Of a stretch of DNA of 64,000 nt, positions 1-64,000 are shown in pieces. A program made the position numbers and the translations under genes. The notes under the pieces were generated by a model. The model worked only from the letters and a program-made list of their open reading frames with translations, searched no databases and was not told where the DNA came from. Positions within the stretch are counted from its first letter, which is position 1; every line of letters starts with the position of its first letter. The DNA is from an uncultured delta proteobacterium (GTDB lineage Bacteria; Myxococcota_A; UBA9160; SMWR01): contig CAWHTE010000007.1 in the NCBI GenBank assembly GCA_963832165.1, positions 224,001 through 288,000 on the forward strand, given 5' to 3'.

Positions 1-2
1 CC

Positions 3-341
3 GCTCAGCTCGAAGAGTTCCACCAGCGGCACACGGCTCACACGCTCGAGCTCTCCCAGCAGCTCGAGTCGCTCACGGGTCAGGAGTCGAGACTCACGAT
101 CCTGGGCCACCTGCTGCGCGGCGGCACACCCTCGGCCGCCGACCGCGTGCTCGCGACGCGCGTGGGAACAGGGGCCGCGGAGCTCGTGGAGAACAAACGC
201 TACGGAACGATGGCCGCCGTGCGCGGCGACCAGGTCGTAGCCGTTCCGCTCGAGGACGTGGCGGGCAAGAAGAAGCTGGTTCCGAAGGACCACCCCTGGC
301 TCGCCGCGGCGCGGAGCGTGGATACCTGCTTCGGAGATTGA
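3..341 (+). CDS. pfkA: 6-phosphofructokinase, C-terminal part (5' truncated by window)
   Basis: Frame reads [28 protein letters not shown]...[14 protein letters not shown], the conserved PfkA C-terminal motifs. Confidence 0.9.
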
Positions 342-398
342 GGAAAGTCGGGTCGCCGCCCTAGCGCTGAACGGAGTAAGCTGAGCGGCGAGGCCCCG

Positions 399-1689
399 AT
401 GGGAGACGACTCCGCTCCGTCGTACACGTTCCGCGACGCCGGATTGCACTCTCGGCTGCTGCGCGGCGTGAACGCGGTGGGCGCGGGGCTGCGCTGGGTC
501 GGCTTCGACGTGCCGTCGCTCGAGCCGGACTCGATCGCGCGCGCGGCCTGCGATCGCGCGGGCCTCGAAGACTTCGGCGACCCGGGCTGGCGCGAGGGGC
601 TCGAGGTGCTGTGCCTAGCGCTCGAGCTCGAGGGAAACCTCACCACGTTCGGCCGGATCGCGATGCGCGGGCTGATCACGAACGCGCTCGAGGGGCGACT
701 GCGCCTGATCGACTGGGCGGCGCGTCATCCCGAGGTGCGCGACGAGAAGATCGAGCGGCCCTGGGTGGTCGTCGGGCTGCCTCGTACGGGCACCACGTTG
801 CTCTCCCTCCTGCTCGCGCTCGACCCCGAGGTGCGGCCACTCCTGCACTGGGAGTCGACCAGTCCCGTTCCGCCGCCGGATCTCGCCACGCACGCCGAGG
901 ACCCCCGCATCGCTGCGGCTGCGAAGCAGGTGGCGCAGATCGAGGCGTTGAATCCGGCGATTCGCGCGATGCACCCGATGGGTGCCACGATCGCCACCGA
1001 GTGCGTCGGATTCCTGTTCTTCGACCTGCGCTCGCTGCTGATCGAGACCCAGGCCCACCTCCCGAGCTACGGCCGCTGGCTCGAGAAGACAGACATGCAC
1101 GGCGCCTACGCGATGCACCGCCTCGCCCTCCAGGTGCTGCAGTCGCGGATCCCGACGCCCGTGTGGTCGCTCAAGACACCGCAGCATCTCTGGTCGCTCG
1201 ACACGCTGCTCGAGTTCTATCCGGACGCGCGAATCGTCTGGACCCATCGCGACCCGACGAAGGTCGTGACGTCGGTGGCGAGTCTGAACACATCGCTGCA
1301 GCGCCTGAACGTGCGCACGAACGATCCGCTCGCGATCGGAGCCGACTGGAACGACAAGCTTCACCTCGCGGTCACCCGCGGGCATCGAGTTCGACCGGCG
1401 CCAGAACGGCAGGGACTGGTGTCACCACCTCCAGTACGCCGATCTGATGGCCGACCCCGTAGCCGCGGTGCGCGCGCTCTACGCGCATTTCGGAGCGCAG
1501 GTGAGTCCGCTGCACGCGCGGCGCATGGAAGTGTGGGTACGCGACCGACACCAGGAAGTGCACGGCCGCCACGTGTACGATCCCTCCGACTTTGGCCTCT
1601 CCGCCGAGAGCATCGCCGAGCGCTATGCCGAGTACCGGCTGCGCTTCTCGGTTCCCGACGAAGCAAGCCGCACGGGAGGCACGCAATGA
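399..1689 (+). CDS. Sulfotransferase family protein, one frameshift at ~1381
   Basis: PAPS-binding GLPRTGTT, LKTPQHL, WTHRDP motifs. After an extra G at ~1381 the protein continues GIEFDRR...LQYADLMADPVAAVRALY to TGA 1689. Confidence 0.85.
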
Positions 1690-2573
1690 GTTGGGGCGAG
1701 GGCGACATTCCGGATCTCTCCAACCGCGTGGCGGTCGTTACGGGCGCCAACAGCGGGATCGGCTTCGAGACCGCGCGTGCTCTCGCGGCCAAGGGCGCGC
1801 GCGTGATCCTGGGCTGTCGCAGCCGCACCAAGGGCCCGCAGGCGGCCGCGCGGATCCGCGAGGCGACGCCCGGCGCCGACGTGCTGTTCGCCTCGCTCGA
1901 CCTCGCCTCGCAGAAGTCGATTGCGATGTTTGCGAAGGAGGTCAGCTCGGAGGTCGATCGGCTCGACATCCTGTGCAACAACGCGGGCGTGATGATGCCG
2001 CCGCTCGATTACACGAGGGACGGCTTCGAGCTGCAGTTCGGCATCAACCACCTCGGCCACTTCGCGCTCACCGCGCACCTGATGCCGCTCTTGCGCACGA
2101 CGCCGGGCGCTCGCGTCGTGACCGTGAGCAGCCTCATGCACTTCGTCGGATGGATCCACTTCGCCGACCTCAACTCGATGAAGCGCTATAACGCGACGCT
2201 CGCCTACGGGCAGAGCAAGGTCGCCAATCTGCTGTTCGCACGGGAGCTCGCGCGCCGACTCGGCAGCGCGAACCTCGACGTGATCTCCGCAGCCGCCCAT
2301 CCGGGCTCCACGCGCACCGAGCTGCAGCGCCACTCCGAGCTCATGCACGCGGCGGTGCGCGTGTTCGCACAAGACGCGCCGGCCGGCGCGTTGCCGACGC
2401 TCTACGCGGCCACCGCCCCCGACGTGCGTGGCGGCGACTACTTCGGCCCGCGCCTCGGCCTCGTGGGGCCGCCCGCGCGCGCGCTGTCGAGCCCGCTCGC
2501 GCAGAATCGGGACGTCGCGCGCAAGCTCTGGGACGTCTCCGAGCAGCTCACCGGCGTGAAATTCGATCTCTGA
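1686..2573 (+). CDS. Short-chain dehydrogenase/reductase (retinol dehydrogenase/WWOX-like)
   Basis: ATGA overlap with the sulfotransferase stop; TGANSGIG, NNAG, YGQSK and HPG motifs. Confidence 0.92.
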   Translation: MSWGEGDIPDLSNRVAVVTGANSGIGFETARALAAKGARVILGCRSRTKGPQAAARIREATPGADVLFASLDLASQKSIAMFAKEVSSEVDRLDILCNNAGVMMPPLDYTRDGFELQFGINHLGHFALTAHLMPLLRTTPGARVVTVSSLMHFVGWIHFADLNSMKRYNATLAYGQSKVANLLFARELARRLGSANLDVISAAAHPGSTRTELQRHSELMHAAVRVFAQDAPAGALPTLYAATAPDVRGGDYFGPRLGLVGPPARALSSPLAQNRDVARKLWDVSEQLTGVKFDL

Positions 2574-2581
2574 GATCGACC

Positions 2582-3631
2582 CTATCCGCGCATGAATCCG
2601 CGCCCGGAGATCAGCGGCAGATCGGCGTAGGTGCGAATGCCGGGCGGCGCCTCGCACACGGCCGAAATCGCGTTCACGGCCGGTAGCGCCGTGATGATCA
2701 TGCCGAGCTGCATGTAGTCTTCGAAGCTCTTGGCCGCGAAATTCTTCGGCGGGCGGATCTCGAGCTTCGTCCGAACGCACGGCTGGCCCTCGATCTGCAC
2801 GAGATAGCCGTGCTCGAGCGGCCAGTCGGGCTCGATGTGCTGGCCCTTCCGCCAGCGCACCTGGAGATCGATGAGCGTTCGGCCCGCCACGCGGCCCTGC
2901 CAGCTCGCCTCGACACCCGCCACGCAGCCTTCGTCGATCTTCATGTACCCGAGGTCGAGGTCGCGCGTCGCGGCCGCGAAGCCGGCTTCGCACACCACCT
3001 CGTCGAGATCGACTCCGAGCGCGTCGGCCATCATGTGGACGGCGTCCTCGAACACCGCCGTGCCCTTGCGCACCATCTCGGGGAGCTCCGGCTTCGTGAT
3101 CGGATGGCTGAAGCCGATCGGAATCTCCGTCTCGGGCGAGTTGTATCCGGTCGAGTCGACGGACTCGAGCACCGAGATCTTGTCGACCCGGTCGCAGATG
3201 CCCGCCGTGACGAGACCGAGCAGGTTCGCGAATCCCGGGTTCATGCCCGAGCCGAACAGCGTGCTCTTCCCGCGCTGGCAAGCCTGCTCGAGGCGCGCGC
3301 GCGCAGCCGGGCCGAGGCCGTGCCCCGTGATGAACGCCGCCGTCGCCACGACGTTGGTACCCGCCTCGAGGATCCGCACCAGCTCGTCGACGTTCGGCCA
3401 CATCGGCGTGTAGCTCACGCAATCGGGCCGCAGCTCCAGCAGCGCATCGACGTCGTTCGTGGCCGCCACGCCGAGCTTCTCGATTCCCGCGAGCTCGCCC
3501 GCATCGCGCCCCACCTTGTCGGCGCTCCACGCATAGCATCCGACGAGCTCGAGCCCGGGGTTGGCCGCGATCGCGCGCAGCGCGCGCCGTCCCACGTTGC
3601 CGGTAGTCCACTGCACGACGCGAATGGGCAT
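2582..3631 (-). CDS. Dihydrodipicolinate reductase-like / NAD(P)H-dependent amine dehydrogenase family protein
   Basis: MPIRVVQWTTGNVG Rossmann start, GSGMNPGF, C-terminal AVNAISAVCEAPPGIRTYADLP. Confidence 0.8.
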   Translation of the reverse strand: MPIRVVQWTTGNVGRRALRAIAANPGLELVGCYAWSADKVGRDAGELAGIEKLGVAATNDVDALLELRPDCVSYTPMWPNVDELVRILEAGTNVVATAAFITGHGLGPAARARLEQACQRGKSTLFGSGMNPGFANLLGLVTAGICDRVDKISVLESVDSTGYNSPETEIPIGFSHPITKPELPEMVRKGTAVFEDAVHMMADALGVDLDEVVCEAGFAAATRDLDLGYMKIDEGCVAGVEASWQGRVAGRTLIDLQVRWRKGQHIEPDWPLEHGYLVQIEGQPCVRTKLEIRPPKNFAAKSFEDYMQLGMIITALPAVNAISAVCEAPPGIRTYADLPLISGRGFMRG

Positions 3632-3707
3632 GGAGTCCTCACTTGGGCAAGCGCGTGTCTGTATAGTCCTCGCCGTCGCTCGACGCCACGTTGGAGAGGA
3701 ACACACC

Positions 3708-4880
3708 ATGCCCGATGCGACGCCGTGGGTGGAGCGCGCCGCTGCGCTCGCAGCGCTGATCCGGAGCCACGCCGACGAGAGCGAACGCGAGCGGCGACTC
3801 GCCGCGCCGGTCGTCGAGGCGTTCCACGACGCTGCGCTGTTCCGGCTGCAGATCCCCGAGCGTTTCGGGGGCGCCGGACTCGATCCGGTAGAGGCGCTGC
3901 CCGTGTACGAAGAGGTGGCGGCAGCCGACGGATCGGCGGGCTGGAACCTCGCCATCGGCGCCGGCGGCGGATCGTTCGCCGCGATGCTCGACGACCCGGA
4001 CGCGCTCGAGGAGATCATCGGCGCACCGCGCGCGCTGATCGCGGGTTCGGTGAATCCGATGGCGCTCCGGGTCACGCCCGAGCGCGAAGGCTATCGCGTG
4101 TCGGGGCGACTGCGTTATGCGAGCGGCGTGTCGCAGAGCAACTGGCTGATGGCCGGCGGCCTCGTGTTCGATGGAGACGAACCGCGGCCGCGCATGACCA
4201 GCCAGGGCGCGCCCGTGATCGTGGGCACGTTCTTCCCGACGCGCGAGGCGCGCGTACTCGATACGTGGCGCACGAACGGCCTCGCCGGCACGGGCAGCCA
4301 CGACGTCGAGGTGAGCGACGTCTACGTGCCCGCCGCGCGCTGCTTCGAGTTCTTCAGCACGAAGCCGCGTCCCTACGATCCGCTCGCGTCGCTCCCGCTG
4401 TTCTCGCGTCTCGGCGCCTCGATCGCGGGCGTCGGGATCGGCATCGCGCGGCGCGCGATCGAAGAGCTCGTGAAGCTCGCGAGCGAGAAGGTGCCGATCG
4501 CGAGCCCAGGCATGCTGCGCGACCGCGCGAGCGCCCAGATCGACGTCGCGCGCGCGCGCGGGCTCGTCGACGCGGCGCGCGCCCACGTCACGAGCGCGGG
4601 CCGGGACGTATTCGCGCGCGTGAAGGCGGGCGCGGCGCCGACCGTGGACGACCAGGTGCGCCTGCGCCTCGCCTATGTCACGGCCGCGGAGGGCTTCGCG
4701 CGCGCGGTCGACCTCGCGCGCAACGCCGCCGGCATGAACGCGATCGCGCTCGGCAACCCGCTCGAGCGCTGCTGGCGCGATGCGCACGCGGTGACACAGC
4801 ACGTCGCGATCGCGCCGTCGCATTTCGAGCGCCTCGGTCGCATCACGTTCGGACTCGAACCGGGACCGGGGCCGATCTGA
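3708..4880 (+). CDS. Acyl-CoA dehydrogenase-fold flavin-dependent monooxygenase (HsaA/HpaH-like)
   Basis: DGSAGW, GLAGTGSHDV, LERCWRDAHAVTQH motifs; GGAGAGGA RBS upstream. Confidence 0.82.
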   Translation: MPDATPWVERAAALAALIRSHADESERERRLAAPVVEAFHDAALFRLQIPERFGGAGLDPVEALPVYEEVAAADGSAGWNLAIGAGGGSFAAMLDDPDALEEIIGAPRALIAGSVNPMALRVTPEREGYRVSGRLRYASGVSQSNWLMAGGLVFDGDEPRPRMTSQGAPVIVGTFFPTREARVLDTWRTNGLAGTGSHDVEVSDVYVPAARCFEFFSTKPRPYDPLASLPLFSRLGASIAGVGIGIARRAIEELVKLASEKVPIASPGMLRDRASAQIDVARARGLVDAARAHVTSAGRDVFARVKAGAAPTVDDQVRLRLAYVTAAEGFARAVDLARNAAGMNAIALGNPLERCWRDAHAVTQHVAIAPSHFERLGRITFGLEPGPGPI

Positions 4881-6094
4881 GCGAACCCGCGCGCTTCTCG
4901 ACTTCGTTCTGGGTCTACCTCACGAGCCGCTTTTGCGCGGCCACGGCGCTCACGCTGCTGCGCACCACGGTGTACTACCACGTCTTCGCGCTCACGGATT
5001 CCGAAGCCGCACTCGGCGCGATCGGACTCGTCCAGTTCCTTCCCGTGATCGCACTCACGCTCGTGGGCGGCGCGGTGGCGGACGCCTACGACCGGCTCCG
5101 GATCATGCGGCTCGCGCAGATCCCGTATCTCGCAGGCGCAGCGCTGCTCTACGCGGCGACCGCGAACGGCGCGATCTCGGTGCCGCTGCTCTACGCGGCG
5201 GTGTTCACCAACGCCATCACGTTCGCGTTCGAGAGCCCCGCGCGCCAGGCGTTCCTTCCCAGTCTCGTCTCGGTCGCCAGCTTCCCGCGTGCGGTCACCT
5301 ACTCATCGACAGCGATGGCGCTCGCGTTCGCGAGCGGCCCGGCTCTCGCGGGCGTGCTGATCGCGGCCTCCGGCGTCGAGGCGGCCTACGCCGGGTTCGG
5401 TGCGCTCGTGGCTGGGAACCTGATCGGGCTCGTCTTCGTGAAGCCGATCCGCGAGGTCGGCGAGCGCACCCCGCCGAGCCTGAGCGCCGTGCGCGAAGGG
5501 CTCGCCTATGTGCGCAGGAGCCCGATCGTGCTCGGCTGCATGGCGCTCGACATGTTCGCGGTGATCTTCGCCGGCGCGACGGCGCTCCTGCCCGTGTTCG
5601 CGAGCGAGATCCTCGCGGTCGGGCCACGCGGCTACGGTCTGCTCTCCTCCGCGCTCGAGATCGGGGCGCTCGCGATGGCTCTCCTGTTGGTGATCCGCCC
5701 GCCGATCCATCGCGCGGGTCCGGTCCTGTTGATCGCAGTCGCCGTCTACGGGGTCGCGACGCTCGGCTTCGGCCTGTCGCGCTCGTTCCCGCTCTCGGTG
5801 GCACTCTACATGCTCGCGGGTGCGGCGGATCAGGTGAGCGTGGTGCTGCGCGCCACCGTCGTGCAGCTCACCACGCCCGACGCGCTGCGCGGGCGGGTGT
5901 CGGCCGTCAACATGATCTTCATCAACGCATCCAACCAGCTCGGTGCGGTCGAGTCGGGCTTCCTCGCCGCGGCGACCAGTGCCACGTTCGCGGTCGTATT
6001 CGGCGGCGTCGCGTGCCTGTTCGTCGTAGCGTTTACCGCCTGGGCACTGCCCGAACTGCGCCGCTACCGGATCGGCGCGGGCGCTCCCGGCTAG
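4877..6094 (+). CDS. MFS transporter (EntS/DHA3-like)
   Basis: About 12 hydrophobic segments; GGAVADAYDRLR, FESPARQAFLP, TPDALRGRVSA motifs. Start inferred at CTG overlapping the upstream TGA. Confidence 0.85.
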   Translation: MSEPARFSTSFWVYLTSRFCAATALTLLRTTVYYHVFALTDSEAALGAIGLVQFLPVIALTLVGGAVADAYDRLRIMRLAQIPYLAGAALLYAATANGAISVPLLYAAVFTNAITFAFESPARQAFLPSLVSVASFPRAVTYSSTAMALAFASGPALAGVLIAASGVEAAYAGFGALVAGNLIGLVFVKPIREVGERTPPSLSAVREGLAYVRRSPIVLGCMALDMFAVIFAGATALLPVFASEILAVGPRGYGLLSSALEIGALAMALLLVIRPPIHRAGPVLLIAVAVYGVATLGFGLSRSFPLSVALYMLAGAADQVSVVLRATVVQLTTPDALRGRVSAVNMIFINASNQLGAVESGFLAAATSATFAVVFGGVACLFVVAFTAWALPELRRYRIGAGAPG

Positions 6095-6103
6095 GAAGCA
6101 CTC

Positions 6104-6955
6104 ATGGAACGCGATCGCAGCAGCAACACCGCGGAGTACGTGGCGGCGATGCGCGCAGACCACCGCCTGAACGATCCCGCGCCCGTGCTCGACGACGCGT
6201 GGGCCCTGCAACTGGTCGCGCCGGAGCTGCGCGCGGCGGTCGAGTCGGGTCGCTACCGCGCGTTCCTCGAGCGCACGGGTTTGCGCCCGAGCCAGGGACA
6301 CATCGTGCTGCGCGCGCGCTATGCGGACGACGCGCTCGCGGCTGCGGTCGCGCGCGGTGTGCGCCAGCTCGTGGTGCTCGCGGCCGGGCTCGACTCGTCG
6401 TGCCTGCGCCGCGACCCGCGCGTGAGCGTGATCGAGGTCGACCACCCGGCGAGTCAACGCGCGAAGCGCGAGCGGCTCACGGCGCTCGGCGCTCCGCTCG
6501 ACGGAGTCGAGTTCGCCGCGGTCGACTTCGAGCGCGAGTCGCTCGGAGAAGCACTCGCACGCAGCTCGCTCGATCCCACCCGGCCCGCGTTCGTCACCTG
6601 GATCGGCGTGACGATGTACCTGCCCGTCGCGATCGGTCTCGACACGCTCGCGCAGATCCGCGCGAGCGTCGCCCCCGGCAGCGAGCTGGTGTTCGACTAT
6701 CCGATCCCGCTCGAGCAGCTCGCTCCGGAAGTGCTCTTGATCGCGCAGACCAAGAACGCCGGCCTCGCGCGCGAGGGAGAGCCCCGCGTCTCCACCTACG
6801 ACCCTCCCGTCCTCGCGCGCGCGCTCGCCGAGCGCGGTTTCGCGCCGATCGAGGACGTGGGCCCCGCCGAGCTCGAAACGCGCTACTGCGCGGGGCGCAG
6901 CGACGGACTCGGAGGGAACCCCGAGCATCGCATCGTGCACGCATGCGCGGTCTAG
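6104..6955 (+). CDS. SAM-dependent methyltransferase (leucine carboxyl methyltransferase-like)
   Basis: RARYADD, QLVVLAAGLDS, EVDHPASQ, WIGVTMYL motifs. Confidence 0.88.
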   Translation: MERDRSSNTAEYVAAMRADHRLNDPAPVLDDAWALQLVAPELRAAVESGRYRAFLERTGLRPSQGHIVLRARYADDALAAAVARGVRQLVVLAAGLDSSCLRRDPRVSVIEVDHPASQRAKRERLTALGAPLDGVEFAAVDFERESLGEALARSSLDPTRPAFVTWIGVTMYLPVAIGLDTLAQIRASVAPGSELVFDYPIPLEQLAPEVLLIAQTKNAGLAREGEPRVSTYDPPVLARALAERGFAPIEDVGPAELETRYCAGRSDGLGGNPEHRIVHACAV

Positions 6956-7051
6956 AGGATGGGGCGCGCCGGCAGGTTGTAGAAATTTCACCCGCGCCGT
7001 GCGCGGATTCCCATCCTTGCAAGCAGCGCGGCCTCGAGCGGACCGGGCGCA

Positions 7052-7066
7052 TGGCACACGGATTGC
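7052..7066 (+). promoter_or_regulatory. Putative sigma54 (RpoN) -24/-12 promoter
   Basis: TGGCAC-ACGGA-TTGC, exact match to TGGCAC-N5-TTGC, upstream of the 7.1-10.2 kb operon. An AT-rich palindrome GAAATTTC at 6982-6989 is a possible activator site. Confidence 0.75.
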
Positions 7067-7103
7067 GTTCGCGAGGGGCATGGCACACGCAGCTCTTCGT
7101 TCG

Positions 7104-8048
7104 ATGCGATTCTGGATGCGCGGCGCCGCCACGGGTCTCGCGATCGCGTGTACGGCGTGCCTGCCGTTCTCGCGCGGGTCGCAACCGTCGGCCGATCCGC
7201 CGCGCGATCAGCTCGTCGAGTCGGACCCCGACATCCCCTCGCGCGATCTCTTCTTCGGCCCGGGCGGGCGCTCGAACGCGCCGCGCACGGACACGCCCTT
7301 CCGGTTCATCGAGCGCGACGAGAGCGGCGTGAGCACGAATTTCGAAGTCGTCGACGCGAAGGGACGCAAGTGGGACGCGAAGCTCGGCCCGGAAGCCAAG
7401 CCCGAAGTCGCCGCTTCGCGCCTGCTCTGGGCGATCGGCTTCCATCAGCCCCCCGTCTACTACGTGCACGACTGGCGGATCGAGAACGGACCCGAAGCGG
7501 GTGAGCAGCAGGAGGCGCGCTTCCGGCTCGAGCGCAAGGAGTGGAAGAAGGACGGCGAGTGGGATTGGCAGGACAACCCGTTCGTCGGCACGCGCGAGCT
7601 GCGCGGCCTCGTCGTGATGATGGCGATGCTCAACTCGTGGGATCTGAAGACGTCGAACAACAAGATCTACGCGACTCCCGGAGCGAATCCGCCGCGGCGC
7701 TACGTCGTGAAGGATCTCGGAGATTCGTTCGGTGGCTCCGCGCGGGTCTTCGTGGGCACACAGAGCGACGTCCACGACTTTTCGCGGGAGGGCTTCATTC
7801 GCGGGGTCGAGAACGACCGCGTCGACCTGGTGTTCAGGCCGGTCATGCTCAACTGGGGCGTCGATGACGACATCTCCGTCGACGACGTGCTGTGGACCTG
7901 CCGCCGCCTCGCACAGCTCTCCGATCGGCAGTGGCGCGATGCGTTCCGCGCCGCTGGCTACAGCGATGCGGAAGGCGCGGCATTCACGGATCGCATGAAA
8001 GCCAAGGTGCGCGAGGGCCTCGCGCTCGCGCAGTCCGAGCGGACTTGA
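7104..8048 (+). CDS. Putative lipoprotein with atypical protein/lipid kinase-like motifs
   Basis: Lipobox-like LAIAC/ACTAC; WDAK(LG)...E, WDLKTSNN (DxKxxN-like loop) and VKDLG (DxG). Start may be 7080, 7104 or 7116. Confidence 0.6.
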   Translation: MRFWMRGAATGLAIACTACLPFSRGSQPSADPPRDQLVESDPDIPSRDLFFGPGGRSNAPRTDTPFRFIERDESGVSTNFEVVDAKGRKWDAKLGPEAKPEVAASRLLWAIGFHQPPVYYVHDWRIENGPEAGEQQEARFRLERKEWKKDGEWDWQDNPFVGTRELRGLVVMMAMLNSWDLKTSNNKIYATPGANPPRRYVVKDLGDSFGGSARVFVGTQSDVHDFSREGFIRGVENDRVDLVFRPVMLNWGVDDDISVDDVLWTCRRLAQLSDRQWRDAFRAAGYSDAEGAAFTDRMKAKVREGLALAQSERT

Positions 8049-8827
8049 GCCGCGGAATCGCAGTGTCCCGCGCAATCCTGTTGCTGCTCTGGGTTGTCAT
8101 CGCTGCCTCGAGCGCCGTCGCCCAGACCCAGGAGCTCGTGCACCCGGTCGAGCCGGTGCCCGCGGAGCTCGCGCACCCGGCCGATCCGGTGCCCGACCTG
8201 ATCGGACAGCTGCCCGGTCTCGTCGAAGCGTCGTTCAGGCTGCCGCTCGCCGCGCTGCTCGGGGCCGTTCTCGCGTTCCGGCCGCGCCGCTCGGGCACGC
8301 CCGAGCGCAAGGCCGTCGTGATCCAGACACAGATCCTGCTCGCGATCGTCGGAGCGATCGTGATGCTCGTGGTCGGCCAGAGCCTCGCGCGCGCGTTCGG
8401 CATCGTCGGCGTGGCGAGCCTCGTGCGCTACCGCGCGAAGATCAGCGACCCAAAGGACGCCGGCGTGATGCTCGCGTGCCTCGGGATCGGTCTCGCCTGC
8501 GGCGTCGGCGTGTACCTGATCGCGATCTTCGCGACGGCGTTCCTGCTCGCGTTCCTTTGGTGGGTGGAGTCGCTCGAGCCGCGGCCCGTCCAGCGCTTCC
8601 TGCTCGGGATCAAGTCGCCGAAGCCCGAAACACTGCGGCCCGGCGTCGAGTTCCTGCTGCGGGAGCACCGCGCGACCTTCGAACTGCGCTCGCTGTCGGA
8701 AGAAGAGGTCTCCTACGAAGTGGCGATGCCACTCGACCAGAGCACGGACACGCTGTCGAGCGCCATCGCCGCGCTCAACGGCGGCCAGACGACCGCGGTC
8801 GAGTGGGAGGAGAGGAAAGAAAAGTGA
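8045..8827 (+). CDS. DUF4956 / MgtC-like membrane protein
   Basis: SLARAFGIVGVASLVRYRAKISDPKDA and GIGLACGVG signature. TTGA overlap with the upstream stop; alternative GTG start at 8063. Confidence 0.82.
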   Translation: MSRGIAVSRAILLLLWVVIAASSAVAQTQELVHPVEPVPAELAHPADPVPDLIGQLPGLVEASFRLPLAALLGAVLAFRPRRSGTPERKAVVIQTQILLAIVGAIVMLVVGQSLARAFGIVGVASLVRYRAKISDPKDAGVMLACLGIGLACGVGVYLIAIFATAFLLAFLWWVESLEPRPVQRFLLGIKSPKPETLRPGVEFLLREHRATFELRSLSEEEVSYEVAMPLDQSTDTLSSAIAALNGGQTTAVEWEERKEK

Positions 8828-10209
8828 CCGATCCGATCCGAGGGAGCGCTTCGATGTGGGTGTATGCAGCGGCTCTGTGCATCTCGATCGCGTTGGCGGT
8901 TCCCGCGCGCGCCGAAGAGGAGCAGACAGGTGGCGCCGACGAAAACCTGAGGTGGATCGATCCGTTTGATCAGAGCCGCGACTATCGCTCGATTCGCGCG
9001 GGCGAGGGGTTCCGCACGAACCTGTTCGGCTTCGACGTCGCCGAGGAGCCGCGCGATCGCCGCTCGACGTCCGCGATCGATCTGGGTACCGCGGCATATT
9101 TCAACGGCCCCGACGAAGGGCAGAACATTCCGTTCGCGTCGCTCTACTTCTGGCGTCGACCGGACGAGCGGCGGTTCCTGCGCGCCACCGTCGGAGGTCT
9201 CGTCAACGACGTCGTCGCGGCGCGTTCGTTCGGCGACAGCCCGTTCGAAGCCGTGTTCACGTTCGAGAACAGTGCGGTTTGGTTCGACGACAACGCCCAG
9301 TGGGTCGATGGCGAGCGCGACGAGAACCAGGAGCTGCGCAAGATGTCTGTGCGCGGCGGCGCGGGCGTGGGCTATCGGCGCCAGCTCGTCCCCGGCTGGT
9401 CTCCGCTCGTGTTCGCCGACGGCGTTCACCCCCAGCGGCCGGACAACATGTTCTCGATCTACCTGCTGGCCGAGCCCAGGTATCTCTATTTCCACGAGCG
9501 AAACTCTGCCGACAACTTCGTGCTGCCGCAGGACACCTTCGAGCTCGCGGGGCGCCTCGCGATGCGGTGGGATTCGCTCGAGCGCAACTTGATGGACCTC
9601 GCGCACCGCGGCTTCGCGGTGGGCTTCGACGGGATCTACGGCTGGCGATCGAACTGGGAGGATTGGGGGCTCGACCGCGCGCACCGAGCGAGCGAGGGCC
9701 GCGAGCCGAAGCTGATCCAGGCCTTCGCCGTCGCCGCCATGGGCATCCCGGGTCTCAACGAGCGCCACCGCCTGGTCTCGCTCGTGCACGGAGGACGGGG
9801 TTGGGGTCTCGACCGATTCTCGCAGCCTCGCGTAGGCGGCGGACCGAGGGGCAACGAGTACATGTCGCTCGCGCGCCCGATCCTCCCGGGCTCGGCGATC
9901 AACGAGTTCACGCCGGATAAGCACTACGCGATCGCGCTCGCGGAGTACCGCTATGAGCTGATGTTCTTCGCCTACCTCTCGGCGTACGGCGGCGTCGGGT
10001 ATCTCGACCGCGAGCGCCTGGGTCCAGCGCGGTTCTCGGAACCGGTCCGCAGCCAGGACGACCTGCTCTATCCGGTCGGCGCCCGCCTCACGACCGCCTT
10101 CCTGTTCCGCTCGCAGATCCAGATCGAGTACAACTACAACTTCGACGCGATCCGCGATGGCCACCGCGGCGGCGGCGAGCTGCTGGTGCACGTCTCGAAA
10201 TCGTTCTGA
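8824..10209 (+). CDS. Putative outer-membrane beta-barrel protein
   Basis: Signal peptide (ALAVPARA), aromatic-rich amphipathic strands, C-terminal beta-signal LLVHVSKSF; GTGA overlap with the DUF4956 gene. Confidence 0.6.
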   Translation: MTDPIRGSASMWVYAAALCISIALAVPARAEEEQTGGADENLRWIDPFDQSRDYRSIRAGEGFRTNLFGFDVAEEPRDRRSTSAIDLGTAAYFNGPDEGQNIPFASLYFWRRPDERRFLRATVGGLVNDVVAARSFGDSPFEAVFTFENSAVWFDDNAQWVDGERDENQELRKMSVRGGAGVGYRRQLVPGWSPLVFADGVHPQRPDNMFSIYLLAEPRYLYFHERNSADNFVLPQDTFELAGRLAMRWDSLERNLMDLAHRGFAVGFDGIYGWRSNWEDWGLDRAHRASEGREPKLIQAFAVAAMGIPGLNERHRLVSLVHGGRGWGLDRFSQPRVGGGPRGNEYMSLARPILPGSAINEFTPDKHYAIALAEYRYELMFFAYLSAYGGVGYLDRERLGPARFSEPVRSQDDLLYPVGARLTTAFLFRSQIQIEYNYNFDAIRDGHRGGGELLVHVSKSF

Positions 10210-10250
10210 GCGGCGCGCGCCGCGCACTCCTGGCTAGCATGTGCGGCGCG

Positions 10251-10757
10251 ATGAACGATGCCCCGTCGATCCGGTCCGCCACGTCCGCGGATGCTGCGGC
10301 GATCGCCGCGATCTACAACTGGTACATCGTCAACACGGTGATCACGTTCGAGGTCGATCCCGTGTCCGACGACGAGATGGCGCGGCGGATCGACAGCGTG
10401 CTCGCAGCGCACGAGTGGCTCGTGCTCGATCGCGCGGGCGAGCTGCTCGGCTACGCCTACGCGGGGCGGTTTCGCGAGCGCGCTGCCTACGGACAGGCGA
10501 CCGAGTCGACGATCTATCTGCGCCACGGCCTGGAGGGGAAGGGTCTCGGGGCGCCGCTCTATACCGAGCTGATCCGACGCACGTTCGCGCGCGGGTACCG
10601 CCACCTGATCGGCGCCATCGCATTGCCCAACGAGCCGTCGGTGCGCTTTCACGAGCGGCTCGGCTTCGTGAAAGCCGGGCACCTGTTCCGGATCGGCCGC
10701 AAATTCGATCGCTGGGTCGACGTCGGGAACTGGCAGCTGGAACGGCCGGGCGACTAA
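10251..10757 (+). CDS. GNAT N-acetyltransferase (phosphinothricin acetyltransferase/YncA-like)
   Basis: IAAIYNWYI, ITFE, GKGLG, IALPNEPSVRFHERLGF, KFDRWVDV motifs. Confidence 0.92.
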   Translation: MNDAPSIRSATSADAAAIAAIYNWYIVNTVITFEVDPVSDDEMARRIDSVLAAHEWLVLDRAGELLGYAYAGRFRERAAYGQATESTIYLRHGLEGKGLGAPLYTELIRRTFARGYRHLIGAIALPNEPSVRFHERLGFVKAGHLFRIGRKFDRWVDVGNWQLERPGD

Positions 10758-10759
10758 CG

Positions 10760-11858
10760 CTACTCGGCCGCGAGCAGCTTGCCGAGCTTGAGCAGCTGCG
10801 GAGTGCCTCCGCCGAGCGCGAGCTCGAAGTGACGCGCGTGCAGGAAGTAGCGGTGGAGCGGGTATTCCTTGTCGACGCCGACGCCGCCGTGCAGGTGGGT
10901 CGCGGCGTGCACGACGCGCTTGGCGCCCTCGGCGCACCAGAACTTCGCCACGGCGACCTGCTTCGCTGCGTCGAGACCCGCTGAGATCCGCCACGCCGCC
11001 TGCCAGCTCGTGAGCCGGATCGCCTCGGTGTCGATGAACGCATCTGCAGCGCGGTGACCGACCGCCTGGAACATCGCGATCGGCTGGTCGAACTGCTTGC
11101 GCGTCTTGATGTACTCCGAGGTCAGGTCGAGCGAGGCTTCGCACAGGCCCAGCGAGATCATGCACAGCGCGGCCGTCGCGCGCAGCTCGAGCCACGCGCG
11201 CACCTTCGCGCCGCTGCCGACGGTGCCGAGCACGGCGTCGGGGCCGACGCGCACACCCGAGAGCGTCAGAAGCGATTCGGGTATGCCGCTCGTGGTCGCC
11301 ATCGGATCGAGCTGGACACCCTTCGCCTTGGGGTCGACGAGGAAGATCGTCTCCTGGCCATCGACTAGAGCGGGAACCAGCACGACGTCGGCGAACGCCG
11401 CCGCGGGAACACAGAGCTTCTTGCCCGAGAGCCGGAACCCGTCACCGTCGCGCGCGGCGATGCTCGGCGCATCTTCGACGAGCGCGGCCGTGCCGATGGC
11501 TTCGCCGCTCGCGATCTTCGGCAGCCACGCGGCGCGCTGCTCCGCACTGCCGAACTCGGCGATCGGCAGCGCTGCGAGCACGACCGTCTCGAACAGCGGG
11601 ATCGGCGCAGTGTGGCGGCCCACCTGCTCGAGGATCGCGGCCACTTCGAGGAAACCGAGCCCGGCGCCGTGCGTGCTCCTCGGGCACCGAGATGCCGAGC
11701 AGACCCGCGTCGGCGACGGCGCGCCAGAGCTCGCGGTCGAAGCGCGGTTCGCCGCGCTTCTCGAGCGCGCGCTGCAGCTCGTGGCTGCCCTTCTCGGCGA
11801 GGATCTTCGCCGTGAGGTCGCCAATCGCCTGTTGATCTTCGGAGAGCGAGAAGTCCAT
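10760..11858 (-). CDS. Acyl-CoA dehydrogenase beta subunit, FadE27/ChsE5-like, frameshift at ~11670
   Basis: MDFSLSEDQ...GLLGISVPEEH then, after a +1 shift, GAGLGFLE...RKQFDQPIAMFQAV...HLHGGVGVDKEYPLHRYF. Confidence 0.85.
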
Positions 11859-11877
11859 GGGGGGATCCTTCGCAGGG

Positions 11878-13059
11878 TTACATGCGCGGAACGCGCGGGA
11901 GGCCGAGGCCGAACAATCCGATCAGGTCGCGCTGGATCTCGTTGGTGCCGCCGCCGAAGGTCAGGATCAACAGACCTCGGTAGAGCGACTCGAGCATTCC
12001 GTCGAACACCACTTCGGGCGATCCGCGCTTGAGGTACCCGCGCTGGCCGAGGATCTCCATGAGCAGGCGGAAGCTCTCGAGATAGAACTCGGTGCCGAAC
12101 ACCTTCGTTGCCGAGGCGTCAGCGGGCGAGAGACTGCCCTTGGTGGCCGTCCAGGCGACCTTCCAGTTGATCAGGCGCAGGAACTCGAGGCCCGCGTAAA
12201 CGCGCGCGAGGTTGATCTGCACCCACTCCTGGTCGATCACCTTGCGCCCGTCGGGCAGCTGGGCGCGCTGCGCCCACGCGCGCGTCTCGTCGAAGCTGCG
12301 CTCGAGCACACCCGACGAGCACAGCGTCACGCGCTCGTGGTTGAGCTGACCCGTGATCAGCTTCCAGCCCTTGTTCGGGCCCGCGACGATGTTCTTCGCG
12401 GGCACGCGCGCATCGTCGAAGAAGACCGCGTTGATGTCGTGCTCGCCCATCAGGTGCAGCGGGTCGATTCGGATGCCGTTCGTGTTCTTCATGTCGACGA
12501 TGAGGATCGACAGGCCCGCGTGCTTGGACGCCTTCGGATCGGTTCGCACCGCGAGCCAGCAGTAGTCGGAATCGCTCGCGAGGCTCGTCCAGAGCTTCTG
12601 GCCGTTGATCACGTACTCATCGCCGACGAGGTCGGCGCGCGTGCTGAGCGCAGCGAGGTCCGTACCCGCGCCGGGCTCGCTGTAGCCGATGCAGAAATGG
12701 ATCTCGCCCGCGAGGATCTTCGGCAGGAAGAACGCCTTCTGCTCGTCGCTGCCGTGGCGCGCGATCGTGGGGCCGACCGTATTGATCGTGAGCATCGGCA
12801 CGGGGGCGCCGCTGCGCATCGATTCGTCGAAGAAGATGAACTGCTCGATCTCGGAGCGGCCTTGACCGCCGTATTGCGTCGGCCAACCGATCCCGAGCCA
12901 GCCATCGGCGCCCATCTGTCGGACGACCTTGCGGTGGTTCGGTCCGACCCCGTGCTCCTTGGCGAGCGCCGCGCGGACCTCCGGCGTGAGCAGCTTCTCG
13001 TAATAGGCCCGGATCTCCTTGCGCAGGGCCTCCTGCTCCTCGGTGTATCCGATGTACAT
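11878..13059 (-). CDS. Acyl-CoA dehydrogenase alpha subunit, FadE26/ChsE4-like
   Basis: YTEEQEALRKEIRAYYEKLLTPE, IGYSEPGAGTDLA, QLNHERV, ILTFGGGTNEIQRD closely resemble the actinobacterial FadE26 family. Confidence 0.88.
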   Translation of the reverse strand: MYIGYTEEQEALRKEIRAYYEKLLTPEVRAALAKEHGVGPNHRKVVRQMGADGWLGIGWPTQYGGQGRSEIEQFIFFDESMRSGAPVPMLTINTVGPTIARHGSDEQKAFFLPKILAGEIHFCIGYSEPGAGTDLAALSTRADLVGDEYVINGQKLWTSLASDSDYCWLAVRTDPKASKHAGLSILIVDMKNTNGIRIDPLHLMGEHDINAVFFDDARVPAKNIVAGPNKGWKLITGQLNHERVTLCSSGVLERSFDETRAWAQRAQLPDGRKVIDQEWVQINLARVYAGLEFLRLINWKVAWTATKGSLSPADASATKVFGTEFYLESFRLLMEILGQRGYLKRGSPEVVFDGMLESLYRGLLILTFGGGTNEIQRDLIGLFGLGLPRVPRM

Positions 13060-13087
13060 AGGGGTCGACCTCGTAGGACGCGGGGTG

Positions 13088-13101
13088 TGAAACGTGTTCT
13101 A
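13088..13101. promoter_or_regulatory. KstR-type operator
   Basis: TGAAACGTGTTCTA matches TnnAACnnGTTnnA exactly and lies ~29 bp upstream of the fadE26-like start. Confidence 0.7.
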
Positions 13102-13121
13102 TTTTCGCGCGTCCAGAAAAA

Positions 13122-13185
13122 TTCGTCTAGGACCCTGTCCGAAAGGGTGCCTGTTCGTTTAGGACCTGCCCAAAGAGGGTGGTCC
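13122..13185. repeat. Imperfect ~31 bp tandem direct repeat, each unit hairpin-forming
   Basis: TTCGTCTAGGACCCTGTCCGAAAGGGTGCC followed by TTCGTTTAGGACCTGCCCAAAGAGGGTGGTCC. Confidence 0.6.
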
Positions 13186-13334
13186 GGTAGCCCCTGAGAC
13201 CCCGAAATCCCGGGATGTCACGGGCCTGTGGCTTGGATGCCTGCGCGACGTGCCCACAATGGGGGTCGCGCAGAGCTGCCGTCGGTCTGCACTGAACCAG
13301 CAGGCTGTTTTGCGCAACCAAACGCAGTGTATCG

Positions 13335-16300
13335 ATGACACCTCCACTGGAATCCATGGTACCTACGTTGCGAGGCGCATCGCCGTCCTGGCGAGCCGCT
13401 GGAGCCCTCGACGTGTCTCAGGCCGAGCCCCTTCCGTTCGTCGACACGCCGGCCCCCCGGACCGGCGACCTCCCCGCGTCTCTACCTGAAACGGGAACCG
13501 GGACCGGGTCCCGCCGCGGCCGCGCCGCGCGCCTGGGCGTCCGGCTCACGTTGATGCTGCTGATCGCCACCGGGGTCGCGGTGTTCGCGGCCTGGGAGAT
13601 GCGCACGTTCGGCTTCGAGGCCTACCTCTTCCACAGCGCAGCGCGCGGCGCCGCCTTCGAAGTGCGGCCGGGCGTGGCGAGCTGGGATCTTCCGGCACCG
13701 GAAGGCCCCTACGACCGCCGCATGGGCTACGCGGGTCTGCGCCGGACCGTCTCGCTACTGCATGCGCAGGGCTTCGACGTGATTGCGCAGGCGCGTTCGA
13801 ATGCCGAGCTCGAGCGGATCACGAGCTACGGGCTGTTCCCGCCCTACCGCGAGAAGCCCCAGGCGGGCCTTCAGATCCGTGGCCGGGCGGGTGCGCCGCT
13901 GTTCGAGGCGACGCACCCCGTGCGCGCGTACACACGCTTCGAGGACATCCCGCCGGTGCTGGTCGCGTCGCTCTTGTTCATCGAGAACCGCGAGCTGCTC
14001 GACGACGCCGCGCCGCGCCGCAATCCGGCGGTGGAGTGGGATCGACTCGTGCGGGCGCTCTGGACCGCCACCGGATCGGGCGGGCCCGGCGGCAGCACGC
14101 TCGCCACGCAGATCGAGAAGTTCCGCCACTCGCCCGAGGGCATCACGAGCTCGCCGCACGAGAAGCTGCGCCAGATGCTCTCGGCGAGTCTGCGCGCGTA
14201 CCAGGACGGCGACGTCACCACCGAAACGCGGCGCCAGGTCGTGGTCGACTACTTGAACGGCGTGCCGCTCTCGGCCGTGCCGGGCGGCGGCGAAGTGATC
14301 GGGCTCGGCGACGGCCTGGCGGCCTGGTATGGCGCGAGCTTCGACGAGGTGAACCGGCGGCTCGCCGCTCCGATCGCGCTCGAGAACGGCGATCGCGAAG
14401 AGGTGGCACGCGCCTACGTGCTGGCGCTCTCGCTGTTCGTGGCACAGCGGCGCCCCACCACGCTGCTGCTCGATCATCCCGACGAGCTGGTCGCGCAGAC
14501 GCGCGCTCATCTGCCGCGGCTCGCGCGCGCGGGCGTGATCTCGGCCGAGCTCCGCGACGCGGCGCTCGCGGTCGACTTCCGCCCCTCCCGCGCCGGCCAG
14601 CCCGACGGCGGAAACCATCGGCTCGCGCGACGCCTCGCTGGTCCCGTGCGCGCACGACTCGCGGGGCTGCTCGGAACACGCGGCTTCTACGATCTCGATC
14701 GCCTCGATCTCGGCGTCGAGAGCACGCTCGACGCCCGCGCGCAGGAGCTGCTCTCTGCGCGCGTCGAGCGCCTCTCCGATCCGAGCGTGGCTGCCGAAAC
14801 CGGCCTCCTGGGCGTTCGGCTGCTCGACCCGGGCACTTCCGACGGCGTCAAGTTCAGCTTGAACGTCTACGAGCGCGGCGCGGACGCGCATCGGCTGCGC
14901 GCGCAGGTCGACAACTCCGACGGCGCGCTCGATCTCAGCGACGGCGTGAAGCTCGACCTCGGCTCGACCGCCAAGCTCCGCACGTTCGTGACCTATCTCG
15001 AGCTGATCGCGCAGGTGCACGACCGGCTCGCCGCGCTGCCGATCGCCGAGCGCGCCGCCCTCGAGCTTCCGCCCTCGGACCGGCTCGGGCGCTGGGTCCA
15101 GGCGGAGATGGTCGCGCATCCCAGCGCGTCGCTCGCCGACGTTCTCGACGCATCGCTCGAGCGCCGCTATTCGGGGAGCCCGTACGCGGCGTTCTTCACG
15201 GGCGGCGGCGAGCACCGCTTCTCGAACTTCGATTCCGCCGACGACGAGCGCCGTCCGAGCGTGCGCGAAGCGTTCCAGCGCTCGGTGAATCTCGTGTTCG
15301 TGCGCCTGATGCGCGACGTCGTCGATCACGTGATGGCTTCGCAGCTCGAGTTGGATGCGATACTCCAGGCGCCGAAGGACGACTCGCGCCGGCGCGCGTA
15401 CCTCTGGAACTTCGCCCACTCCGAAGGCAGCGTGTTCATCGCGAAGGCCTACTCGCGCTTCGCGGCGCTCGAGCCCGACGCTGTGCTCGCGAAGCTCTAC
15501 GAGAACCGCAAGCCTTCGCCAAAGGCCGTCTCCGCTGCGATCCGAGCCGTAGACCCGAACGCCGATCTCGCGTCGTTCAGCGAGCGGCTCGTCGCCCTGT
15601 TGCCGGATGCGGCGCTCGCGGAGGATCTGGTAGCGAAGCTCTACGCGCAGTCGGATCCCGCGCGCTGGTCGCTCCAGGACCGCGGCTATCTCGCGCGCGT
15701 GCACCCGCTCGAGCTCTGGCTGCTCGCCCATCTGCGCGAGCACCCCCGTGCGACGCTCGCCGAGGTGATCGATGCGAGCCGCGGCGAGCGCCTCGATGCC
15801 TACCGCTGGCTGTTCCGCTCCAAGCAGCGCTTCGCGCAGAATCGCCGCATCCGCACGATGCTCGAGCGCGAGGCGTTCCGGCGCATCCACGCACAGTGGC
15901 AGAGCACGGGCTATCCGTTCCCCTCGCTCGTTCCGTCACTCGCCACCGCGCTCGGCACCTCGGCGGATCGGCCGACCGCACTGGCCGAGCTCATGGGCAT
16001 TCTCGCGAGCGACGGCGTGCGCGTGCCGATCCGCCGGATCGAGTCGATGCGCTTCGCCGCCGACACGCCCTACGAAACGCTGCTCGCGCCGTCGTTGTCC
16101 GCGCCCGAGCAGGTGCTGCGACCCGAGGTATGCGCCGTGGTGCGGCGCGCGCTCGTGTCGACGGTGGAAGGCGGCACCGCAGCGCGCGCGCGCGGCGCGC
16201 TGCGCCACGCCGACGGCTCGGTCGCGATGGTGGGCGGCAAGACCGGCACCGGCGACCACCGCTTCAAGGTGATCGCGCGCGATCAGCGCATCCTCGAGGA

Positions 16301-16514
16301 GCGGCCGATCTCGCGCTCGGCCGTGTTCGCGTTCCTGATCGACGACCGCTTCTTCGGCGTGCTCACCGCGGTGGTCACGGGTCCGGAAGCGGGCCGCTAC
16401 CACTTCACGAGCTCGCTGCCGGTGCAGATCTTCACCGCGCTGATGCCGGAGGCCTTCCCTGTGCTCGAGGCCGGCGCACCGAGCCCCGAGCCGAAGGTCG
16501 CGCAGGCTCGCTAG
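13335..16514 (+). CDS. Large bifunctional transglycosylase/transpeptidase (class A PBP-like)
   Basis: N-terminal TM helix; GT51-like IENREL and GGSTLATQIEK; transpeptidase SxxK (GSTAK), SVN and KTGTG. Confidence 0.85.
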   Translation: MTPPLESMVPTLRGASPSWRAAGALDVSQAEPLPFVDTPAPRTGDLPASLPETGTGTGSRRGRAARLGVRLTLMLLIATGVAVFAAWEMRTFGFEAYLFHSAARGAAFEVRPGVASWDLPAPEGPYDRRMGYAGLRRTVSLLHAQGFDVIAQARSNAELERITSYGLFPPYREKPQAGLQIRGRAGAPLFEATHPVRAYTRFEDIPPVLVASLLFIENRELLDDAAPRRNPAVEWDRLVRALWTATGSGGPGGSTLATQIEKFRHSPEGITSSPHEKLRQMLSASLRAYQDGDVTTETRRQVVVDYLNGVPLSAVPGGGEVIGLGDGLAAWYGASFDEVNRRLAAPIALENGDREEVARAYVLALSLFVAQRRPTTLLLDHPDELVAQTRAHLPRLARAGVISAELRDAALAVDFRPSRAGQPDGGNHRLARRLAGPVRARLAGLLGTRGFYDLDRLDLGVESTLDARAQELLSARVERLSDPSVAAETGLLGVRLLDPGTSDGVKFSLNVYERGADAHRLRAQVDNSDGALDLSDGVKLDLGSTAKLRTFVTYLELIAQVHDRLAALPIAERAALELPPSDRLGRWVQAEMVAHPSASLADVLDASLERRYSGSPYAAFFTGGGEHRFSNFDSADDERRPSVREAFQRSVNLVFVRLMRDVVDHVMASQLELDAILQAPKDDSRRRAYLWNFAHSEGSVFIAKAYSRFAALEPDAVLAKLYENRKPSPKAVSAAIRAVDPNADLASFSERLVALLPDAALAEDLVAKLYAQSDPARWSLQDRGYLARVHPLELWLLAHLREHPRATLAEVIDASRGERLDAYRWLFRSKQRFAQNRRIRTMLEREAFRRIHAQWQSTGYPFPSLVPSLATALGTSADRPTALAELMGILASDGVRVPIRRIESMRFAADTPYETLLAPSLSAPEQVLRPEVCAVVRRALVSTVEGGTAARARGALRHADGSVAMVGGKTGTGDHRFKVIARDQRILEERPISRSAVFAFLIDDRFFGVLTAVVTGPEAGRYHFTSSLPVQIFTALMPEAFPVLEAGAPSPEPKVAQAR

Positions 16515-17131
16515 AGGTTGTTGCGGTAGTCGTCCTCGACCGCGGCGTCGAACTTCGCAGCGACGTCGTCGGCGAGCTTGAATCGCTTCACGGCCATCGC
16601 GCCGAACGAGATCTTCAGACGCGCCGACCAGCTCTCCGGCTTCCAGAGCTTGCTGCGGATGAACGCCTTCGCGCAGTGGTGGAAGCATTCCTCCACGTGG
16701 ATCCGGATCCCGAGCACGGCGGGCTTGCCGCGTGCGGCGAGGCGCGCGAGCAGATCGGGGTCGGCCGTGAGCGTCGCGGTTCCGTTCACGCGCACGGTCT
16801 CGGGCGTACCGGGCAGCATGAAGATCACGCCGACGCGCGGGTTCGTGAGGATGTTCTGGAGCCCGTACACGAGCTTGTTTCCGGGTCGATCCGGAATCAC
16901 GAGCGTGCGCTCGTCCTCGATCAGGCAGAAGCCCGGATCGTCGCCCTTCGGCGAGGCATCGAGATTCCCCTCGGCATCGGAGGTCGCGAGCACGAGGAAG
17001 GGTGAGCGCTCGATGTACTCGCGCGCCTCGTCACTGATCGTGTTCTGGTTCTTGAGGCCCAGCCCGGGAATCGGATCGCCGATGATGCCGCGCAGCGCCT
17101 CGAGGTCGTCGATCGAGTGGGGGTCGCCCAT
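16511..17131 (-). CDS. Pyridoxamine 5'-phosphate oxidase-like FMN-binding protein (MSMEG_1061 family)
   Basis: DASPKGDDPGF, IPDRPGNK, RVNG, HCAKAFIRSKLW motifs. Confidence 0.9.
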   Translation of the reverse strand: MGDPHSIDDLEALRGIIGDPIPGLGLKNQNTISDEAREYIERSPFLVLATSDAEGNLDASPKGDDPGFCLIEDERTLVIPDRPGNKLVYGLQNILTNPRVGVIFMLPGTPETVRVNGTATLTADPDLLARLAARGKPAVLGIRIHVEECFHHCAKAFIRSKLWKPESWSARLKISFGAMAVKRFKLADDVAAKFDAAVEDDYRNNL

Positions 17132-17161
17132 GAGATCCTCCAGCCAGAATGGACGCCCACT

Positions 17162-17749
17162 CTAGCAGGGGAGCCCCGCTCCATTCGCCGCGCGCCGGGC
17201 CCGGAACCGGAACGATCGCTCGACGCGGTCGACGCGCACCTCGGCGAATCCGGCACGCTCGAGCCGTTCTCCGAACGTGTTCGGATCCACGGGCACCATC
17301 GTGTCGCCCCAGTGCACGAGCCGGAACAGCGGACTCACGAGGCTGTCCGACCCGACCAGCCACGCGCCGGGCGCGAGCACGCGCGCCACCTCGGCGAGCA
17401 GGCGATCCTGCAGCGCCGCCGACGGCACGTGGTGCAGCATCGTGCACGACACCGCGCCCGTGAAGCGGCCCGCCCGGAACGGCAGGTCGGTGGCGTCGGC
17501 CTCCACCACCTCGACCCGCTCGCCCACGTGGCGTCGAGCCAGGGATGCCGCGAGCGCGGGATCCACCTCGACGCAGGTCAGGTGGGGGACGCGCTCGGCG
17601 AGCACATCGGTGGTGAGCCCGGGCCCGGGCCCGACCTCGAGCACGTCGCCGCCGAGATCGACGTCGCCGAGCACCCAGGGCAGGAGGCGCTCCCGCACGG
17701 TGCGGCGCCAGGTTCCAGATCGACAGTACCAGCGGTGGATGGTGTTCAT
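17162..17749 (-). CDS. Class I SAM-dependent methyltransferase
   Basis: MNTIHRWYCRS start, VLEVGPGPG, DATDLPF, MLHHVP motifs. Confidence 0.88.
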   Translation of the reverse strand: MNTIHRWYCRSGTWRRTVRERLLPWVLGDVDLGGDVLEVGPGPGLTTDVLAERVPHLTCVEVDPALAASLARRHVGERVEVVEADATDLPFRAGRFTGAVSCTMLHHVPSAALQDRLLAEVARVLAPGAWLVGSDSLVSPLFRLVHWGDTMVPVDPNTFGERLERAGFAEVRVDRVERSFRFRARRAANGAGLPC

Positions 17750-17802
17750 ATGGCGACTTTCGCCGATGGATCGACGACGTTCTTCGCGTATTCTGACAAC
17801 TG

Positions 17803-18639
17803 ATGTCGAATATCCGTCAATCGACACGCGCGCCGCTCGTCCCCCACGCGCTCGCGCGGCCGCTCGAAGGCCTCGCCGCCGAGTACGAACCCGGCCACGA
17901 GATCGCGCTCCACCAGCACCCGTTTGCTCAGCTGATCTACGCATCGAGCGGCGTGATGACCGTGACCACCGAGCACGGCACCTGGGTGGTGCCGCCCGAG
18001 CGCGCCGTCTGGGTTCCTGCGCGCGTGGGCCACGCGATCCGGATGACCGGCCGCGTGTCGATGCGCACGGTCTATCTCTCCGAAGCGCTCGGGCCGCTCG
18101 CGGGCAGCACGTGCTGCGTCGTGCAGGTTTCGGCGCTGCTGCGCGAGAGCATTTTGCGCGCGGTGGAGTTCGCGAAGCCGTACCGCGAGGACGGACCCGA
18201 GGCGCGGCTCGTGGCCGTGATCGCCGACGAGATCCGCGCCGCACCGACCGCGCCGTTGCACCTGCCGTTGCCGAGCGATCCGCGCGCACGCCGCGTCGCG
18301 GACGCGCTGCGCGCGAGTCCGGGCGATCCGCGCACCCTCGCCGACTGGGCGCAGCTCGCGGGAGCTTCCGCGCGCACGCTCGAGCGCGTGTTCGAGCGCG
18401 AGACGAAGCTGTCGTTCGGCGCCTGGCGCCAGCAAGCTCGCCTGTTGCGCGGGCTCGAACAGCTCGCGGCGGGTGAGCCCGTGACGTCGGTGGCGCTCGA
18501 CCTCGGCTACGAGACGCCGAGCGCGTTCATCGCGATGTTCCGGCGCGCGCTCGGCACGTCGCCCGGACGCTACTTCCGGACCGCAATCAGACCGGAGGCC
18601 GGCGCGCAGCGAGCGCAAGTTTCGCGCAGCGAGCCGTAG
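17803..18639 (+). CDS. AraC family transcriptional regulator (cupin + HTH, NimR-like)
   Basis: HQHPFAQL cupin, SARTLERVF, VALDLGYETPSAFIAMFRRALG; divergent from the methyltransferase. Confidence 0.92.
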   Translation: MSNIRQSTRAPLVPHALARPLEGLAAEYEPGHEIALHQHPFAQLIYASSGVMTVTTEHGTWVVPPERAVWVPARVGHAIRMTGRVSMRTVYLSEALGPLAGSTCCVVQVSALLRESILRAVEFAKPYREDGPEARLVAVIADEIRAAPTAPLHLPLPSDPRARRVADALRASPGDPRTLADWAQLAGASARTLERVFERETKLSFGAWRQQARLLRGLEQLAAGEPVTSVALDLGYETPSAFIAMFRRALGTSPGRYFRTAIRPEAGAQRAQVSRSEP

Positions 18640-18728
18640 GCGAGCGAAGACCATAAGGGGGGCGAGCGAAGATCGGACAGGTGGATCGAATCGACCGCGC
18701 CCGGGCGCTGTGCTTCCCTTCCGCGACC

Positions 18729-20006
18729 ATGCTCGACCCGCGCAGCCTCGACGAGAGACGCGACGAGATCGCCGAGAGCGGCCGAAGGCGCGGCGTCGCG
18801 CTCGATATCGACGCTGCGGTCGCCGCGCAGCGCGCGGCCTCGGCGCTCCAGACCGAGCTCAACGAGGCCAACCGGCTGCGCAACGAGCACCAGGAGGCCG
18901 GCAAGCGCAAGCTCTCGCCCGAGGAGCGAGAGGCCCATACCGCGCAGGGACGCCGCCTCAAGGAGGAAGTCGCCGCGCTCGAAGCCAGGCTCGCAGATGC
19001 GCGCGCGGCACTCGACGAGCGCATGAAGGCGTTCCCGAACTTCGTGCACCCCGAGGTGCCGAGCGGCGGCGAGGCCGACTTCCGCGAGCTGCGCCGCGTC
19101 GGCGAGCCGACGCGCTTCGACTTCACTCCCGTGGATCACGTCGCGCTCGGCCAGAAGCTCGGCCTGTTCGACTTCGAATCAGGCGCGAAGGTGACCGGCC
19201 AGAAGTTCTACTTCCTCTCTGGCGAGGCGGTGATCGTCGAGCTCGCGCTGCAGCGGCTCGCGCTCGATCTGCTGCTCGAGGAGGGCTTCCGGATCTACAC
19301 CACGCCGGATCTCGCGCGGCGTCGGATCGTCGACGCGATGGCGTTCAGCCCGCGCGGGCCCGAGACGCAGATCTACTCGGTCGAGGGCACCGATCTCGAC
19401 CTGATCGGCACCGCCGAGATCACGCTCGGCGGAATGTACGAGGACGCCGTGCTCGAGGAGGACGACCTCCCGATCAAGATCGGCGGTATCTCGCACTGCT
19501 ACCGCACCGAGGCCGGCGCCGCGGGGCGCGAGAGCAAGGGCCTGTACCGCGTGCACCAGTTCACGAAGGTGGAGATGTTCGCGTTCACGCGCCCGGAGGA
19601 TTCCGAGGCGATGCACGGCGAGCTGCTGCGCATCGAGGAGCGCGTGTTCTCGGCGCTGCGGATTCCCTATCGCGTGATCGACATCGCGGCGGGCGACCTC
19701 GGGGCACCGGCGTACCGCAAGTTCGACATCGAAGCCTGGCTGCCCGGTCGCGGCGAGCGCGGCGATTGGGGCGAGGTCACCAGCACCTCGAACTGCACCG
19801 ACTTCCAGGCGCGGCGCCTGCGCACGCGGTTCCGGCGCAAGGGCAGCAAGAAGAACGAGCTCGTGCACACTTTGAACGGCACGGCCGTGGCGATCGCGCG
19901 CGCGCTGATCGCTCTCTTCGAGAACCACCAGCAGGCCGACGGCTCGATCGCGATCCCCGAAGCGCTCCGCAGCTACACGGGCTTCGACCGCATTGGACCG
20001 CGTTAG
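18729..20006 (+). CDS. serS: Serine--tRNA ligase
   Basis: Coiled-coil N-terminus, GTAE, CYRTEAG, GLYRVHQFTKVEMF, EVTSTSNCTDFQARR, HTLNGTA. Confidence 0.97.
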   Translation: MLDPRSLDERRDEIAESGRRRGVALDIDAAVAAQRAASALQTELNEANRLRNEHQEAGKRKLSPEEREAHTAQGRRLKEEVAALEARLADARAALDERMKAFPNFVHPEVPSGGEADFRELRRVGEPTRFDFTPVDHVALGQKLGLFDFESGAKVTGQKFYFLSGEAVIVELALQRLALDLLLEEGFRIYTTPDLARRRIVDAMAFSPRGPETQIYSVEGTDLDLIGTAEITLGGMYEDAVLEEDDLPIKIGGISHCYRTEAGAAGRESKGLYRVHQFTKVEMFAFTRPEDSEAMHGELLRIEERVFSALRIPYRVIDIAAGDLGAPAYRKFDIEAWLPGRGERGDWGEVTSTSNCTDFQARRLRTRFRRKGSKKNELVHTLNGTAVAIARALIALFENHQQADGSIAIPEALRSYTGFDRIGPR

Positions 20007-21942
20007 TCCTTCGCGCGACGCTCGACGCCCACTGATCCTGGGCACCGCGGGTCACATCGATCACGGAAAGACCTCCCTGTGCCACGCGCTCACGGGCGTC
20101 GACACCGATCGCCTGCCCGAGGAGAAGGCGCGCGGGATCACGATCGAGCTCGGCTTTGCACCGCTCGACCTGCCAGACGGAACGAGGCTCGGCATGGTCG
20201 ACGTGCCCGGCCACGAGGGTCTCGTGCGCACGATGGTGTCGGGCGCCGCGGGCATCGACCTGCTCCTGCTCGTGGTGGCCGCCGACGAAGGTGTGATGCC
20301 GCAGACGCGCGAGCACCTCGCGATCTGCGAGCTGCTCGGGATCACGCGCGCGGTGGTCGCGCTCACGAAGGTCGATCTCGTCGACGAGGACGTGGCGGAC
20401 CTCGCGGAGGAGGAGGTGGCAACGCTTCTCGCGCAGACGCCGCTCGCGCGGGCGCCGATCGTGCGCGTCTCCGCGGTGACGGGCGCGGGCCTCGATCCTC
20501 TGCGCGCAGCGCTCGCCGAGCTCGCTCTCGCGGCCGAGGCGCGCACGCCGCGCGCGGGGCCGCCGCGCTTGCCCGTGGACCGCTGCTTCGAGATGCGCGG
20601 GTTCGGACCCGTCGTCACGGGCACGCTGATCGGCGGCCCGCTTCACGTGGGCGACGCCGTGACGCTCCTGCCCGACGACCGGCGCGCGCGCGTGCGCGGA
20701 CTGCACAGCCACGGCGTCGCGGTTGAAGTCGCGCAACCGGGCACGCGCTGCGCGGTAAACCTCTCGGGCGTCGCGCTCGAGCTGCTCTCGCGCGGACTCG
20801 TGCTGACTGCGCCCGATGCGCTCGCGCCCACGTCTACGATCGACGCGCGCGTCGATTGGCTCGCCGAAGCGCCTCCCGTGGAAGAGCCGACGCCCGTGTC
20901 GCTGCTCGCGGGCACCGCCGAGCGGCTCGCGAGGATCGCGCCGATCGGCGAACCGGTGCTCGCGCCGGGCACGAGCGCGTTTGCTCGGCTGCACCTCACG
21001 GCGCCGATGGCGCTCCTGCCGGGCGATCGCTTCGTGCTGCGCGGATTCGCACGAACCGCGATCGGCGCCACGCTCGGCGGCGGCACCGTGCTCGACGTAT
21101 CTCCGCCGCACCGCCGGCGCAGCGACACCGAGCTGGTGGCCGAGCTCGAAGAGCTCGCGCGCCGCGACGCAGAGACCGACGTGCGCGTGCGTGTGCGCCG
21201 CGCGGGCTTCGCGGGCATCACGCGCGCCGAGCTCGCGTGCGAGACGGGCCGCGTCTCCGAGGAGATCGCGGCCGTGACCCTGAGCGCATGCGCGAGCGGT
21301 GCGCTCGTCTCCGCGGGCGAGCGCGTGCTCGATCCAGCCGCGTTCGCGCGCCTCGGGCGCGAGCTGGTGGCCGCGCTCGACGCCTATCACGCGGCCGAGC
21401 CGCTGCGCCCGGGCATGTCCGTGGGCTCGCTGCGCGGCACGCTGCCCGAGAACGTGTCGCCCGAGGTGACCCAGGTCGCGCTCGAATACCTCGCGAGTGC
21501 GGGCGAGATCGCGATCGAGAGCGACCACGTGCGCCGCTCGAAGCACCAGCCGACGCTCGACCCCGCTGCCCAGAAGGCCTGCGACGCGATCGCCGCGCTG
21601 CTGGCCGCGGCCGCGCTCGAAGCGCCCTCTCTGCGCGACGTGGCGTCGCACGTCGCACTCTCGGAAGCCGCCGCGCGCGACCTGCTCGCGTACCTCGAGC
21701 GCGAGCATCGCCTCGTGCGCGCGCGTCCCGATCTCTGGTTCGATGTGCGCGCAGTCGAGGCTCTTCGCAGCCGCGTGCGCGCGTACTTCGAAAGCCACGA
21801 CGAGCTCGACACGCCCGCCTACAAGGCGCTGATCGGCACCTCGCGCCGCACGGCGGTGCCGCTCATGGAGCTGCTCGACGCCGAGCGCCTGACCGTGCGC
21901 CGCGGAGAGGTGCGGCGGCTTCGGGATCGCGCGAAGACCTGA
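19993..21942 (+). CDS. selB: Selenocysteine-specific translation elongation factor
   Basis: [30 protein letters not shown] and C-terminal winged-helix region ending [15 protein letters not shown]. Confidence 0.95.
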
Positions 21943-21943
21943 G

Positions 21944-22717
21944 TCAGCTCTGCCGGCGTCTCGAGATCGCGAGGCCGACGAGCCCGAGCGCCATCAGCGC
22001 GCCGGTCGTGGGCTCGGGCACGAACGTCACCACGATCTCGAAGGTCTTCTTGTGGATGTCGTTGGTGCCGCCGTCGAACGAGAAGACCTCGAGCGAGTTG
22101 TCGAACTGGAAGATCTCGATGGCAGTCGCGTGCGTGGTCAGCGCACCAACATTCGCGATGAGCTCGCCGTTCCAGATGGCGTCGGGGTCGGGGTCTACCC
22201 AGTGTCCGTCCCCGGCAGTCCCAAGCGGAGTGAAGCCCATGCTGACGGACTGAGACGGAATCGAGAGATTCGTGATGAAATCGAGCGCGGTGACCCGGTA
22301 GAAGAGATTGCCGATCACCTGCGCCGAACCGTCCAGCGACAAGTTGTAATCACCCGACTCACGGATGGTGATCGAACCGATCCGCGCATTGGGATTGGTG
22401 GCTTGCGGGATCACGATATCCAACAGGAGTCTCGTGTCGACGAGGTCTCCCGAGACGCTGGTCGTCTCGGCAAAGAACGACGGATCGACGTCGAAGACCA
22501 ACGTAGTGCCGGCGAGGAAGATGTTGTTGGGATCGCCGCCGTTCACGAGCAGCGGCGGATCCGGATTCGTCGCTGATTCCTGGATGTTGTTGTACTGAAT
22601 CAGCGTGTTCTGCTTGTCTCCGTAGTTCACCGTCAGCGCCGAGGCTGAGGTGACCGCAAGTACTGCGATCAAGCCGAACCCAACTAACACAACGCTGCGC
22701 AGAGCAGACAGCCGCAC
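21944..22717 (-). CDS. PEP-CTERM sorting domain protein 1
   Basis: GTG start, signal peptide, C-terminal VPEPTTGALMALGLVGLAISRRRQS. Confidence 0.9.
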   Translation of the reverse strand: MRLSALRSVVLVGFGLIAVLAVTSASALTVNYGDKQNTLIQYNNIQESATNPDPPLLVNGGDPNNIFLAGTTLVFDVDPSFFAETTSVSGDLVDTRLLLDIVIPQATNPNARIGSITIRESGDYNLSLDGSAQVIGNLFYRVTALDFITNLSIPSQSVSMGFTPLGTAGDGHWVDPDPDAIWNGELIANVGALTTHATAIEIFQFDNSLEVFSFDGGTNDIHKKTFEIVVTFVPEPTTGALMALGLVGLAISRRRQS

Positions 22718-22935
22718 CTCGCTACCCCTTATCCGGATCCGTATCCGCGTGTTACCCGTCGCTATTCGGGTCGATTCTGCCGGTACTGGAACAGGCATAT
22801 CGTGACGGGAATCGGCTCGGAGGTCCAGCATTTTTTCTGATATGTCACAGATAGTTAACGAGCGCGTCCTCACCCCGGAGGAGTGTCGCTTCTGCTCAGG
22901 GGGCACAGTTTGGAGGAGGGGTTTTACCCAACATT

Positions 22936-23449
22936 GCAGAGACCGACGTGCGCGTGCGCCGCGCGGGCTTCGCGGGCATCACGCGCGCCGAGCTCGCGTG
23001 CGAGACGGGCCGCGTCTCCGAGGAGATCGCGGCCGTGACCCTCCGCGCATGCGCGAGCGGTGCGCTCGTCTCCGCGGGCGAGCACGTGCTCGATCCGGCC
23101 GCGTTCGCGCGCCTCGGGCGCGAGCTGGTGGCCGCGCTCGACGCCTATCACGCGGCCGAGCCGCTGCGCCCGGGCATGTCCGTGGGCGCGCAGCGCGGCA
23201 CGCTGCCCGAGAACGTGTCGCCCGAGGTGACCCAGGTCGCGCTCGAGTACCTCGCGCGTGCGGGCGAGATCGCGATCGAGAGTGCGCGCGTACTTCGAAA
23301 GCCACGACGAGCTCGACACGCCCGCCTACAAGGCGCTGATCGGCACCTCGCGCCGCACGGCGGTGCCGCTCATGGAGCTGCTCGACGCCGAGCGCCTGAC
23401 CGTGCGCCGCGGAGAGGTGCGGCGGCTTCGGGATCGCGCGAAGACCTGA
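22936..23449 (+). pseudogene. selB: Duplicated, internally deleted selB 3' fragment
   Basis: Near-identical to 21169-21942, with about 8 substitutions, a 6 bp deletion and a ~254 bp frameshifting deletion (equivalent to 21522-21775). Confidence 0.93.
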
Positions 23450-23451
23450 GT

Positions 23452-24231
23452 TCAGCTCTGCCGGCGTCTCGAGATCGCGAGGCCGACGAGCCCGAGCGCC
23501 ATCAGCGCGCCGGTTGTGGGCTCGGGCACGAGCGTCACCTCGATCGAGAAGGTCTTCTTCTGGATCCGGTTCGTGCCTCCGTCGAACGAGAACGCCTCGA
23601 GCGCATTGTTGAAGATGAAGATCTCGATCGCGGTGGCAGCTGTCGTGAGCGCCGCCACGTTCGCGTTGAGCGTGCCGTCCCAGTTTCCGTCGGGATCCTC
23701 GGGGCTCACGTAGTGCCCGGTCGGCGCGTCCCCGCCGCTTCCCGCCGGCGAGAACACCATGTCGACCGTCTGATCCGGGATCGAGAGATTGGTGATGAAG
23801 TCGAGCTCGGTGACGCGATAGCGCAGGCTGCCGATCACCTGTGCCGATCCGTCACCCGAGAGGTTGTAGTCGCCGCCCTCGATGATGGTGATCGATCCGA
23901 TGCGCAGGTTGCTGCCGGTGGGGATCTCGATGTCCAGCGTGAGCGTGGTGTCGACGAGCTCTCCGGAGGCGGATGTCGTCTCGGCGAAGAACGACGGATC
24001 GACGTCGAAGACCAGCGTCGTGCCCGCGAGGAAGATGTTATTCGGGTCTCCACCGTTGACTAGCAGCGGCGGATCCGGATTCGTCGCGGTCTCCTGGATG
24101 TTGTTGTACTCGATCGACGCGTTCGTCTTGTTGCCGTAGTTCAGCGTCAGCGCCGAGGCTGAGGAGACCGCAAGAGCCGCGATCAATCCGAAGCCGACTA
24201 ACCCAACGCTGCGCAAAGCAGACAGCTGCAT
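23452..24231 (-). CDS. PEP-CTERM sorting domain protein 2 (paralogue of protein 1)
   Basis: About 78-80% identical by eye to 21944-22717, with an identical VPEP-TM-RRR tail. Confidence 0.9.
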   Translation of the reverse strand: MQLSALRSVGLVGFGLIAALAVSSASALTLNYGNKTNASIEYNNIQETATNPDPPLLVNGGDPNNIFLAGTTLVFDVDPSFFAETTSASGELVDTTLTLDIEIPTGSNLRIGSITIIEGGDYNLSGDGSAQVIGSLRYRVTELDFITNLSIPDQTVDMVFSPAGSGGDAPTGHYVSPEDPDGNWDGTLNANVAALTTAATAIEIFIFNNALEAFSFDGGTNRIQKKTFSIEVTLVPEPTTGALMALGLVGLAISRRRQS

Positions 24232-24459
24232 CTCGCTTCCCCTTCTCCGGATCCGTATCCGCGTGTTACCCGTCGCTACTCGGGTCCATTCTGCCGGTAC
24301 TGGAACAGGGTCATCTTGACCGGAATCGGCTCCGAGGTCCAGCCTTTTTTCTGATACGTCACGAATAGTTAACAGGGGTGTCCTCACCCCGGAGGAGTGT
24401 CGCTTCTGCTCAGGGGGCATCGCGTTGGCGGAGGGGTGCCCAACAGTGCAGAAACGACA

Positions 24460-27400
24460 CTATTCGTCACGCTCCAAACCAGAGATCGTTCGCGAGGATC
24501 GCCACCAGCGTCTCCGGCTGGTCCGCCCATGCTTCGGGAACCGAGGTTCAGGACCGGCGGGAGCCGCCGAGAAGTCAGCCCCCGCGGGCGCGCTCGCTCC
24601 CGGGGCCTCGATTCCGTCCAGGCGCGCGAGGATGGCCTCGAGCCCGTCTTCGCCGGTGCCGAGGTCGTCGTCGAGATCGGCGACCAGAAAGCTGTCGCCG
24701 TTGCCGAGCGAGCGCAGCGCGATGCGGTCGCCGTCGATCAGGCCGTCGGGATTCACGAGACCTTCCACCGCCACGAGGAGCTGGTCGCCCTCGCTGGGGT
24801 TCAGGTCCGTGATGATCTCGAAATCATTGAGGCTCTGCGGCTCGTGGCCGAGCACGAAGAGGTCCGTCCCGAGCCCGCCGGTGAGCTGATTCTGCCCTCC
24901 TTCGGCCACCAGGGAATCGGCGCCGGCGCCGCCATTCAGCGTGTCGTGTCCGAGCAGCGCGTAGAGGTCGTCGTTACCGCCCGCTGCGAACAGGAAATTG
25001 TTGCTCGCCGTACCGACCAACACCTCGTCGCCACTGCCTCCATTGACGAAGCTCGTCTCGGGAGGCGATCCGGCGCCGATCACGAACAACTGCACGCGCG
25101 CGGTGTTCACACCGTGGCTGGTTTCGATCGCGTACTCGAAGCTGTCGAGCCCGGTGAATCCATCGTTGCCGACGTAGATGATCCGATCGTCATCGAGCGA
25201 ATAGGCGAGCCCGTTCGCTGGCGAAGCTACTGATCTCCAGGGAGAGGACGTCGTCGGGATCGAGCGGCAGGCCGTTGGCGTCGAGATCATTCGCGAGCAC
25301 GTCGACGATCTGATTGCCGGACGGCCTCGTCACGAATGTGTCGTCGGCGGGAAGTGGGAGCTGGATGTTGAAGATCACGCCGTCGCCGAAGACGAGCCGT
25401 TCGACCGTGCTGAACGAATCCGTGCCTTCGGATCCTTCGTCATGCGTGACCGTCAGCAGCTCGAGGTCGATGCTGTAGTCCACTCTCGGCCCTGCGAAGT
25501 GCGCGATGTCGAAGCCAGTGCCGCCGATGAGCTCGTCGTCGCCGTCCCCACCGGTCAGCGAGTCATTGCCTGCGCCTCCGATCAGGGTGTCGCCCCCACC
25601 GGCGCCCGCGAGTACATCGTTGCCCGCGCCGCCCGAGAGCGTGTTCGCTCCGGCGCTCCCGATCAGCGAGTCGGCGCCCGCACCACCTAGCGCGGACTCG
25701 ACGCTCGCGAGCGAGTCGCTGCCGATATAGGAGCCCGTCGCGGTGCCGGTGCCGAGGTTCACCGCGATGGCCCCCGTCGCCCTGGAGGCGTCGTAGGTAT
25801 CGCTGCCACCGCCACCGACGATCGTGTCGCTGCCGTCGCCCGATGTCGCCACGATCGTGTCGTCGCCGCCGCCACCGGTGAGCGTGTCGGCACCCGCGTT
25901 CCCAATGAGGACGTTGTCGTGGCCGTTGCCCGTCAGCGCGTCGTCAGCCGAGCCCCCCGTCGCGTTCTCGATCCCCGCGAGCTCATCGTCGCCGAAATCG
26001 GCGCCGCTCGCGGTGCCCGTACCGAGGTTGACCGTCACGGGCGCCGACGCGGCGGATGCGTCCCACGTATCGGATCCGAGACCGCCATCGACGTCGTCGT
26101 CGCCGGGGCTCGCGAACACGACGTTGTCAGCGCCGTCGCCGATCAGCGTGTCGTTCCCGACCCCTCCCTGGAGGTTCTCGAAGTCGAACAGGCGGTCCGC
26201 GCCGATCTCGAGGCCCGATGCCGTCCCGAACGGCAATCCACCGCCTGAAAGGTCGATCGTCACGGCGCCGATCGCTGCGGCATAGCGGATCGTGTCGGCG
26301 CCTCCTCCGCCGCGATAGTTGTCTTCGATCGCGTCGAGCGCCCCGTCGATTACGTCGTTGCCCGCTCCGCCGAGCACTTCGTCCGTACCGGCGCCGTCGC
26401 GCAAGAGGTCGGCGCCGGGTCCGCCGTCGAGCGTGTCGTTGTCGGCGCCGCCGTCGAGCACGTCGTCGCCACCTGCACCCTCGAGCACATCGTCGCCCGA
26501 GCCGCCCGAGAGCGTGTTCGCGCCGCCGTCACCGACGAGCGTGTCGTCGCCCGAGCCGCCCGTCGCGTTCTCGACGTTCGTGAGCGTGTCGCTGCCGATG
26601 TCCGCACCCGTGGTCGAGCCCGAGTCCAGGTCGACCGTCACGGAACCCGTCGCGGCCGAGGCATCGTAGAGATCGATGCCGGCGCCGCCGCCGAGCGCGT
26701 TGTTTCCCGAGCTTCCGACGAGCGTGTCGTCGCCCGAGCCACCCGTCGCATTCTCGACGTTCGCGAGCGTGTCGCTGCCGATGTCCACACCCGTGGCCGA
26801 GCCCGAGTCCAGGTCGACCGTCACGGGGCTCGTCGCGGCCGAGGCATCGTAGAGATCGGTGCCGGCGCCGCCGTCGAGCGCGTTGTTGCCCGAGCTTCCG
26901 ACGAGCGTGTCGTCGCCCGAGCCGCCCGTCGCGTTCTCGATGCTCGCGAGCGTGTCGCTGCCGATGTCCGCGCCCGTGGCCGAGCCCGAGTCCAGGTCGA
27001 TCGTCACGGAGCTCGTCGCGGCCGAGGCATCGTAGAGATCGGTGCCGGCGCCGCCGTCGAGCGCGTTGTTTCCCGAGCTTCCGACGAGCGTGTCGTCGCC
27101 CGAGCCCCCGTCGCGTTCTCGACGTTCGCGAGCGTGTCGCTGCCGATGTCCACACCCGTGGCCGAGCCCGAGTCCAGGTCGATCGTCACGGAGCTCGTCG
27201 CGGCCGAGGCATCGTAGAGATCGGTGCCGGCGCCACCGTCGATGGCGTTGTTGCCCGAGCTTCCGACGAGCGTGTCGTCGCCCGAGCCGCTCGTCGCGTT
27301 CTCGACGCTCGCGAGCGTGTCGCTGCCGATGTCCGCGCCCGTGGCCGAGCCCGAGTCCAGGTCGATCGTCACGGAGCTCGTCGCGGCCGAGGCATCGTAG

Positions 27401-28358
27401 AGATCGATGCCGGCGCCGCCGTCGAGCGCGTTGTTTCCCGAGCTTCCGACGAGCGTGTCGTCGCCCGAGCCGCCCGTCGCATTCTCGATGCCCGCGAGCT
27501 GGTCGTCGCCGATGTCCGCGCCGCTCGCGGTGCCCGCGCCGAGGTCGATCGTCACGGACGTCGACGCGGCGGATGCATCGTAGGTGTCGGAGCCGAGACC
27601 ACCCTCGACGTCGTCGTCGCCGGGGCTCGCGAACACGACGTTGTCCGCGTCGTCGCCGATCAGCGTGTCGTTCCCCAGACCGCCCTGGATGTTCTCGACG
27701 TCGTACAGGCGATCGGAGCCGATCTCCGCGCCCGATGCGATTCCGAACGGCAGGCCGCCGCCCGTGAGATCGATCGTCACTGCGCTGGCTGCGGTCGCAT
27801 AGCGCACCGTATCGACGCCTTCGTCTCCGCGATAGCTGTCCTCGGTCGCATCGAGTGCGCCATCGATGACGTCGTTGCCGGCGCCGCCGTGCACTTCGTC
27901 CGCACCGGCGCCATCGCGAAGTGCGTCGTCGCCGGCGCCGCCGAAGAGCGTGTCGGCGCCACCGCCGCCGTCGACGTCCACCGCGGTGCCCGCCGAGATC
28001 CCCGAGGCGTCGAAGACGTCGGCGGCGTCGCTGCCCGTGAACTCGATGCGTGTCACGCCAACGGAGGCAAGATCCCCCGAGAGCGTGACGTCGGATCCGT
28101 CGGGATCCCCGAGGAACGCGACGACCGGTACGTCGCGCACCGTGATCGTACGCGCATGACGTCGCCCGTACTGCCGAGGTACGAGAACAGCAGCGTGAGA
28201 ACGTCGGGGGTGAGCGCGTCGATCGCGCCGACTACCGCGGTGCGATCGCTCTCCCCGTTGTCGAGATCGACGACGAGCCGGTCCCCTGAGGTGAAGTCCG
28301 GGCTCTGCGAGCTATTGCTCGAGCCGTCGCTTACGTCATAGGTGAGGTCAGGGGGCAA
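24460..28358 (-). CDS. RTX calcium-binding repeat protein A (T1SS substrate), split by frameshifts at ~28150, ~27106 and ~25230
   Basis: Consecutive ORF pieces rich in GGxGxDxL nonapeptides, an Ig/cadherin-like domain (DVLAND...DSFEYAI) and an IITD-containing C-terminal secretion domain. The true stop may be the TGA at 24548-24550. Confidence 0.8.
26530..27500 (-). repeat. Five near-identical 183 bp (61 aa) tandem repeats inside RTX A
   Basis: CGAGTCCAGGTCGA recurs at 26621, 26804, 26987, 27169 and 27352 (spacings 183, 183, 182, 183). Confidence 0.92.
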
Positions 28359-28373
28359 GGCACCACGAGGTTA

Positions 28374-28996
28374 CTAGAGCCGGACCCGAATCCGCTTGCG
28401 CCTCGAGCAGGGCGAGGGCCGCCGAGCCCGCCGCGAGCATCGACAGCAGTCCCGGCTCCGGGAACTCCACGACCGGTACGCCGAGGTTGAAGCGGAAGCC
28501 CGGCCACTCCGGCTCGTTGAACCCCTCGGCCTCGAGCGAGAGATCGTCCAGATCGAACTTGCCGTCGAGGTTGCCGAGGCCCGTCACGTTGTTCGGAAGG
28601 ACCAGCCCGTGGTAGTACGCGCCGTTCCCGCGGAAGATGATCCGCGTGGCCGAGTTCAATGCGACGGGAGTCAGCGTGAACGTGCCACCGACCTGTGTGG
28701 CATCGGGCACGACGATCTCGAGGCTCGTCAGCTCGTACGACACGATGTCGCCGCCGTGTGATTGTGCCGTGGCTGTCGTCGTAGTCCAGCTCCCCAGTCA
28801 CGTCGTCGCCGACGTTGACGCCCTCCGTCTCGCAGTTCGCGGCGGGCTCGGGGCATCCCGGAGCAAACGGGCTGTCCGCGACGCTCGTCACGTTGCCGAT
28901 CAGCAACAGGTTAACGGTGGCTGCGAGCGCGCCGCTCGCAACCAGCGTGCCCACGGCGAGACCGAAGAACAGATAGGTCATGCGAAGCTTCGGCAT
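28374..28996 (-). CDS. PEP-CTERM sorting domain protein 3, with two frameshifts (~28760, ~28405)
   Basis: Signal peptide (LVASGALA), then FPEPGLLSMLAAGSAALALL and, in the shifted frame, the basic tail RRKRIRVRL-TAG. Confidence 0.72.
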
Positions 28997-29020
28997 TCGA
29001 TGTCTCCCTCGAGATCCCGT

Positions 29021-32000
29021 CTACACCAGGTCGTTGAAGATGATGTCCGCCGCAGTGGCGCCCGTGACGTCGTCGAGGCGAGCAATCACCGACTCGAGCC
29101 CGCCGCTACCCGTACCGTCGCTGTTGTCGAGGTCTGCGAGCAGGAAGGTGTCGCCACCGAACACGAGAACCCCGACTTCGCTCGACGTGATGTCGCCATT
29201 GTCCTGGGTCAGGCCCTCGAGCGCGATCAGCACCTGATCGCCCTCGCCCTGGTTCCAGTCGGTGATGATCTCGAAGTCGTTGACATCGTTCGACTCGTGG
29301 GTCAGCACGAACAGATCGGTGCCGATACCGCCGGTGAGCTGGTTCGCGCCACCGTCGGCGACCAGCAGGTCGTTTCCGCTTCCGCCGTTCGCCGTGTCCT
29401 CTCCGATCAGCGTGTAGAGATCGTCGTTGCCGCCATTTGCGAACATGAAGTTGGCGTCGGCCGTGCCGACGAGGATCTCGTTGCTGTTGTTGCCGTTGAT
29501 GAAGCTCGACTCTGCGAGCGAGCCCGGCGCCTGGACGACCAGGTCGACCTGCGCGGTGTCGCTGCCCTCCGCCGTGGTGATGGTGTAGTCGAAGCTGTCG
29601 GACCCCGAGTAGCCATCGTCGCCCACGTAGAGGATGCGATCGTCGTCGAGCACGAGCGCGAGCCCGTTGCTCGGCGCAGCGCTCACGATGTTCGCCGTCA
29701 CGCTGACCGACGTGAGCGGCGTGATCCCGTCGCTCGCGGTGTCGTTGTCCAGGACGCTGACCGCCAGGTTGCCGGAGGGCCCCGTCGCATCGAGGTCGTC
29801 GTTGGCGATCGGCGACGGAACCAGATCGATCGTCTGATCGGCGAACTCCAGATGCTCCATGGTGGAGTAGGAGTCCGTGCCGTCGTTGCCGTCGCCCAGG
29901 TTGTTGTCCGTGACCGTGCCGTTGAACGTGTCGACCGTGTAGTCGGCGTAGTTGCCGCTGAACACCGCCGTGTCGTCGCCATTGCCGCCGACCAGCGTGT
30001 CGTTGCCCGCGCCGCCGATCAGGCGATCGGAGCCGTCTCCGCCCGAGATTCCATCCGCCCCGCCGTTTCCGGTCAGGACGTTCGCCACCGAGCTGCCGAT
30101 GATGTTGTCGGATCCCCCGCCGCCGATCGCATTCTCGATGCTCGTGAGCGTGCCGGTTCCGATCCCGGAGTAGGTCCCGGCGGTGAGGTTGATCGTCACA
30201 CCCGACACGGCCGCCGAGGAGTCGTAGGTGTCGGTCCCTCCGACGCCGTCGTTGGTGTCGGTGCCCGCACTCGCGTAGATCACGTTGGCGAGTGTGTTGC
30301 CCGTGAGCGTGTCGTTGCCCGAGCCTCCCTGCAGGTTCTCGAAGTCGTAGAGGCGATTCGAGGCACCGATCTCCGAGCCCGATGCATTGCCGAACGGCAG
30401 GAAGCCGTTGGTGAGATCGATCACCACCGCAGCCGTTGCGGTCGAGAACCGGATCGTGTCGGTCCCGGACGATCCGCGGTAGGTGTCGTCGTCCCCGTCG
30501 AGGGCGCCATGGAACGTGTCGTCGTTGGCACCGCCGTCGGCGTCGTCGATGTCGTCCCCGTCGTGGATCGTGTCGTTGCCGGCTCCGCCGTCGATCAAGT
30601 CGTTGCCCGCACCGCCCGAGATCACGTCGGCTCCGCCGTTGCCCGTGAGCACGTTCGCGGCGCCGTCGCCAGTCAACGTGTCGGCGCCCGAGCCACCAGT
30701 CGCGTTCTCGACGCTGGCGTGAGCGTGTCGCTGCCGATCGTCCGAACCCGAAGCCGTGCCGCTCGCAGGCTGATGCGTCACCGCAGCGCGGCCGCGACGC
30801 GTCATACGTGTCGGTATCGCTGCCGCCGTCGGCCGCGTCGTTGCCCGCGCTGGCCACGAGCGTGTCGTTGTCTGCATCGCCCGCGAGGTTGTCGTTGCCC
30901 GCGCCGCCGTCGAGCGAGTCGTTTCCGAGGCCGCCCGTGAGCCCGTCGACGCCTCCGTTGCCGGCCAGCGTGATCGTCGTTGGCACCGCCGTCGATCGGG
31001 TCGTTGCCGGCGCCGCCCGTGAGCGAGTCATTCCCGCCGCTGCCGTTCAGCGCGAGCGTCGTCGTCGACGTCACCCCCGACCCATTGAACACGTCGTTCG
31101 CGGGGCCGCCGTTGAAGGTCACGGTGCTGTCGGTGATCCCCGTCGCCGCCAAGTCTCCCGACAGCGTGACAGTCGAGCCGTCCGCGTCGGCATTGATCAC
31201 GAGCTTCTCGGCGTCGGTCACCGTCGTGGTCGCCGCATCGTCGAAGAGCAGCGAAAGCTCGTCGCCCGGAACGGCCGGCACGGTGCCCGTGAGGCCCGAA
31301 GTCCCGGCCCCGCCGTTGTCGAGATTCACCGTCAGCGTGTCGCCGAGCGCGGTCTCCCCGCCTTCGCCGCCGTCGATCCATCGGAGCCGTCGCCGAACGC
31401 GTAGGTGATCGAGTCGTCGCCTGCGCCGGCCGCGACCGCGTCGTTGCCGCCGAGGCCGTTGATCGTGTCGTTGCCCGCGCCGCCGTCGATCAGGTCGTTG
31501 CCGGCTCCGCCGGTCAGCGGTGTCGTTTCCGCCAGCCGTCGAACGTCGAGGGACTGGGTCGAAGTGAGGCCGGAGGCGTTGACGATGTCCGCCCCGTCGC
31601 CACCCGAACGGGCCGCCCGTGACCGTGACCGTCTCGAGCGCCGTCGGAGCGAAGTCGCCCGTGATGTTCACGGTGTCGCCGCCGTCGCCGAGAACGATCG
31701 TCAAATTCTCGGTGTTGTCGAACGTGACGGAGCCAGCCGCACCAGCGTTCATCGTCACGAGCACGTCGGTCGTTCCGCCGGGCTCGACGGTGTCGGTCCC
31801 CGGTGCCGTGACGGCGAAGGTGATCGGGGACGCGCTGGGAGTGCTCGGCGGAGTGATGTTCAGCAACAAGACGGTGTCGCTGCCAATGCCGCCATTGACG
31901 ACATCGTTCCCTGTGGAGGGCAGGTTCAGGTACCAGTCGTCGCCGTCTCCCAGCGAGGCCGTATCGCTGCCGGCAAGGCCGAAGGCGATGTCGTTGCCGG

Positions 32001-35000
32001 TGGAGCCCGTGATGGCGTCCACGCCGACGAACGAGCCGTTGATGAACGCGGTCGCGTTCGGCGTGACACCGAAGTTGCCGAATGTTCCGCCGCCGAATGT
32101 GATACCCGAGATATCGATCTCGTCGATCCCATCGGCCGGCGCGGGAGACAACGGATTGCCGCAGGCTCGGGTCGATGTAGAGCCGCGATCCAAAGCGGCC
32201 GAGCTGCCCGGCGTCTCCGATCGTCGTGCCGCTGAAGGAGAGACCTTCGATATCGGTGTAGCCCTGGATCGAAGACGAGGGCATTCTCGTAGATCGCCGG
32301 TCACGTGACGCCGTCGAAGCTACACGACGCAGCGCATCGGTGCTCGACGCCACGGGCATTCCGCCGCTGAGATAGCCGGCGATTCTGGATGCCGTGGTCG
32401 GCGCTGAACGCGGGCACTGCCGATGTCGTCCCGGTCACCGTCACACCGGTGAATGCCGCGGCGTTCGCCGGTGTACTCGAACAGCAGGATGTCGCCCGCA
32501 CCACCCGATCCCAGCTGGTTGTCGCCATTGCCGCTCGAGTTGGCGAGGTTCGAGATCTCGACGTTGAGCGCGTTACCGCCGCCGTTGATGAAGATGGCGT
32601 TCAGGTCGTAACCGGAGGCCACGACGTTGTCGATCGCGATCGTGCCGAGCTGCGTCGCGGAATTGCTGAACGGTGCCGTTGAACCGGATGCCGCGATCCG
32701 TGGCGGCCACGAGCGACGAGTCGAGCGTGAGGTTCGAGATCTCCACGCGATCGCTCGCGCCAGGCACGGTCGCACCGTCGATCGTGAACCCCGCGACGCT
32801 CACGTCGCTGGCATCGCCCGATGCACCTGTGATGGTCACCGCCACGTCGACGAGGACGTTCTCGTTGTACGTGCCGTCCAAGACCAGGATCGTGTCGCCA
32901 TCGCTCGCCGCATTCACCGCCGCCTGGATCGTCGTGAACGAGCCGAACGTGCCGGCTGGTCGACGATGAGAACGGTCGTGTCCGCAAACTCGAGCGACTC
33001 GACGCCGGTCAGCGTGTCGGTGCCGTCGTCGATCGGGTAGCGGCTGCGTTGTCGGCCACGGAGATCCGCGGCGGACCCGTAAGGAAGCTGACCGTGTAGT
33101 CGGCGAAGTCGCCCGAAACGGGCAAGTCGCTGTTAACGCCGTGTCGAGGCTATCGTCGCCCGTGTCGCCCGTGAGCGAATCGTTCGTCGTGCCGCCGGTC
33201 ACCGTGTCGACGCCCGCGCCGCCCGTCAGGGTATCGTTGCCCGATCCGCCATCGATGTGTCGTTCTCGGCTGCCACCTTCGAGCGTGTCGTTGCCACCGT
33301 TACCGTTGATCACCTGCTCCACGCCGGTGACGCCGGAGCCGTCGTACACGTCGTCGCCCGCGCCGCCCGTGAAGGTCACCGTGCTCGGGGTCACGCCCGC
33401 CAGCGACAAGTCGCCCGTCAGCGTCACGGTCGAGCCGTTCGGGTCCGCCGTGATGGCGATGTTCTCGACGCCGCTGACCGTGTCGACCCCGCTGCCGCTG
33501 CGCTCCACGTGAGCTCGAGCTGATTCAGGCCGTTGACGATCCCGGACAGATTCGAAGTCGTACCCACGCCATTGTTGAGCAGGACATTCAGCGTATCCGT
33601 GCCGAGCCCGCCCGTGATCGAGTCGCTGCCGTCACCCACGAACTCGACGAACGTGTCGTTCCCGCCGCCGCCGTTCAGCGTGTCGCTGCCGCCGTTGCCG
33701 ACGATGATCGCGTTCTCGTTGCCGCTCGTGATCACGTTGGCGCCGGCGTCGCCCTGCAGCGCCATCGGGTCCGGCGCGCCCGTCACGTCGATGCCCAGGG
33801 TCGAGAAGTCGATGTTCCCGCCGACCCCGTCGATGTTCACCGCGAGCTGGAAGCTCGTGCTGTCCGCCGTGATCACGACGTTCGACCCCGTGAGGCCGTT
33901 GATATTGTCGTAGTTGATGATCGCGATCGGCACCTTCTCGTAGCTGCCGCTGATCGTGATGTCCGTCAGCGACACGATGCCCAGCGCACCGGTGTCGGAG
34001 CGCATCTGGATCCCGTTCTCCGCGATCGCGACGTTCTGGCCGCCGTTGGAAAGCGTCAGATCCGAAAGGGTCGCGTTCCCGTTGTACTGGAACAGGATGA
34101 TGTCGCCATCGCCGCTCGACGACTGCACCGGATCGCCGGTGTTCTGACCGCCGTTGTCCGTGAACGTCGAATTGCTGATCGTCGATGTTGCCGAGGTTGG
34201 TCCCGTTGAGCACCTCGACGCCGTTGCGGTAGTTGCTCGTGAACGCGGAATCGTCGATCGCGAGCGTGCCCAGCGTCGCGCTGGACGTGAACTGGATGCC
34301 GCTCTGGGTCGCGTCCACGAAGGCGATCCCGCTGATCGAGAGCGTGTCGCCGGCGCCCAGGTCGCTGTCGATCAGGAAGCCGGACTGGTTGGCGCCCGGA
34401 GGCGTCACGATCGTGGCGCCGGGGCCGGAGCTGCCGGACCCGACGATCGTCAGATCCTTCGTGATCGTCACGCTCTCGTTGTACGTACCCGACGAGATCA
34501 GGATCGTGTCGCCGGCGTTCGCCGCATTCACCGCCGCCTGGATCGTCGTGAACGAGCCGAAGGTGCCGGTCTGGTCGACGATCAGAACCGTGGTGTCCGC
34601 GAACACGAGCGACTCTACGCTGGCCAGGGTATCGGTGCCGTCGTTGCCATCGATTCCCGGCTGGTCGTCGACCACCGTGATCTGCGGCGGACCCAGACTG
34701 AAGCCCACCGAGTAATCGGCGAAGTCGCCCGCAAACTGGGCGGTGTCGCTGTTGGCGCCGCCGTCGAGGCTGTCGTCGCCCGCGCCGCCCGTGAGCGAAT
34801 CGTTCCCCGTGCCGCCGGTCACCGTGTCGACGCCCGCGCCGCCCGACAGCGTGTCGTTGCCGATCCCGCCGTCGATCGTGTCGTTGCCGCCGCCGCCCGA
34901 GAGCGTGTCGTTGCCACCGTTGCCGTTGGCCACCTGGTTCACGCCGGTGACGCCGGAGCCGTCGTACACGTCGTCGCCCGCGCCACCCGTGAAGGTCACC

Positions 35001-37167
35001 GTGCTCGGGGAGACGCCCGCCAGCGACAAGTCGCCCGTCAGCGTCACGGTCGAGCCGTTCGGGTCCGCCGTGATGGCGATGTTCTCGACGCCGCTGACCG
35101 TGTCGACCCCGCTGCCCGCTGCGCTCCACGTGAGCTCGAGCTGATTCAGGCCGTTGACGATCCCGGACAGATTCGACGTCGTACCCACGCCATTGTTGAG
35201 CAGGACATTCAGCGTATCCGTGCCGAGCCCGCCCGTGATCGAGTCGCTCCCGTCACCCACGAACTCGACGAACGTGTCGTTCCCGCCGCCGCCGTTCAGC
35301 GTGTCGCTGCCGCCGTTGCCGACGATGATCGCGTTCTCGTTGCCGCTCGTGATCACGTTGGCGCCGGCGTCGCCCTGCAGCGACACCGGGTCCGGTGCGC
35401 CGGACACGTCGAAGTCGAACGCTCCGAAGTTGATGTTCCCGCCGACGCCGTCGAAGACCACCGACTCGTTGAACCGCGTGCTATCGGCCGTGACGTCCAC
35501 GTCCGTAACCGTGAGGTTGTTGACGTCGTCGTAGTTGTTGAACGTAATCGCCCGCTTCTCGTAGAGCCCGCTGACCGTGATGTCCGTTGAGCGTCACGGT
35601 GCCCAGGGAACCCGTATCGGCGCGGAACTGGATCCCGTTCTCCGCGTACTTCGTGTTGGGAGGGATGATCCCGACGGTGCCGTCCTGAGATCCGTTGGTG
35701 AGCGTCAGGTTCGACAGCGACGCATTGCCGCCGTACCCGAAGAACAGGATGTCTCCGTCTCCGCTCGAGCTGTGCACGGGGTCGCCCACGAACTGACCGC
35801 CGTTGTCCGTGAAATTGGAGCCGGTGATCGTCGTGTTGGTGACGGCACTCACCGAGTTCGCCTGGATCTCGATGCCGTTTTGGTAGTTGCTCGTGAAGTC
35901 GCAGTTCGTGATCGTGAGCTGATCGATCCCCGCCGCGCCCGACACCTGGATGCCGCTGCGACCCGCGTCGTCGAACGTGATCCCGCTGATGCGTCAGCGT
36001 GCCCACCGCACCGAGATTCGTGGTCACGACGAAGCCGGACTGGTTGGCACCCGGAGGCGTCACGATCGTGCTGCCCGCGCCGTCGCCGACGATCGTCAGA
36101 TACTTGTCGATCGTTACGTTCTCGTCCCAGGTCCCCGACGCGATCATGATCGTGTCACCGGCGGTCGCTGCATTCACCGCGGCCTGGATCGTTGTGAAGC
36201 CGCCGCCGCCCACCAGCGAGGAAGTCCGGACCGCTGGCGTCCTGAACGCGTCTCGATCTCGGTCAGCGTCTCGGTGCCGTCGGTGCCCGAAGCCACCTGC
36301 CACGCGCTGCCCGTGTACGTGATGTTCGAGGAGAGGAGCTCGTCGCTGTACACCGCGATGTCGCCGAGGCCTGCGCCCTCCGTGACCGCCGTCGATCGTG
36401 TCGGTGCCGCCATTGCCGCGCAGCGTGTCGTTCCCGGTGCCGCCCGAAAGCGCGTTCGCGTTGATGTCGCCCGTCAGCGTGTCGGCGCCGGATCCACCGA
36501 TCGCATTCTCGACGCTCGCCACGGAATCCGTGCCGATCTCCGTGCCGGTGGCCGAGCCGCCTAGCGTCACGCTCACGCCCAGTGTCGTCGCCGACGCGTC
36601 GTAGGTATCGGTGTCATCTCCGCCCGTGATCGTGTCGTTTCCAGCGCCCGCGATGATCGTGTCGTCGCCCGTGCCGCCGCTCTCGATATCGTTGCCCAAC
36701 CCGCCGAGGAGCGTGTCGCTGTTTGCACCACCCGAGAGCGAATCGTTGCCCGCGCCGCCGGTGAGCGTGTCGTCACCGCCGTTGCCGTTGAGCGTGAGCG
36801 GTGTGGTCGAAGTGATTCCCGAGCCGTCGAACGAATCGTCCGATCCACCGCCGGTGAACGTGATCGCGTCGATTGCCGCGAGCGACAGGTTGCCGGACAG
36901 CGTGACGTCGGAGCCGTCCGCGTCGGCGTTGATGATGACGCTCGAGAAGTCCTGGATTTCGAGATCATCATCGCCGACGGTGTTGGCATCGGTGTCGAAG
37001 TTCAGATCGACGACGTCGCTGCCCGTGAGCGGACCCGTGCCAGCCGCGACCGCACCGGTGACGTTCGACTTGGTGCCCAGCGTCTCGTTGTCGAGATTGA
37101 CTGTTAGGCTGTCGTCGTTTCCGTCGAGGTGGTTGACGCCAGACGGCGGGTCGTACGTGATGGGCAT
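29021..37167 (-). CDS. Giant RTX protein B (~2,700 aa if repaired) with three beta-helix modules; many frameshifts
   Basis: Starts MPITYDPP after an AAGGA RBS. RTX nonapeptides throughout; [15 protein letters not shown]...GTY/W.E.V at ~36200, ~34550 and ~32930; C-terminal Ig-like plus secretion domain paralogous to RTX A. Confidence 0.8.
32880..35440 (-). repeat. Long internal direct repeat in RTX B (offset ~1.62 kb)
   Basis: 33150-33760 is almost identical to 34770-35380 ([21 protein letters not shown]...[19 protein letters not shown]). Confidence 0.9.
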
Positions 37168-37247
37168 CGTGTGGTCCTTCGCGGTTGAGCGCGGCCGAGG
37201 CTGCGCGGCGAAATGCCCCGGCAACTTACCACCGCGCAGCGGCGACA

Positions 37248-37265
37248 AGGGGAATTATTTCCCCT
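37248..37265. promoter_or_regulatory. Palindromic putative operator upstream of RTX B
   Basis: AGGGGAA-TTAT-TTCCCCT, a perfect 7-4-7 inverted repeat about 80 bp upstream of the ATG. Confidence 0.45.
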
Positions 37266-37537
37266 GTGCGCTGATTAGTCGCGATTTCTTCACCGACCGA
37301 TCGATCGTTCATCGAAAGCACGGGAGTGCTTAGTCGCGGTGAAACGACATTCGCTGCGCGAGCGATCGAAATAACAACAGGCCGGTGCCCTCGTGAGAGG
37401 ACGGTCGGGGACTACACAGGATCGGCGGTACCGATACCGACAGTGCTCGAAGTATCAGGCGAGCAAACCATCGGCTTGACGACCCGTCAGCAGCGACCGA
37501 AATAGCGGTTCAGCACCGCCCGCCGCCGTCGAGCTGA

Positions 37538-38875
37538 CTACTCCTCGTGCAGTGCGCGGAAGAAGCTGTCGGAGAGCGGTGCGATCGCGTAGCGGAAGAA
37601 GGTCCGCTCGCCCGTGACGATCAACACCTCGGCGGGCATGCCGGGCTGGAGCACGACGTCGCTGAACCGCGCGAGCTGATCGGGCGGGATCGAGACATGA
37701 GCCTCGTAGTACGAGACTCCCGTCTCCTTGTCGACGAGCGCGTCCGCCGAGACATGATCCACGCGTCCGACCAGGATCGGGACCACGCGCTGCCGGAACG
37801 CCGTCAGGCGCACGTTGGCCTCGAGGCCCACGCGCACCATCTCGATGTCGGTAGGGCGAATGCGAGCCTCCACGAGCAGGTCGCCACCCGTCGGGACGAT
37901 GTCGAGGATCGCGTCGCCGCGATTGATCACACCCCCGGGCGTGAAATAACGCAGCTTGACGACGGTTCCAGCAATCGGCGCGACGACGTCGCGCCGGGTC
38001 AGCACGTCCGTGGCCGCGCGCAGCGCCTCCTCGGTCTCCGAGAGGCGTTCGCGAACATCGTGCTGTTGAGAAACCACCTCATTGAGCAGATCGCTCTCGG
38101 TCTGGCTGATCTCGAGCCGGGCTTCGCCGATCTTCTGCCGGGCGCGCGCGGCCAGCGCCGCTGAGCTCTGGCGCATCCCCTCGAGCTCGGCGACCTGGCG
38201 GCGGAACTCGAGCAGCCGTGGCTTCGCCTCGAAGCCGCGCTCGACGAGCGTCTCGATGCTCGCCATCTGCTCCCGGACGCTGTCGAGCTGGCGTTCGGTC
38301 GATTCGACCCGAGCGGCGTAGCTCGCCGCCTCGGATTCGAGCTGCACGATCGTCTGCTCGAGGATCGACACGCGACCGAGATACGCCTCTCGGCGCTTGG
38401 CGAAGATGCGCTCCTGGCCGGTGATCAGCTCGTCGACACGAGGCTCGCTTCGCCGGTCCGTCAGCCCCGCTGGAAAGATCACCGCTTCGGCGGTCTCGCG
38501 CTCGGCGCTGAGCCGCGCGTACTCGGCGGAGAGTGCGTCGTGCCGTGCCTGGTACATCTCGCGCGATGCGCGCGACTGCGTCTCGTCGAGACGCAGCAGA
38601 ACGTCTCCCGCCTTCACAGAGTCGCCTTCACGCACCCGGATCTCGCGGATGATCCCCCCCTCGAGGTGCTGCACCGTCTTGCGCTGGTCGCGCACCGCGA
38701 CGTGGCCGGGTGCGACAGCGGCGCTCGAGAGCGGCGCAAGCAGGCTCCACAGCGCGAAGCCCCCGACGAAGAGAACGACGACGGCGGCACCCAGGTAGAG
38801 CTCGCGCTGGAATTGCGGGCCCTCGGCGAGCGCGCGAGCGCTGCGTGCCTCGAAGTCGGTCGCGCCCGTCGTCAT
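37538..38875 (-). CDS. HlyD family type I secretion membrane fusion protein (PrtE/AprE-like)
   Basis: KTVQHLEGGII, coiled coil, APIAGTVV, VSADAL, LQPGMPAEVLIVTGERT motifs. Confidence 0.95.
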   Translation of the reverse strand: MTTGATDFEARSARALAEGPQFQRELYLGAAVVVLFVGGFALWSLLAPLSSAAVAPGHVAVRDQRKTVQHLEGGIIREIRVREGDSVKAGDVLLRLDETQSRASREMYQARHDALSAEYARLSAERETAEAVIFPAGLTDRRSEPRVDELITGQERIFAKRREAYLGRVSILEQTIVQLESEAASYAARVESTERQLDSVREQMASIETLVERGFEAKPRLLEFRRQVAELEGMRQSSAALAARARQKIGEARLEISQTESDLLNEVVSQQHDVRERLSETEEALRAATDVLTRRDVVAPIAGTVVKLRYFTPGGVINRGDAILDIVPTGGDLLVEARIRPTDIEMVRVGLEANVRLTAFRQRVVPILVGRVDHVSADALVDKETGVSYYEAHVSIPPDQLARFSDVVLQPGMPAEVLIVTGERTFFRYAIAPLSDSFFRALHEE

Positions 38876-40590
38876 TCACTCGACTCCACCGCGCGCGGGA
38901 AGACGGGGCGGGGAGCGGGTACCGCGGCGGGTTCGACCCTGGCGAGGTTCGCGAGCACCTCGTCGCGCGGGCCGTATTGCTCGATGGCGCCGTCTTTCAA
39001 CACGAGGATTCGATCCATCGCCTGCACGACGCTCATCCGGTGCGCGATCACGATCACGGTGGCGCCGCGCCGCTTCAGATAGGCGAGCGCCTGGATCAGG
39101 GCGTGCTCTCCGTCGGAATCGAGATTGGCGTTCGGCTCGTCGAGCACCACGAGCCGCGGCTCCCGGAAGAGAGCGCGCGCGAGGGCAATGCGCTGGCGCT
39201 GGCCGCCCGACAATCGCCTTCCCGCCGTACCGATCTGCGTGTCGTAGCCCTCGGAAAGGCGCAGGATCATCTCGTGACATCCCGCGAGCTGAGCTGCCTT
39301 CACGACCTCTTCGTCGGTCGCTTCCACCAGTCGCGCGATGTTCTCCCGCACCGAGCCCCCGAAGAGCTCGACGTCCTGCGGCAGGTAGCCGACGTGATGG
39401 CCGAAGTCTTCGCGCGGCCACGTGAAGACATCGGCTCCGTCGAGCCGGACCACGCCCGATACCGGCTTCAGCACGCCGACCAGAATTCGCGCGAGCGTGG
39501 TCTTGCCCGAGCCCGAGGCCCCGATCAATGCCAGCGAACCACCGGCCGGTAGCGAGAAGCCGATCCCCTTCAGCAGCGCCTGCTCGGCCTTCGGGAACGC
39601 ATACACGACTCGCTCGATGTCCAGGCGCCCCTTGGGCGTGGGCAGGGCAGTGCCGCGCTCGCGCAGGCGGGCGCGCCCGAAGAACTCGACGAGGCGGTCG
39701 TACGCCTGGCGCGCGCCGACCAGCTGCCGCCAGGTGAGGATCGCCTGCTCCACGGGCGAGAGGGCGCGCGCGAGGATGATCGAGGCGCCGATCATTCCGC
39801 CCGGCGTCATCTCGTTATCGAGCACGAGGAAGGCGCCCAGCCCGAGCATTCCCATCTGCAGCGCGAGCCGCAGGAAGCGGCTCGTGGAGGCGATCACGCC
39901 GCCGCGATCGCTCGCCACCTGCTGGTCGGTGATCACCTCTTCGCCCTGACGATCCCAGCGCGAGACGATCGGCCCGAACATTCCCATCGCATCGATCACT
40001 TCCGCGTTGCGCAGCGCGTCCTCGGCGCTCCTCGCGTTGGTGATCTGGTTCCAGTTCGCTGCCTTGAGCCGCTCCCGCGTCGTGATCTCATTGAGCACCG
40101 CGAGACCGAGCAGCACGAGAGAACCGACGAGCGCCATCGAGCCGAGCGCCGGGTGGATCAGGAAGATCACCAGCAGATAGATGGGTGTCCACGGGGCGTC
40201 GAAGAAGCAGAGCAACGTGGGGCCGGAGAGAAAGTTTCGCAGCTGCGCGAGGTCTTGCAGCGACTCGGCGCGGTAGGTGTAGCCCTGCAGCTGAGCTTCC
40301 AGAGAACGCGCGAACGTCTCGGGGGCGAGGCTCCGCTCCACCCAGTTGCCGACGCGCACCAGCATGCGGGCGCGCACCCAGTCGAGCGCGGCGAAGGCAA
40401 GCAGAGCCGCAACCGCGATCAGGGTCAGGAACAGAAGCGTATCGGTATTGCGGCTCCCGAGTACGCGATCGTAGACCTGCATCATGTACAGCGGGATGGT
40501 CAGTGCGAGCACGTTCAGCGCGAGGCTGAACGCCGCGGGGTACAGGAGCGCCCGGCGGCAGCGGCGGCGCGCCTCGTCGAGGGTGCTCAG
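38872..40590 (-). CDS. Type I secretion permease/ATPase (PrtD/AprD-like)
   Basis: PLYMMQVYDRVL, FFDAPW, GASGSGKT, LSGGQRQR, LDEPNANLD. The frame extends to a CTG at 40590 overlapping the recombinase TGA (LSTLDEARRRCRRALLYPAAFSLALNVL). Confidence 0.93.
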   Translation of the reverse strand: MSTLDEARRRCRRALLYPAAFSLALNVLALTIPLYMMQVYDRVLGSRNTDTLLFLTLIAVAALLAFAALDWVRARMLVRVGNWVERSLAPETFARSLEAQLQGYTYRAESLQDLAQLRNFLSGPTLLCFFDAPWTPIYLLVIFLIHPALGSMALVGSLVLLGLAVLNEITTRERLKAANWNQITNARSAEDALRNAEVIDAMGMFGPIVSRWDRQGEEVITDQQVASDRGGVIASTSRFLRLALQMGMLGLGAFLVLDNEMTPGGMIGASIILARALSPVEQAILTWRQLVGARQAYDRLVEFFGRARLRERGTALPTPKGRLDIERVVYAFPKAEQALLKGIGFSLPAGGSLALIGASGSGKTTLARILVGVLKPVSGVVRLDGADVFTWPREDFGHHVGYLPQDVELFGGSVRENIARLVEATDEEVVKAAQLAGCHEMILRLSEGYDTQIGTAGRRLSGGQRQRIALARALFREPRLVVLDEPNANLDSDGEHALIQALAYLKRRGATVIVIAHRMSVVQAMDRILVLKDGAIEQYGPRDEVLANLARVEPAAVPAPRPVFPRAVESSE

Positions 40591-41198
40591 GGCAGCCAGC
40601 TGTTGCGCCCGCGCATGACCTCGAAGAGGTCGCGGGGCGCGACGCGCGCGATGTAGCGCTCAGTCGTCGCAGAGCTCCGATGGCCGAGCTGGGCCTGGAT
40701 CAGCCCGATCGGTACTCCTTCGCGCGCCAGCTCGGCCACCAGCGTGCGGCGCAGTACCTCGGCCGATATGCGTTTCCCGATCCTCGCCTTCGCGCCGAGC
40801 CGCGTGAACAGCGCGCGTACGTACGAGGGGCTGAGTCGGTCCCCTCGGAGCGTGCAGAACAGCGGAGCTGTCGGCTGGATCTGGAGGGATTTCCTTCTCC
40901 GGATCCACATGTCCAGGACCTGATAGGAGGATGCATCGAGCGCGACCACCCGGCTCGGTCGGCTGACGTGAATCGTCCTGTCGAGACCATCGACGTGCAT
41001 CTCGGCGAGGGAGATCGATTCCGATACGCGGAGCCCACAGCGATACATCACCGTGATCATCGCGCGATTGCGCAGCCCGGTGGACGCTTGGCTCGAGCAC
41101 ACCTCCAACAACCGCCGCACTTCGTCTGGCGTGAGCAGCGCACCACCGTCGGAGCGCGATTCCGGGTCCGCAGTCGTCGAGTGCCCGGTCGTCAACAT
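40587..41198 (-). CDS. Catalytic-domain-only tyrosine recombinase-like protein (~203 aa) with degenerate active site
   Basis: LTPDEVRRLL, RNRAM...GLRVSE, IQAQLGH...TTERY are retained. HxLR reads EVLR and the Lys hairpin (GKG) is missing (TIHVSRPSRVV). Confidence 0.88.
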   Translation of the reverse strand: MLTTGHSTTADPESRSDGGALLTPDEVRRLLEVCSSQASTGLRNRAMITVMYRCGLRVSESISLAEMHVDGLDRTIHVSRPSRVVALDASSYQVLDMWIRRRKSLQIQPTAPLFCTLRGDRLSPSYVRALFTRLGAKARIGKRISAEVLRRTLVAELAREGVPIGLIQAQLGHRSSATTERYIARVAPRDLFEVMRGRNSWLP

Positions 41199-41312
41199 GG
41201 GGGTGCCCCGCGCGTTTGATGCGAGCGTGGACGGGTAACGGATGCTAGTCGAATCCGCTGAACGCACCAACGTATCATGCCCTGTGAACTCTTCGAGGAT
41301 GGAATGAATCGG

Positions 41313-41423
41313 TCACCTACCAGTTATGACGACTCATGACTCGCCTACCAGTTAAGACTTCTCATTACTCGTTACCAGTGAAGGTTTTTGATTACTCACC
41401 TTCCGGTCGAGGCTTTTCATTGC
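41313..41423. repeat. Array of four tandem ~28 bp degenerate direct repeats
   Basis: TCACCTACCAGTTATGACGACTCATGAC / TCGCCTACCAGTTAAGACTTCTCATTAC / TCG-TTACCAGTGAAGGTTTTTGATTAC / TCACCTTCCGGTCGAGGCTTTTCATTGC. Confidence 0.85.
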
Positions 41424-41514
41424 TGCTTGAGCAGCCCGTCCCCCAAAGGGGGTATACACGCCGCCGAATTCATGGGAGTGTCGTCGAGCGGCCAGACCGC
41501 GAAGATTCGAAGAC

Positions 41515-43236
41515 ATGAGCAGCCTTGAAGTAGCTGTAAGTAATCACGAAACGACACCGAATCCCGGATCAGCCGCCATCTACTACGAACGCGACGGATT
41601 CGACACGTCGCGTCGGAAGCTGATGGGGCGCCACGTGGCAGGTGCCAGTTTCCTGAGCGCCATGGCGCGTTACGCGGCGGCGTCGGAACTCGTCGCGGTG
41701 ACCCCGACCGCGGAGCACTTCGCGGACTTCCAGGCGCGAGTCACGGCTGCGAAGGCGAGCCGGGCGGTCCGCTGGATCCCGGCGAGTGAGCCGGAAACGC
41801 TCGCCGAGGTGGGCTGTCTCTTCTATCCCGGCGTTCCGCCGGCGGATTGGGCCTGGATCCGCCGGCGCGATGGGCAGCGCCGCTTCAGCCTGTGTGGGAT
41901 CACGCACACAACCGCAAGCGTCCGCGCGATGAAGGCTGTCGGAGAGCTCCTCGTGGCGCCGTTCCAGAGCTGGGACGCTCTCATCTGTACCTCGAAAGCC
42001 GTCTACGAGATGGTCGAGCAGCTGCTCGATGGGTATGAGGACTATTTGAGCGCGCGAATGGGAGGGCTCAAGCCAGACCGACCACAGCGGCCGATCATCC
42101 CCCTCGGAGTCGATTGCGAAGCGCTCGCGCCGGGAACGATGGCGGCCTCCCGTGGACGCGCGCTGCGCGCGCGCGCCGGGATACCCCTCGACGCTTTCGT
42201 CGTTCTGTTCGTCGGCCGTCTCTCCTTCCATGCCAAGGCCCACCCTCTCCCGCTCTATCTCGCGCTCGAATGCGCGGCCCAGCGCAGTCCCGGCCCTCTC
42301 TACCTGCTGCTCGCGGGATGGTTCGCGAACGACGGCACCCAGAAGCAGTTCGAAGACGCGGCGCGGCTCTTCTGCCCATCCGTGCAAGTCGTCACCGTCG
42401 ATGGGCGCAATCCCGAGATTCAGCACGACGTCTGGCACGCGGCCGACATATTCGCATCGCCGTCTGACAACATTCAGGAGACGTTCGGCCTGGCACCCGT
42501 CGAAGCGATGGCCGCGGGCCTTCCCACCGTGGTCTCGGATTGGGACGGCTACCGCGACGGTCCTCGACACGGCGTGGAGGGCTTCCTGATCCCGACCTGG
42601 CTCGCTCCTGCGGGATCCGGAGAGGATCTCGCGCGGCGTCATCAGCTCGAAATCGACGACTACGATCACTACATCGGGCACGCCGGACAGTTTGCGGCCG
42701 TCGAAGTGGCCGCGATGGCGCGCGCCTTCGAGACGCTGATGGTGCGCCCCGAGCTGCGGCAGGAGATGGGTGTGCGCGCGCGCCGCCGCGCCGTCGCCGC
42801 CTTCGACTGGCCCGTGATCATCGCGCAATACGAAGAGCTCTGGACGGAGCTCGCGGCGAGGCGTTCCGCCGAGGAGGAGAACGCGCCGGTTCGGCCGCAC
42901 GCATCACCGGCACCGCTCAACGCCGATCCATTCGCGCTGTTCGCCGGCTATCCCTCCGAGCGCCTGCACGCCGACACGCTCGTGAGTCTCCTTCCCGGAG
43001 CGGTTCCGCACGCGCTTCACGAGCGGACGAGCTTGTTCATGAACGCATTGGCACGCGCGTTGATCTGCCGGCCCGAGACCCTCGACGCGCTCTTCACCGA
43101 GCTCGACCGACATCGTGAATGCAGGAGCGCTGACCTGCTCGGGGCGCTCTCGCCCGCGGATCGCCGCGCCGTCCAGCGAACGCTGGTGTGGCTCGCCAAG
43201 CTCGACCTCGTGCGACTCCGCAACCCGGATTCGTAG
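41515..43236 (+). CDS. Glycosyltransferase family 4 protein
   Basis: VGRLSFHAKAHP and SDNIQETFGLAPVEAMAAGLP (EX7E) motifs. Confidence 0.92.
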   Translation: MSSLEVAVSNHETTPNPGSAAIYYERDGFDTSRRKLMGRHVAGASFLSAMARYAAASELVAVTPTAEHFADFQARVTAAKASRAVRWIPASEPETLAEVGCLFYPGVPPADWAWIRRRDGQRRFSLCGITHTTASVRAMKAVGELLVAPFQSWDALICTSKAVYEMVEQLLDGYEDYLSARMGGLKPDRPQRPIIPLGVDCEALAPGTMAASRGRALRARAGIPLDAFVVLFVGRLSFHAKAHPLPLYLALECAAQRSPGPLYLLLAGWFANDGTQKQFEDAARLFCPSVQVVTVDGRNPEIQHDVWHAADIFASPSDNIQETFGLAPVEAMAAGLPTVVSDWDGYRDGPRHGVEGFLIPTWLAPAGSGEDLARRHQLEIDDYDHYIGHAGQFAAVEVAAMARAFETLMVRPELRQEMGVRARRRAVAAFDWPVIIAQYEELWTELAARRSAEEENAPVRPHASPAPLNADPFALFAGYPSERLHADTLVSLLPGAVPHALHERTSLFMNALARALICRPETLDALFTELDRHRECRSADLLGALSPADRRAVQRTLVWLAKLDLVRLRNPDS

Positions 43237-43243
43237 AACGGAG

Positions 43244-44092
43244 ATGACTTCAACGGAAGCGGCGTTCCGTGGACTGGACCTTCGGCTGAGCCGGCTCCGT
43301 CCGTGGCGCCACGGCCTGATGCTCTTTCTGGCCGCCGACAAGATCATCGGCCGAGCGCTCGAGCTCTACGGCGAGTTCGCCGAAACCGAGAATCGCGTGA
43401 TGGTGCGGCTCGTCGGGGCGGGCGACCTCGTGCTGGATGTCGGAGCCAACGTCGGCACCGTCACGCTCCCGCTCGCCGCGCACGTCGGGCCGAGTGGCCG
43501 GGTGATCGCATTCGAACCGCAACGGCTGGTCTTTCAGCATCTGTGCGCGAACATCGCGCTGAACGGCCTGACCAACGTCGACGCGCGATGGGCTGCGGTC
43601 GGCGCGACCGCGGGGAGCGCTCGCATCCCGGCGCTCGATCCCACGCTCGCCGAGAACTTCGGCGCGACACGGCTGGCCGCGGATGGTGAGGTGGTCGCGG
43701 TGACACCCATCGACAGCTTGCAGCTCGAGCGGTGCGACCTGATCAAGATCGACGTCGAAGGGATGGAAGACGACGTGCTGAGAGGCGCGGAGCACACCAT
43801 CGCGAAGCACCGTCCGGCATTGTATTTCGAAGCCAAAAAGAGTGATAACACACGATGGTGTCTATCGTGGCTGTTGCAGCGGGACTATCGCCTCTACTGG
43901 CACTTCGCGCCGTTCTTCAGCCGACCGAATCATCGCGGGCTGGACCACAATGTGTTCGGCGATTACGGAGACATCAACGCGCTGGCGCTTCCAGGGGAAA
44001 GCAACAGGCACCTGCACATGCCCCCGGTAACCGCTGCCGATGCCGATTGGCAGGTGGCCTACCACCGTTGGGGCGATGAACAGAAGCGCTAG
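43244..44092 (+). CDS. FkbM family methyltransferase
   Basis: LDVGANVG, AFEPQ, IKIDVEGME motifs; GGAG RBS. Confidence 0.92.
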   Translation: MTSTEAAFRGLDLRLSRLRPWRHGLMLFLAADKIIGRALELYGEFAETENRVMVRLVGAGDLVLDVGANVGTVTLPLAAHVGPSGRVIAFEPQRLVFQHLCANIALNGLTNVDARWAAVGATAGSARIPALDPTLAENFGATRLAADGEVVAVTPIDSLQLERCDLIKIDVEGMEDDVLRGAEHTIAKHRPALYFEAKKSDNTRWCLSWLLQRDYRLYWHFAPFFSRPNHRGLDHNVFGDYGDINALALPGESNRHLHMPPVTAADADWQVAYHRWGDEQKR

Positions 44093-44117
44093 CGCTACGC
44101 GACTGCCTGGCGTTCTC

Positions 44118-44173
44118 GTAGGCGGTCGTGTCGAGCTCGCTAGGGGATGCTCCCGGACCCGCGCGAGAACGCG
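44118..44173 (-). repeat. Inverted degenerate remnant of the selB 3' end
   Basis: Reverse complement of 44118-44139 (CGAGCTCGACACGACCGCCTAC) matches 21801-21822 and 23308-23329 at 21/22; 44162-44173 matches 21772-21783 at 10/12. Confidence 0.62.
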
Positions 44174-44183
44174 ATCCGGATCG

Positions 44184-45038
44184 TCAGCGCTGTGCGTTCG
44201 TCGTCGCTGCGGGGGCAGGGCTCGTCGCGCAGTCGAACGTCATTCCGATCCGGCCCCAACGCATCTCGCCGACCAGGAGCTTGATCCAGGTGAGCGGATT
44301 CAGCATCGCGAGCCACGAGTGGTTGTTGTTCCACGACCAGTAGTTGATCAGCACCGGGCCTTTCAGGTTGTCGTGGTGCACGGTTCCCCACGCGCGGCTG
44401 TCGTTCGAGTTGTCGCGGTTGTCGCCCATCAGGAAATAGTGATCGGGGGGGACCGTCATCGGCGCCTGGGTGAGGCCGCCGCTGCCCGGAATGTCGAGCA
44501 CGGCGTGGTAGCAGCCGCCGAGGTCCTCCTCGAGCACGCGCATCTTCACGCCGCGCTCGTCGACGAACTCCTGGGCGAGATCGCGCTGGGAAGCGACCTT
44601 CCCGTTCAGGATGAGCCTTCCATCCCGGTACGCCACGGTGTCGCCGGGAAGCCCGACGATCCGCTTGACGAAGCCCTCCTCGGCGTAGTCGGGGCATTGA
44701 TCGAGCGGGCAGATCACGCCGCTCGGCCCGCGCCCGAGAGCGAACACGGCGATCTCGCCGCGCTTCGGGTCGCGTACCGGACGCACCTGGATGCCCGTGA
44801 ACGGCACGTGCGCGCCATACATGAACTTCGACACGAAGACGTGATCGCCGATCAGCATGGTCGACAGCATCGAGCCCGAGGGCACGTAGTAGGACTCGAT
44901 GATCACGGCGCGGATCGCGAGCGCGATCAACACCGCGAGCGCGATCGGCCCGACCTGGTCCCAGACGCGGCGAATCAAACTCGAATCTTCGGTCTCCGGC
45001 TCGGGCGCCGGCTTCTTCTTGTTGGGGCTCGGGCTCAA
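44184..45038 (-). CDS. lepB: Signal peptidase I
   Basis: PSGSM (catalytic Ser), FVKRIVGLPGD (catalytic Lys), GDNRDNSNDSR; TTG start inferred. Confidence 0.95.
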   Translation of the reverse strand: MSPSPNKKKPAPEPETEDSSLIRRVWDQVGPIALAVLIALAIRAVIIESYYVPSGSMLSTMLIGDHVFVSKFMYGAHVPFTGIQVRPVRDPKRGEIAVFALGRGPSGVICPLDQCPDYAEEGFVKRIVGLPGDTVAYRDGRLILNGKVASQRDLAQEFVDERGVKMRVLEEDLGGCYHAVLDIPGSGGLTQAPMTVPPDHYFLMGDNRDNSNDSRAWGTVHHDNLKGPVLINYWSWNNNHSWLAMLNPLTWIKLLVGEMRWGRIGMTFDCATSPAPAATTNAQR

Positions 45039-45124
45039 GGATTCTCCCGGTTTGGTGCGCCGAGGCGCGCAATGGTAGGTTGCCCCTCGCACGCGCGCCC
45101 GCGCGCGGAGCGCGGAGTAGGCGA

Positions 45125-45547
45125 ATGGCAGAGCGAAGCGTGACCGGATCGTGCCTGTGCGGCGAGGTGCAGCTGCGAGTGAGGATGCCCACACTCGCGT
45201 GTGTGCACTGTCACTGCACGATGTGCCAGCGCAACCACGGCGCGGGCTACGTCACGTGGGTGGCGGTGGCGCGCGAGAACGTGGCGGTCACGTCGGGCGC
45301 TGAACAGCTCGTGGTGTATCGCTCGTCCGAACACGGCACGCGCTCGTTCTGCGGCCGCTGCGGCAGCTCGCTCCTGTGCGACATTGCACTCCACCCGACC
45401 CAGATCGACGTGGTGCTCACGTGCCTGCACGGTCCGATCGATCGCGAGCCGCAGATGCACATCCACTTCGACGACCGGGCGGCGTGGACCGCCGTGGGCG
45501 ACGATCTTCCGCGGCTCGGCGGCAGGACCGGCCTCGAACCGATCTAG
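45125..45547 (+). CDS. GFA family (glutathione-dependent formaldehyde-activating-like) protein
   Basis: GSCLCG, CHCTMCQR, RSFCGRCGS zinc motifs. Confidence 0.92.
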   Translation: MAERSVTGSCLCGEVQLRVRMPTLACVHCHCTMCQRNHGAGYVTWVAVARENVAVTSGAEQLVVYRSSEHGTRSFCGRCGSSLLCDIALHPTQIDVVLTCLHGPIDREPQMHIHFDDRAAWTAVGDDLPRLGGRTGLEPI

Positions 45548-45936
45548 GCCTCGTCTTCGGGCGTCGCGGGGCGCATCGCGTCGAAGCTCCAGAACGCGCG
45601 CATCGACGCGATCTTGCCGTCGTCGCGGAACGCCATCACGCTGATGATGTCGAGAACCTGCCTGGGTCCGCCCTCGGGCCCGATCAGCACCTTGAGCGGC
45701 GTGGCGGCCTCGCGTCCGGCCACGTGCACGGGCCCGACGCGCTTCATCGTCACCGAGCCCGCGGCCGCCTGGTAGAACTTGCGGATCGCATCGGTCCCGC
45801 GGTGGGGCGGCGCTCCGATCGGGTCTTCGATCGTGGCGTCGTCGGCGTAGAGCGCGACGATCCCCTCCACGTCGCCCTTCGTCACCATCTCGGGGTAGCG
45901 CTCGTAGAGCTTGCGGATCTGGTTTGCGTCGATCAT
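45544..45936 (-). CDS. NTF2/SnoaL-like protein resembling ketosteroid isomerase
   Basis: ERY, ALYADDATIEDPIG, GKIASMRAFW motifs. Confidence 0.8.
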   Translation of the reverse strand: MIDANQIRKLYERYPEMVTKGDVEGIVALYADDATIEDPIGAPPHRGTDAIRKFYQAAAGSVTMKRVGPVHVAGREAATPLKVLIGPEGGPRQVLDIISVMAFRDDGKIASMRAFWSFDAMRPATPEDEA

Positions 45937-45956
45937 GGGGGTCCTCCTGAATTCGC

Positions 45957-47488
45957 CTAACGCACAGCAGCGCTGGTGCTCGAGAGCAGTGCGCCGACCG
46001 AGTCGCGCGCCCAGTCGAGCACGTTCACCTCGCCGATGATCGGCAGCGCGCCGTTCGGGAACAGTCCGAGGTAGAGAACGCCTGCGGCACAAACGGCGAG
46101 CACGGCGATCTCGCCGCTGTCGAGCCCGACGCGCGGAGCCTCGTCGCCGGGATCGCGCATGTACATGAGCACCGGAATGCGCAGGTAGTAGTAGACCGAC
46201 ACGACGCTCATCATCACGCCCAGAATCGCGAGCGGAACCTGGCCTGCGTCGACCGCGGACTTGAAGATCAGGAATTTGCCCGTGAACCCGGCCGTGCCGG
46301 GGATCCCCGCGAGCGCGACCATGAACAGCGTCATGAGCGCGGCGAGCCCGGGCCGGCGCTGCGCGAGGCCCGCGAGCGAGCTCATGCGCTCACAGTCCTG
46401 ACCTCGATTCGCGAGCGCCACCACCACGCCGAATGCGCCCAGGTTCATGAACAGATAGGCGATCAGGTAGAACACGACCGCGGAGTAGCCCTCGGCGGTG
46501 CCGGGCACGAAGCCGATCAACAGGTAGCCCGCGTGCGCGATGCTCGAGTAGGCGAGCAGCCGTTTGACGTTCTCCTGGATCACGGCCATCACATTGCCGA
46601 CCACGAGCGTGGCCGCCGCGAGCACCCAGAGCAGGTTCCCGAGCAGATCGCCGAGCGGCTCGAACGAGAGCGCGAGCACGCGCAGGAACGCCGCGAATGC
46701 GGCGATCTTCACGGTCACGCTCATGAACGCAGTCACCGCGGAGGGCGCTCCCTCGTAGACGTCGGGCGTCCACTGGTGGAACGGCACCGACGAGATCTTG
46801 AACGCGAAGCCCACGACCACGAAGCCGAGCCCCGCGACCGCGAGCGGGTTCGCCGGATCGAATGCGGCCCGGATGCCCGCGAACGACGTCGTCCCGGCCA
46901 CGCCGTAGAGCAGCGCCACGCCGTAGAGCAGGATCGCGCTCGCGAACGAGCCGATCAGGAAGTACTTCATCGCCGATTCGTTGCTGCGAAGACGCCGGCG
47001 ATCGAAGCCTGCGAGCACATAGATCGGGATGCTCATGAGCTCGAGGCCCAGGAATACCGGCAGCATGTCGACCGCGGCCACCAGGAGCATCATCCCCGAG
47101 GTCGCGAACAGGATCAGCGCGTAGAACTCGCCGTGGTTGATGCGCAGCTCGTCGAGATAGTGCATCGACAGCGCGCACGAGAGCAGCGCTGCGAGCCCGA
47201 TCACGGCGGTCACGAGCGCCGAGAACGGATCGAGCTGGAACATCGGATGGCCGACTTCGAAGGCCAGCGCGGTGCCCAATCGCGCGACGTCGGCGGCCAT
47301 GTAGGTGGCCGCGCCGAGCGAGAGCATCGAGATCAGCGCGAGCACGCTGCCGATGTACGACTCGGTGAGGCGCCGGCCCAGCAGCGTCTTGCGGCGCGAG
47401 AGCAGCACCTCGCCCACGAGCACGAACATCGCACCCGCACCCACGGCCACCATGGGACCGAGTACGGAGAGGTTGAGCTGGGGCGGGG

Positions 47489-47492
<4 letters not shown>
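45957..47492 (-). CDS. nuoN: NADH-quinone oxidoreductase subunit N
   Basis: GLELMSIPIY, ESAMKYF, FKISSVPFHQWTPDVYEGAP, KRLLAYSSIAHAGY. Confidence 0.96.
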
Positions 47493-49105
<1,613 letters not shown>

Positions 49106-49107
49106 CA

Positions 49108-51123
49108 CTAACTCAGCAGGTACCAGAGGATCGCCGCGGTGCCCGCGAGCATCGACGCGACATATCCCTGGGCGAGGCCCGATTGCAGTCGGCGCAGACC
49201 CGCTGACGCGAACAGCTGCACCGCGCGCGCGCTCCCGTTCACGGCCACGGTGTCGATCAGGCCCGCGTCGACGGCGCGGTACAACACCGCGTCGGAGACG
49301 CGCACGAGCGGGCGCACGATCATTGCATCGTAGATCTCGTCGACGTAGTACTTGTTCGCGAGCAGCCTGTGGAGGCCCGCGAAGCGCGGCGCAGGCAGCT
49401 CGGGGCGCGCGGCGTACAGGCGGTAGGCGATCACCCACCCGAACACCGCGATTCCGATCGCCACGCCCATCATCGCGTACTCGGTCGCGTGCGAGATGTG
49501 GTGCGGCGCAGCGCTCGGCCAGATCGGCGACAACCAGTTCGCGAGGCTGTGCGGGTTCTCGACACCGAACCAGTCGCCGATGACCTGGGGAATGCCGAGC
49601 ACGCCGCCCACGGCCGACAGCGCCGCGAGTGCGATCAGCGGATTGGTGACCCAGTTCACGGGCTCGTGCGCGTGCTCGTAGACGTCCTTCGACGCGCGCG
49701 TCTCGCCGTGGAACACGAGGTAGTACAGCCGCCACATGTAGAACGCGGTGATCCCTGCCGTGAGCAGCCCGATGCCGTAGAGGATCTCTGCGCCCGGCAC
49801 GTGCGATGCGAACGCGCTCGCGAGGATCTCGTCCTTGGAGAAGAAGCCCGAGAACGGCGGGAAGCCCGAGATCGCATAGACACCGCAGAAGAACACGAGA
49901 TGGGTGAGCGGAATCCTGCGCCGCAGGCCGCCCATCTTCATGATGTCCTGCTCGTGGTGCATCGCGAGGATCACCGCGCCCGCGCCCAGGAAGAGCAGCG
50001 CCTTGAAGAACGCGTGGGTCACGAGGTGGAAGATCGCGCCCGTGTAACCGCCGCATCCCGCGGCGAGGAACATGTAGCCGAGCTGGCTCACCGTGGAGTA
50101 CGCGAGCACTTTCTTGATGTCGGTCTGCGCGATCGCGATCGTGGCCGCGAACAGCGCCGTGAGCGCGCCCGTCCACGCGATCACCGCGCTCGCGAACGGC
50201 GCCGCCGCGTACAGGAACGACAGGCGGCACACCATGTACACGCCCGCGGTGACCATCGTGGCCGCGTGGATCAGCGCCGACACGGGCGTCGGGCCCGCCA
50301 TCGCGTCGGGCAGCCACACATAGAGCGGGATCTGCGCCGACTTGCCGGCCGCGCCCACGAACAGGCACAGCCCGATCACGTCCACGAGGCGCCACTCCGA
50401 GCCCCACGGCGTCGCGATCGTCCGCTCGGCGATCGCGGCGAAGTGCTGCGAGATGTCGGCGAAGCCGACACCCGCGGGCACGCCCGCCTCCACGAACGAC
50501 GCGAACAGCAGGAAGATCCCGATCAGGAAGCCGAAGTCGCCCACGCGGTTGACGATGAAGGCCTTGCTGCCGCAGTAGGCGTTGTGGCGATCGCTGTACC
50601 AGAACCCGATCAACAGATAGGAGCAGAGGCCTACACCCTCCCAGCCCAGGAACATCAGCACGAGGTTGTCGGCCAGCACCAGCACGAGCATCGAGAACGT
50701 GAACAGGTTCATGTAACAGAAGAAGCGCTGGAATCCGCGGTCGTCGCGGTGGTCGTCGTCCATGTACCCGACCGAGTACACGTGGATCAGCAAGCCGACG
50801 CCCGTGACCACGAGCGCCATCACCGCCGAGAGCGGATCGACGCGCAGCGCGAGCTCGGCCGTGAAGCGCGTCGCGCCGATGCCCGCCCCGAACCAGGTGC
50901 TCAGGCGGTCGACGAGCACGCTGCCCTCGGGCATGCCGACGAGCTTCGAGAACGCGATGCACGAGATCAGGAACGAGAGCGCGACGCTGCCGCACGACAG
51001 AGCGATCACGACCGGCCGCGGCGTGCTGCGCCGCACGATGCCGATCGCCACGCCGTGGAACGCCGCGGCCAGGAGTGGCAGCAGCGGAATCCAGCGCAGC
51101 AGGTTCTCCGCGGTTTCGTTCAC
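49108..51123 (-). CDS. nuoL: NADH-quinone oxidoreductase subunit L
   Basis: GWEGVGLCSY, GKSAQIPLYVWLPDAMAGPTPVSALIHAATMV. Confidence 0.96.
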   Translation of the reverse strand: MNETAENLLRWIPLLPLLAAAFHGVAIGIVRRSTPRPVVIALSCGSVALSFLISCIAFSKLVGMPEGSVLVDRLSTWFGAGIGATRFTAELALRVDPLSAVMALVVTGVGLLIHVYSVGYMDDDHRDDRGFQRFFCYMNLFTFSMLVLVLADNLVLMFLGWEGVGLCSYLLIGFWYSDRHNAYCGSKAFIVNRVGDFGFLIGIFLLFASFVEAGVPAGVGFADISQHFAAIAERTIATPWGSEWRLVDVIGLCLFVGAAGKSAQIPLYVWLPDAMAGPTPVSALIHAATMVTAGVYMVCRLSFLYAAAPFASAVIAWTGALTALFAATIAIAQTDIKKVLAYSTVSQLGYMFLAAGCGGYTGAIFHLVTHAFFKALLFLGAGAVILAMHHEQDIMKMGGLRRRIPLTHLVFFCGVYAISGFPPFSGFFSKDEILASAFASHVPGAEILYGIGLLTAGITAFYMWRLYYLVFHGETRASKDVYEHAHEPVNWVTNPLIALAALSAVGGVLGIPQVIGDWFGVENPHSLANWLSPIWPSAAPHHISHATEYAMMGVAIGIAVFGWVIAYRLYAARPELPAPRFAGLHRLLANKYYVDEIYDAMIVRPLVRVSDAVLYRAVDAGLIDTVAVNGSARAVQLFASAGLRRLQSGLAQGYVASMLAGTAAILWYLLS

Positions 51124-51425
51124 CACTTGAGCAGACTCACGTCTTCGATGTTCACGGAATCCCGGTTGCGGAACATCGAGATCACGATGCCGAGCCCCAC
51201 CGCCACCTCGGCCGCCGCGACCGTGATCACCATCAGCACGAACACGTGGCCGTCGTAGTTCGCGGGCCAGAGCCGGTTGAAGCCCACGAACGCGAGGTTC
51301 ACGGCGTTGAGCATCAGCTCGATCGACATCAGGATCACGATCATGTTGCGGCGCGTGACGACACCCACGACGCCGATCGCGAACAGGATCCCCGAGAGTC
51401 CGATCACGTGGTCGAGCGGAATCAT
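51120..51425 (-). CDS. nuoK: NADH-quinone oxidoreductase subunit K
   Basis: RRNMIVILMSIELMLNA, VAAAEVAVGL. Confidence 0.96.
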   Translation of the reverse strand: MIPLDHVIGLSGILFAIGVVGVVTRRNMIVILMSIELMLNAVNLAFVGFNRLWPANYDGHVFVLMVITVAAAEVAVGLGIVISMFRNRDSVNIEDVSLLKW

Positions 51426-51432
51426 GGGCGCC

Positions 51433-51933
51433 TCAATCGATCTTCCGCTTCGCGAGGATCAGCGCACCCACGATCGCGGCCGTGAGCAGGAGCGACGCCA
51501 TCTCGACGAGCAGGATGTAGTCGGTGTAGAGGGCGATCCCGACGGACCGGTAGCCGCCGAAGCCCGCCGGCAGCGGTGGCGCCGCGGGCAGCGCACCGAC
51601 GCGGCGCATCACCTCGGCCACCCCGAACACGCCGAGCAGCGCGCCCGCGAGCTTGGTCAAGCGCGCGCGGCCGGGTGCGAAGTCGTCGCTGCGCAGATTG
51701 AGCAGCATCACGACGAACAGGAACAACACCACGATCGCACCCGCGTAGACCATGATCTGGATCGCCGCGACGAGATGCGCCTCGAGCAAGAGGTAGATGA
51801 TCGCGAGCGCCACCATCGTGACCACGAGAGAGAGCGCCGCGGCGACGGTGTTGCGCGTGTTCAGCACCATCCCGAGCGCTGCGAGCACCGAGAGCACGGC
51901 GAACAGGTAGAACAGGAATACCGGAACCGTCAC
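51433..51933 (-). CDS. nuoJ: NADH-quinone oxidoreductase subunit J
   Basis: QIMVYAGAIVVLFLFVVMLL motif; GTGA overlap with nuoH. Confidence 0.95.
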   Translation of the reverse strand: MTVPVFLFYLFAVLSVLAALGMVLNTRNTVAAALSLVVTMVALAIIYLLLEAHLVAAIQIMVYAGAIVVLFLFVVMLLNLRSDDFAPGRARLTKLAGALLGVFGVAEVMRRVGALPAAPPLPAGFGGYRSVGIALYTDYILLVEMASLLLTAAIVGALILAKRKID

Positions 51934-53081
51934 GGCGTCCCCTTCACGAGCAGGATCACGAAGCCGGTCACGAAGATGTTCGCGATCGAGAGCGGCAGGA
52001 TGATCTTCCAGCACAGGTCCATCACCTGGTCGTACCGGAAGCGCGGCAGCGTCCAGCGCAGGAGCATCTGGACCCAGATCATCACCACCACCTTGATCAT
52101 GAAGGTGAGGAAGTGGAGGAGGATGCAGATGCCGTTCGCGAAGCCCTCGTTGAACACGGGGCTGATCGCGCCGACGATCGTCTCCGTGGAGAGATAGGGA
52201 ATCGCCCAGCCGCCCAGGAACAGCGTGGCGATCAGGCCCGCGATCACCACGACCTCGATGAACTCGGACATGAAGAACAGGCCGAAGCGCATGCCCGAGT
52301 ACTCGATGAAGTAGCCCGCGATCAGCTCCGACTCGCCTTCGGGCAGGTCGAACGGCGGCCGCTTGTTCTCGGCCATGATCGTGGTCAGGAACATCAGGAA
52401 GCCGAGCGGCTGATAGAACAGGCCCCAGGCCGGCAGGCGCACCCAGTCGAGCCACTGCGGCACGGGTACGCCGAGCAGGTGCTCGAGGAAGCCGAGCACG
52501 CGGAACGTGGTGTCCTGCGCGATAACCATGTCCTGGAGCTGGAGCGTCTGGAACACCATGAAGATGCCGACGACCGACAGCCCCATCGTGACCTCGTACG
52601 AGATCATCTGGGCCGACGCGCGCAGGCCGCCGAGCAGCGACCAGTTGTTGTTGCTCGCCCAGCCCGCCATCACGGTGCCGTAGGTGGCGATCGAGCCGAT
52701 CGCGAAGATGTAGAGCAGGCCCCAGTCGGGGTTGGCGGCCACGAGCGAGATCGTGTGCGAGCCGAACGTGTAGACGCCGCCGAACGGAATCACCGCGTAG
52801 GCGATCACGGCGGGCACCGCGGCGATGACTGGCGCGATCAGGTGCATCACCCGGTTCGCGCCCGTCGGAACGACGTCTTCCTTCGAGAGCAGCTTGAACA
52901 CGTCGGCGAGCGGGTGGAGCAGGCCGAGCACCGTGATCCCGGCGATGTCGGCGCGGTTCGCGCCGATCCGGTCCTGCATCACGGCGCTCTGCTTGCGTTC
53001 GATCCACGTGATCACGGGCGCGAGCGCGGCCACCACCACGAGCAGGATGAACAGCGACTTGATCACTACCTCGACGATCAC
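51930..53081 (-). CDS. nuoH: NADH-quinone oxidoreductase subunit H
   Basis: ERKQSAVMQDRIG, RASAQMISYE, RPPFDLPEGESEL, LPRFRYDQ. Confidence 0.96.
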   Translation of the reverse strand: MIVEVVIKSLFILLVVVAALAPVITWIERKQSAVMQDRIGANRADIAGITVLGLLHPLADVFKLLSKEDVVPTGANRVMHLIAPVIAAVPAVIAYAVIPFGGVYTFGSHTISLVAANPDWGLLYIFAIGSIATYGTVMAGWASNNNWSLLGGLRASAQMISYEVTMGLSVVGIFMVFQTLQLQDMVIAQDTTFRVLGFLEHLLGVPVPQWLDWVRLPAWGLFYQPLGFLMFLTTIMAENKRPPFDLPEGESELIAGYFIEYSGMRFGLFFMSEFIEVVVIAGLIATLFLGGWAIPYLSTETIVGAISPVFNEGFANGICILLHFLTFMIKVVVMIWVQMLLRWTLPRFRYDQVMDLCWKIILPLSIANIFVTGFVILLVKGTP

Positions 53082-54669
53082 GAGGCACGGCTCCCGGCCA
53101 GCGGAGCGCCGCCCGAGCCGATCGTGTCGAGCGAGGCGTCCGCGAACGCGGGCACGCTCTGCGCGAGCGCCTTCGAAGCCTCGTGCGCGTCGAAGCGGCC
53201 GTCGAAGCCCGGCAGACCGAGCGCGGCACCGAGCGCTGCGAGCACCTCGCCTTCGCCGCGCGCATCGAACGCGGGCTCGACCGCGGGCTCGACCCGCTGC
53301 ACGCGGCCGGCGTGGTTGGTGAGCGTGCCGTGCTTCTCGGCGGCCACGCGCGTCGGGAACAGCACGTGCGCCACGCGCTGGAGGTCGGACGCGTGGCTGT
53401 CGAGCGCCACGACCGTGTCGAGGCGCGCGAGCGCATCGACGCCGCCGAGGTAGTCGGCGCCGAGCACGTCGTGACCGAGCACGATCAGCCCATCCACGCC
53501 GCCCGAGCGGATCTGCTCGCACACCGCCGCCGCGTCGCCGAAGCCGAGCGCGCGCGCGCCGGCGCCGTTGGCGGCCTTCTCGGCCTGGATCAGCTTGCCG
53601 TCGGCGCGACCGCGCGCGATCGCGACGCCGGACACACCGGCGCCCAACGCGTCGAGCAGGCGCCGGAACACGAACAGCTCCTCGTTGGTCGCGTGCGCCG
53701 ATGCGAGACCCGCGATCGCACCCGCGCCCTTCGCGTCGCGCAGCCGCGCCAGGCGCTGCGCGGCCGCCTGGATCGCGTCGGGGAATTCGCAGGCCTCGGG
53801 CACGCCGAGCTCGCCGCGCACGAGCGCGCGCCGCATGCGATCGGGCGCGCCGATCTCCCGGTAGGACATCCGGCCCTGGTCGCAGATCCAGGTGTCGTTC
53901 ACCGCGTCGTTCCGGCGCGGCACATAGCGGTACACCTTGTTGTTTGCGACGCCGAGATGGATGTTGCAGCCGTTCGCGCAACCGGTGCAGATGCCCGGCA
54001 CGTCGTCGAGGAACCAGACCCGGATCTTGAAGCGGAAATCCTTGGTGGTGAGCGCGCCAACGGGACAGATGTCGGCCACGTTCATCGAATAATCGTTGTC
54101 GAGCGGCACTTCCGGGAAGGTCTCGATCACCGACTCGTCGCCGCGGTTCGTGACCACGAGCTCGCCCGTCCCGGGCACCTCGCGGCAGAAGCGCACGCAG
54201 CGCCGACACAGGATGCAGCGCTCCTGATCGAAGACGATCGTCGGCCCGAGCGAGACGTTCTTCTTGAGCGCGCGGCGCGGCTCGCGCGAGCGCGACGCGG
54301 AGACGCCGTACTCGTACGCGTAGTCCTGGAGCTTGCACTCACCCGCCTGGTCGCAGATCGGGCAATCGAGCGGGTGATTGACGAGCAGGAGCTCCATCAC
54401 GCCCTCGCGTGCCTGCTTCACGCGCGCGCTGTCGGTGCGCACGACCATGCCGTCCTGCACGACCGTGTTGCAGGCGATCTGGAGCTTCGGCAGGCCCTCC
54501 ACCTCGACCTGACACAGACGGCACGAGCCGTCGATCGAGAGCTTCGGGTGCCAGCAGTAGTGCGGGACGTCGACGCCGTTCATGAGCAGGCCGGCGTCGT
54601 CGAGCGCCTGCAACAGCGTGCGCCCCTCGGCGACCTCGATCGGATTTCCGTCGATCGTGATGCGCGGCA

Positions 54670-54670
<1 letters not shown>
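53078..54670 (-). CDS. nuoG: NADH-quinone oxidoreductase subunit G (short form, ~530 aa)
   Basis: CWH...CRLC, HPLDCPICDQAGEC, CILCRRC...C and an N7-type CTGCANGC...C motif. Confidence 0.93.
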
Positions 54671-55965
<1,295 letters not shown>

Positions 55966-55974
55966 GGGGGAGTG

Positions 55975-56442
55975 CTAGGCCAGTGCGTCCAACAGGGCCT
56001 TCGCCTTCTCGGCGTCGAGATCCTCGTGATAGGTGTCGTCGATCCGCAGCATCGGCGCATACGCGCACGCGCCGAGGCACTCCTCGTGGCCCAGGTGGAT
56101 CCGGCCGTCGGAGGTAGTGCCCGACTCGTCGACGCGCAGGTGCTCCTCGAGCTCCCGGTACAGCCCGCGCGCGCCGCGCAGCGAGCAGGGCAGGTTCGTG
56201 CACACGTAGACGTGGTGACGCGCCTGCGGCGCGTCGTAGAACATGTTGTAGAACGAGACCACTTCCATCACTTCGACGGCGCGGATCTCGAAAATCTCGG
56301 CGACCGCGCGCGCGGCATCGGCACTCACGAACCCGATCTCGCCCTGCACGATGTGCAGCGCAGGAAGCAGCGCGCCGCGTTTGCGCGGGTACTTCTGGAT
56401 CTCGGCGTCGATGCGCGTGCGCGCCTCCGCGGAGATCACCAT
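55975..56442 (-). CDS. nuoE: NADH-quinone oxidoreductase subunit E
   Basis: VSFYNMF, VCTNLPC, ECLGAC 2Fe-2S motifs. Confidence 0.95.
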   Translation of the reverse strand: MVISAEARTRIDAEIQKYPRKRGALLPALHIVQGEIGFVSADAARAVAEIFEIRAVEVMEVVSFYNMFYDAPQARHHVYVCTNLPCSLRGARGLYRELEEHLRVDESGTTSDGRIHLGHEECLGACAYAPMLRIDDTYHEDLDAEKAKALLDALA

Positions 56443-56789
56443 TCGAGCCCGCCCTTCATGTACTCGTAGAGCAGGCCTACCGCGAGCGGAATCGTGAAGA
56501 CGAACATCGCGACGAAGCCGTACCAGCCGAGCTCCTGGAACACGGCGCCCCACGGGTAGAAGTAGATCGCCTCGACGTCGAACACGACGAACAGGATCGC
56601 GACCATGTAGAACTTGACCGCGTAGCGCTGGCGCGGCGCCTGGATCTGGTGCTCGCCGCACTCGAACGGCTCCTGCTTCTCCGCGAACTGACGACGCGGC
56701 CCGATCAGCAGGTGGATGCCGAGCAACAAGCACACGATCGCCACGCCGATCACGACCACGACGAGGACACCGGCGTACTCCGCGAGCAT
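56436..56789 (-). CDS. nuoA: NADH-quinone oxidoreductase subunit A
   Basis: PFECG, FYMVAILFVVFDVE, YEYMKGGLEW. Confidence 0.96.
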   Translation of the reverse strand: MLAEYAGVLVVVVIGVAIVCLLLGIHLLIGPRRQFAEKQEPFECGEHQIQAPRQRYAVKFYMVAILFVVFDVEAIYFYPWGAVFQELGWYGFVAMFVFTIPLAVGLLYEYMKGGLEW

Positions 56790-56991
56790 GTTGCAGCTAC
56801 CCCTTCGCGGCTCGACACCAGCCGGTGTTTTCGAGCGAAAGTCCCCGTCCCGGCGACGAAAACCGCGCGGAAGGTAGTGGGGGGTCCAAAGCGCGTCAAC
56901 GAATCTGGCGGGCCTTCGCGCGGCCGTACCCGCGGCGTCGGCCGAGTCGCGGGCGAGCTCACCCGGGCCGAGCTACGCTGGCGCGGCTTCT

Positions 56992-57006
56992 TGAAATCGG
57001 ATTTCA
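56992..57006. promoter_or_regulatory. Fur-like 7-1-7 palindromic operator
   Basis: TGAAATC-G-GATTTCA, a perfect inverted repeat in an AT-rich patch 13 bp upstream of feoA. Confidence 0.7.
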
Positions 57007-57019
57007 TTTTCGATCAGCC

Positions 57020-57301
57020 ATGAACGTCTCCCTGCCCATCTCGGTACCTCTTTCGCGGCTCGGGCCCGGCCAGCGCGCGGAGATCAAGGCAGTGGACGGG
57101 TCGAGTCCGATCGGGCGGCGGCTGCTCGACCTCGGCTTCCGGCCCGGCACCCAGCTGCGCGTGATCCGGCGCGCTCCGCTCGGCGACCCGACCACTTACG
57201 AGCTGCGCGGCTCGCGCTTCTGCCTGCGCCGATCCGAAGCCGAGCGGATCTCGGTGGCGCCGCTCGAGGGCGCGGCGCGCGATCCGCTCATCGCTGGATG
57301 A
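57020..57301 (+). CDS. feoA: Ferrous iron transport protein A
   Basis: RRLLDLGFRPGT, RRAPLGDP, LRRSEA motifs. Confidence 0.95.
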   Translation: MNVSLPISVPLSRLGPGQRAEIKAVDGSSPIGRRLLDLGFRPGTQLRVIRRAPLGDPTTYELRGSRFCLRRSEAERISVAPLEGAARDPLIAG

Positions 57302-59184
57302 GCGCCCCGAGCGCTGCGATCCGGCTCGGATTGATCGGCGCCCCGAACTCGGGGAAGACCACGCTGTTCAACGCGCTGACCGGGCTGCGCGCGAAGGTGG
57401 CGAACTATCCCGGTGTCACCGTGGAGCGACGCGAGGCCCAGGTGCTGCTCGGCACGCGCGCCGCGGTCGTGATCGACCTGCCCGGCACCTACAGCCTCGA
57501 TCCACTGAGCCCCGACGAAGCCGTGGTCTTGCGCGTGCTCGACGGCGAGCTCGCCGCGGCACCCGATGCGCTGGTCGTCGTGGCGGACGCGTGCAGCCTC
57601 GAGCGCTCACTGCCGTTCGTGGCGCAGGTGATGCTGCGCGAGCGGCCGACCTGTCTCGTGCTCACGATGACCGACGAGCTCGCCGCGCGCGGCGGCACGC
57701 TCGATTTCGCACGGCTCGAGCGCGCGCTCGGGATTCCCGTGCTCGGCGTGGTCGGACACCGCGGCCGCGGGCTCGACGCGCTGGTGCGGTTGCTAGGCCG
57801 CCCCGAAGAGTGGAGCCGACCCGTGCTGCTCCCGCCGAGCGATCCGCTCGAGCGCTCGCAATGGGCCGATTCGGTGTTCGCGAGCGTGGTGGGCGTGCGG
57901 CCCGGCATCCACCGCATGACCGAAGCGATCGACCGGATCGTGCTGCACCCGGTCGCGGGATCGCTCTTGTTCGCGGCCGTGATGGTGACCTTCTTCCAGC
58001 TGATCTTCGCGTGGGCCACGCCCGCGATGGATGCGATCGACGCGGGCATCGTCGGGAGCGCGGCCTGGCTGCACGCGAGCCTGCCACCCGGCCTCTGGGT
58101 CGACTTCCTGGCCGACGGGCTCGTCGCGGGCGTCGGCGCCGTGATCGCATTCCTGCCCCAGATCGCGCTCTTGTTCGGGCTGCTCTACCTGCTCGAAGAC
58201 GTCGGCTACATGGCGCGCGCGGCGTTCGTGGTCGACCGCTTGATGGGTCGCGTGGGACTCGAGGGGCGCGCGTTCGTGGCACTGCTCTCCTCGTACGCGT
58301 GCGCGGTACCCGGGATCATGGCGACGCGCACGATCCCGTCGCCGCGCGACCGCCTGGTCACGATCCTCGTGGCGCCACTCATGACCTGTTCGGCGCGGCT
58401 GCCCGTCTACGCGCTCCTGATCGGCGCGTTCGTACCCGCGGTAACGGTCTGGGGTCCGCTCGGGCTCCAGGGACTCGTGCTGCTCGCGCTCTACCTGATC
58501 GGCGGTGTGTCGGCGCTCGTGGTGGCGGCGGTGTTCAAGCGCACGCTGCTGCCGAGCTCGGCGCTGCCGTTCTACCTCGAGCTGCCCTCGTATCGCGTGC
58601 CGACCGCGAAGCTCTGGCTCTCGCAGGTGTGGAAGAGCGCATGGGCGTTCATCCGGCGCGCCGGCACGATCATCTTCACCGTGAGCATCGTGCTCTGGGT
58701 GTTGCTGCACTTCCCGCAGAGCGAGGCGCCGCCCGGCGCGAGCCCGGCCGAGGCAGCGCGCCACACGCTCGAACACAGCTTCGCGGGCCGCGCCGGGACC
58801 GCGATCGAGCCGCTGATCGCGCCGCTCGGCTTCGATTGGAAGATCGGCGTCGGCCTGCTCGCGAGCCTCGCCGCGCGCGAGGTGATCGTCGCGACGCTCG
58901 CGCAGATCTACGCCTCGAGCGACGAGGGCACCTCGCTGCGCAGTGCAATCCGCGCCGACGTCGACCCGCGCACGGGGCGCCCGGTATTCGACCCACCCAC
59001 CGTCGCCGCGCTGCTCGTGTTCTTCGTGTTCGCGCTGCAATGCCTCTCGACGCTCGCGATCATGGCGCGCGAGACCAACAGCTGGCGCTGGCCCGCGTTC
59101 GCGTTCACGTATCTGCTCGCGCTCGCGTACACGGCGAGCTGGTTCACCCACCGCGCGGTTGCAGCGTGGACTGGAGCGAGCTGA
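57298..59184 (+). CDS. feoB: Ferrous iron transport protein B
   Basis: GAPNSGKT, NYPGVTVE, DLPGTYSL, CAVPGIMATR, CSARLPVY. Confidence 0.96.
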   Translation: MSAPSAAIRLGLIGAPNSGKTTLFNALTGLRAKVANYPGVTVERREAQVLLGTRAAVVIDLPGTYSLDPLSPDEAVVLRVLDGELAAAPDALVVVADACSLERSLPFVAQVMLRERPTCLVLTMTDELAARGGTLDFARLERALGIPVLGVVGHRGRGLDALVRLLGRPEEWSRPVLLPPSDPLERSQWADSVFASVVGVRPGIHRMTEAIDRIVLHPVAGSLLFAAVMVTFFQLIFAWATPAMDAIDAGIVGSAAWLHASLPPGLWVDFLADGLVAGVGAVIAFLPQIALLFGLLYLLEDVGYMARAAFVVDRLMGRVGLEGRAFVALLSSYACAVPGIMATRTIPSPRDRLVTILVAPLMTCSARLPVYALLIGAFVPAVTVWGPLGLQGLVLLALYLIGGVSALVVAAVFKRTLLPSSALPFYLELPSYRVPTAKLWLSQVWKSAWAFIRRAGTIIFTVSIVLWVLLHFPQSEAPPGASPAEAARHTLEHSFAGRAGTAIEPLIAPLGFDWKIGVGLLASLAAREVIVATLAQIYASSDEGTSLRSAIRADVDPRTGRPVFDPPTVAALLVFFVFALQCLSTLAIMARETNSWRWPAFAFTYLLALAYTASWFTHRAVAAWTGAS

Positions 59185-59203
59185 GGCCGGTAGACTGCGC
59201 GCC

Positions 59204-60064
59204 ATGAATACCGCCGGACGCCGCCCGCTCCGCGTGCTCGGGCTCTGCGCTGCGCTCGTCGCCGCCTGCACCGCCGGCTGCATGACGCAGCCCGAGCCGA
59301 TCTTCGAGGAGCAGGGCATCCGGGTGTTCCTGCGCTCGGACGTTCGCTGGATGCGCACCGTCGACAAGGGCTATTCGCACCCGGTCACGATCGCGCCCGT
59401 GCGCCTCGCCCACATCCTCTCGCGAATCGACCTGAAGCCGCCGACCGGCTTCCTGGTGAGCTTCGAGGGCGACAAGGAGCGCGTGCCCGCGATCCAGAGC
59501 GACGCCGTCTACGCGGTCGGCGAGGCCGTCTCGAAGGCGCTCGCCTCGGCCGATCCGAACCAGGAAGTGGTCGTGATGGTGATCCGCGACACCAAGCGCT
59601 GGGGCGTCTTCGACCACGACTACCTGACCAGCTTCGTCGCCTACGCGCGCGACGAGCGGCTCTACGTGCACATGTCGCGGCACGACTGGGAGATTCCGAA
59701 GACGCGCGAAGAGCGCATCCCCGAGCCGCGCATCGGCGACAACCCGCAGCGGTTCCGACTCTATACCGGGACCGCGATGTCGCTGATGAACGATCAGAGC
59801 GTCGCGATCGACTGGCGCGATCCGGTCTTCGCAAAGCCCTCGCGCACGCGCGTGCTGCCGAGTGGAGAAGTCGAGCACCGCGAGATCCTCATGGAGAGTC
59901 CGGGGGAGGTGCAGGACCAGGGCGACCCGTCGATGCGCCTGCCCGAGAACCTGTCTCCCGAGCAGCTGCGCAGCCTCGCCGATCTCGAGGAGGCGCGCCG
60001 CGCGGGCAAGATCACCGAGACGGAGTACCGCACGCGCCGGCGCACCATTCTCGGCGCGGAGTAG
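59204..60064 (+). CDS. Hypothetical lipoprotein with C-terminal SHOCT-like domain
   Basis: Lipobox-like TAGC; C-terminal LADLEEARRAGKITETEYRTRRRTIL. Confidence 0.72.
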   Translation: MNTAGRRPLRVLGLCAALVAACTAGCMTQPEPIFEEQGIRVFLRSDVRWMRTVDKGYSHPVTIAPVRLAHILSRIDLKPPTGFLVSFEGDKERVPAIQSDAVYAVGEAVSKALASADPNQEVVVMVIRDTKRWGVFDHDYLTSFVAYARDERLYVHMSRHDWEIPKTREERIPEPRIGDNPQRFRLYTGTAMSLMNDQSVAIDWRDPVFAKPSRTRVLPSGEVEHREILMESPGEVQDQGDPSMRLPENLSPEQLRSLADLEEARRAGKITETEYRTRRRTILGAE

Positions 60065-60117
60065 GCAGCCACAGCCGCGGAAGGCGGGATCCGCTCGCTG
60101 CGCTCGCTTCTCCCGCC

Positions 60118-60594
60118 CTACTTGTCGATGTAGCCCAGCGACTCGAGCATCTTGAGCTCGTCGCTGCCGGGTGCGGGCGCGGCCTTCGCCTCTTCGATCT
60201 GGCCGCGCAGCGCCGCATCGTCCGGGAAGCGCTTGAGGCCCTGGTCGAGCGCCTGGATCGCCGCCGCTCCCTGACCCGCTGCGCGGAGCTCGTCGGCCGT
60301 CGCCGCGAACTGATCCGCGAGCATGTTGTCGGGCCACTCGGTCGTGAGCTTCTGGAGTTGGGCGAGCGTCTCGTCGCCGCGGCCCGATCGGGCGAGCGCC
60401 TGGAGCTTCACGAGTTCGAGACCCCAGCGGTTGATCTCCTCGGGCTCGCGCGCGAGGCCGGCATCTGCCGCCGCAACCGCCTCGGAATAACGAGTTTCGC
60501 CGAGCGCCTTGCGGGCCTCGTCGAGCGCGTCGCGCGCGGACTCCGCACAGGCGAGCAGGGTCAGGACGAGCGCGACGGCGCCGATTCTCCGCAC
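60118..60594 (-). CDS. Small helical/TPR-like lipoprotein
   Basis: Lipobox LLAC, helical repeats (ALDQGLKRFPDD), C-terminal LESLGYI. Confidence 0.65.
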   Translation of the reverse strand: MRRIGAVALVLTLLACAESARDALDEARKALGETRYSEAVAAADAGLAREPEEINRWGLELVKLQALARSGRGDETLAQLQKLTTEWPDNMLADQFAATADELRAAGQGAAAIQALDQGLKRFPDDAALRGQIEEAKAAPAPGSDELKMLESLGYIDK

Positions 60595-60606
60595 GGCAGG
60601 TAGTCT

Positions 60607-62829
60607 ATGGCGATGCGCCCGCGTCACGCCACCGCCGCCCTGGCCGCCTGCCTGATCCCGGCCGCGGCGCATGCCTACATCGGGCCCGGCGCCGGGTTCG
60701 CGTTCGTGGGATCGCTGCTCGTGCTCGTCACCACGTTCGTGATCGCGTTCGCGATCATCCTGACCTGGCCGCTCCGCATGCTCTACCGCTTTATCGCGGT
60801 CGGCAATCCGTACAAGAACGCGCAGAGCAAGCGCGTGGTGATCCTAGGCCTCGACGGGCTCGATCCGGGCCTCGCCACCAAGTTCATCCTCGAAGGCCGG
60901 ATGCCGAACTTCGCGAAGCTCGCCGAGCGCGGCGTGTTCCGGCCGCTCGACACGAGCGTGCCGTCGATGTCGCCGGTCGCGTGGTCGACGTTCGCGACGG
61001 GCGTCGATGCGAGCCGGCACTGCATCTACGATTTCCTCACGCGCGATCCGTGCACCTACGCCCCGATGCTCTCCTCGACGGCGATCATCAACCCCAAGCG
61101 GTCGGTCAACGTGGGGCCGTATGCGATCCCGCTCGGCAAGCCGCGCATGAAGCTGCGCCAGAAGAGCCAGCACTTCTGGAAGCTGCTCGGCGAGAAGAAC
61201 ATCTTCTCGATCATCCAACGCGTGCCGATCACGTTCCCGCCCGTGCCGTTCAAGAATGGGCTTCTGTTGTCCGGCATGTGCGTACCCGATCTGCGCGGCA
61301 GCCAGGGCACGTTCTCGTTCTTCAGCACCGAGTCGCGCGACGGCCAGGCCGCGTTCGTGGGCGGGGAGCAGACCGTGCTGCGGCGCAAGGACGGCGTGAT
61401 CCGGTCGCGGATCGTGGGCCCCGACCACGCGCTCTTGCGCTCGGGCGGGCGCATGACGCTCCCGTTCACGCTCGTGCCGGCCGCGGACGGCCGCAGCGCC
61501 CGGCTCGAGATCGAGGGCGTCGAGGCGAAGACGCTCGCGGTCGGTGAATACAGTGATTGGGTCGAGCTCGGATTCGCGGCCGGGCTCCGCGTGACCGTGC
61601 GCGGGATCGCGAAGTTCTACCTGATCTCGGCGGCGCCCGAAGTGAATCTCTACATGACTCCGATCCACATCGATCCGGAGCACCCGGCGATGCCGATCTC
61701 GCATCCCGAGGTGTACGCGATCTACCTCGCGAAGAAGCAGGGCAAGTTCGCCACGCTCGGACTCGCCGAGGACACCTGGGCGCTCAACAACCGCGTCGTC
61801 GACGAGAAGGTGTTCTTCGAGCAGGCGATGTGCTTCCACGAGGAGCGCGAGCGGATGTTCCTCGACGCGATCGAGCAGTCGAAGCGGGGCCTCGTCACGA
61901 CCGTGTTCGACACCACCGATCGCGTGCAGCACATGTTCTACCGCTATCTCGACCCGACCCATCCCGCGAATGCGGACAAGGACACCGAGGTGTGGAAGGA
62001 CGCGATCGGGCAGGTCTACGAGCGCGTCGATGCACTGCTCGGCAAGGTCTGGCACCTCGTGGACGACCCCGACACCACGTTCATGGTGATCAGCGACCAC
62101 GGCTTCACCAACTTCCGCCGCTGCGTGAACCTGAACAGCTGGCTGCGCGACAACGGCTACCTGTTCCTCACCGACGAGAACGCGCGCACGAGCGGCGACT
62201 ACCTCGACGGCATCGACTGGAGCCGCACCAGGGCGTTCGCAATCGGCCTGACTGGGCTGTTCGTGAACCGCCGCGGGCGCGAGCGATCCGGCATCGTCGC
62301 CGAGGGCAGCGAGTACCGCCGGCTCGTGCAGGAGCTCGCCGACAAGCTCGGCCAGCTCGTCGACCCGCAGACGGGCGAACGGTGCGTGCGACGCGTCGCG
62401 GTGGCGCACCAGTTCTTCGGCGGTCCGTACCGCTTCGACGCGCCCGACCTGCTGATCGGATGGGAAGGCGGCTACCGCCACAGCTGGGAGTGCGCGACGG
62501 GCCAGGTGACGGAAGCGGTATTCACGGACAACACGCGCAGCTGGTCCGGCGATCACTGCGTCGATCCCTCGATCGTGCCGGGCGTCCTGTTCTGCAACCG
62601 CGCGATCCGCACCGACAGCCCGCGCCTCGTCGACATCCCCGCGAGCGTGATGCGCCTGTTCGGCCAGCCGATCCCTGGATACATGCAGGGCGAGATGATC
62701 TTCGCAGAGGGCGGCGCACCGGCGGAGGTGGCGGGCATGCTCGACCCGACCACCCTCGCGCAGAGCGGGGCCGCGCCGGGCGCGCGGATCTTCTCGGAGC
62801 CCGGGCGGCGCGCCAGCAGCGGATCATGA
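60607..62829 (+). CDS. Alkaline phosphatase superfamily / type I phosphodiesterase-nucleotide pyrophosphatase
   Basis: ILGLDGLD, SPVAWSTFATG, DRVQH, ISDHGF, WSGDH motifs. Confidence 0.9.
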   Translation: MAMRPRHATAALAACLIPAAAHAYIGPGAGFAFVGSLLVLVTTFVIAFAIILTWPLRMLYRFIAVGNPYKNAQSKRVVILGLDGLDPGLATKFILEGRMPNFAKLAERGVFRPLDTSVPSMSPVAWSTFATGVDASRHCIYDFLTRDPCTYAPMLSSTAIINPKRSVNVGPYAIPLGKPRMKLRQKSQHFWKLLGEKNIFSIIQRVPITFPPVPFKNGLLLSGMCVPDLRGSQGTFSFFSTESRDGQAAFVGGEQTVLRRKDGVIRSRIVGPDHALLRSGGRMTLPFTLVPAADGRSARLEIEGVEAKTLAVGEYSDWVELGFAAGLRVTVRGIAKFYLISAAPEVNLYMTPIHIDPEHPAMPISHPEVYAIYLAKKQGKFATLGLAEDTWALNNRVVDEKVFFEQAMCFHEERERMFLDAIEQSKRGLVTTVFDTTDRVQHMFYRYLDPTHPANADKDTEVWKDAIGQVYERVDALLGKVWHLVDDPDTTFMVISDHGFTNFRRCVNLNSWLRDNGYLFLTDENARTSGDYLDGIDWSRTRAFAIGLTGLFVNRRGRERSGIVAEGSEYRRLVQELADKLGQLVDPQTGERCVRRVAVAHQFFGGPYRFDAPDLLIGWEGGYRHSWECATGQVTEAVFTDNTRSWSGDHCVDPSIVPGVLFCNRAIRTDSPRLVDIPASVMRLFGQPIPGYMQGEMIFAEGGAPAEVAGMLDPTTLAQSGAAPGARIFSEPGRRASSGS

Positions 62830-64000
62830 GACTGCCGGCGCATTTCGCGCGGTCGTTCATCGCGCTCGCAGCGCTGCCGATCGCGCTCGCCGCGAACGCG
62901 GCCGAGGGCGTGTTCGTGATGGGCGTGGACGGCATGGATCCCGTGATCCTCGAGCGCCTGCTCGCCCGCGGCGAGATGCCGAACTTCGCGCGGCTGCGCG
63001 ACGAGGGAACGCTGCAACCGCTCGGCACTTCGACGCCGCCGCAGAGTCCCGTGGCGTGGTCGAACTTCGTCACGGGGATGAATCCGGGTGGCCATGGGAT
63101 CTTCGATTTCATCCACCGCGATCCCGCTACCTACAAGCCGATCTCGTCGGCGACACCGCCCGTCACCGATCCCGGCGGTGCGCTGCACGTATTCGGCTAC
63201 GTGATCCCCACCTCCGCGCCCGAGTCGCATAACAACCGCGGTGGAACGCCGTGGTGGGATGTGCTGGAGCAGCACGGCGTCGACGTCGAGGTCTATCGCA
63301 TCCCGGGCAACTTCCCGACGCCGCCCTCGAAGGCGCGCGTGCTCTCCGGCATGGGCACCGTCGACGTGCGCGGCGGCTACGGCACCTACACGCTCTACAC
63401 CGACCGCCCCGTACCCGACGATCCCAAGGGCGACATCCAGCTCGTGCGCGTGCAGGACCTCGATCTCGATCGCGTGCCCGACACCGTGAACGCGATCCTG
63501 CGCGGGCCACCGGATCAGTTCCACCTCGAGCCCGGCGCGGTGCCCGGCAACGACGACTATCTCGCGAAGGGCGTGACGATCCACCTCGCGGCCGACCGCG
63601 CGGCCGCGGTGGTCGAGATCGGGGGCCAGCGCGCGCTCTTGCGCGAAGGCGAGTGGTCGGACTGGATGGCGGTCGACTACGACGCGCTGCCGTTCGGGCT
63701 GCTCACCGTGGCAGGCGCGGTGCGCTTCTATGCCGTGGAGCTCGCGCCGGGCTTCCGCGTCTACGCGTCGCCCGTGAACATCTCGCCCGCGAGCCCCGCA
63801 GTGCCGCTCACGAGCCCCGACGCGTTCCTCGACGAGCTCTTCGAGAACCTCGGCTTCTTCTACACGAAGGGAATGCCCGAGGAGACCGATGCGCTCAAGG
63901 ATGGCGTGTTCACCGACGACGACTATCTCGCACAGGTGGCGCTCGTGCAGCAGGACACGCGGCGCATGGTGCAGCTCGCGCTCGACCGCTTCACGCCCGG
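62826..64000 (+). CDS. Second alkaline phosphatase superfamily protein (3' truncated by window; not in ORF track)
   Basis: ATGA overlap; signal peptide, VMGVDGMDP, PPQSPVAWSNFVTG, HGIFDFIHRDP. Confidence 0.88.
   Translation, partial: MRLPAHFARSFIALAALPIALAANAAEGVFVMGVDGMDPVILERLLARGEMPNFARLRDEGTLQPLGTSTPPQSPVAWSNFVTGMNPGGHGIFDFIHRDPATYKPISSATPPVTDPGGALHVFGYVIPTSAPESHNNRGGTPWWDVLEQHGVDVEVYRIPGNFPTPPSKARVLSGMGTVDVRGGYGTYTLYTDRPVPDDPKGDIQLVRVQDLDLDRVPDTVNAILRGPPDQFHLEPGAVPGNDDYLAKGVTIHLAADRAAAVVEIGGQRALLREGEWSDWMAVDYDALPFGLLTVAGAVRFYAVELAPGFRVYASPVNISPASPAVPLTSPDAFLDELFENLGFFYTKGMPEETDALKDGVFTDDDYLAQVALVQQDTRRMVQLALDRFTP

Follow-up and report, generated by a model that had tools for sequence, protein, structure and literature searches.

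Active tyrosine recombinases carry the catalytic set R-K-H-R-H/W-Y. FimB/FimE, at about 200 aa, are found near surface-structure genes. Dead tyrosine recombinases serving as bacterial regulators are documented mainly from the SPbeta phage repressor, and the authors of that work suggest, in the accessible part of their paper, that such recruitment is more widespread (PMC10516654). The protein in question, MrpR/YopR (SroF), is described in the available text of two sources as the master repressor of SPbeta-like phages (PMC10516654; bioRxiv 10.1101/2025.11.27.690993). Inactivated tyrosine-recombinase domains have also been put to use in binding DNA or protein, according to the excerpts available, in TnsF of Tn6022, which selects targets for a transposon and whose catalytic domain is truncated (PMC10293859), and in the eukaryotic DUF3504/Crypton-derived regulators (PMC3212892).

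Here we analyse a stretch of 64,000 nucleotides (the window) from an uncultured delta proteobacterium. Its recombinase and MrpR/SroF share the tyrosine-recombinase fold with lost catalytic residues, and the operators of MrpR/SroF, which acts sequence-specifically at several sites of one element, may have a parallel in a candidate motif repeated at the 5′ ends of the units of a surface-protein island (predicted sites). However, MrpR/SroF, encoded by a Bacillus phage in the SPbeta repressor operon, has core-binding and catalytic domains in ~320 aa, whereas the protein described here is catalytic-domain-only, 203 aa long, chromosomal and linked to surface genes. Compared by description, the two probably have independent origins, since ours is nested among close intact relatives. 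These intact small recombinases (such as P0023 and L055) have a similar size and fold, and some have the motif upstream, but they keep the GKG-type Lys, HxxxRH and Tyr. The contexts of TnsF and DUF3504 are not present here. In size and surface-gene setting the protein resembles FimB/FimE, but its catalytic pentad is broken and its scores against the two NCBIfam families are 46 and 52, with cut-offs of 221 and 222. There are 72 short inverted pairs in 40000-42500, and no invertible promoter was identified. A FimB/FimE-like switch, suggested in a first-pass annotation made from the letters alone, is unlikely, given the family scores and the lost residues.

Genetic setting

The main features of the locus are as follows.

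21943..44183, no strand: the complete surface-protein island (22 kb), flanked by selB and lepB
21944..24420, minus: two PEP-CTERM surface-protein genes (21944-22906 and 23452-24420), separated by a partial copy of selB
24460..37248, minus: RTX Ca-binding-repeat surface-protein region, in many frameshifted ORF pieces
28331-28996: PEP-CTERM-like gene, frameshifted, inside the RTX region
37538..38875, minus: prtE/HlyD membrane fusion protein
38872..40590, minus: prtD-type type I secretion (T1SS) ABC transporter, whose presumed CTG start overlaps the stop of the recombinase
40587..41198, minus: tyrosine recombinase of the SAExLRR clade, degenerate and lacking a core-binding domain; predicted to be a DNA-binding regulator
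41313..41423, no strand: degenerate tandem array of 4 x 28 bp, unique to this locus, without the clade motif
41515..43236, plus: GT4 glycosyltransferase, start uncertain
43244..44092, plus: FkbM-family methyltransferase, start approximate

In three genomes of the same genus selB and lepB abut; here the island is inserted between them. Its ends show no att-like direct repeat. selB and the right island end share an inverted match of 22 bp, which was set aside, as it is also present on another contig. The selB/PEP-CTERM arrangement is a tandem duplication, and the RTX region has indels relative to public contigs. Scans with Rfam, ARAGORN and for sigma-70 promoters and terminators gave no matches, and no tRNA target was seen.

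Domain searches bear out the GT4 and FkbM identities given in the first-pass annotation, and prtD and prtE exceed the TIGR01842 and TIGR01843 cut-offs. The overlap it proposed between recombinase stop and prtD start is present as CTGA; the inferred CTG start is supported because the homologous locus L018 has ATGA at the equivalent place. From these overlaps, co-transcription of recombinase, prtD and prtE appears plausible. Conserved T1SS linkage did not hold up, however: a T1SS adjoins the recombinase in only one of 12 other clade loci, as a pseudogene remnant. In L018 GT4 and prtD have decayed to remnants, but the recombinase remains intact.

The array is likewise real, with four copies at spacings of 28/27/28 and identities of 84/100/80/68%, 115-225 bp upstream of the recombinase gene; its periodicity score is equalled by 0/500 shuffles and 1/600 low-GC genome windows. 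As the proposed recombinase target it fared poorly. No array lies upstream of 13 clade entries, the orthologous L018 included, or of 64 sister loci, and clade loci differ from each unit by at least nine mismatches. Elsewhere in the genome no unit is found at up to five mismatches (unit 4 has one chance-like match at six), the best score of the clade motif inside the array is 5.8, and no unusual folding was found (z 0.71 and -1.35). Contigs from four sequencing runs, all short and shallow, showed no joint at the array and carry no weight for or against rearrangement.

A degenerate recombinase

The ORF is open along its length and matches PF00589 (E 4e-31, 108 bits against a cut-off of 27). Its AlphaFold model (pLDDT 91) has XerA 5hxy as best Foldseek match (TMq 0.74), and domain and fold together place it in the tyrosine recombinase superfamily. 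No N-terminal core-binding domain was found by domain search or in the model, as expected from the first-pass description of an intact, catalytic-domain-only protein. XerC/XerD equivalog scores are 99 and 93 bits, against cut-offs of 330 and 335, and the known anti-phage defence HMMs of PADLOC matched the protein (P0001) in 0 families.

The residues said to be kept are all present (R57, R150, H173 and Y182), and E147 does occupy the His-II position. The residue after Arg-II, normally His, is R151, an addition to the earlier reading. The general-acid Lys is indeed absent, so that the active catalytic set is incomplete in two places, but the hairpin reported as deleted is still there: the β2-β3 hairpin is about four residues shorter, retains strands 75-78 and 83-86 in the model and contains an Arg. 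In Cre, according to the available text of PMC2943603, five substitutions at His-II are inactive, H289E among them, no substitution of K201 supports in vitro activity, and low activity remains with K to R. The recombinase is therefore likely to be non-cutting, as Glu at His-II or loss of the Lys would each alone cripple recombination by analogy with Cre.

A clade under purifying selection

The protein belongs to what we call the SAExLRR clade, 32 of 271 homologous domains that have Glu in the His-II position, an Arg following Arg-II and no Lys of the GKG type. The clade is monophyletic (support 0.93; SH-aLRT 88). Within it the nucleophile Tyr has become Phe in 7/32 domains, on at least three branches, and Leu in L144 and P0273; the latter is a clade domain fused to PAS/PAS/GAF. 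Values of dN/dS are 0.13-0.62 in 44 of 45 clade pairs, with every bootstrap upper limit below 1. For the window and L018 recombinases dN/dS is 0.28, compared with 0.33 for lepB and 0.34 for selB. The first-pass annotation had proposed a dN/dS analysis and named a neutrally decaying integrase as the alternative; the conserved degenerate clade and its purifying selection (0.13-0.62) contradict that alternative.

The intact sister group consists of small (~200 aa) recombinases of plasmids, phages and islands, without core-binding domain, at 45-50% identity. Neighbours of rep/par/primase/toxin-antitoxin/transposase type occur at 13 of 22 intact sister loci scanned and at none of the clade loci. 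Clade genes are annotated as ‘XerC/XerD/integrase’ in metagenomes. A single-protein scan of genome contigs gave only three distant loci. Of the 21 loci from a viral scan, not one had the clade motif; 14 were intact by pattern and 7 unclassified. A tblastn search of plasmids at 1e-20 gave zero matches and also missed intact relatives, and so is uninformative on the clade. The accessible parts of PMC8987985, PMC8138268 and PMC13239906 do not describe the clade. In the tree, a tentative 58-tip group of dead recombinases includes the QGLRY lineage. The recombinase is a catalytically degenerate protein kept intact in soil bacteria, and is probably now a domesticated gene regulator.

A candidate operator

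AGTGTCG is the top 7-mer of 8,192 in the flanks of clade genes, present in 7/8 independent contexts against a background of 4.4% (p 2.4e-9). It flanks 10/11 clade loci and 10/94 intact loci; the strict motif is missing from L038 and the partial L091. Among about ten intact loci from the class of the clade, two have it, and among intact relatives with a similar reading helix it is found in 3/5 versus 3/48 (a post hoc comparison). The intact L055 has a 28-bp palindrome of the motif before its start. In the island, AGTGTCG(C/T)TTC occurs at the 5′ end of GT4, RTX and both PEP-CTERM genes:

22882..22892, plus: candidate half-site, 165 bp upstream of the probable PEP-CTERM gene 1 start; a duplicate of the one at 24396
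24396..24406, plus: candidate half-site, 165 bp upstream of the probable PEP-CTERM gene 2 start
24451..24461, minus: second, inward-facing candidate half-site upstream of PEP-CTERM gene 2, at the selB/PEP duplication junction
37341..37351, minus: variant candidate half-site AATGTCGTTTC, in the interval from prtE to the RTX gene
41477..41487, plus: candidate operator half-site within the divergent recombinase/GT4 region, with the core AGTGTCG, present in L018 too
41548..41558, minus: candidate half-site GGTGTCGTTTC facing the 41477 site, slightly within the GT4 ORF if this is called from ATG 41515; L018 conserves its core

The AATGTCGTTTC variant lies ~175 bp before the likely RTX start (read by hand) and is its sole exact copy in the genome. 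With a position weight matrix (PWM) built from 17 sites of other organisms, island sites rank 1, 2 (the duplicate pair, with 24396 joint top) and 6 (24451) genome-wide; the motif seed was spotted by eye in the same flanks, window sites included, so this test is only partly held out. The two sites nearest the recombinase, ~280-360 bp from its start, are weak (PWM 10.3 and <8).

Two broader roles for the motif were considered and rejected. As a general PEP-CTERM box it fails, being carried by 2/55 PEP-CTERM candidates in the genome, both in the island. The full palindrome AGTGTCR-N12-15-YGACACT is not a general site, with matches in 14/225 class genomes versus 7 for the control, mostly in ORFs and none in G000. 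The exact 13-mer gives 23 matches in 44 family genomes (control 21), which is chance level, and 27/32 matches sit within ORFs; the motif is thus not a lineage-wide regulator box. By HMM, a PEP-CTERM gene adjoins the recombinase in 3/8 contexts, with a fourth by eye only, and L016/L017 and L019/L022 have the motif with no recognisable surface-gene neighbour.

Proposed regulator and alternatives

We favour, with a probability of about 0.6, a domesticated, non-cutting regulator of surface-protein genes whose candidate operator would be an ancestral recombination half-site, and which would act in the manner of the phage repressor MrpR/SroF. The protein would derive from a small mobile-element tyrosine recombinase, keeping the fold and the reading helix xSY[VL]R[ASN] while the general-acid lysine is lost and Glu stands at His-II. 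It may bind DNA and possibly bend it, leaving it uncut, at a predicted half-site RAGTGTCG(C/T)TTC, single or as an inward-facing pair, which would descend from the ancestral site. Its putative targets are its own promoter region and the GT4-FkbM, RTX and PEP-CTERM units of the island, and probably also its own operon with prtD-prtE. Binding, operator descent and regulation are proposals from sequence; repression is the favoured sign, by precedent only. A regulatory role over the selB-lepB island is likely. The first-pass interpretation survives in part, as a conserved, non-decaying degenerate protein with likely island regulation, and loses its T1SS linkage and array target. Absence of a conserved linkage and of a conserved array are two of the outcomes it had itself named as refuting, and comparison across loci favours another motif as target.

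A host-encoded regulator could instead own the motif, the degenerate protein being an architectural DNA-bender or, as a dominant-negative partner, an inhibitor of an active recombinase. Such a factor could account for the motif, since nearly every clade locus belongs to a single bacterial lineage and most intact loci do not; further, the motif of L019 and L022 is equally distant upstream of a promoter-like element, and a separate lineage (P0121, P0123, P0124) has a dead domain fused to an intact one. We find this reading unlikely. Across the genomes of the family the motif shows no enrichment, it is carried by intact relatives with a similar helix, and G000 has no close intact family member, its three other matches being 31-33% identical. 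Quite unlikely, too, is an atypical, slow but active recombinase that duplicates or rearranges surface-gene cassettes at AGTGTCG sites. Such an enzyme would fit the retained R, R, H and Y, the hairpin Arg (K to R in Cre being still weakly active) and the 27-bp inward-facing motif palindromes of L018, L144 and L145, which resemble core sites. The duplication junction adjoins the inner edge of the 24451-24461 site, but its selB partner is a poor site (PWM -5.4, rank 99 of 1,950) with ~5 bp of microhomology. The motif is also missing from the island ends, the nucleophile is repeatedly lost within the clade, and Glu at His-II is inactive in Cre (PMC2943603, accessible text).

That the recombinase binds the 28-bp array and specifically regulates or switches the T1SS operon is improbable. 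The array is real and close to the gene, the recombinase-prtD overlap is retained in L018, and in an 11-6-11 frame units 1 and 2 show 7/11 arm symmetry; units 3 and 4, however, reach 4/11 and 3/11, other clade loci (L018 included) have no array and rarely a T1SS, and the L018 recombinase stayed intact after T1SS decay. A functionless, decaying remnant of an island integrase is largely refuted: location in an inserted island and a patchy distribution (5/225 class genomes) would suit it, but identical substitutions are fixed in 32 diverged proteins with open frames and dN/dS well below 1, in unrelated genomic contexts.

Implications

Returning to the domesticated regulator, we tentatively suggest, at a little under even odds, an undescribed family of bacterial transcription factors derived from a mobile-element recombinase, combining a bare catalytic domain as DNA-binding module, an old half-site as operator for surface-protein loci and, in P0273, a PAS/GAF one-component sensor. 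The clade may belong to a wider radiation of dead recombinases, as the 58-tip group and the dead-plus-live tandem fusions suggest. If true, this would be an independent chromosomal case that has a predicted operator, a fusion to sensor domains and live sisters at ~45-50% identity, and a compact system for how a recombinase turns into a transcription factor; with close intact relatives that carry the site, the step from enzyme to regulator would be open to direct test. Labels such as ‘XerC/XerD/integrase’ in metagenomes can mask regulators, and so are not always markers of mobility.

The island and its recombinase

The gene under study lies in a larger insertion:

21943-44183: inserted island with two PEP-CTERM genes, RTX-repeat genes, a T1SS pair, a recombinase, GT4 and FkbM
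40587-41198, minus strand: degenerate tyrosine recombinase, 203-aa ORF with a PF00589 match

The segment is read as an island because three same-genus genomes (G001, G003 and G005) have selB directly next to lepB; in the other two of the five searched the two genes are on different contigs. With the query used, the GT4 protein has no match in any of five relatives. The island showed neither a tRNA nor an att-like direct repeat, and no TolC gene was noticed in it. The RTX region (24460-37248) and a PEP-CTERM-like gene (28331-28996) contain many frameshifts, leaving RTX in pieces; since public contigs differ from this region by indels at a few places (28405, 30641-30860 and 34183), some of the breaks may be assembly errors. 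A tandem duplication at 21169-24455 comprises the 3' part of selB, with an internal deletion in its copy, and a PEP-CTERM gene (copies 84-96% identical). A 22-bp inverted match (21/22) between selB (21801-21822) and the right end of the island (44118-44139) has a similar copy on contig C11 and is possibly due to chance. Another prtD/prtE pair (identities 44% and 34%) is found elsewhere on the window's contig, C7, at about 557000-560100.

Structural comparison of the predicted model (pLDDT 91) of the 203-aa protein gives matches to XerA and further catalytic domains of tyrosine recombinases; XerC/D or FimB/E identity was rejected by a family HMM test. R57, R150, H173 and Y182 are kept, E147 occupies the His-II position and R151 directly follows Arg-II. 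The stop codon overlaps the prtD frame, and prtD and prtE both score above the cut-offs of their families. The first-pass annotation had described just such a degenerate recombinase, overlapping prtD and next to a repeat array, and that description holds in all but one point: the hairpin it called deleted is about four residues shorter and has no Lys. A 20-bp inverted repeat (85%; 40619-40638 and 41279-41298), one of 72 pairs found, surrounds most of the gene.

According to PMC2943603, Glu is one of only five substitutions at Cre His-II that are inactive in vivo, and no substitution of Lys201 is active in vitro, with K to R retaining low activity in vivo. By analogy with these mutants, we strongly infer that the 203-aa protein and its clade have lost recombination.

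The clade and its relatives

A sample of 271 domains was drawn from the top 120 sequence matches and the top 150 profile matches. Of these, 179 have canonical catalytic residues, and 32 combine Glu at His-II with Arg after Arg-II and lack a GKG-type lysine, the lysine being scored by pattern rather than structure. These 32 carry Tyr (24), Phe (7) or are partial (1). The 31 full-length domains are monophyletic in a 160-tip tree (support 0.93), and a 146-tip tree to which locus proteins were added recovers the clade again (SH-aLRT 88); each tree includes canonical sequences as a random subset. Tyr has changed to Phe on at least three branches, and L144 and P0273 have Leu there. Across ten clade loci, 44 of 45 pairs have Nei-Gojobori dN/dS values of 0.13-0.62 (dS is 0 in the remaining pair), and no bootstrap upper limit reaches 1; between the window and L018, the orthologous island, the ratio is 0.28 for the recombinase, 0.33 for lepB and 0.34 for selB. 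All these values are rough because dS is high and GC3-biased.

The clade is patchily distributed: at a 1e-45 cut-off, 10 of the 225 class genomes contain a match, five of them with clade-type domains (14 candidates scored per genome), and one member is annotated from a Myxococcota bacterium. Intact sister loci have rep, par, primase, toxin-antitoxin or transposase genes nearby in 13 of 22 cases scanned; the clade loci scanned have none. The clade motif is absent from all 21 viral loci. A second degenerate lineage in the family (P0038, P0064, P0069, P0076, P0084, P0087-P0090 and P0109; monophyletic, 0.94) has Gln or Ser at His-II, LRY and mostly no hairpin Lys. Three single chains (P0121, P0123 and P0124) join a degenerate domain to a following intact one, possibly as fused heterodimers, and their degenerate domains form a clade of their own. 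One genome, G054 (L102, L106, L108-L111, L148), holds six intact family members and, away from these genes, an intergenic 28-bp palindrome of the motif described below.

No description of the clade was found in the open-access literature at the level of listings and the first lines of abstracts; the accessible text of PMC8138268, PMC8987985 and PMC13239906 does not describe it, although the subgroup tables in PMC8138268 may be relevant to it.

A candidate operator motif

AGTGTCG, the core of RAGTGTCG(C/T)TTC, was first suggested by reading clade flanks by eye. In an unbiased count it ranks first of 8,192 7-mers, occurring in seven of eight independent contexts against a 4.4% background (p 2.4e-9; L038 is the miss), and alternative representatives leave the result unchanged. 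AGTGTC[GA] lies near 10 of 11 clade loci versus 10 of 94 intact loci (10/12 if the partial L091, below the score cut-off and without the strict motif, is counted); dereplicated, the counts are 9/9 and 6/53, L038 being excluded by length. The flanks of L144 and L145, unseen when the motif was chosen, have one and five sites. L018, L144 and L145 have inward-facing pairs of 27 bp, and the intact sister recombinase L055 has one of 28 bp ahead of it. The motif is found in 3/5 intact relatives with a clade-like reading helix versus 3/48 others (post hoc).

Scored with a PWM built on 17 sites of other organisms, three island sites come first, second (these two being a duplicated pair) and sixth across 5.5 Mb, a ranking only partly independent because the seed was picked after the window sites had been seen. 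Weaker variants precede the RTX gene and lie at GT4. Of the 19 genomic matches to a pattern refined on these sites, 6 fall in the island, which is circular and descriptive only. In three of eight contexts the HMM identifies an adjacent PEP-CTERM gene; in a fourth, one was recognized by eye, with no family match. The intact locus L013 also has one, and only 2 of 55 PEP-CTERM candidates have the motif.

Competing explanations

It is unlikely that the motif belongs to a host factor, with the 203-aa protein as an architectural or dominant-negative partner. The exact 13-mer is at chance level in 44 family genomes (23 versus 21 in the control), 27 of 32 matches fall inside ORFs (by a crude gene caller), and four of the five intergenic matches are at the clade loci that gave the pattern. 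Residual recombinase activity, a slightly less probable reading, has its main hint in the selB/PEP duplication, whose junction (about 22936) falls at the inner edge of a motif site; however, the selB partner of that junction is a poor match to the motif.

The array, which the first-pass annotation proposed as the binding site of a possible regulator or switch of the secretion/adhesin/glycosylation locus, is real: its four copies (41313-41423, spacing 28/27/28) beat 500/500 shuffles and 599/600 low-GC genome windows. Units 1 and 2 are partly palindromic (7/11), units 3 and 4 hardly. Neither link, to T1SS genes or to an array, is conserved across the clade loci. Of 12 other clade-gene loci, which include redundant and short ones, L018 alone shows similarity to prtD or GT4, and prtE turns up at none of them. 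The 330 bp upstream of 13 clade entries (among which three pairs are redundant or near-identical) and of 64 other loci contain no comparable array. The array is also missing from the L018 intergenic region, and no clade locus matches its units within eight mismatches. An array-binding T1SS regulator is thus improbable; local duplication, or use as a site by another factor, probably accounts for the array. L018 is a collapsed version of the same island, flanked by lepB and selB, and its recombinase stop overlaps prtD as ATGA; with prtD similarity confined to L018, the coupling is old within the island and not a property of the clade. That the gene is a decaying remnant is highly improbable. At 700-2900 in L018, GT4, prtD and a PEP-like gene are broken remnants and the recombinase is intact.

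Proposed role

We favor, at a probability of roughly 0.6, a DNA-binding protein that does not cut and that regulates its own locus together with the adjacent surface genes. Among longer proteins (8,000 candidates scored, in a range of 453-2,000 aa that leaves 357-452 aa outside) there is a single sequence, P0273, in which a clade domain without Lys, His-II or Tyr, nested inside the clade by tree, is fused to PAS, PAS and GAF domains. Such a layout, sensor plus DNA-binding domain, is typical of one-component regulators.

Dead recombinase domains have been reused elsewhere, as TnsF (PMC10293859) and DUF3504 (PMC3212892). The phage repressor MrpR/SroF, according to PMC10516654 and bioRxiv 10.1101/2025.11.27.690993, has a recombinase fold, has lost catalysis and binds repeated boxes. 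The role proposed for the window protein would be similar, although on domain content and context the protein falls outside that family. The recombinase-fold protein would bind, without cutting, at the predicted AGTGTCG operator, itself a putative former recombination site, and would thereby regulate its own locus and the neighboring surface genes.
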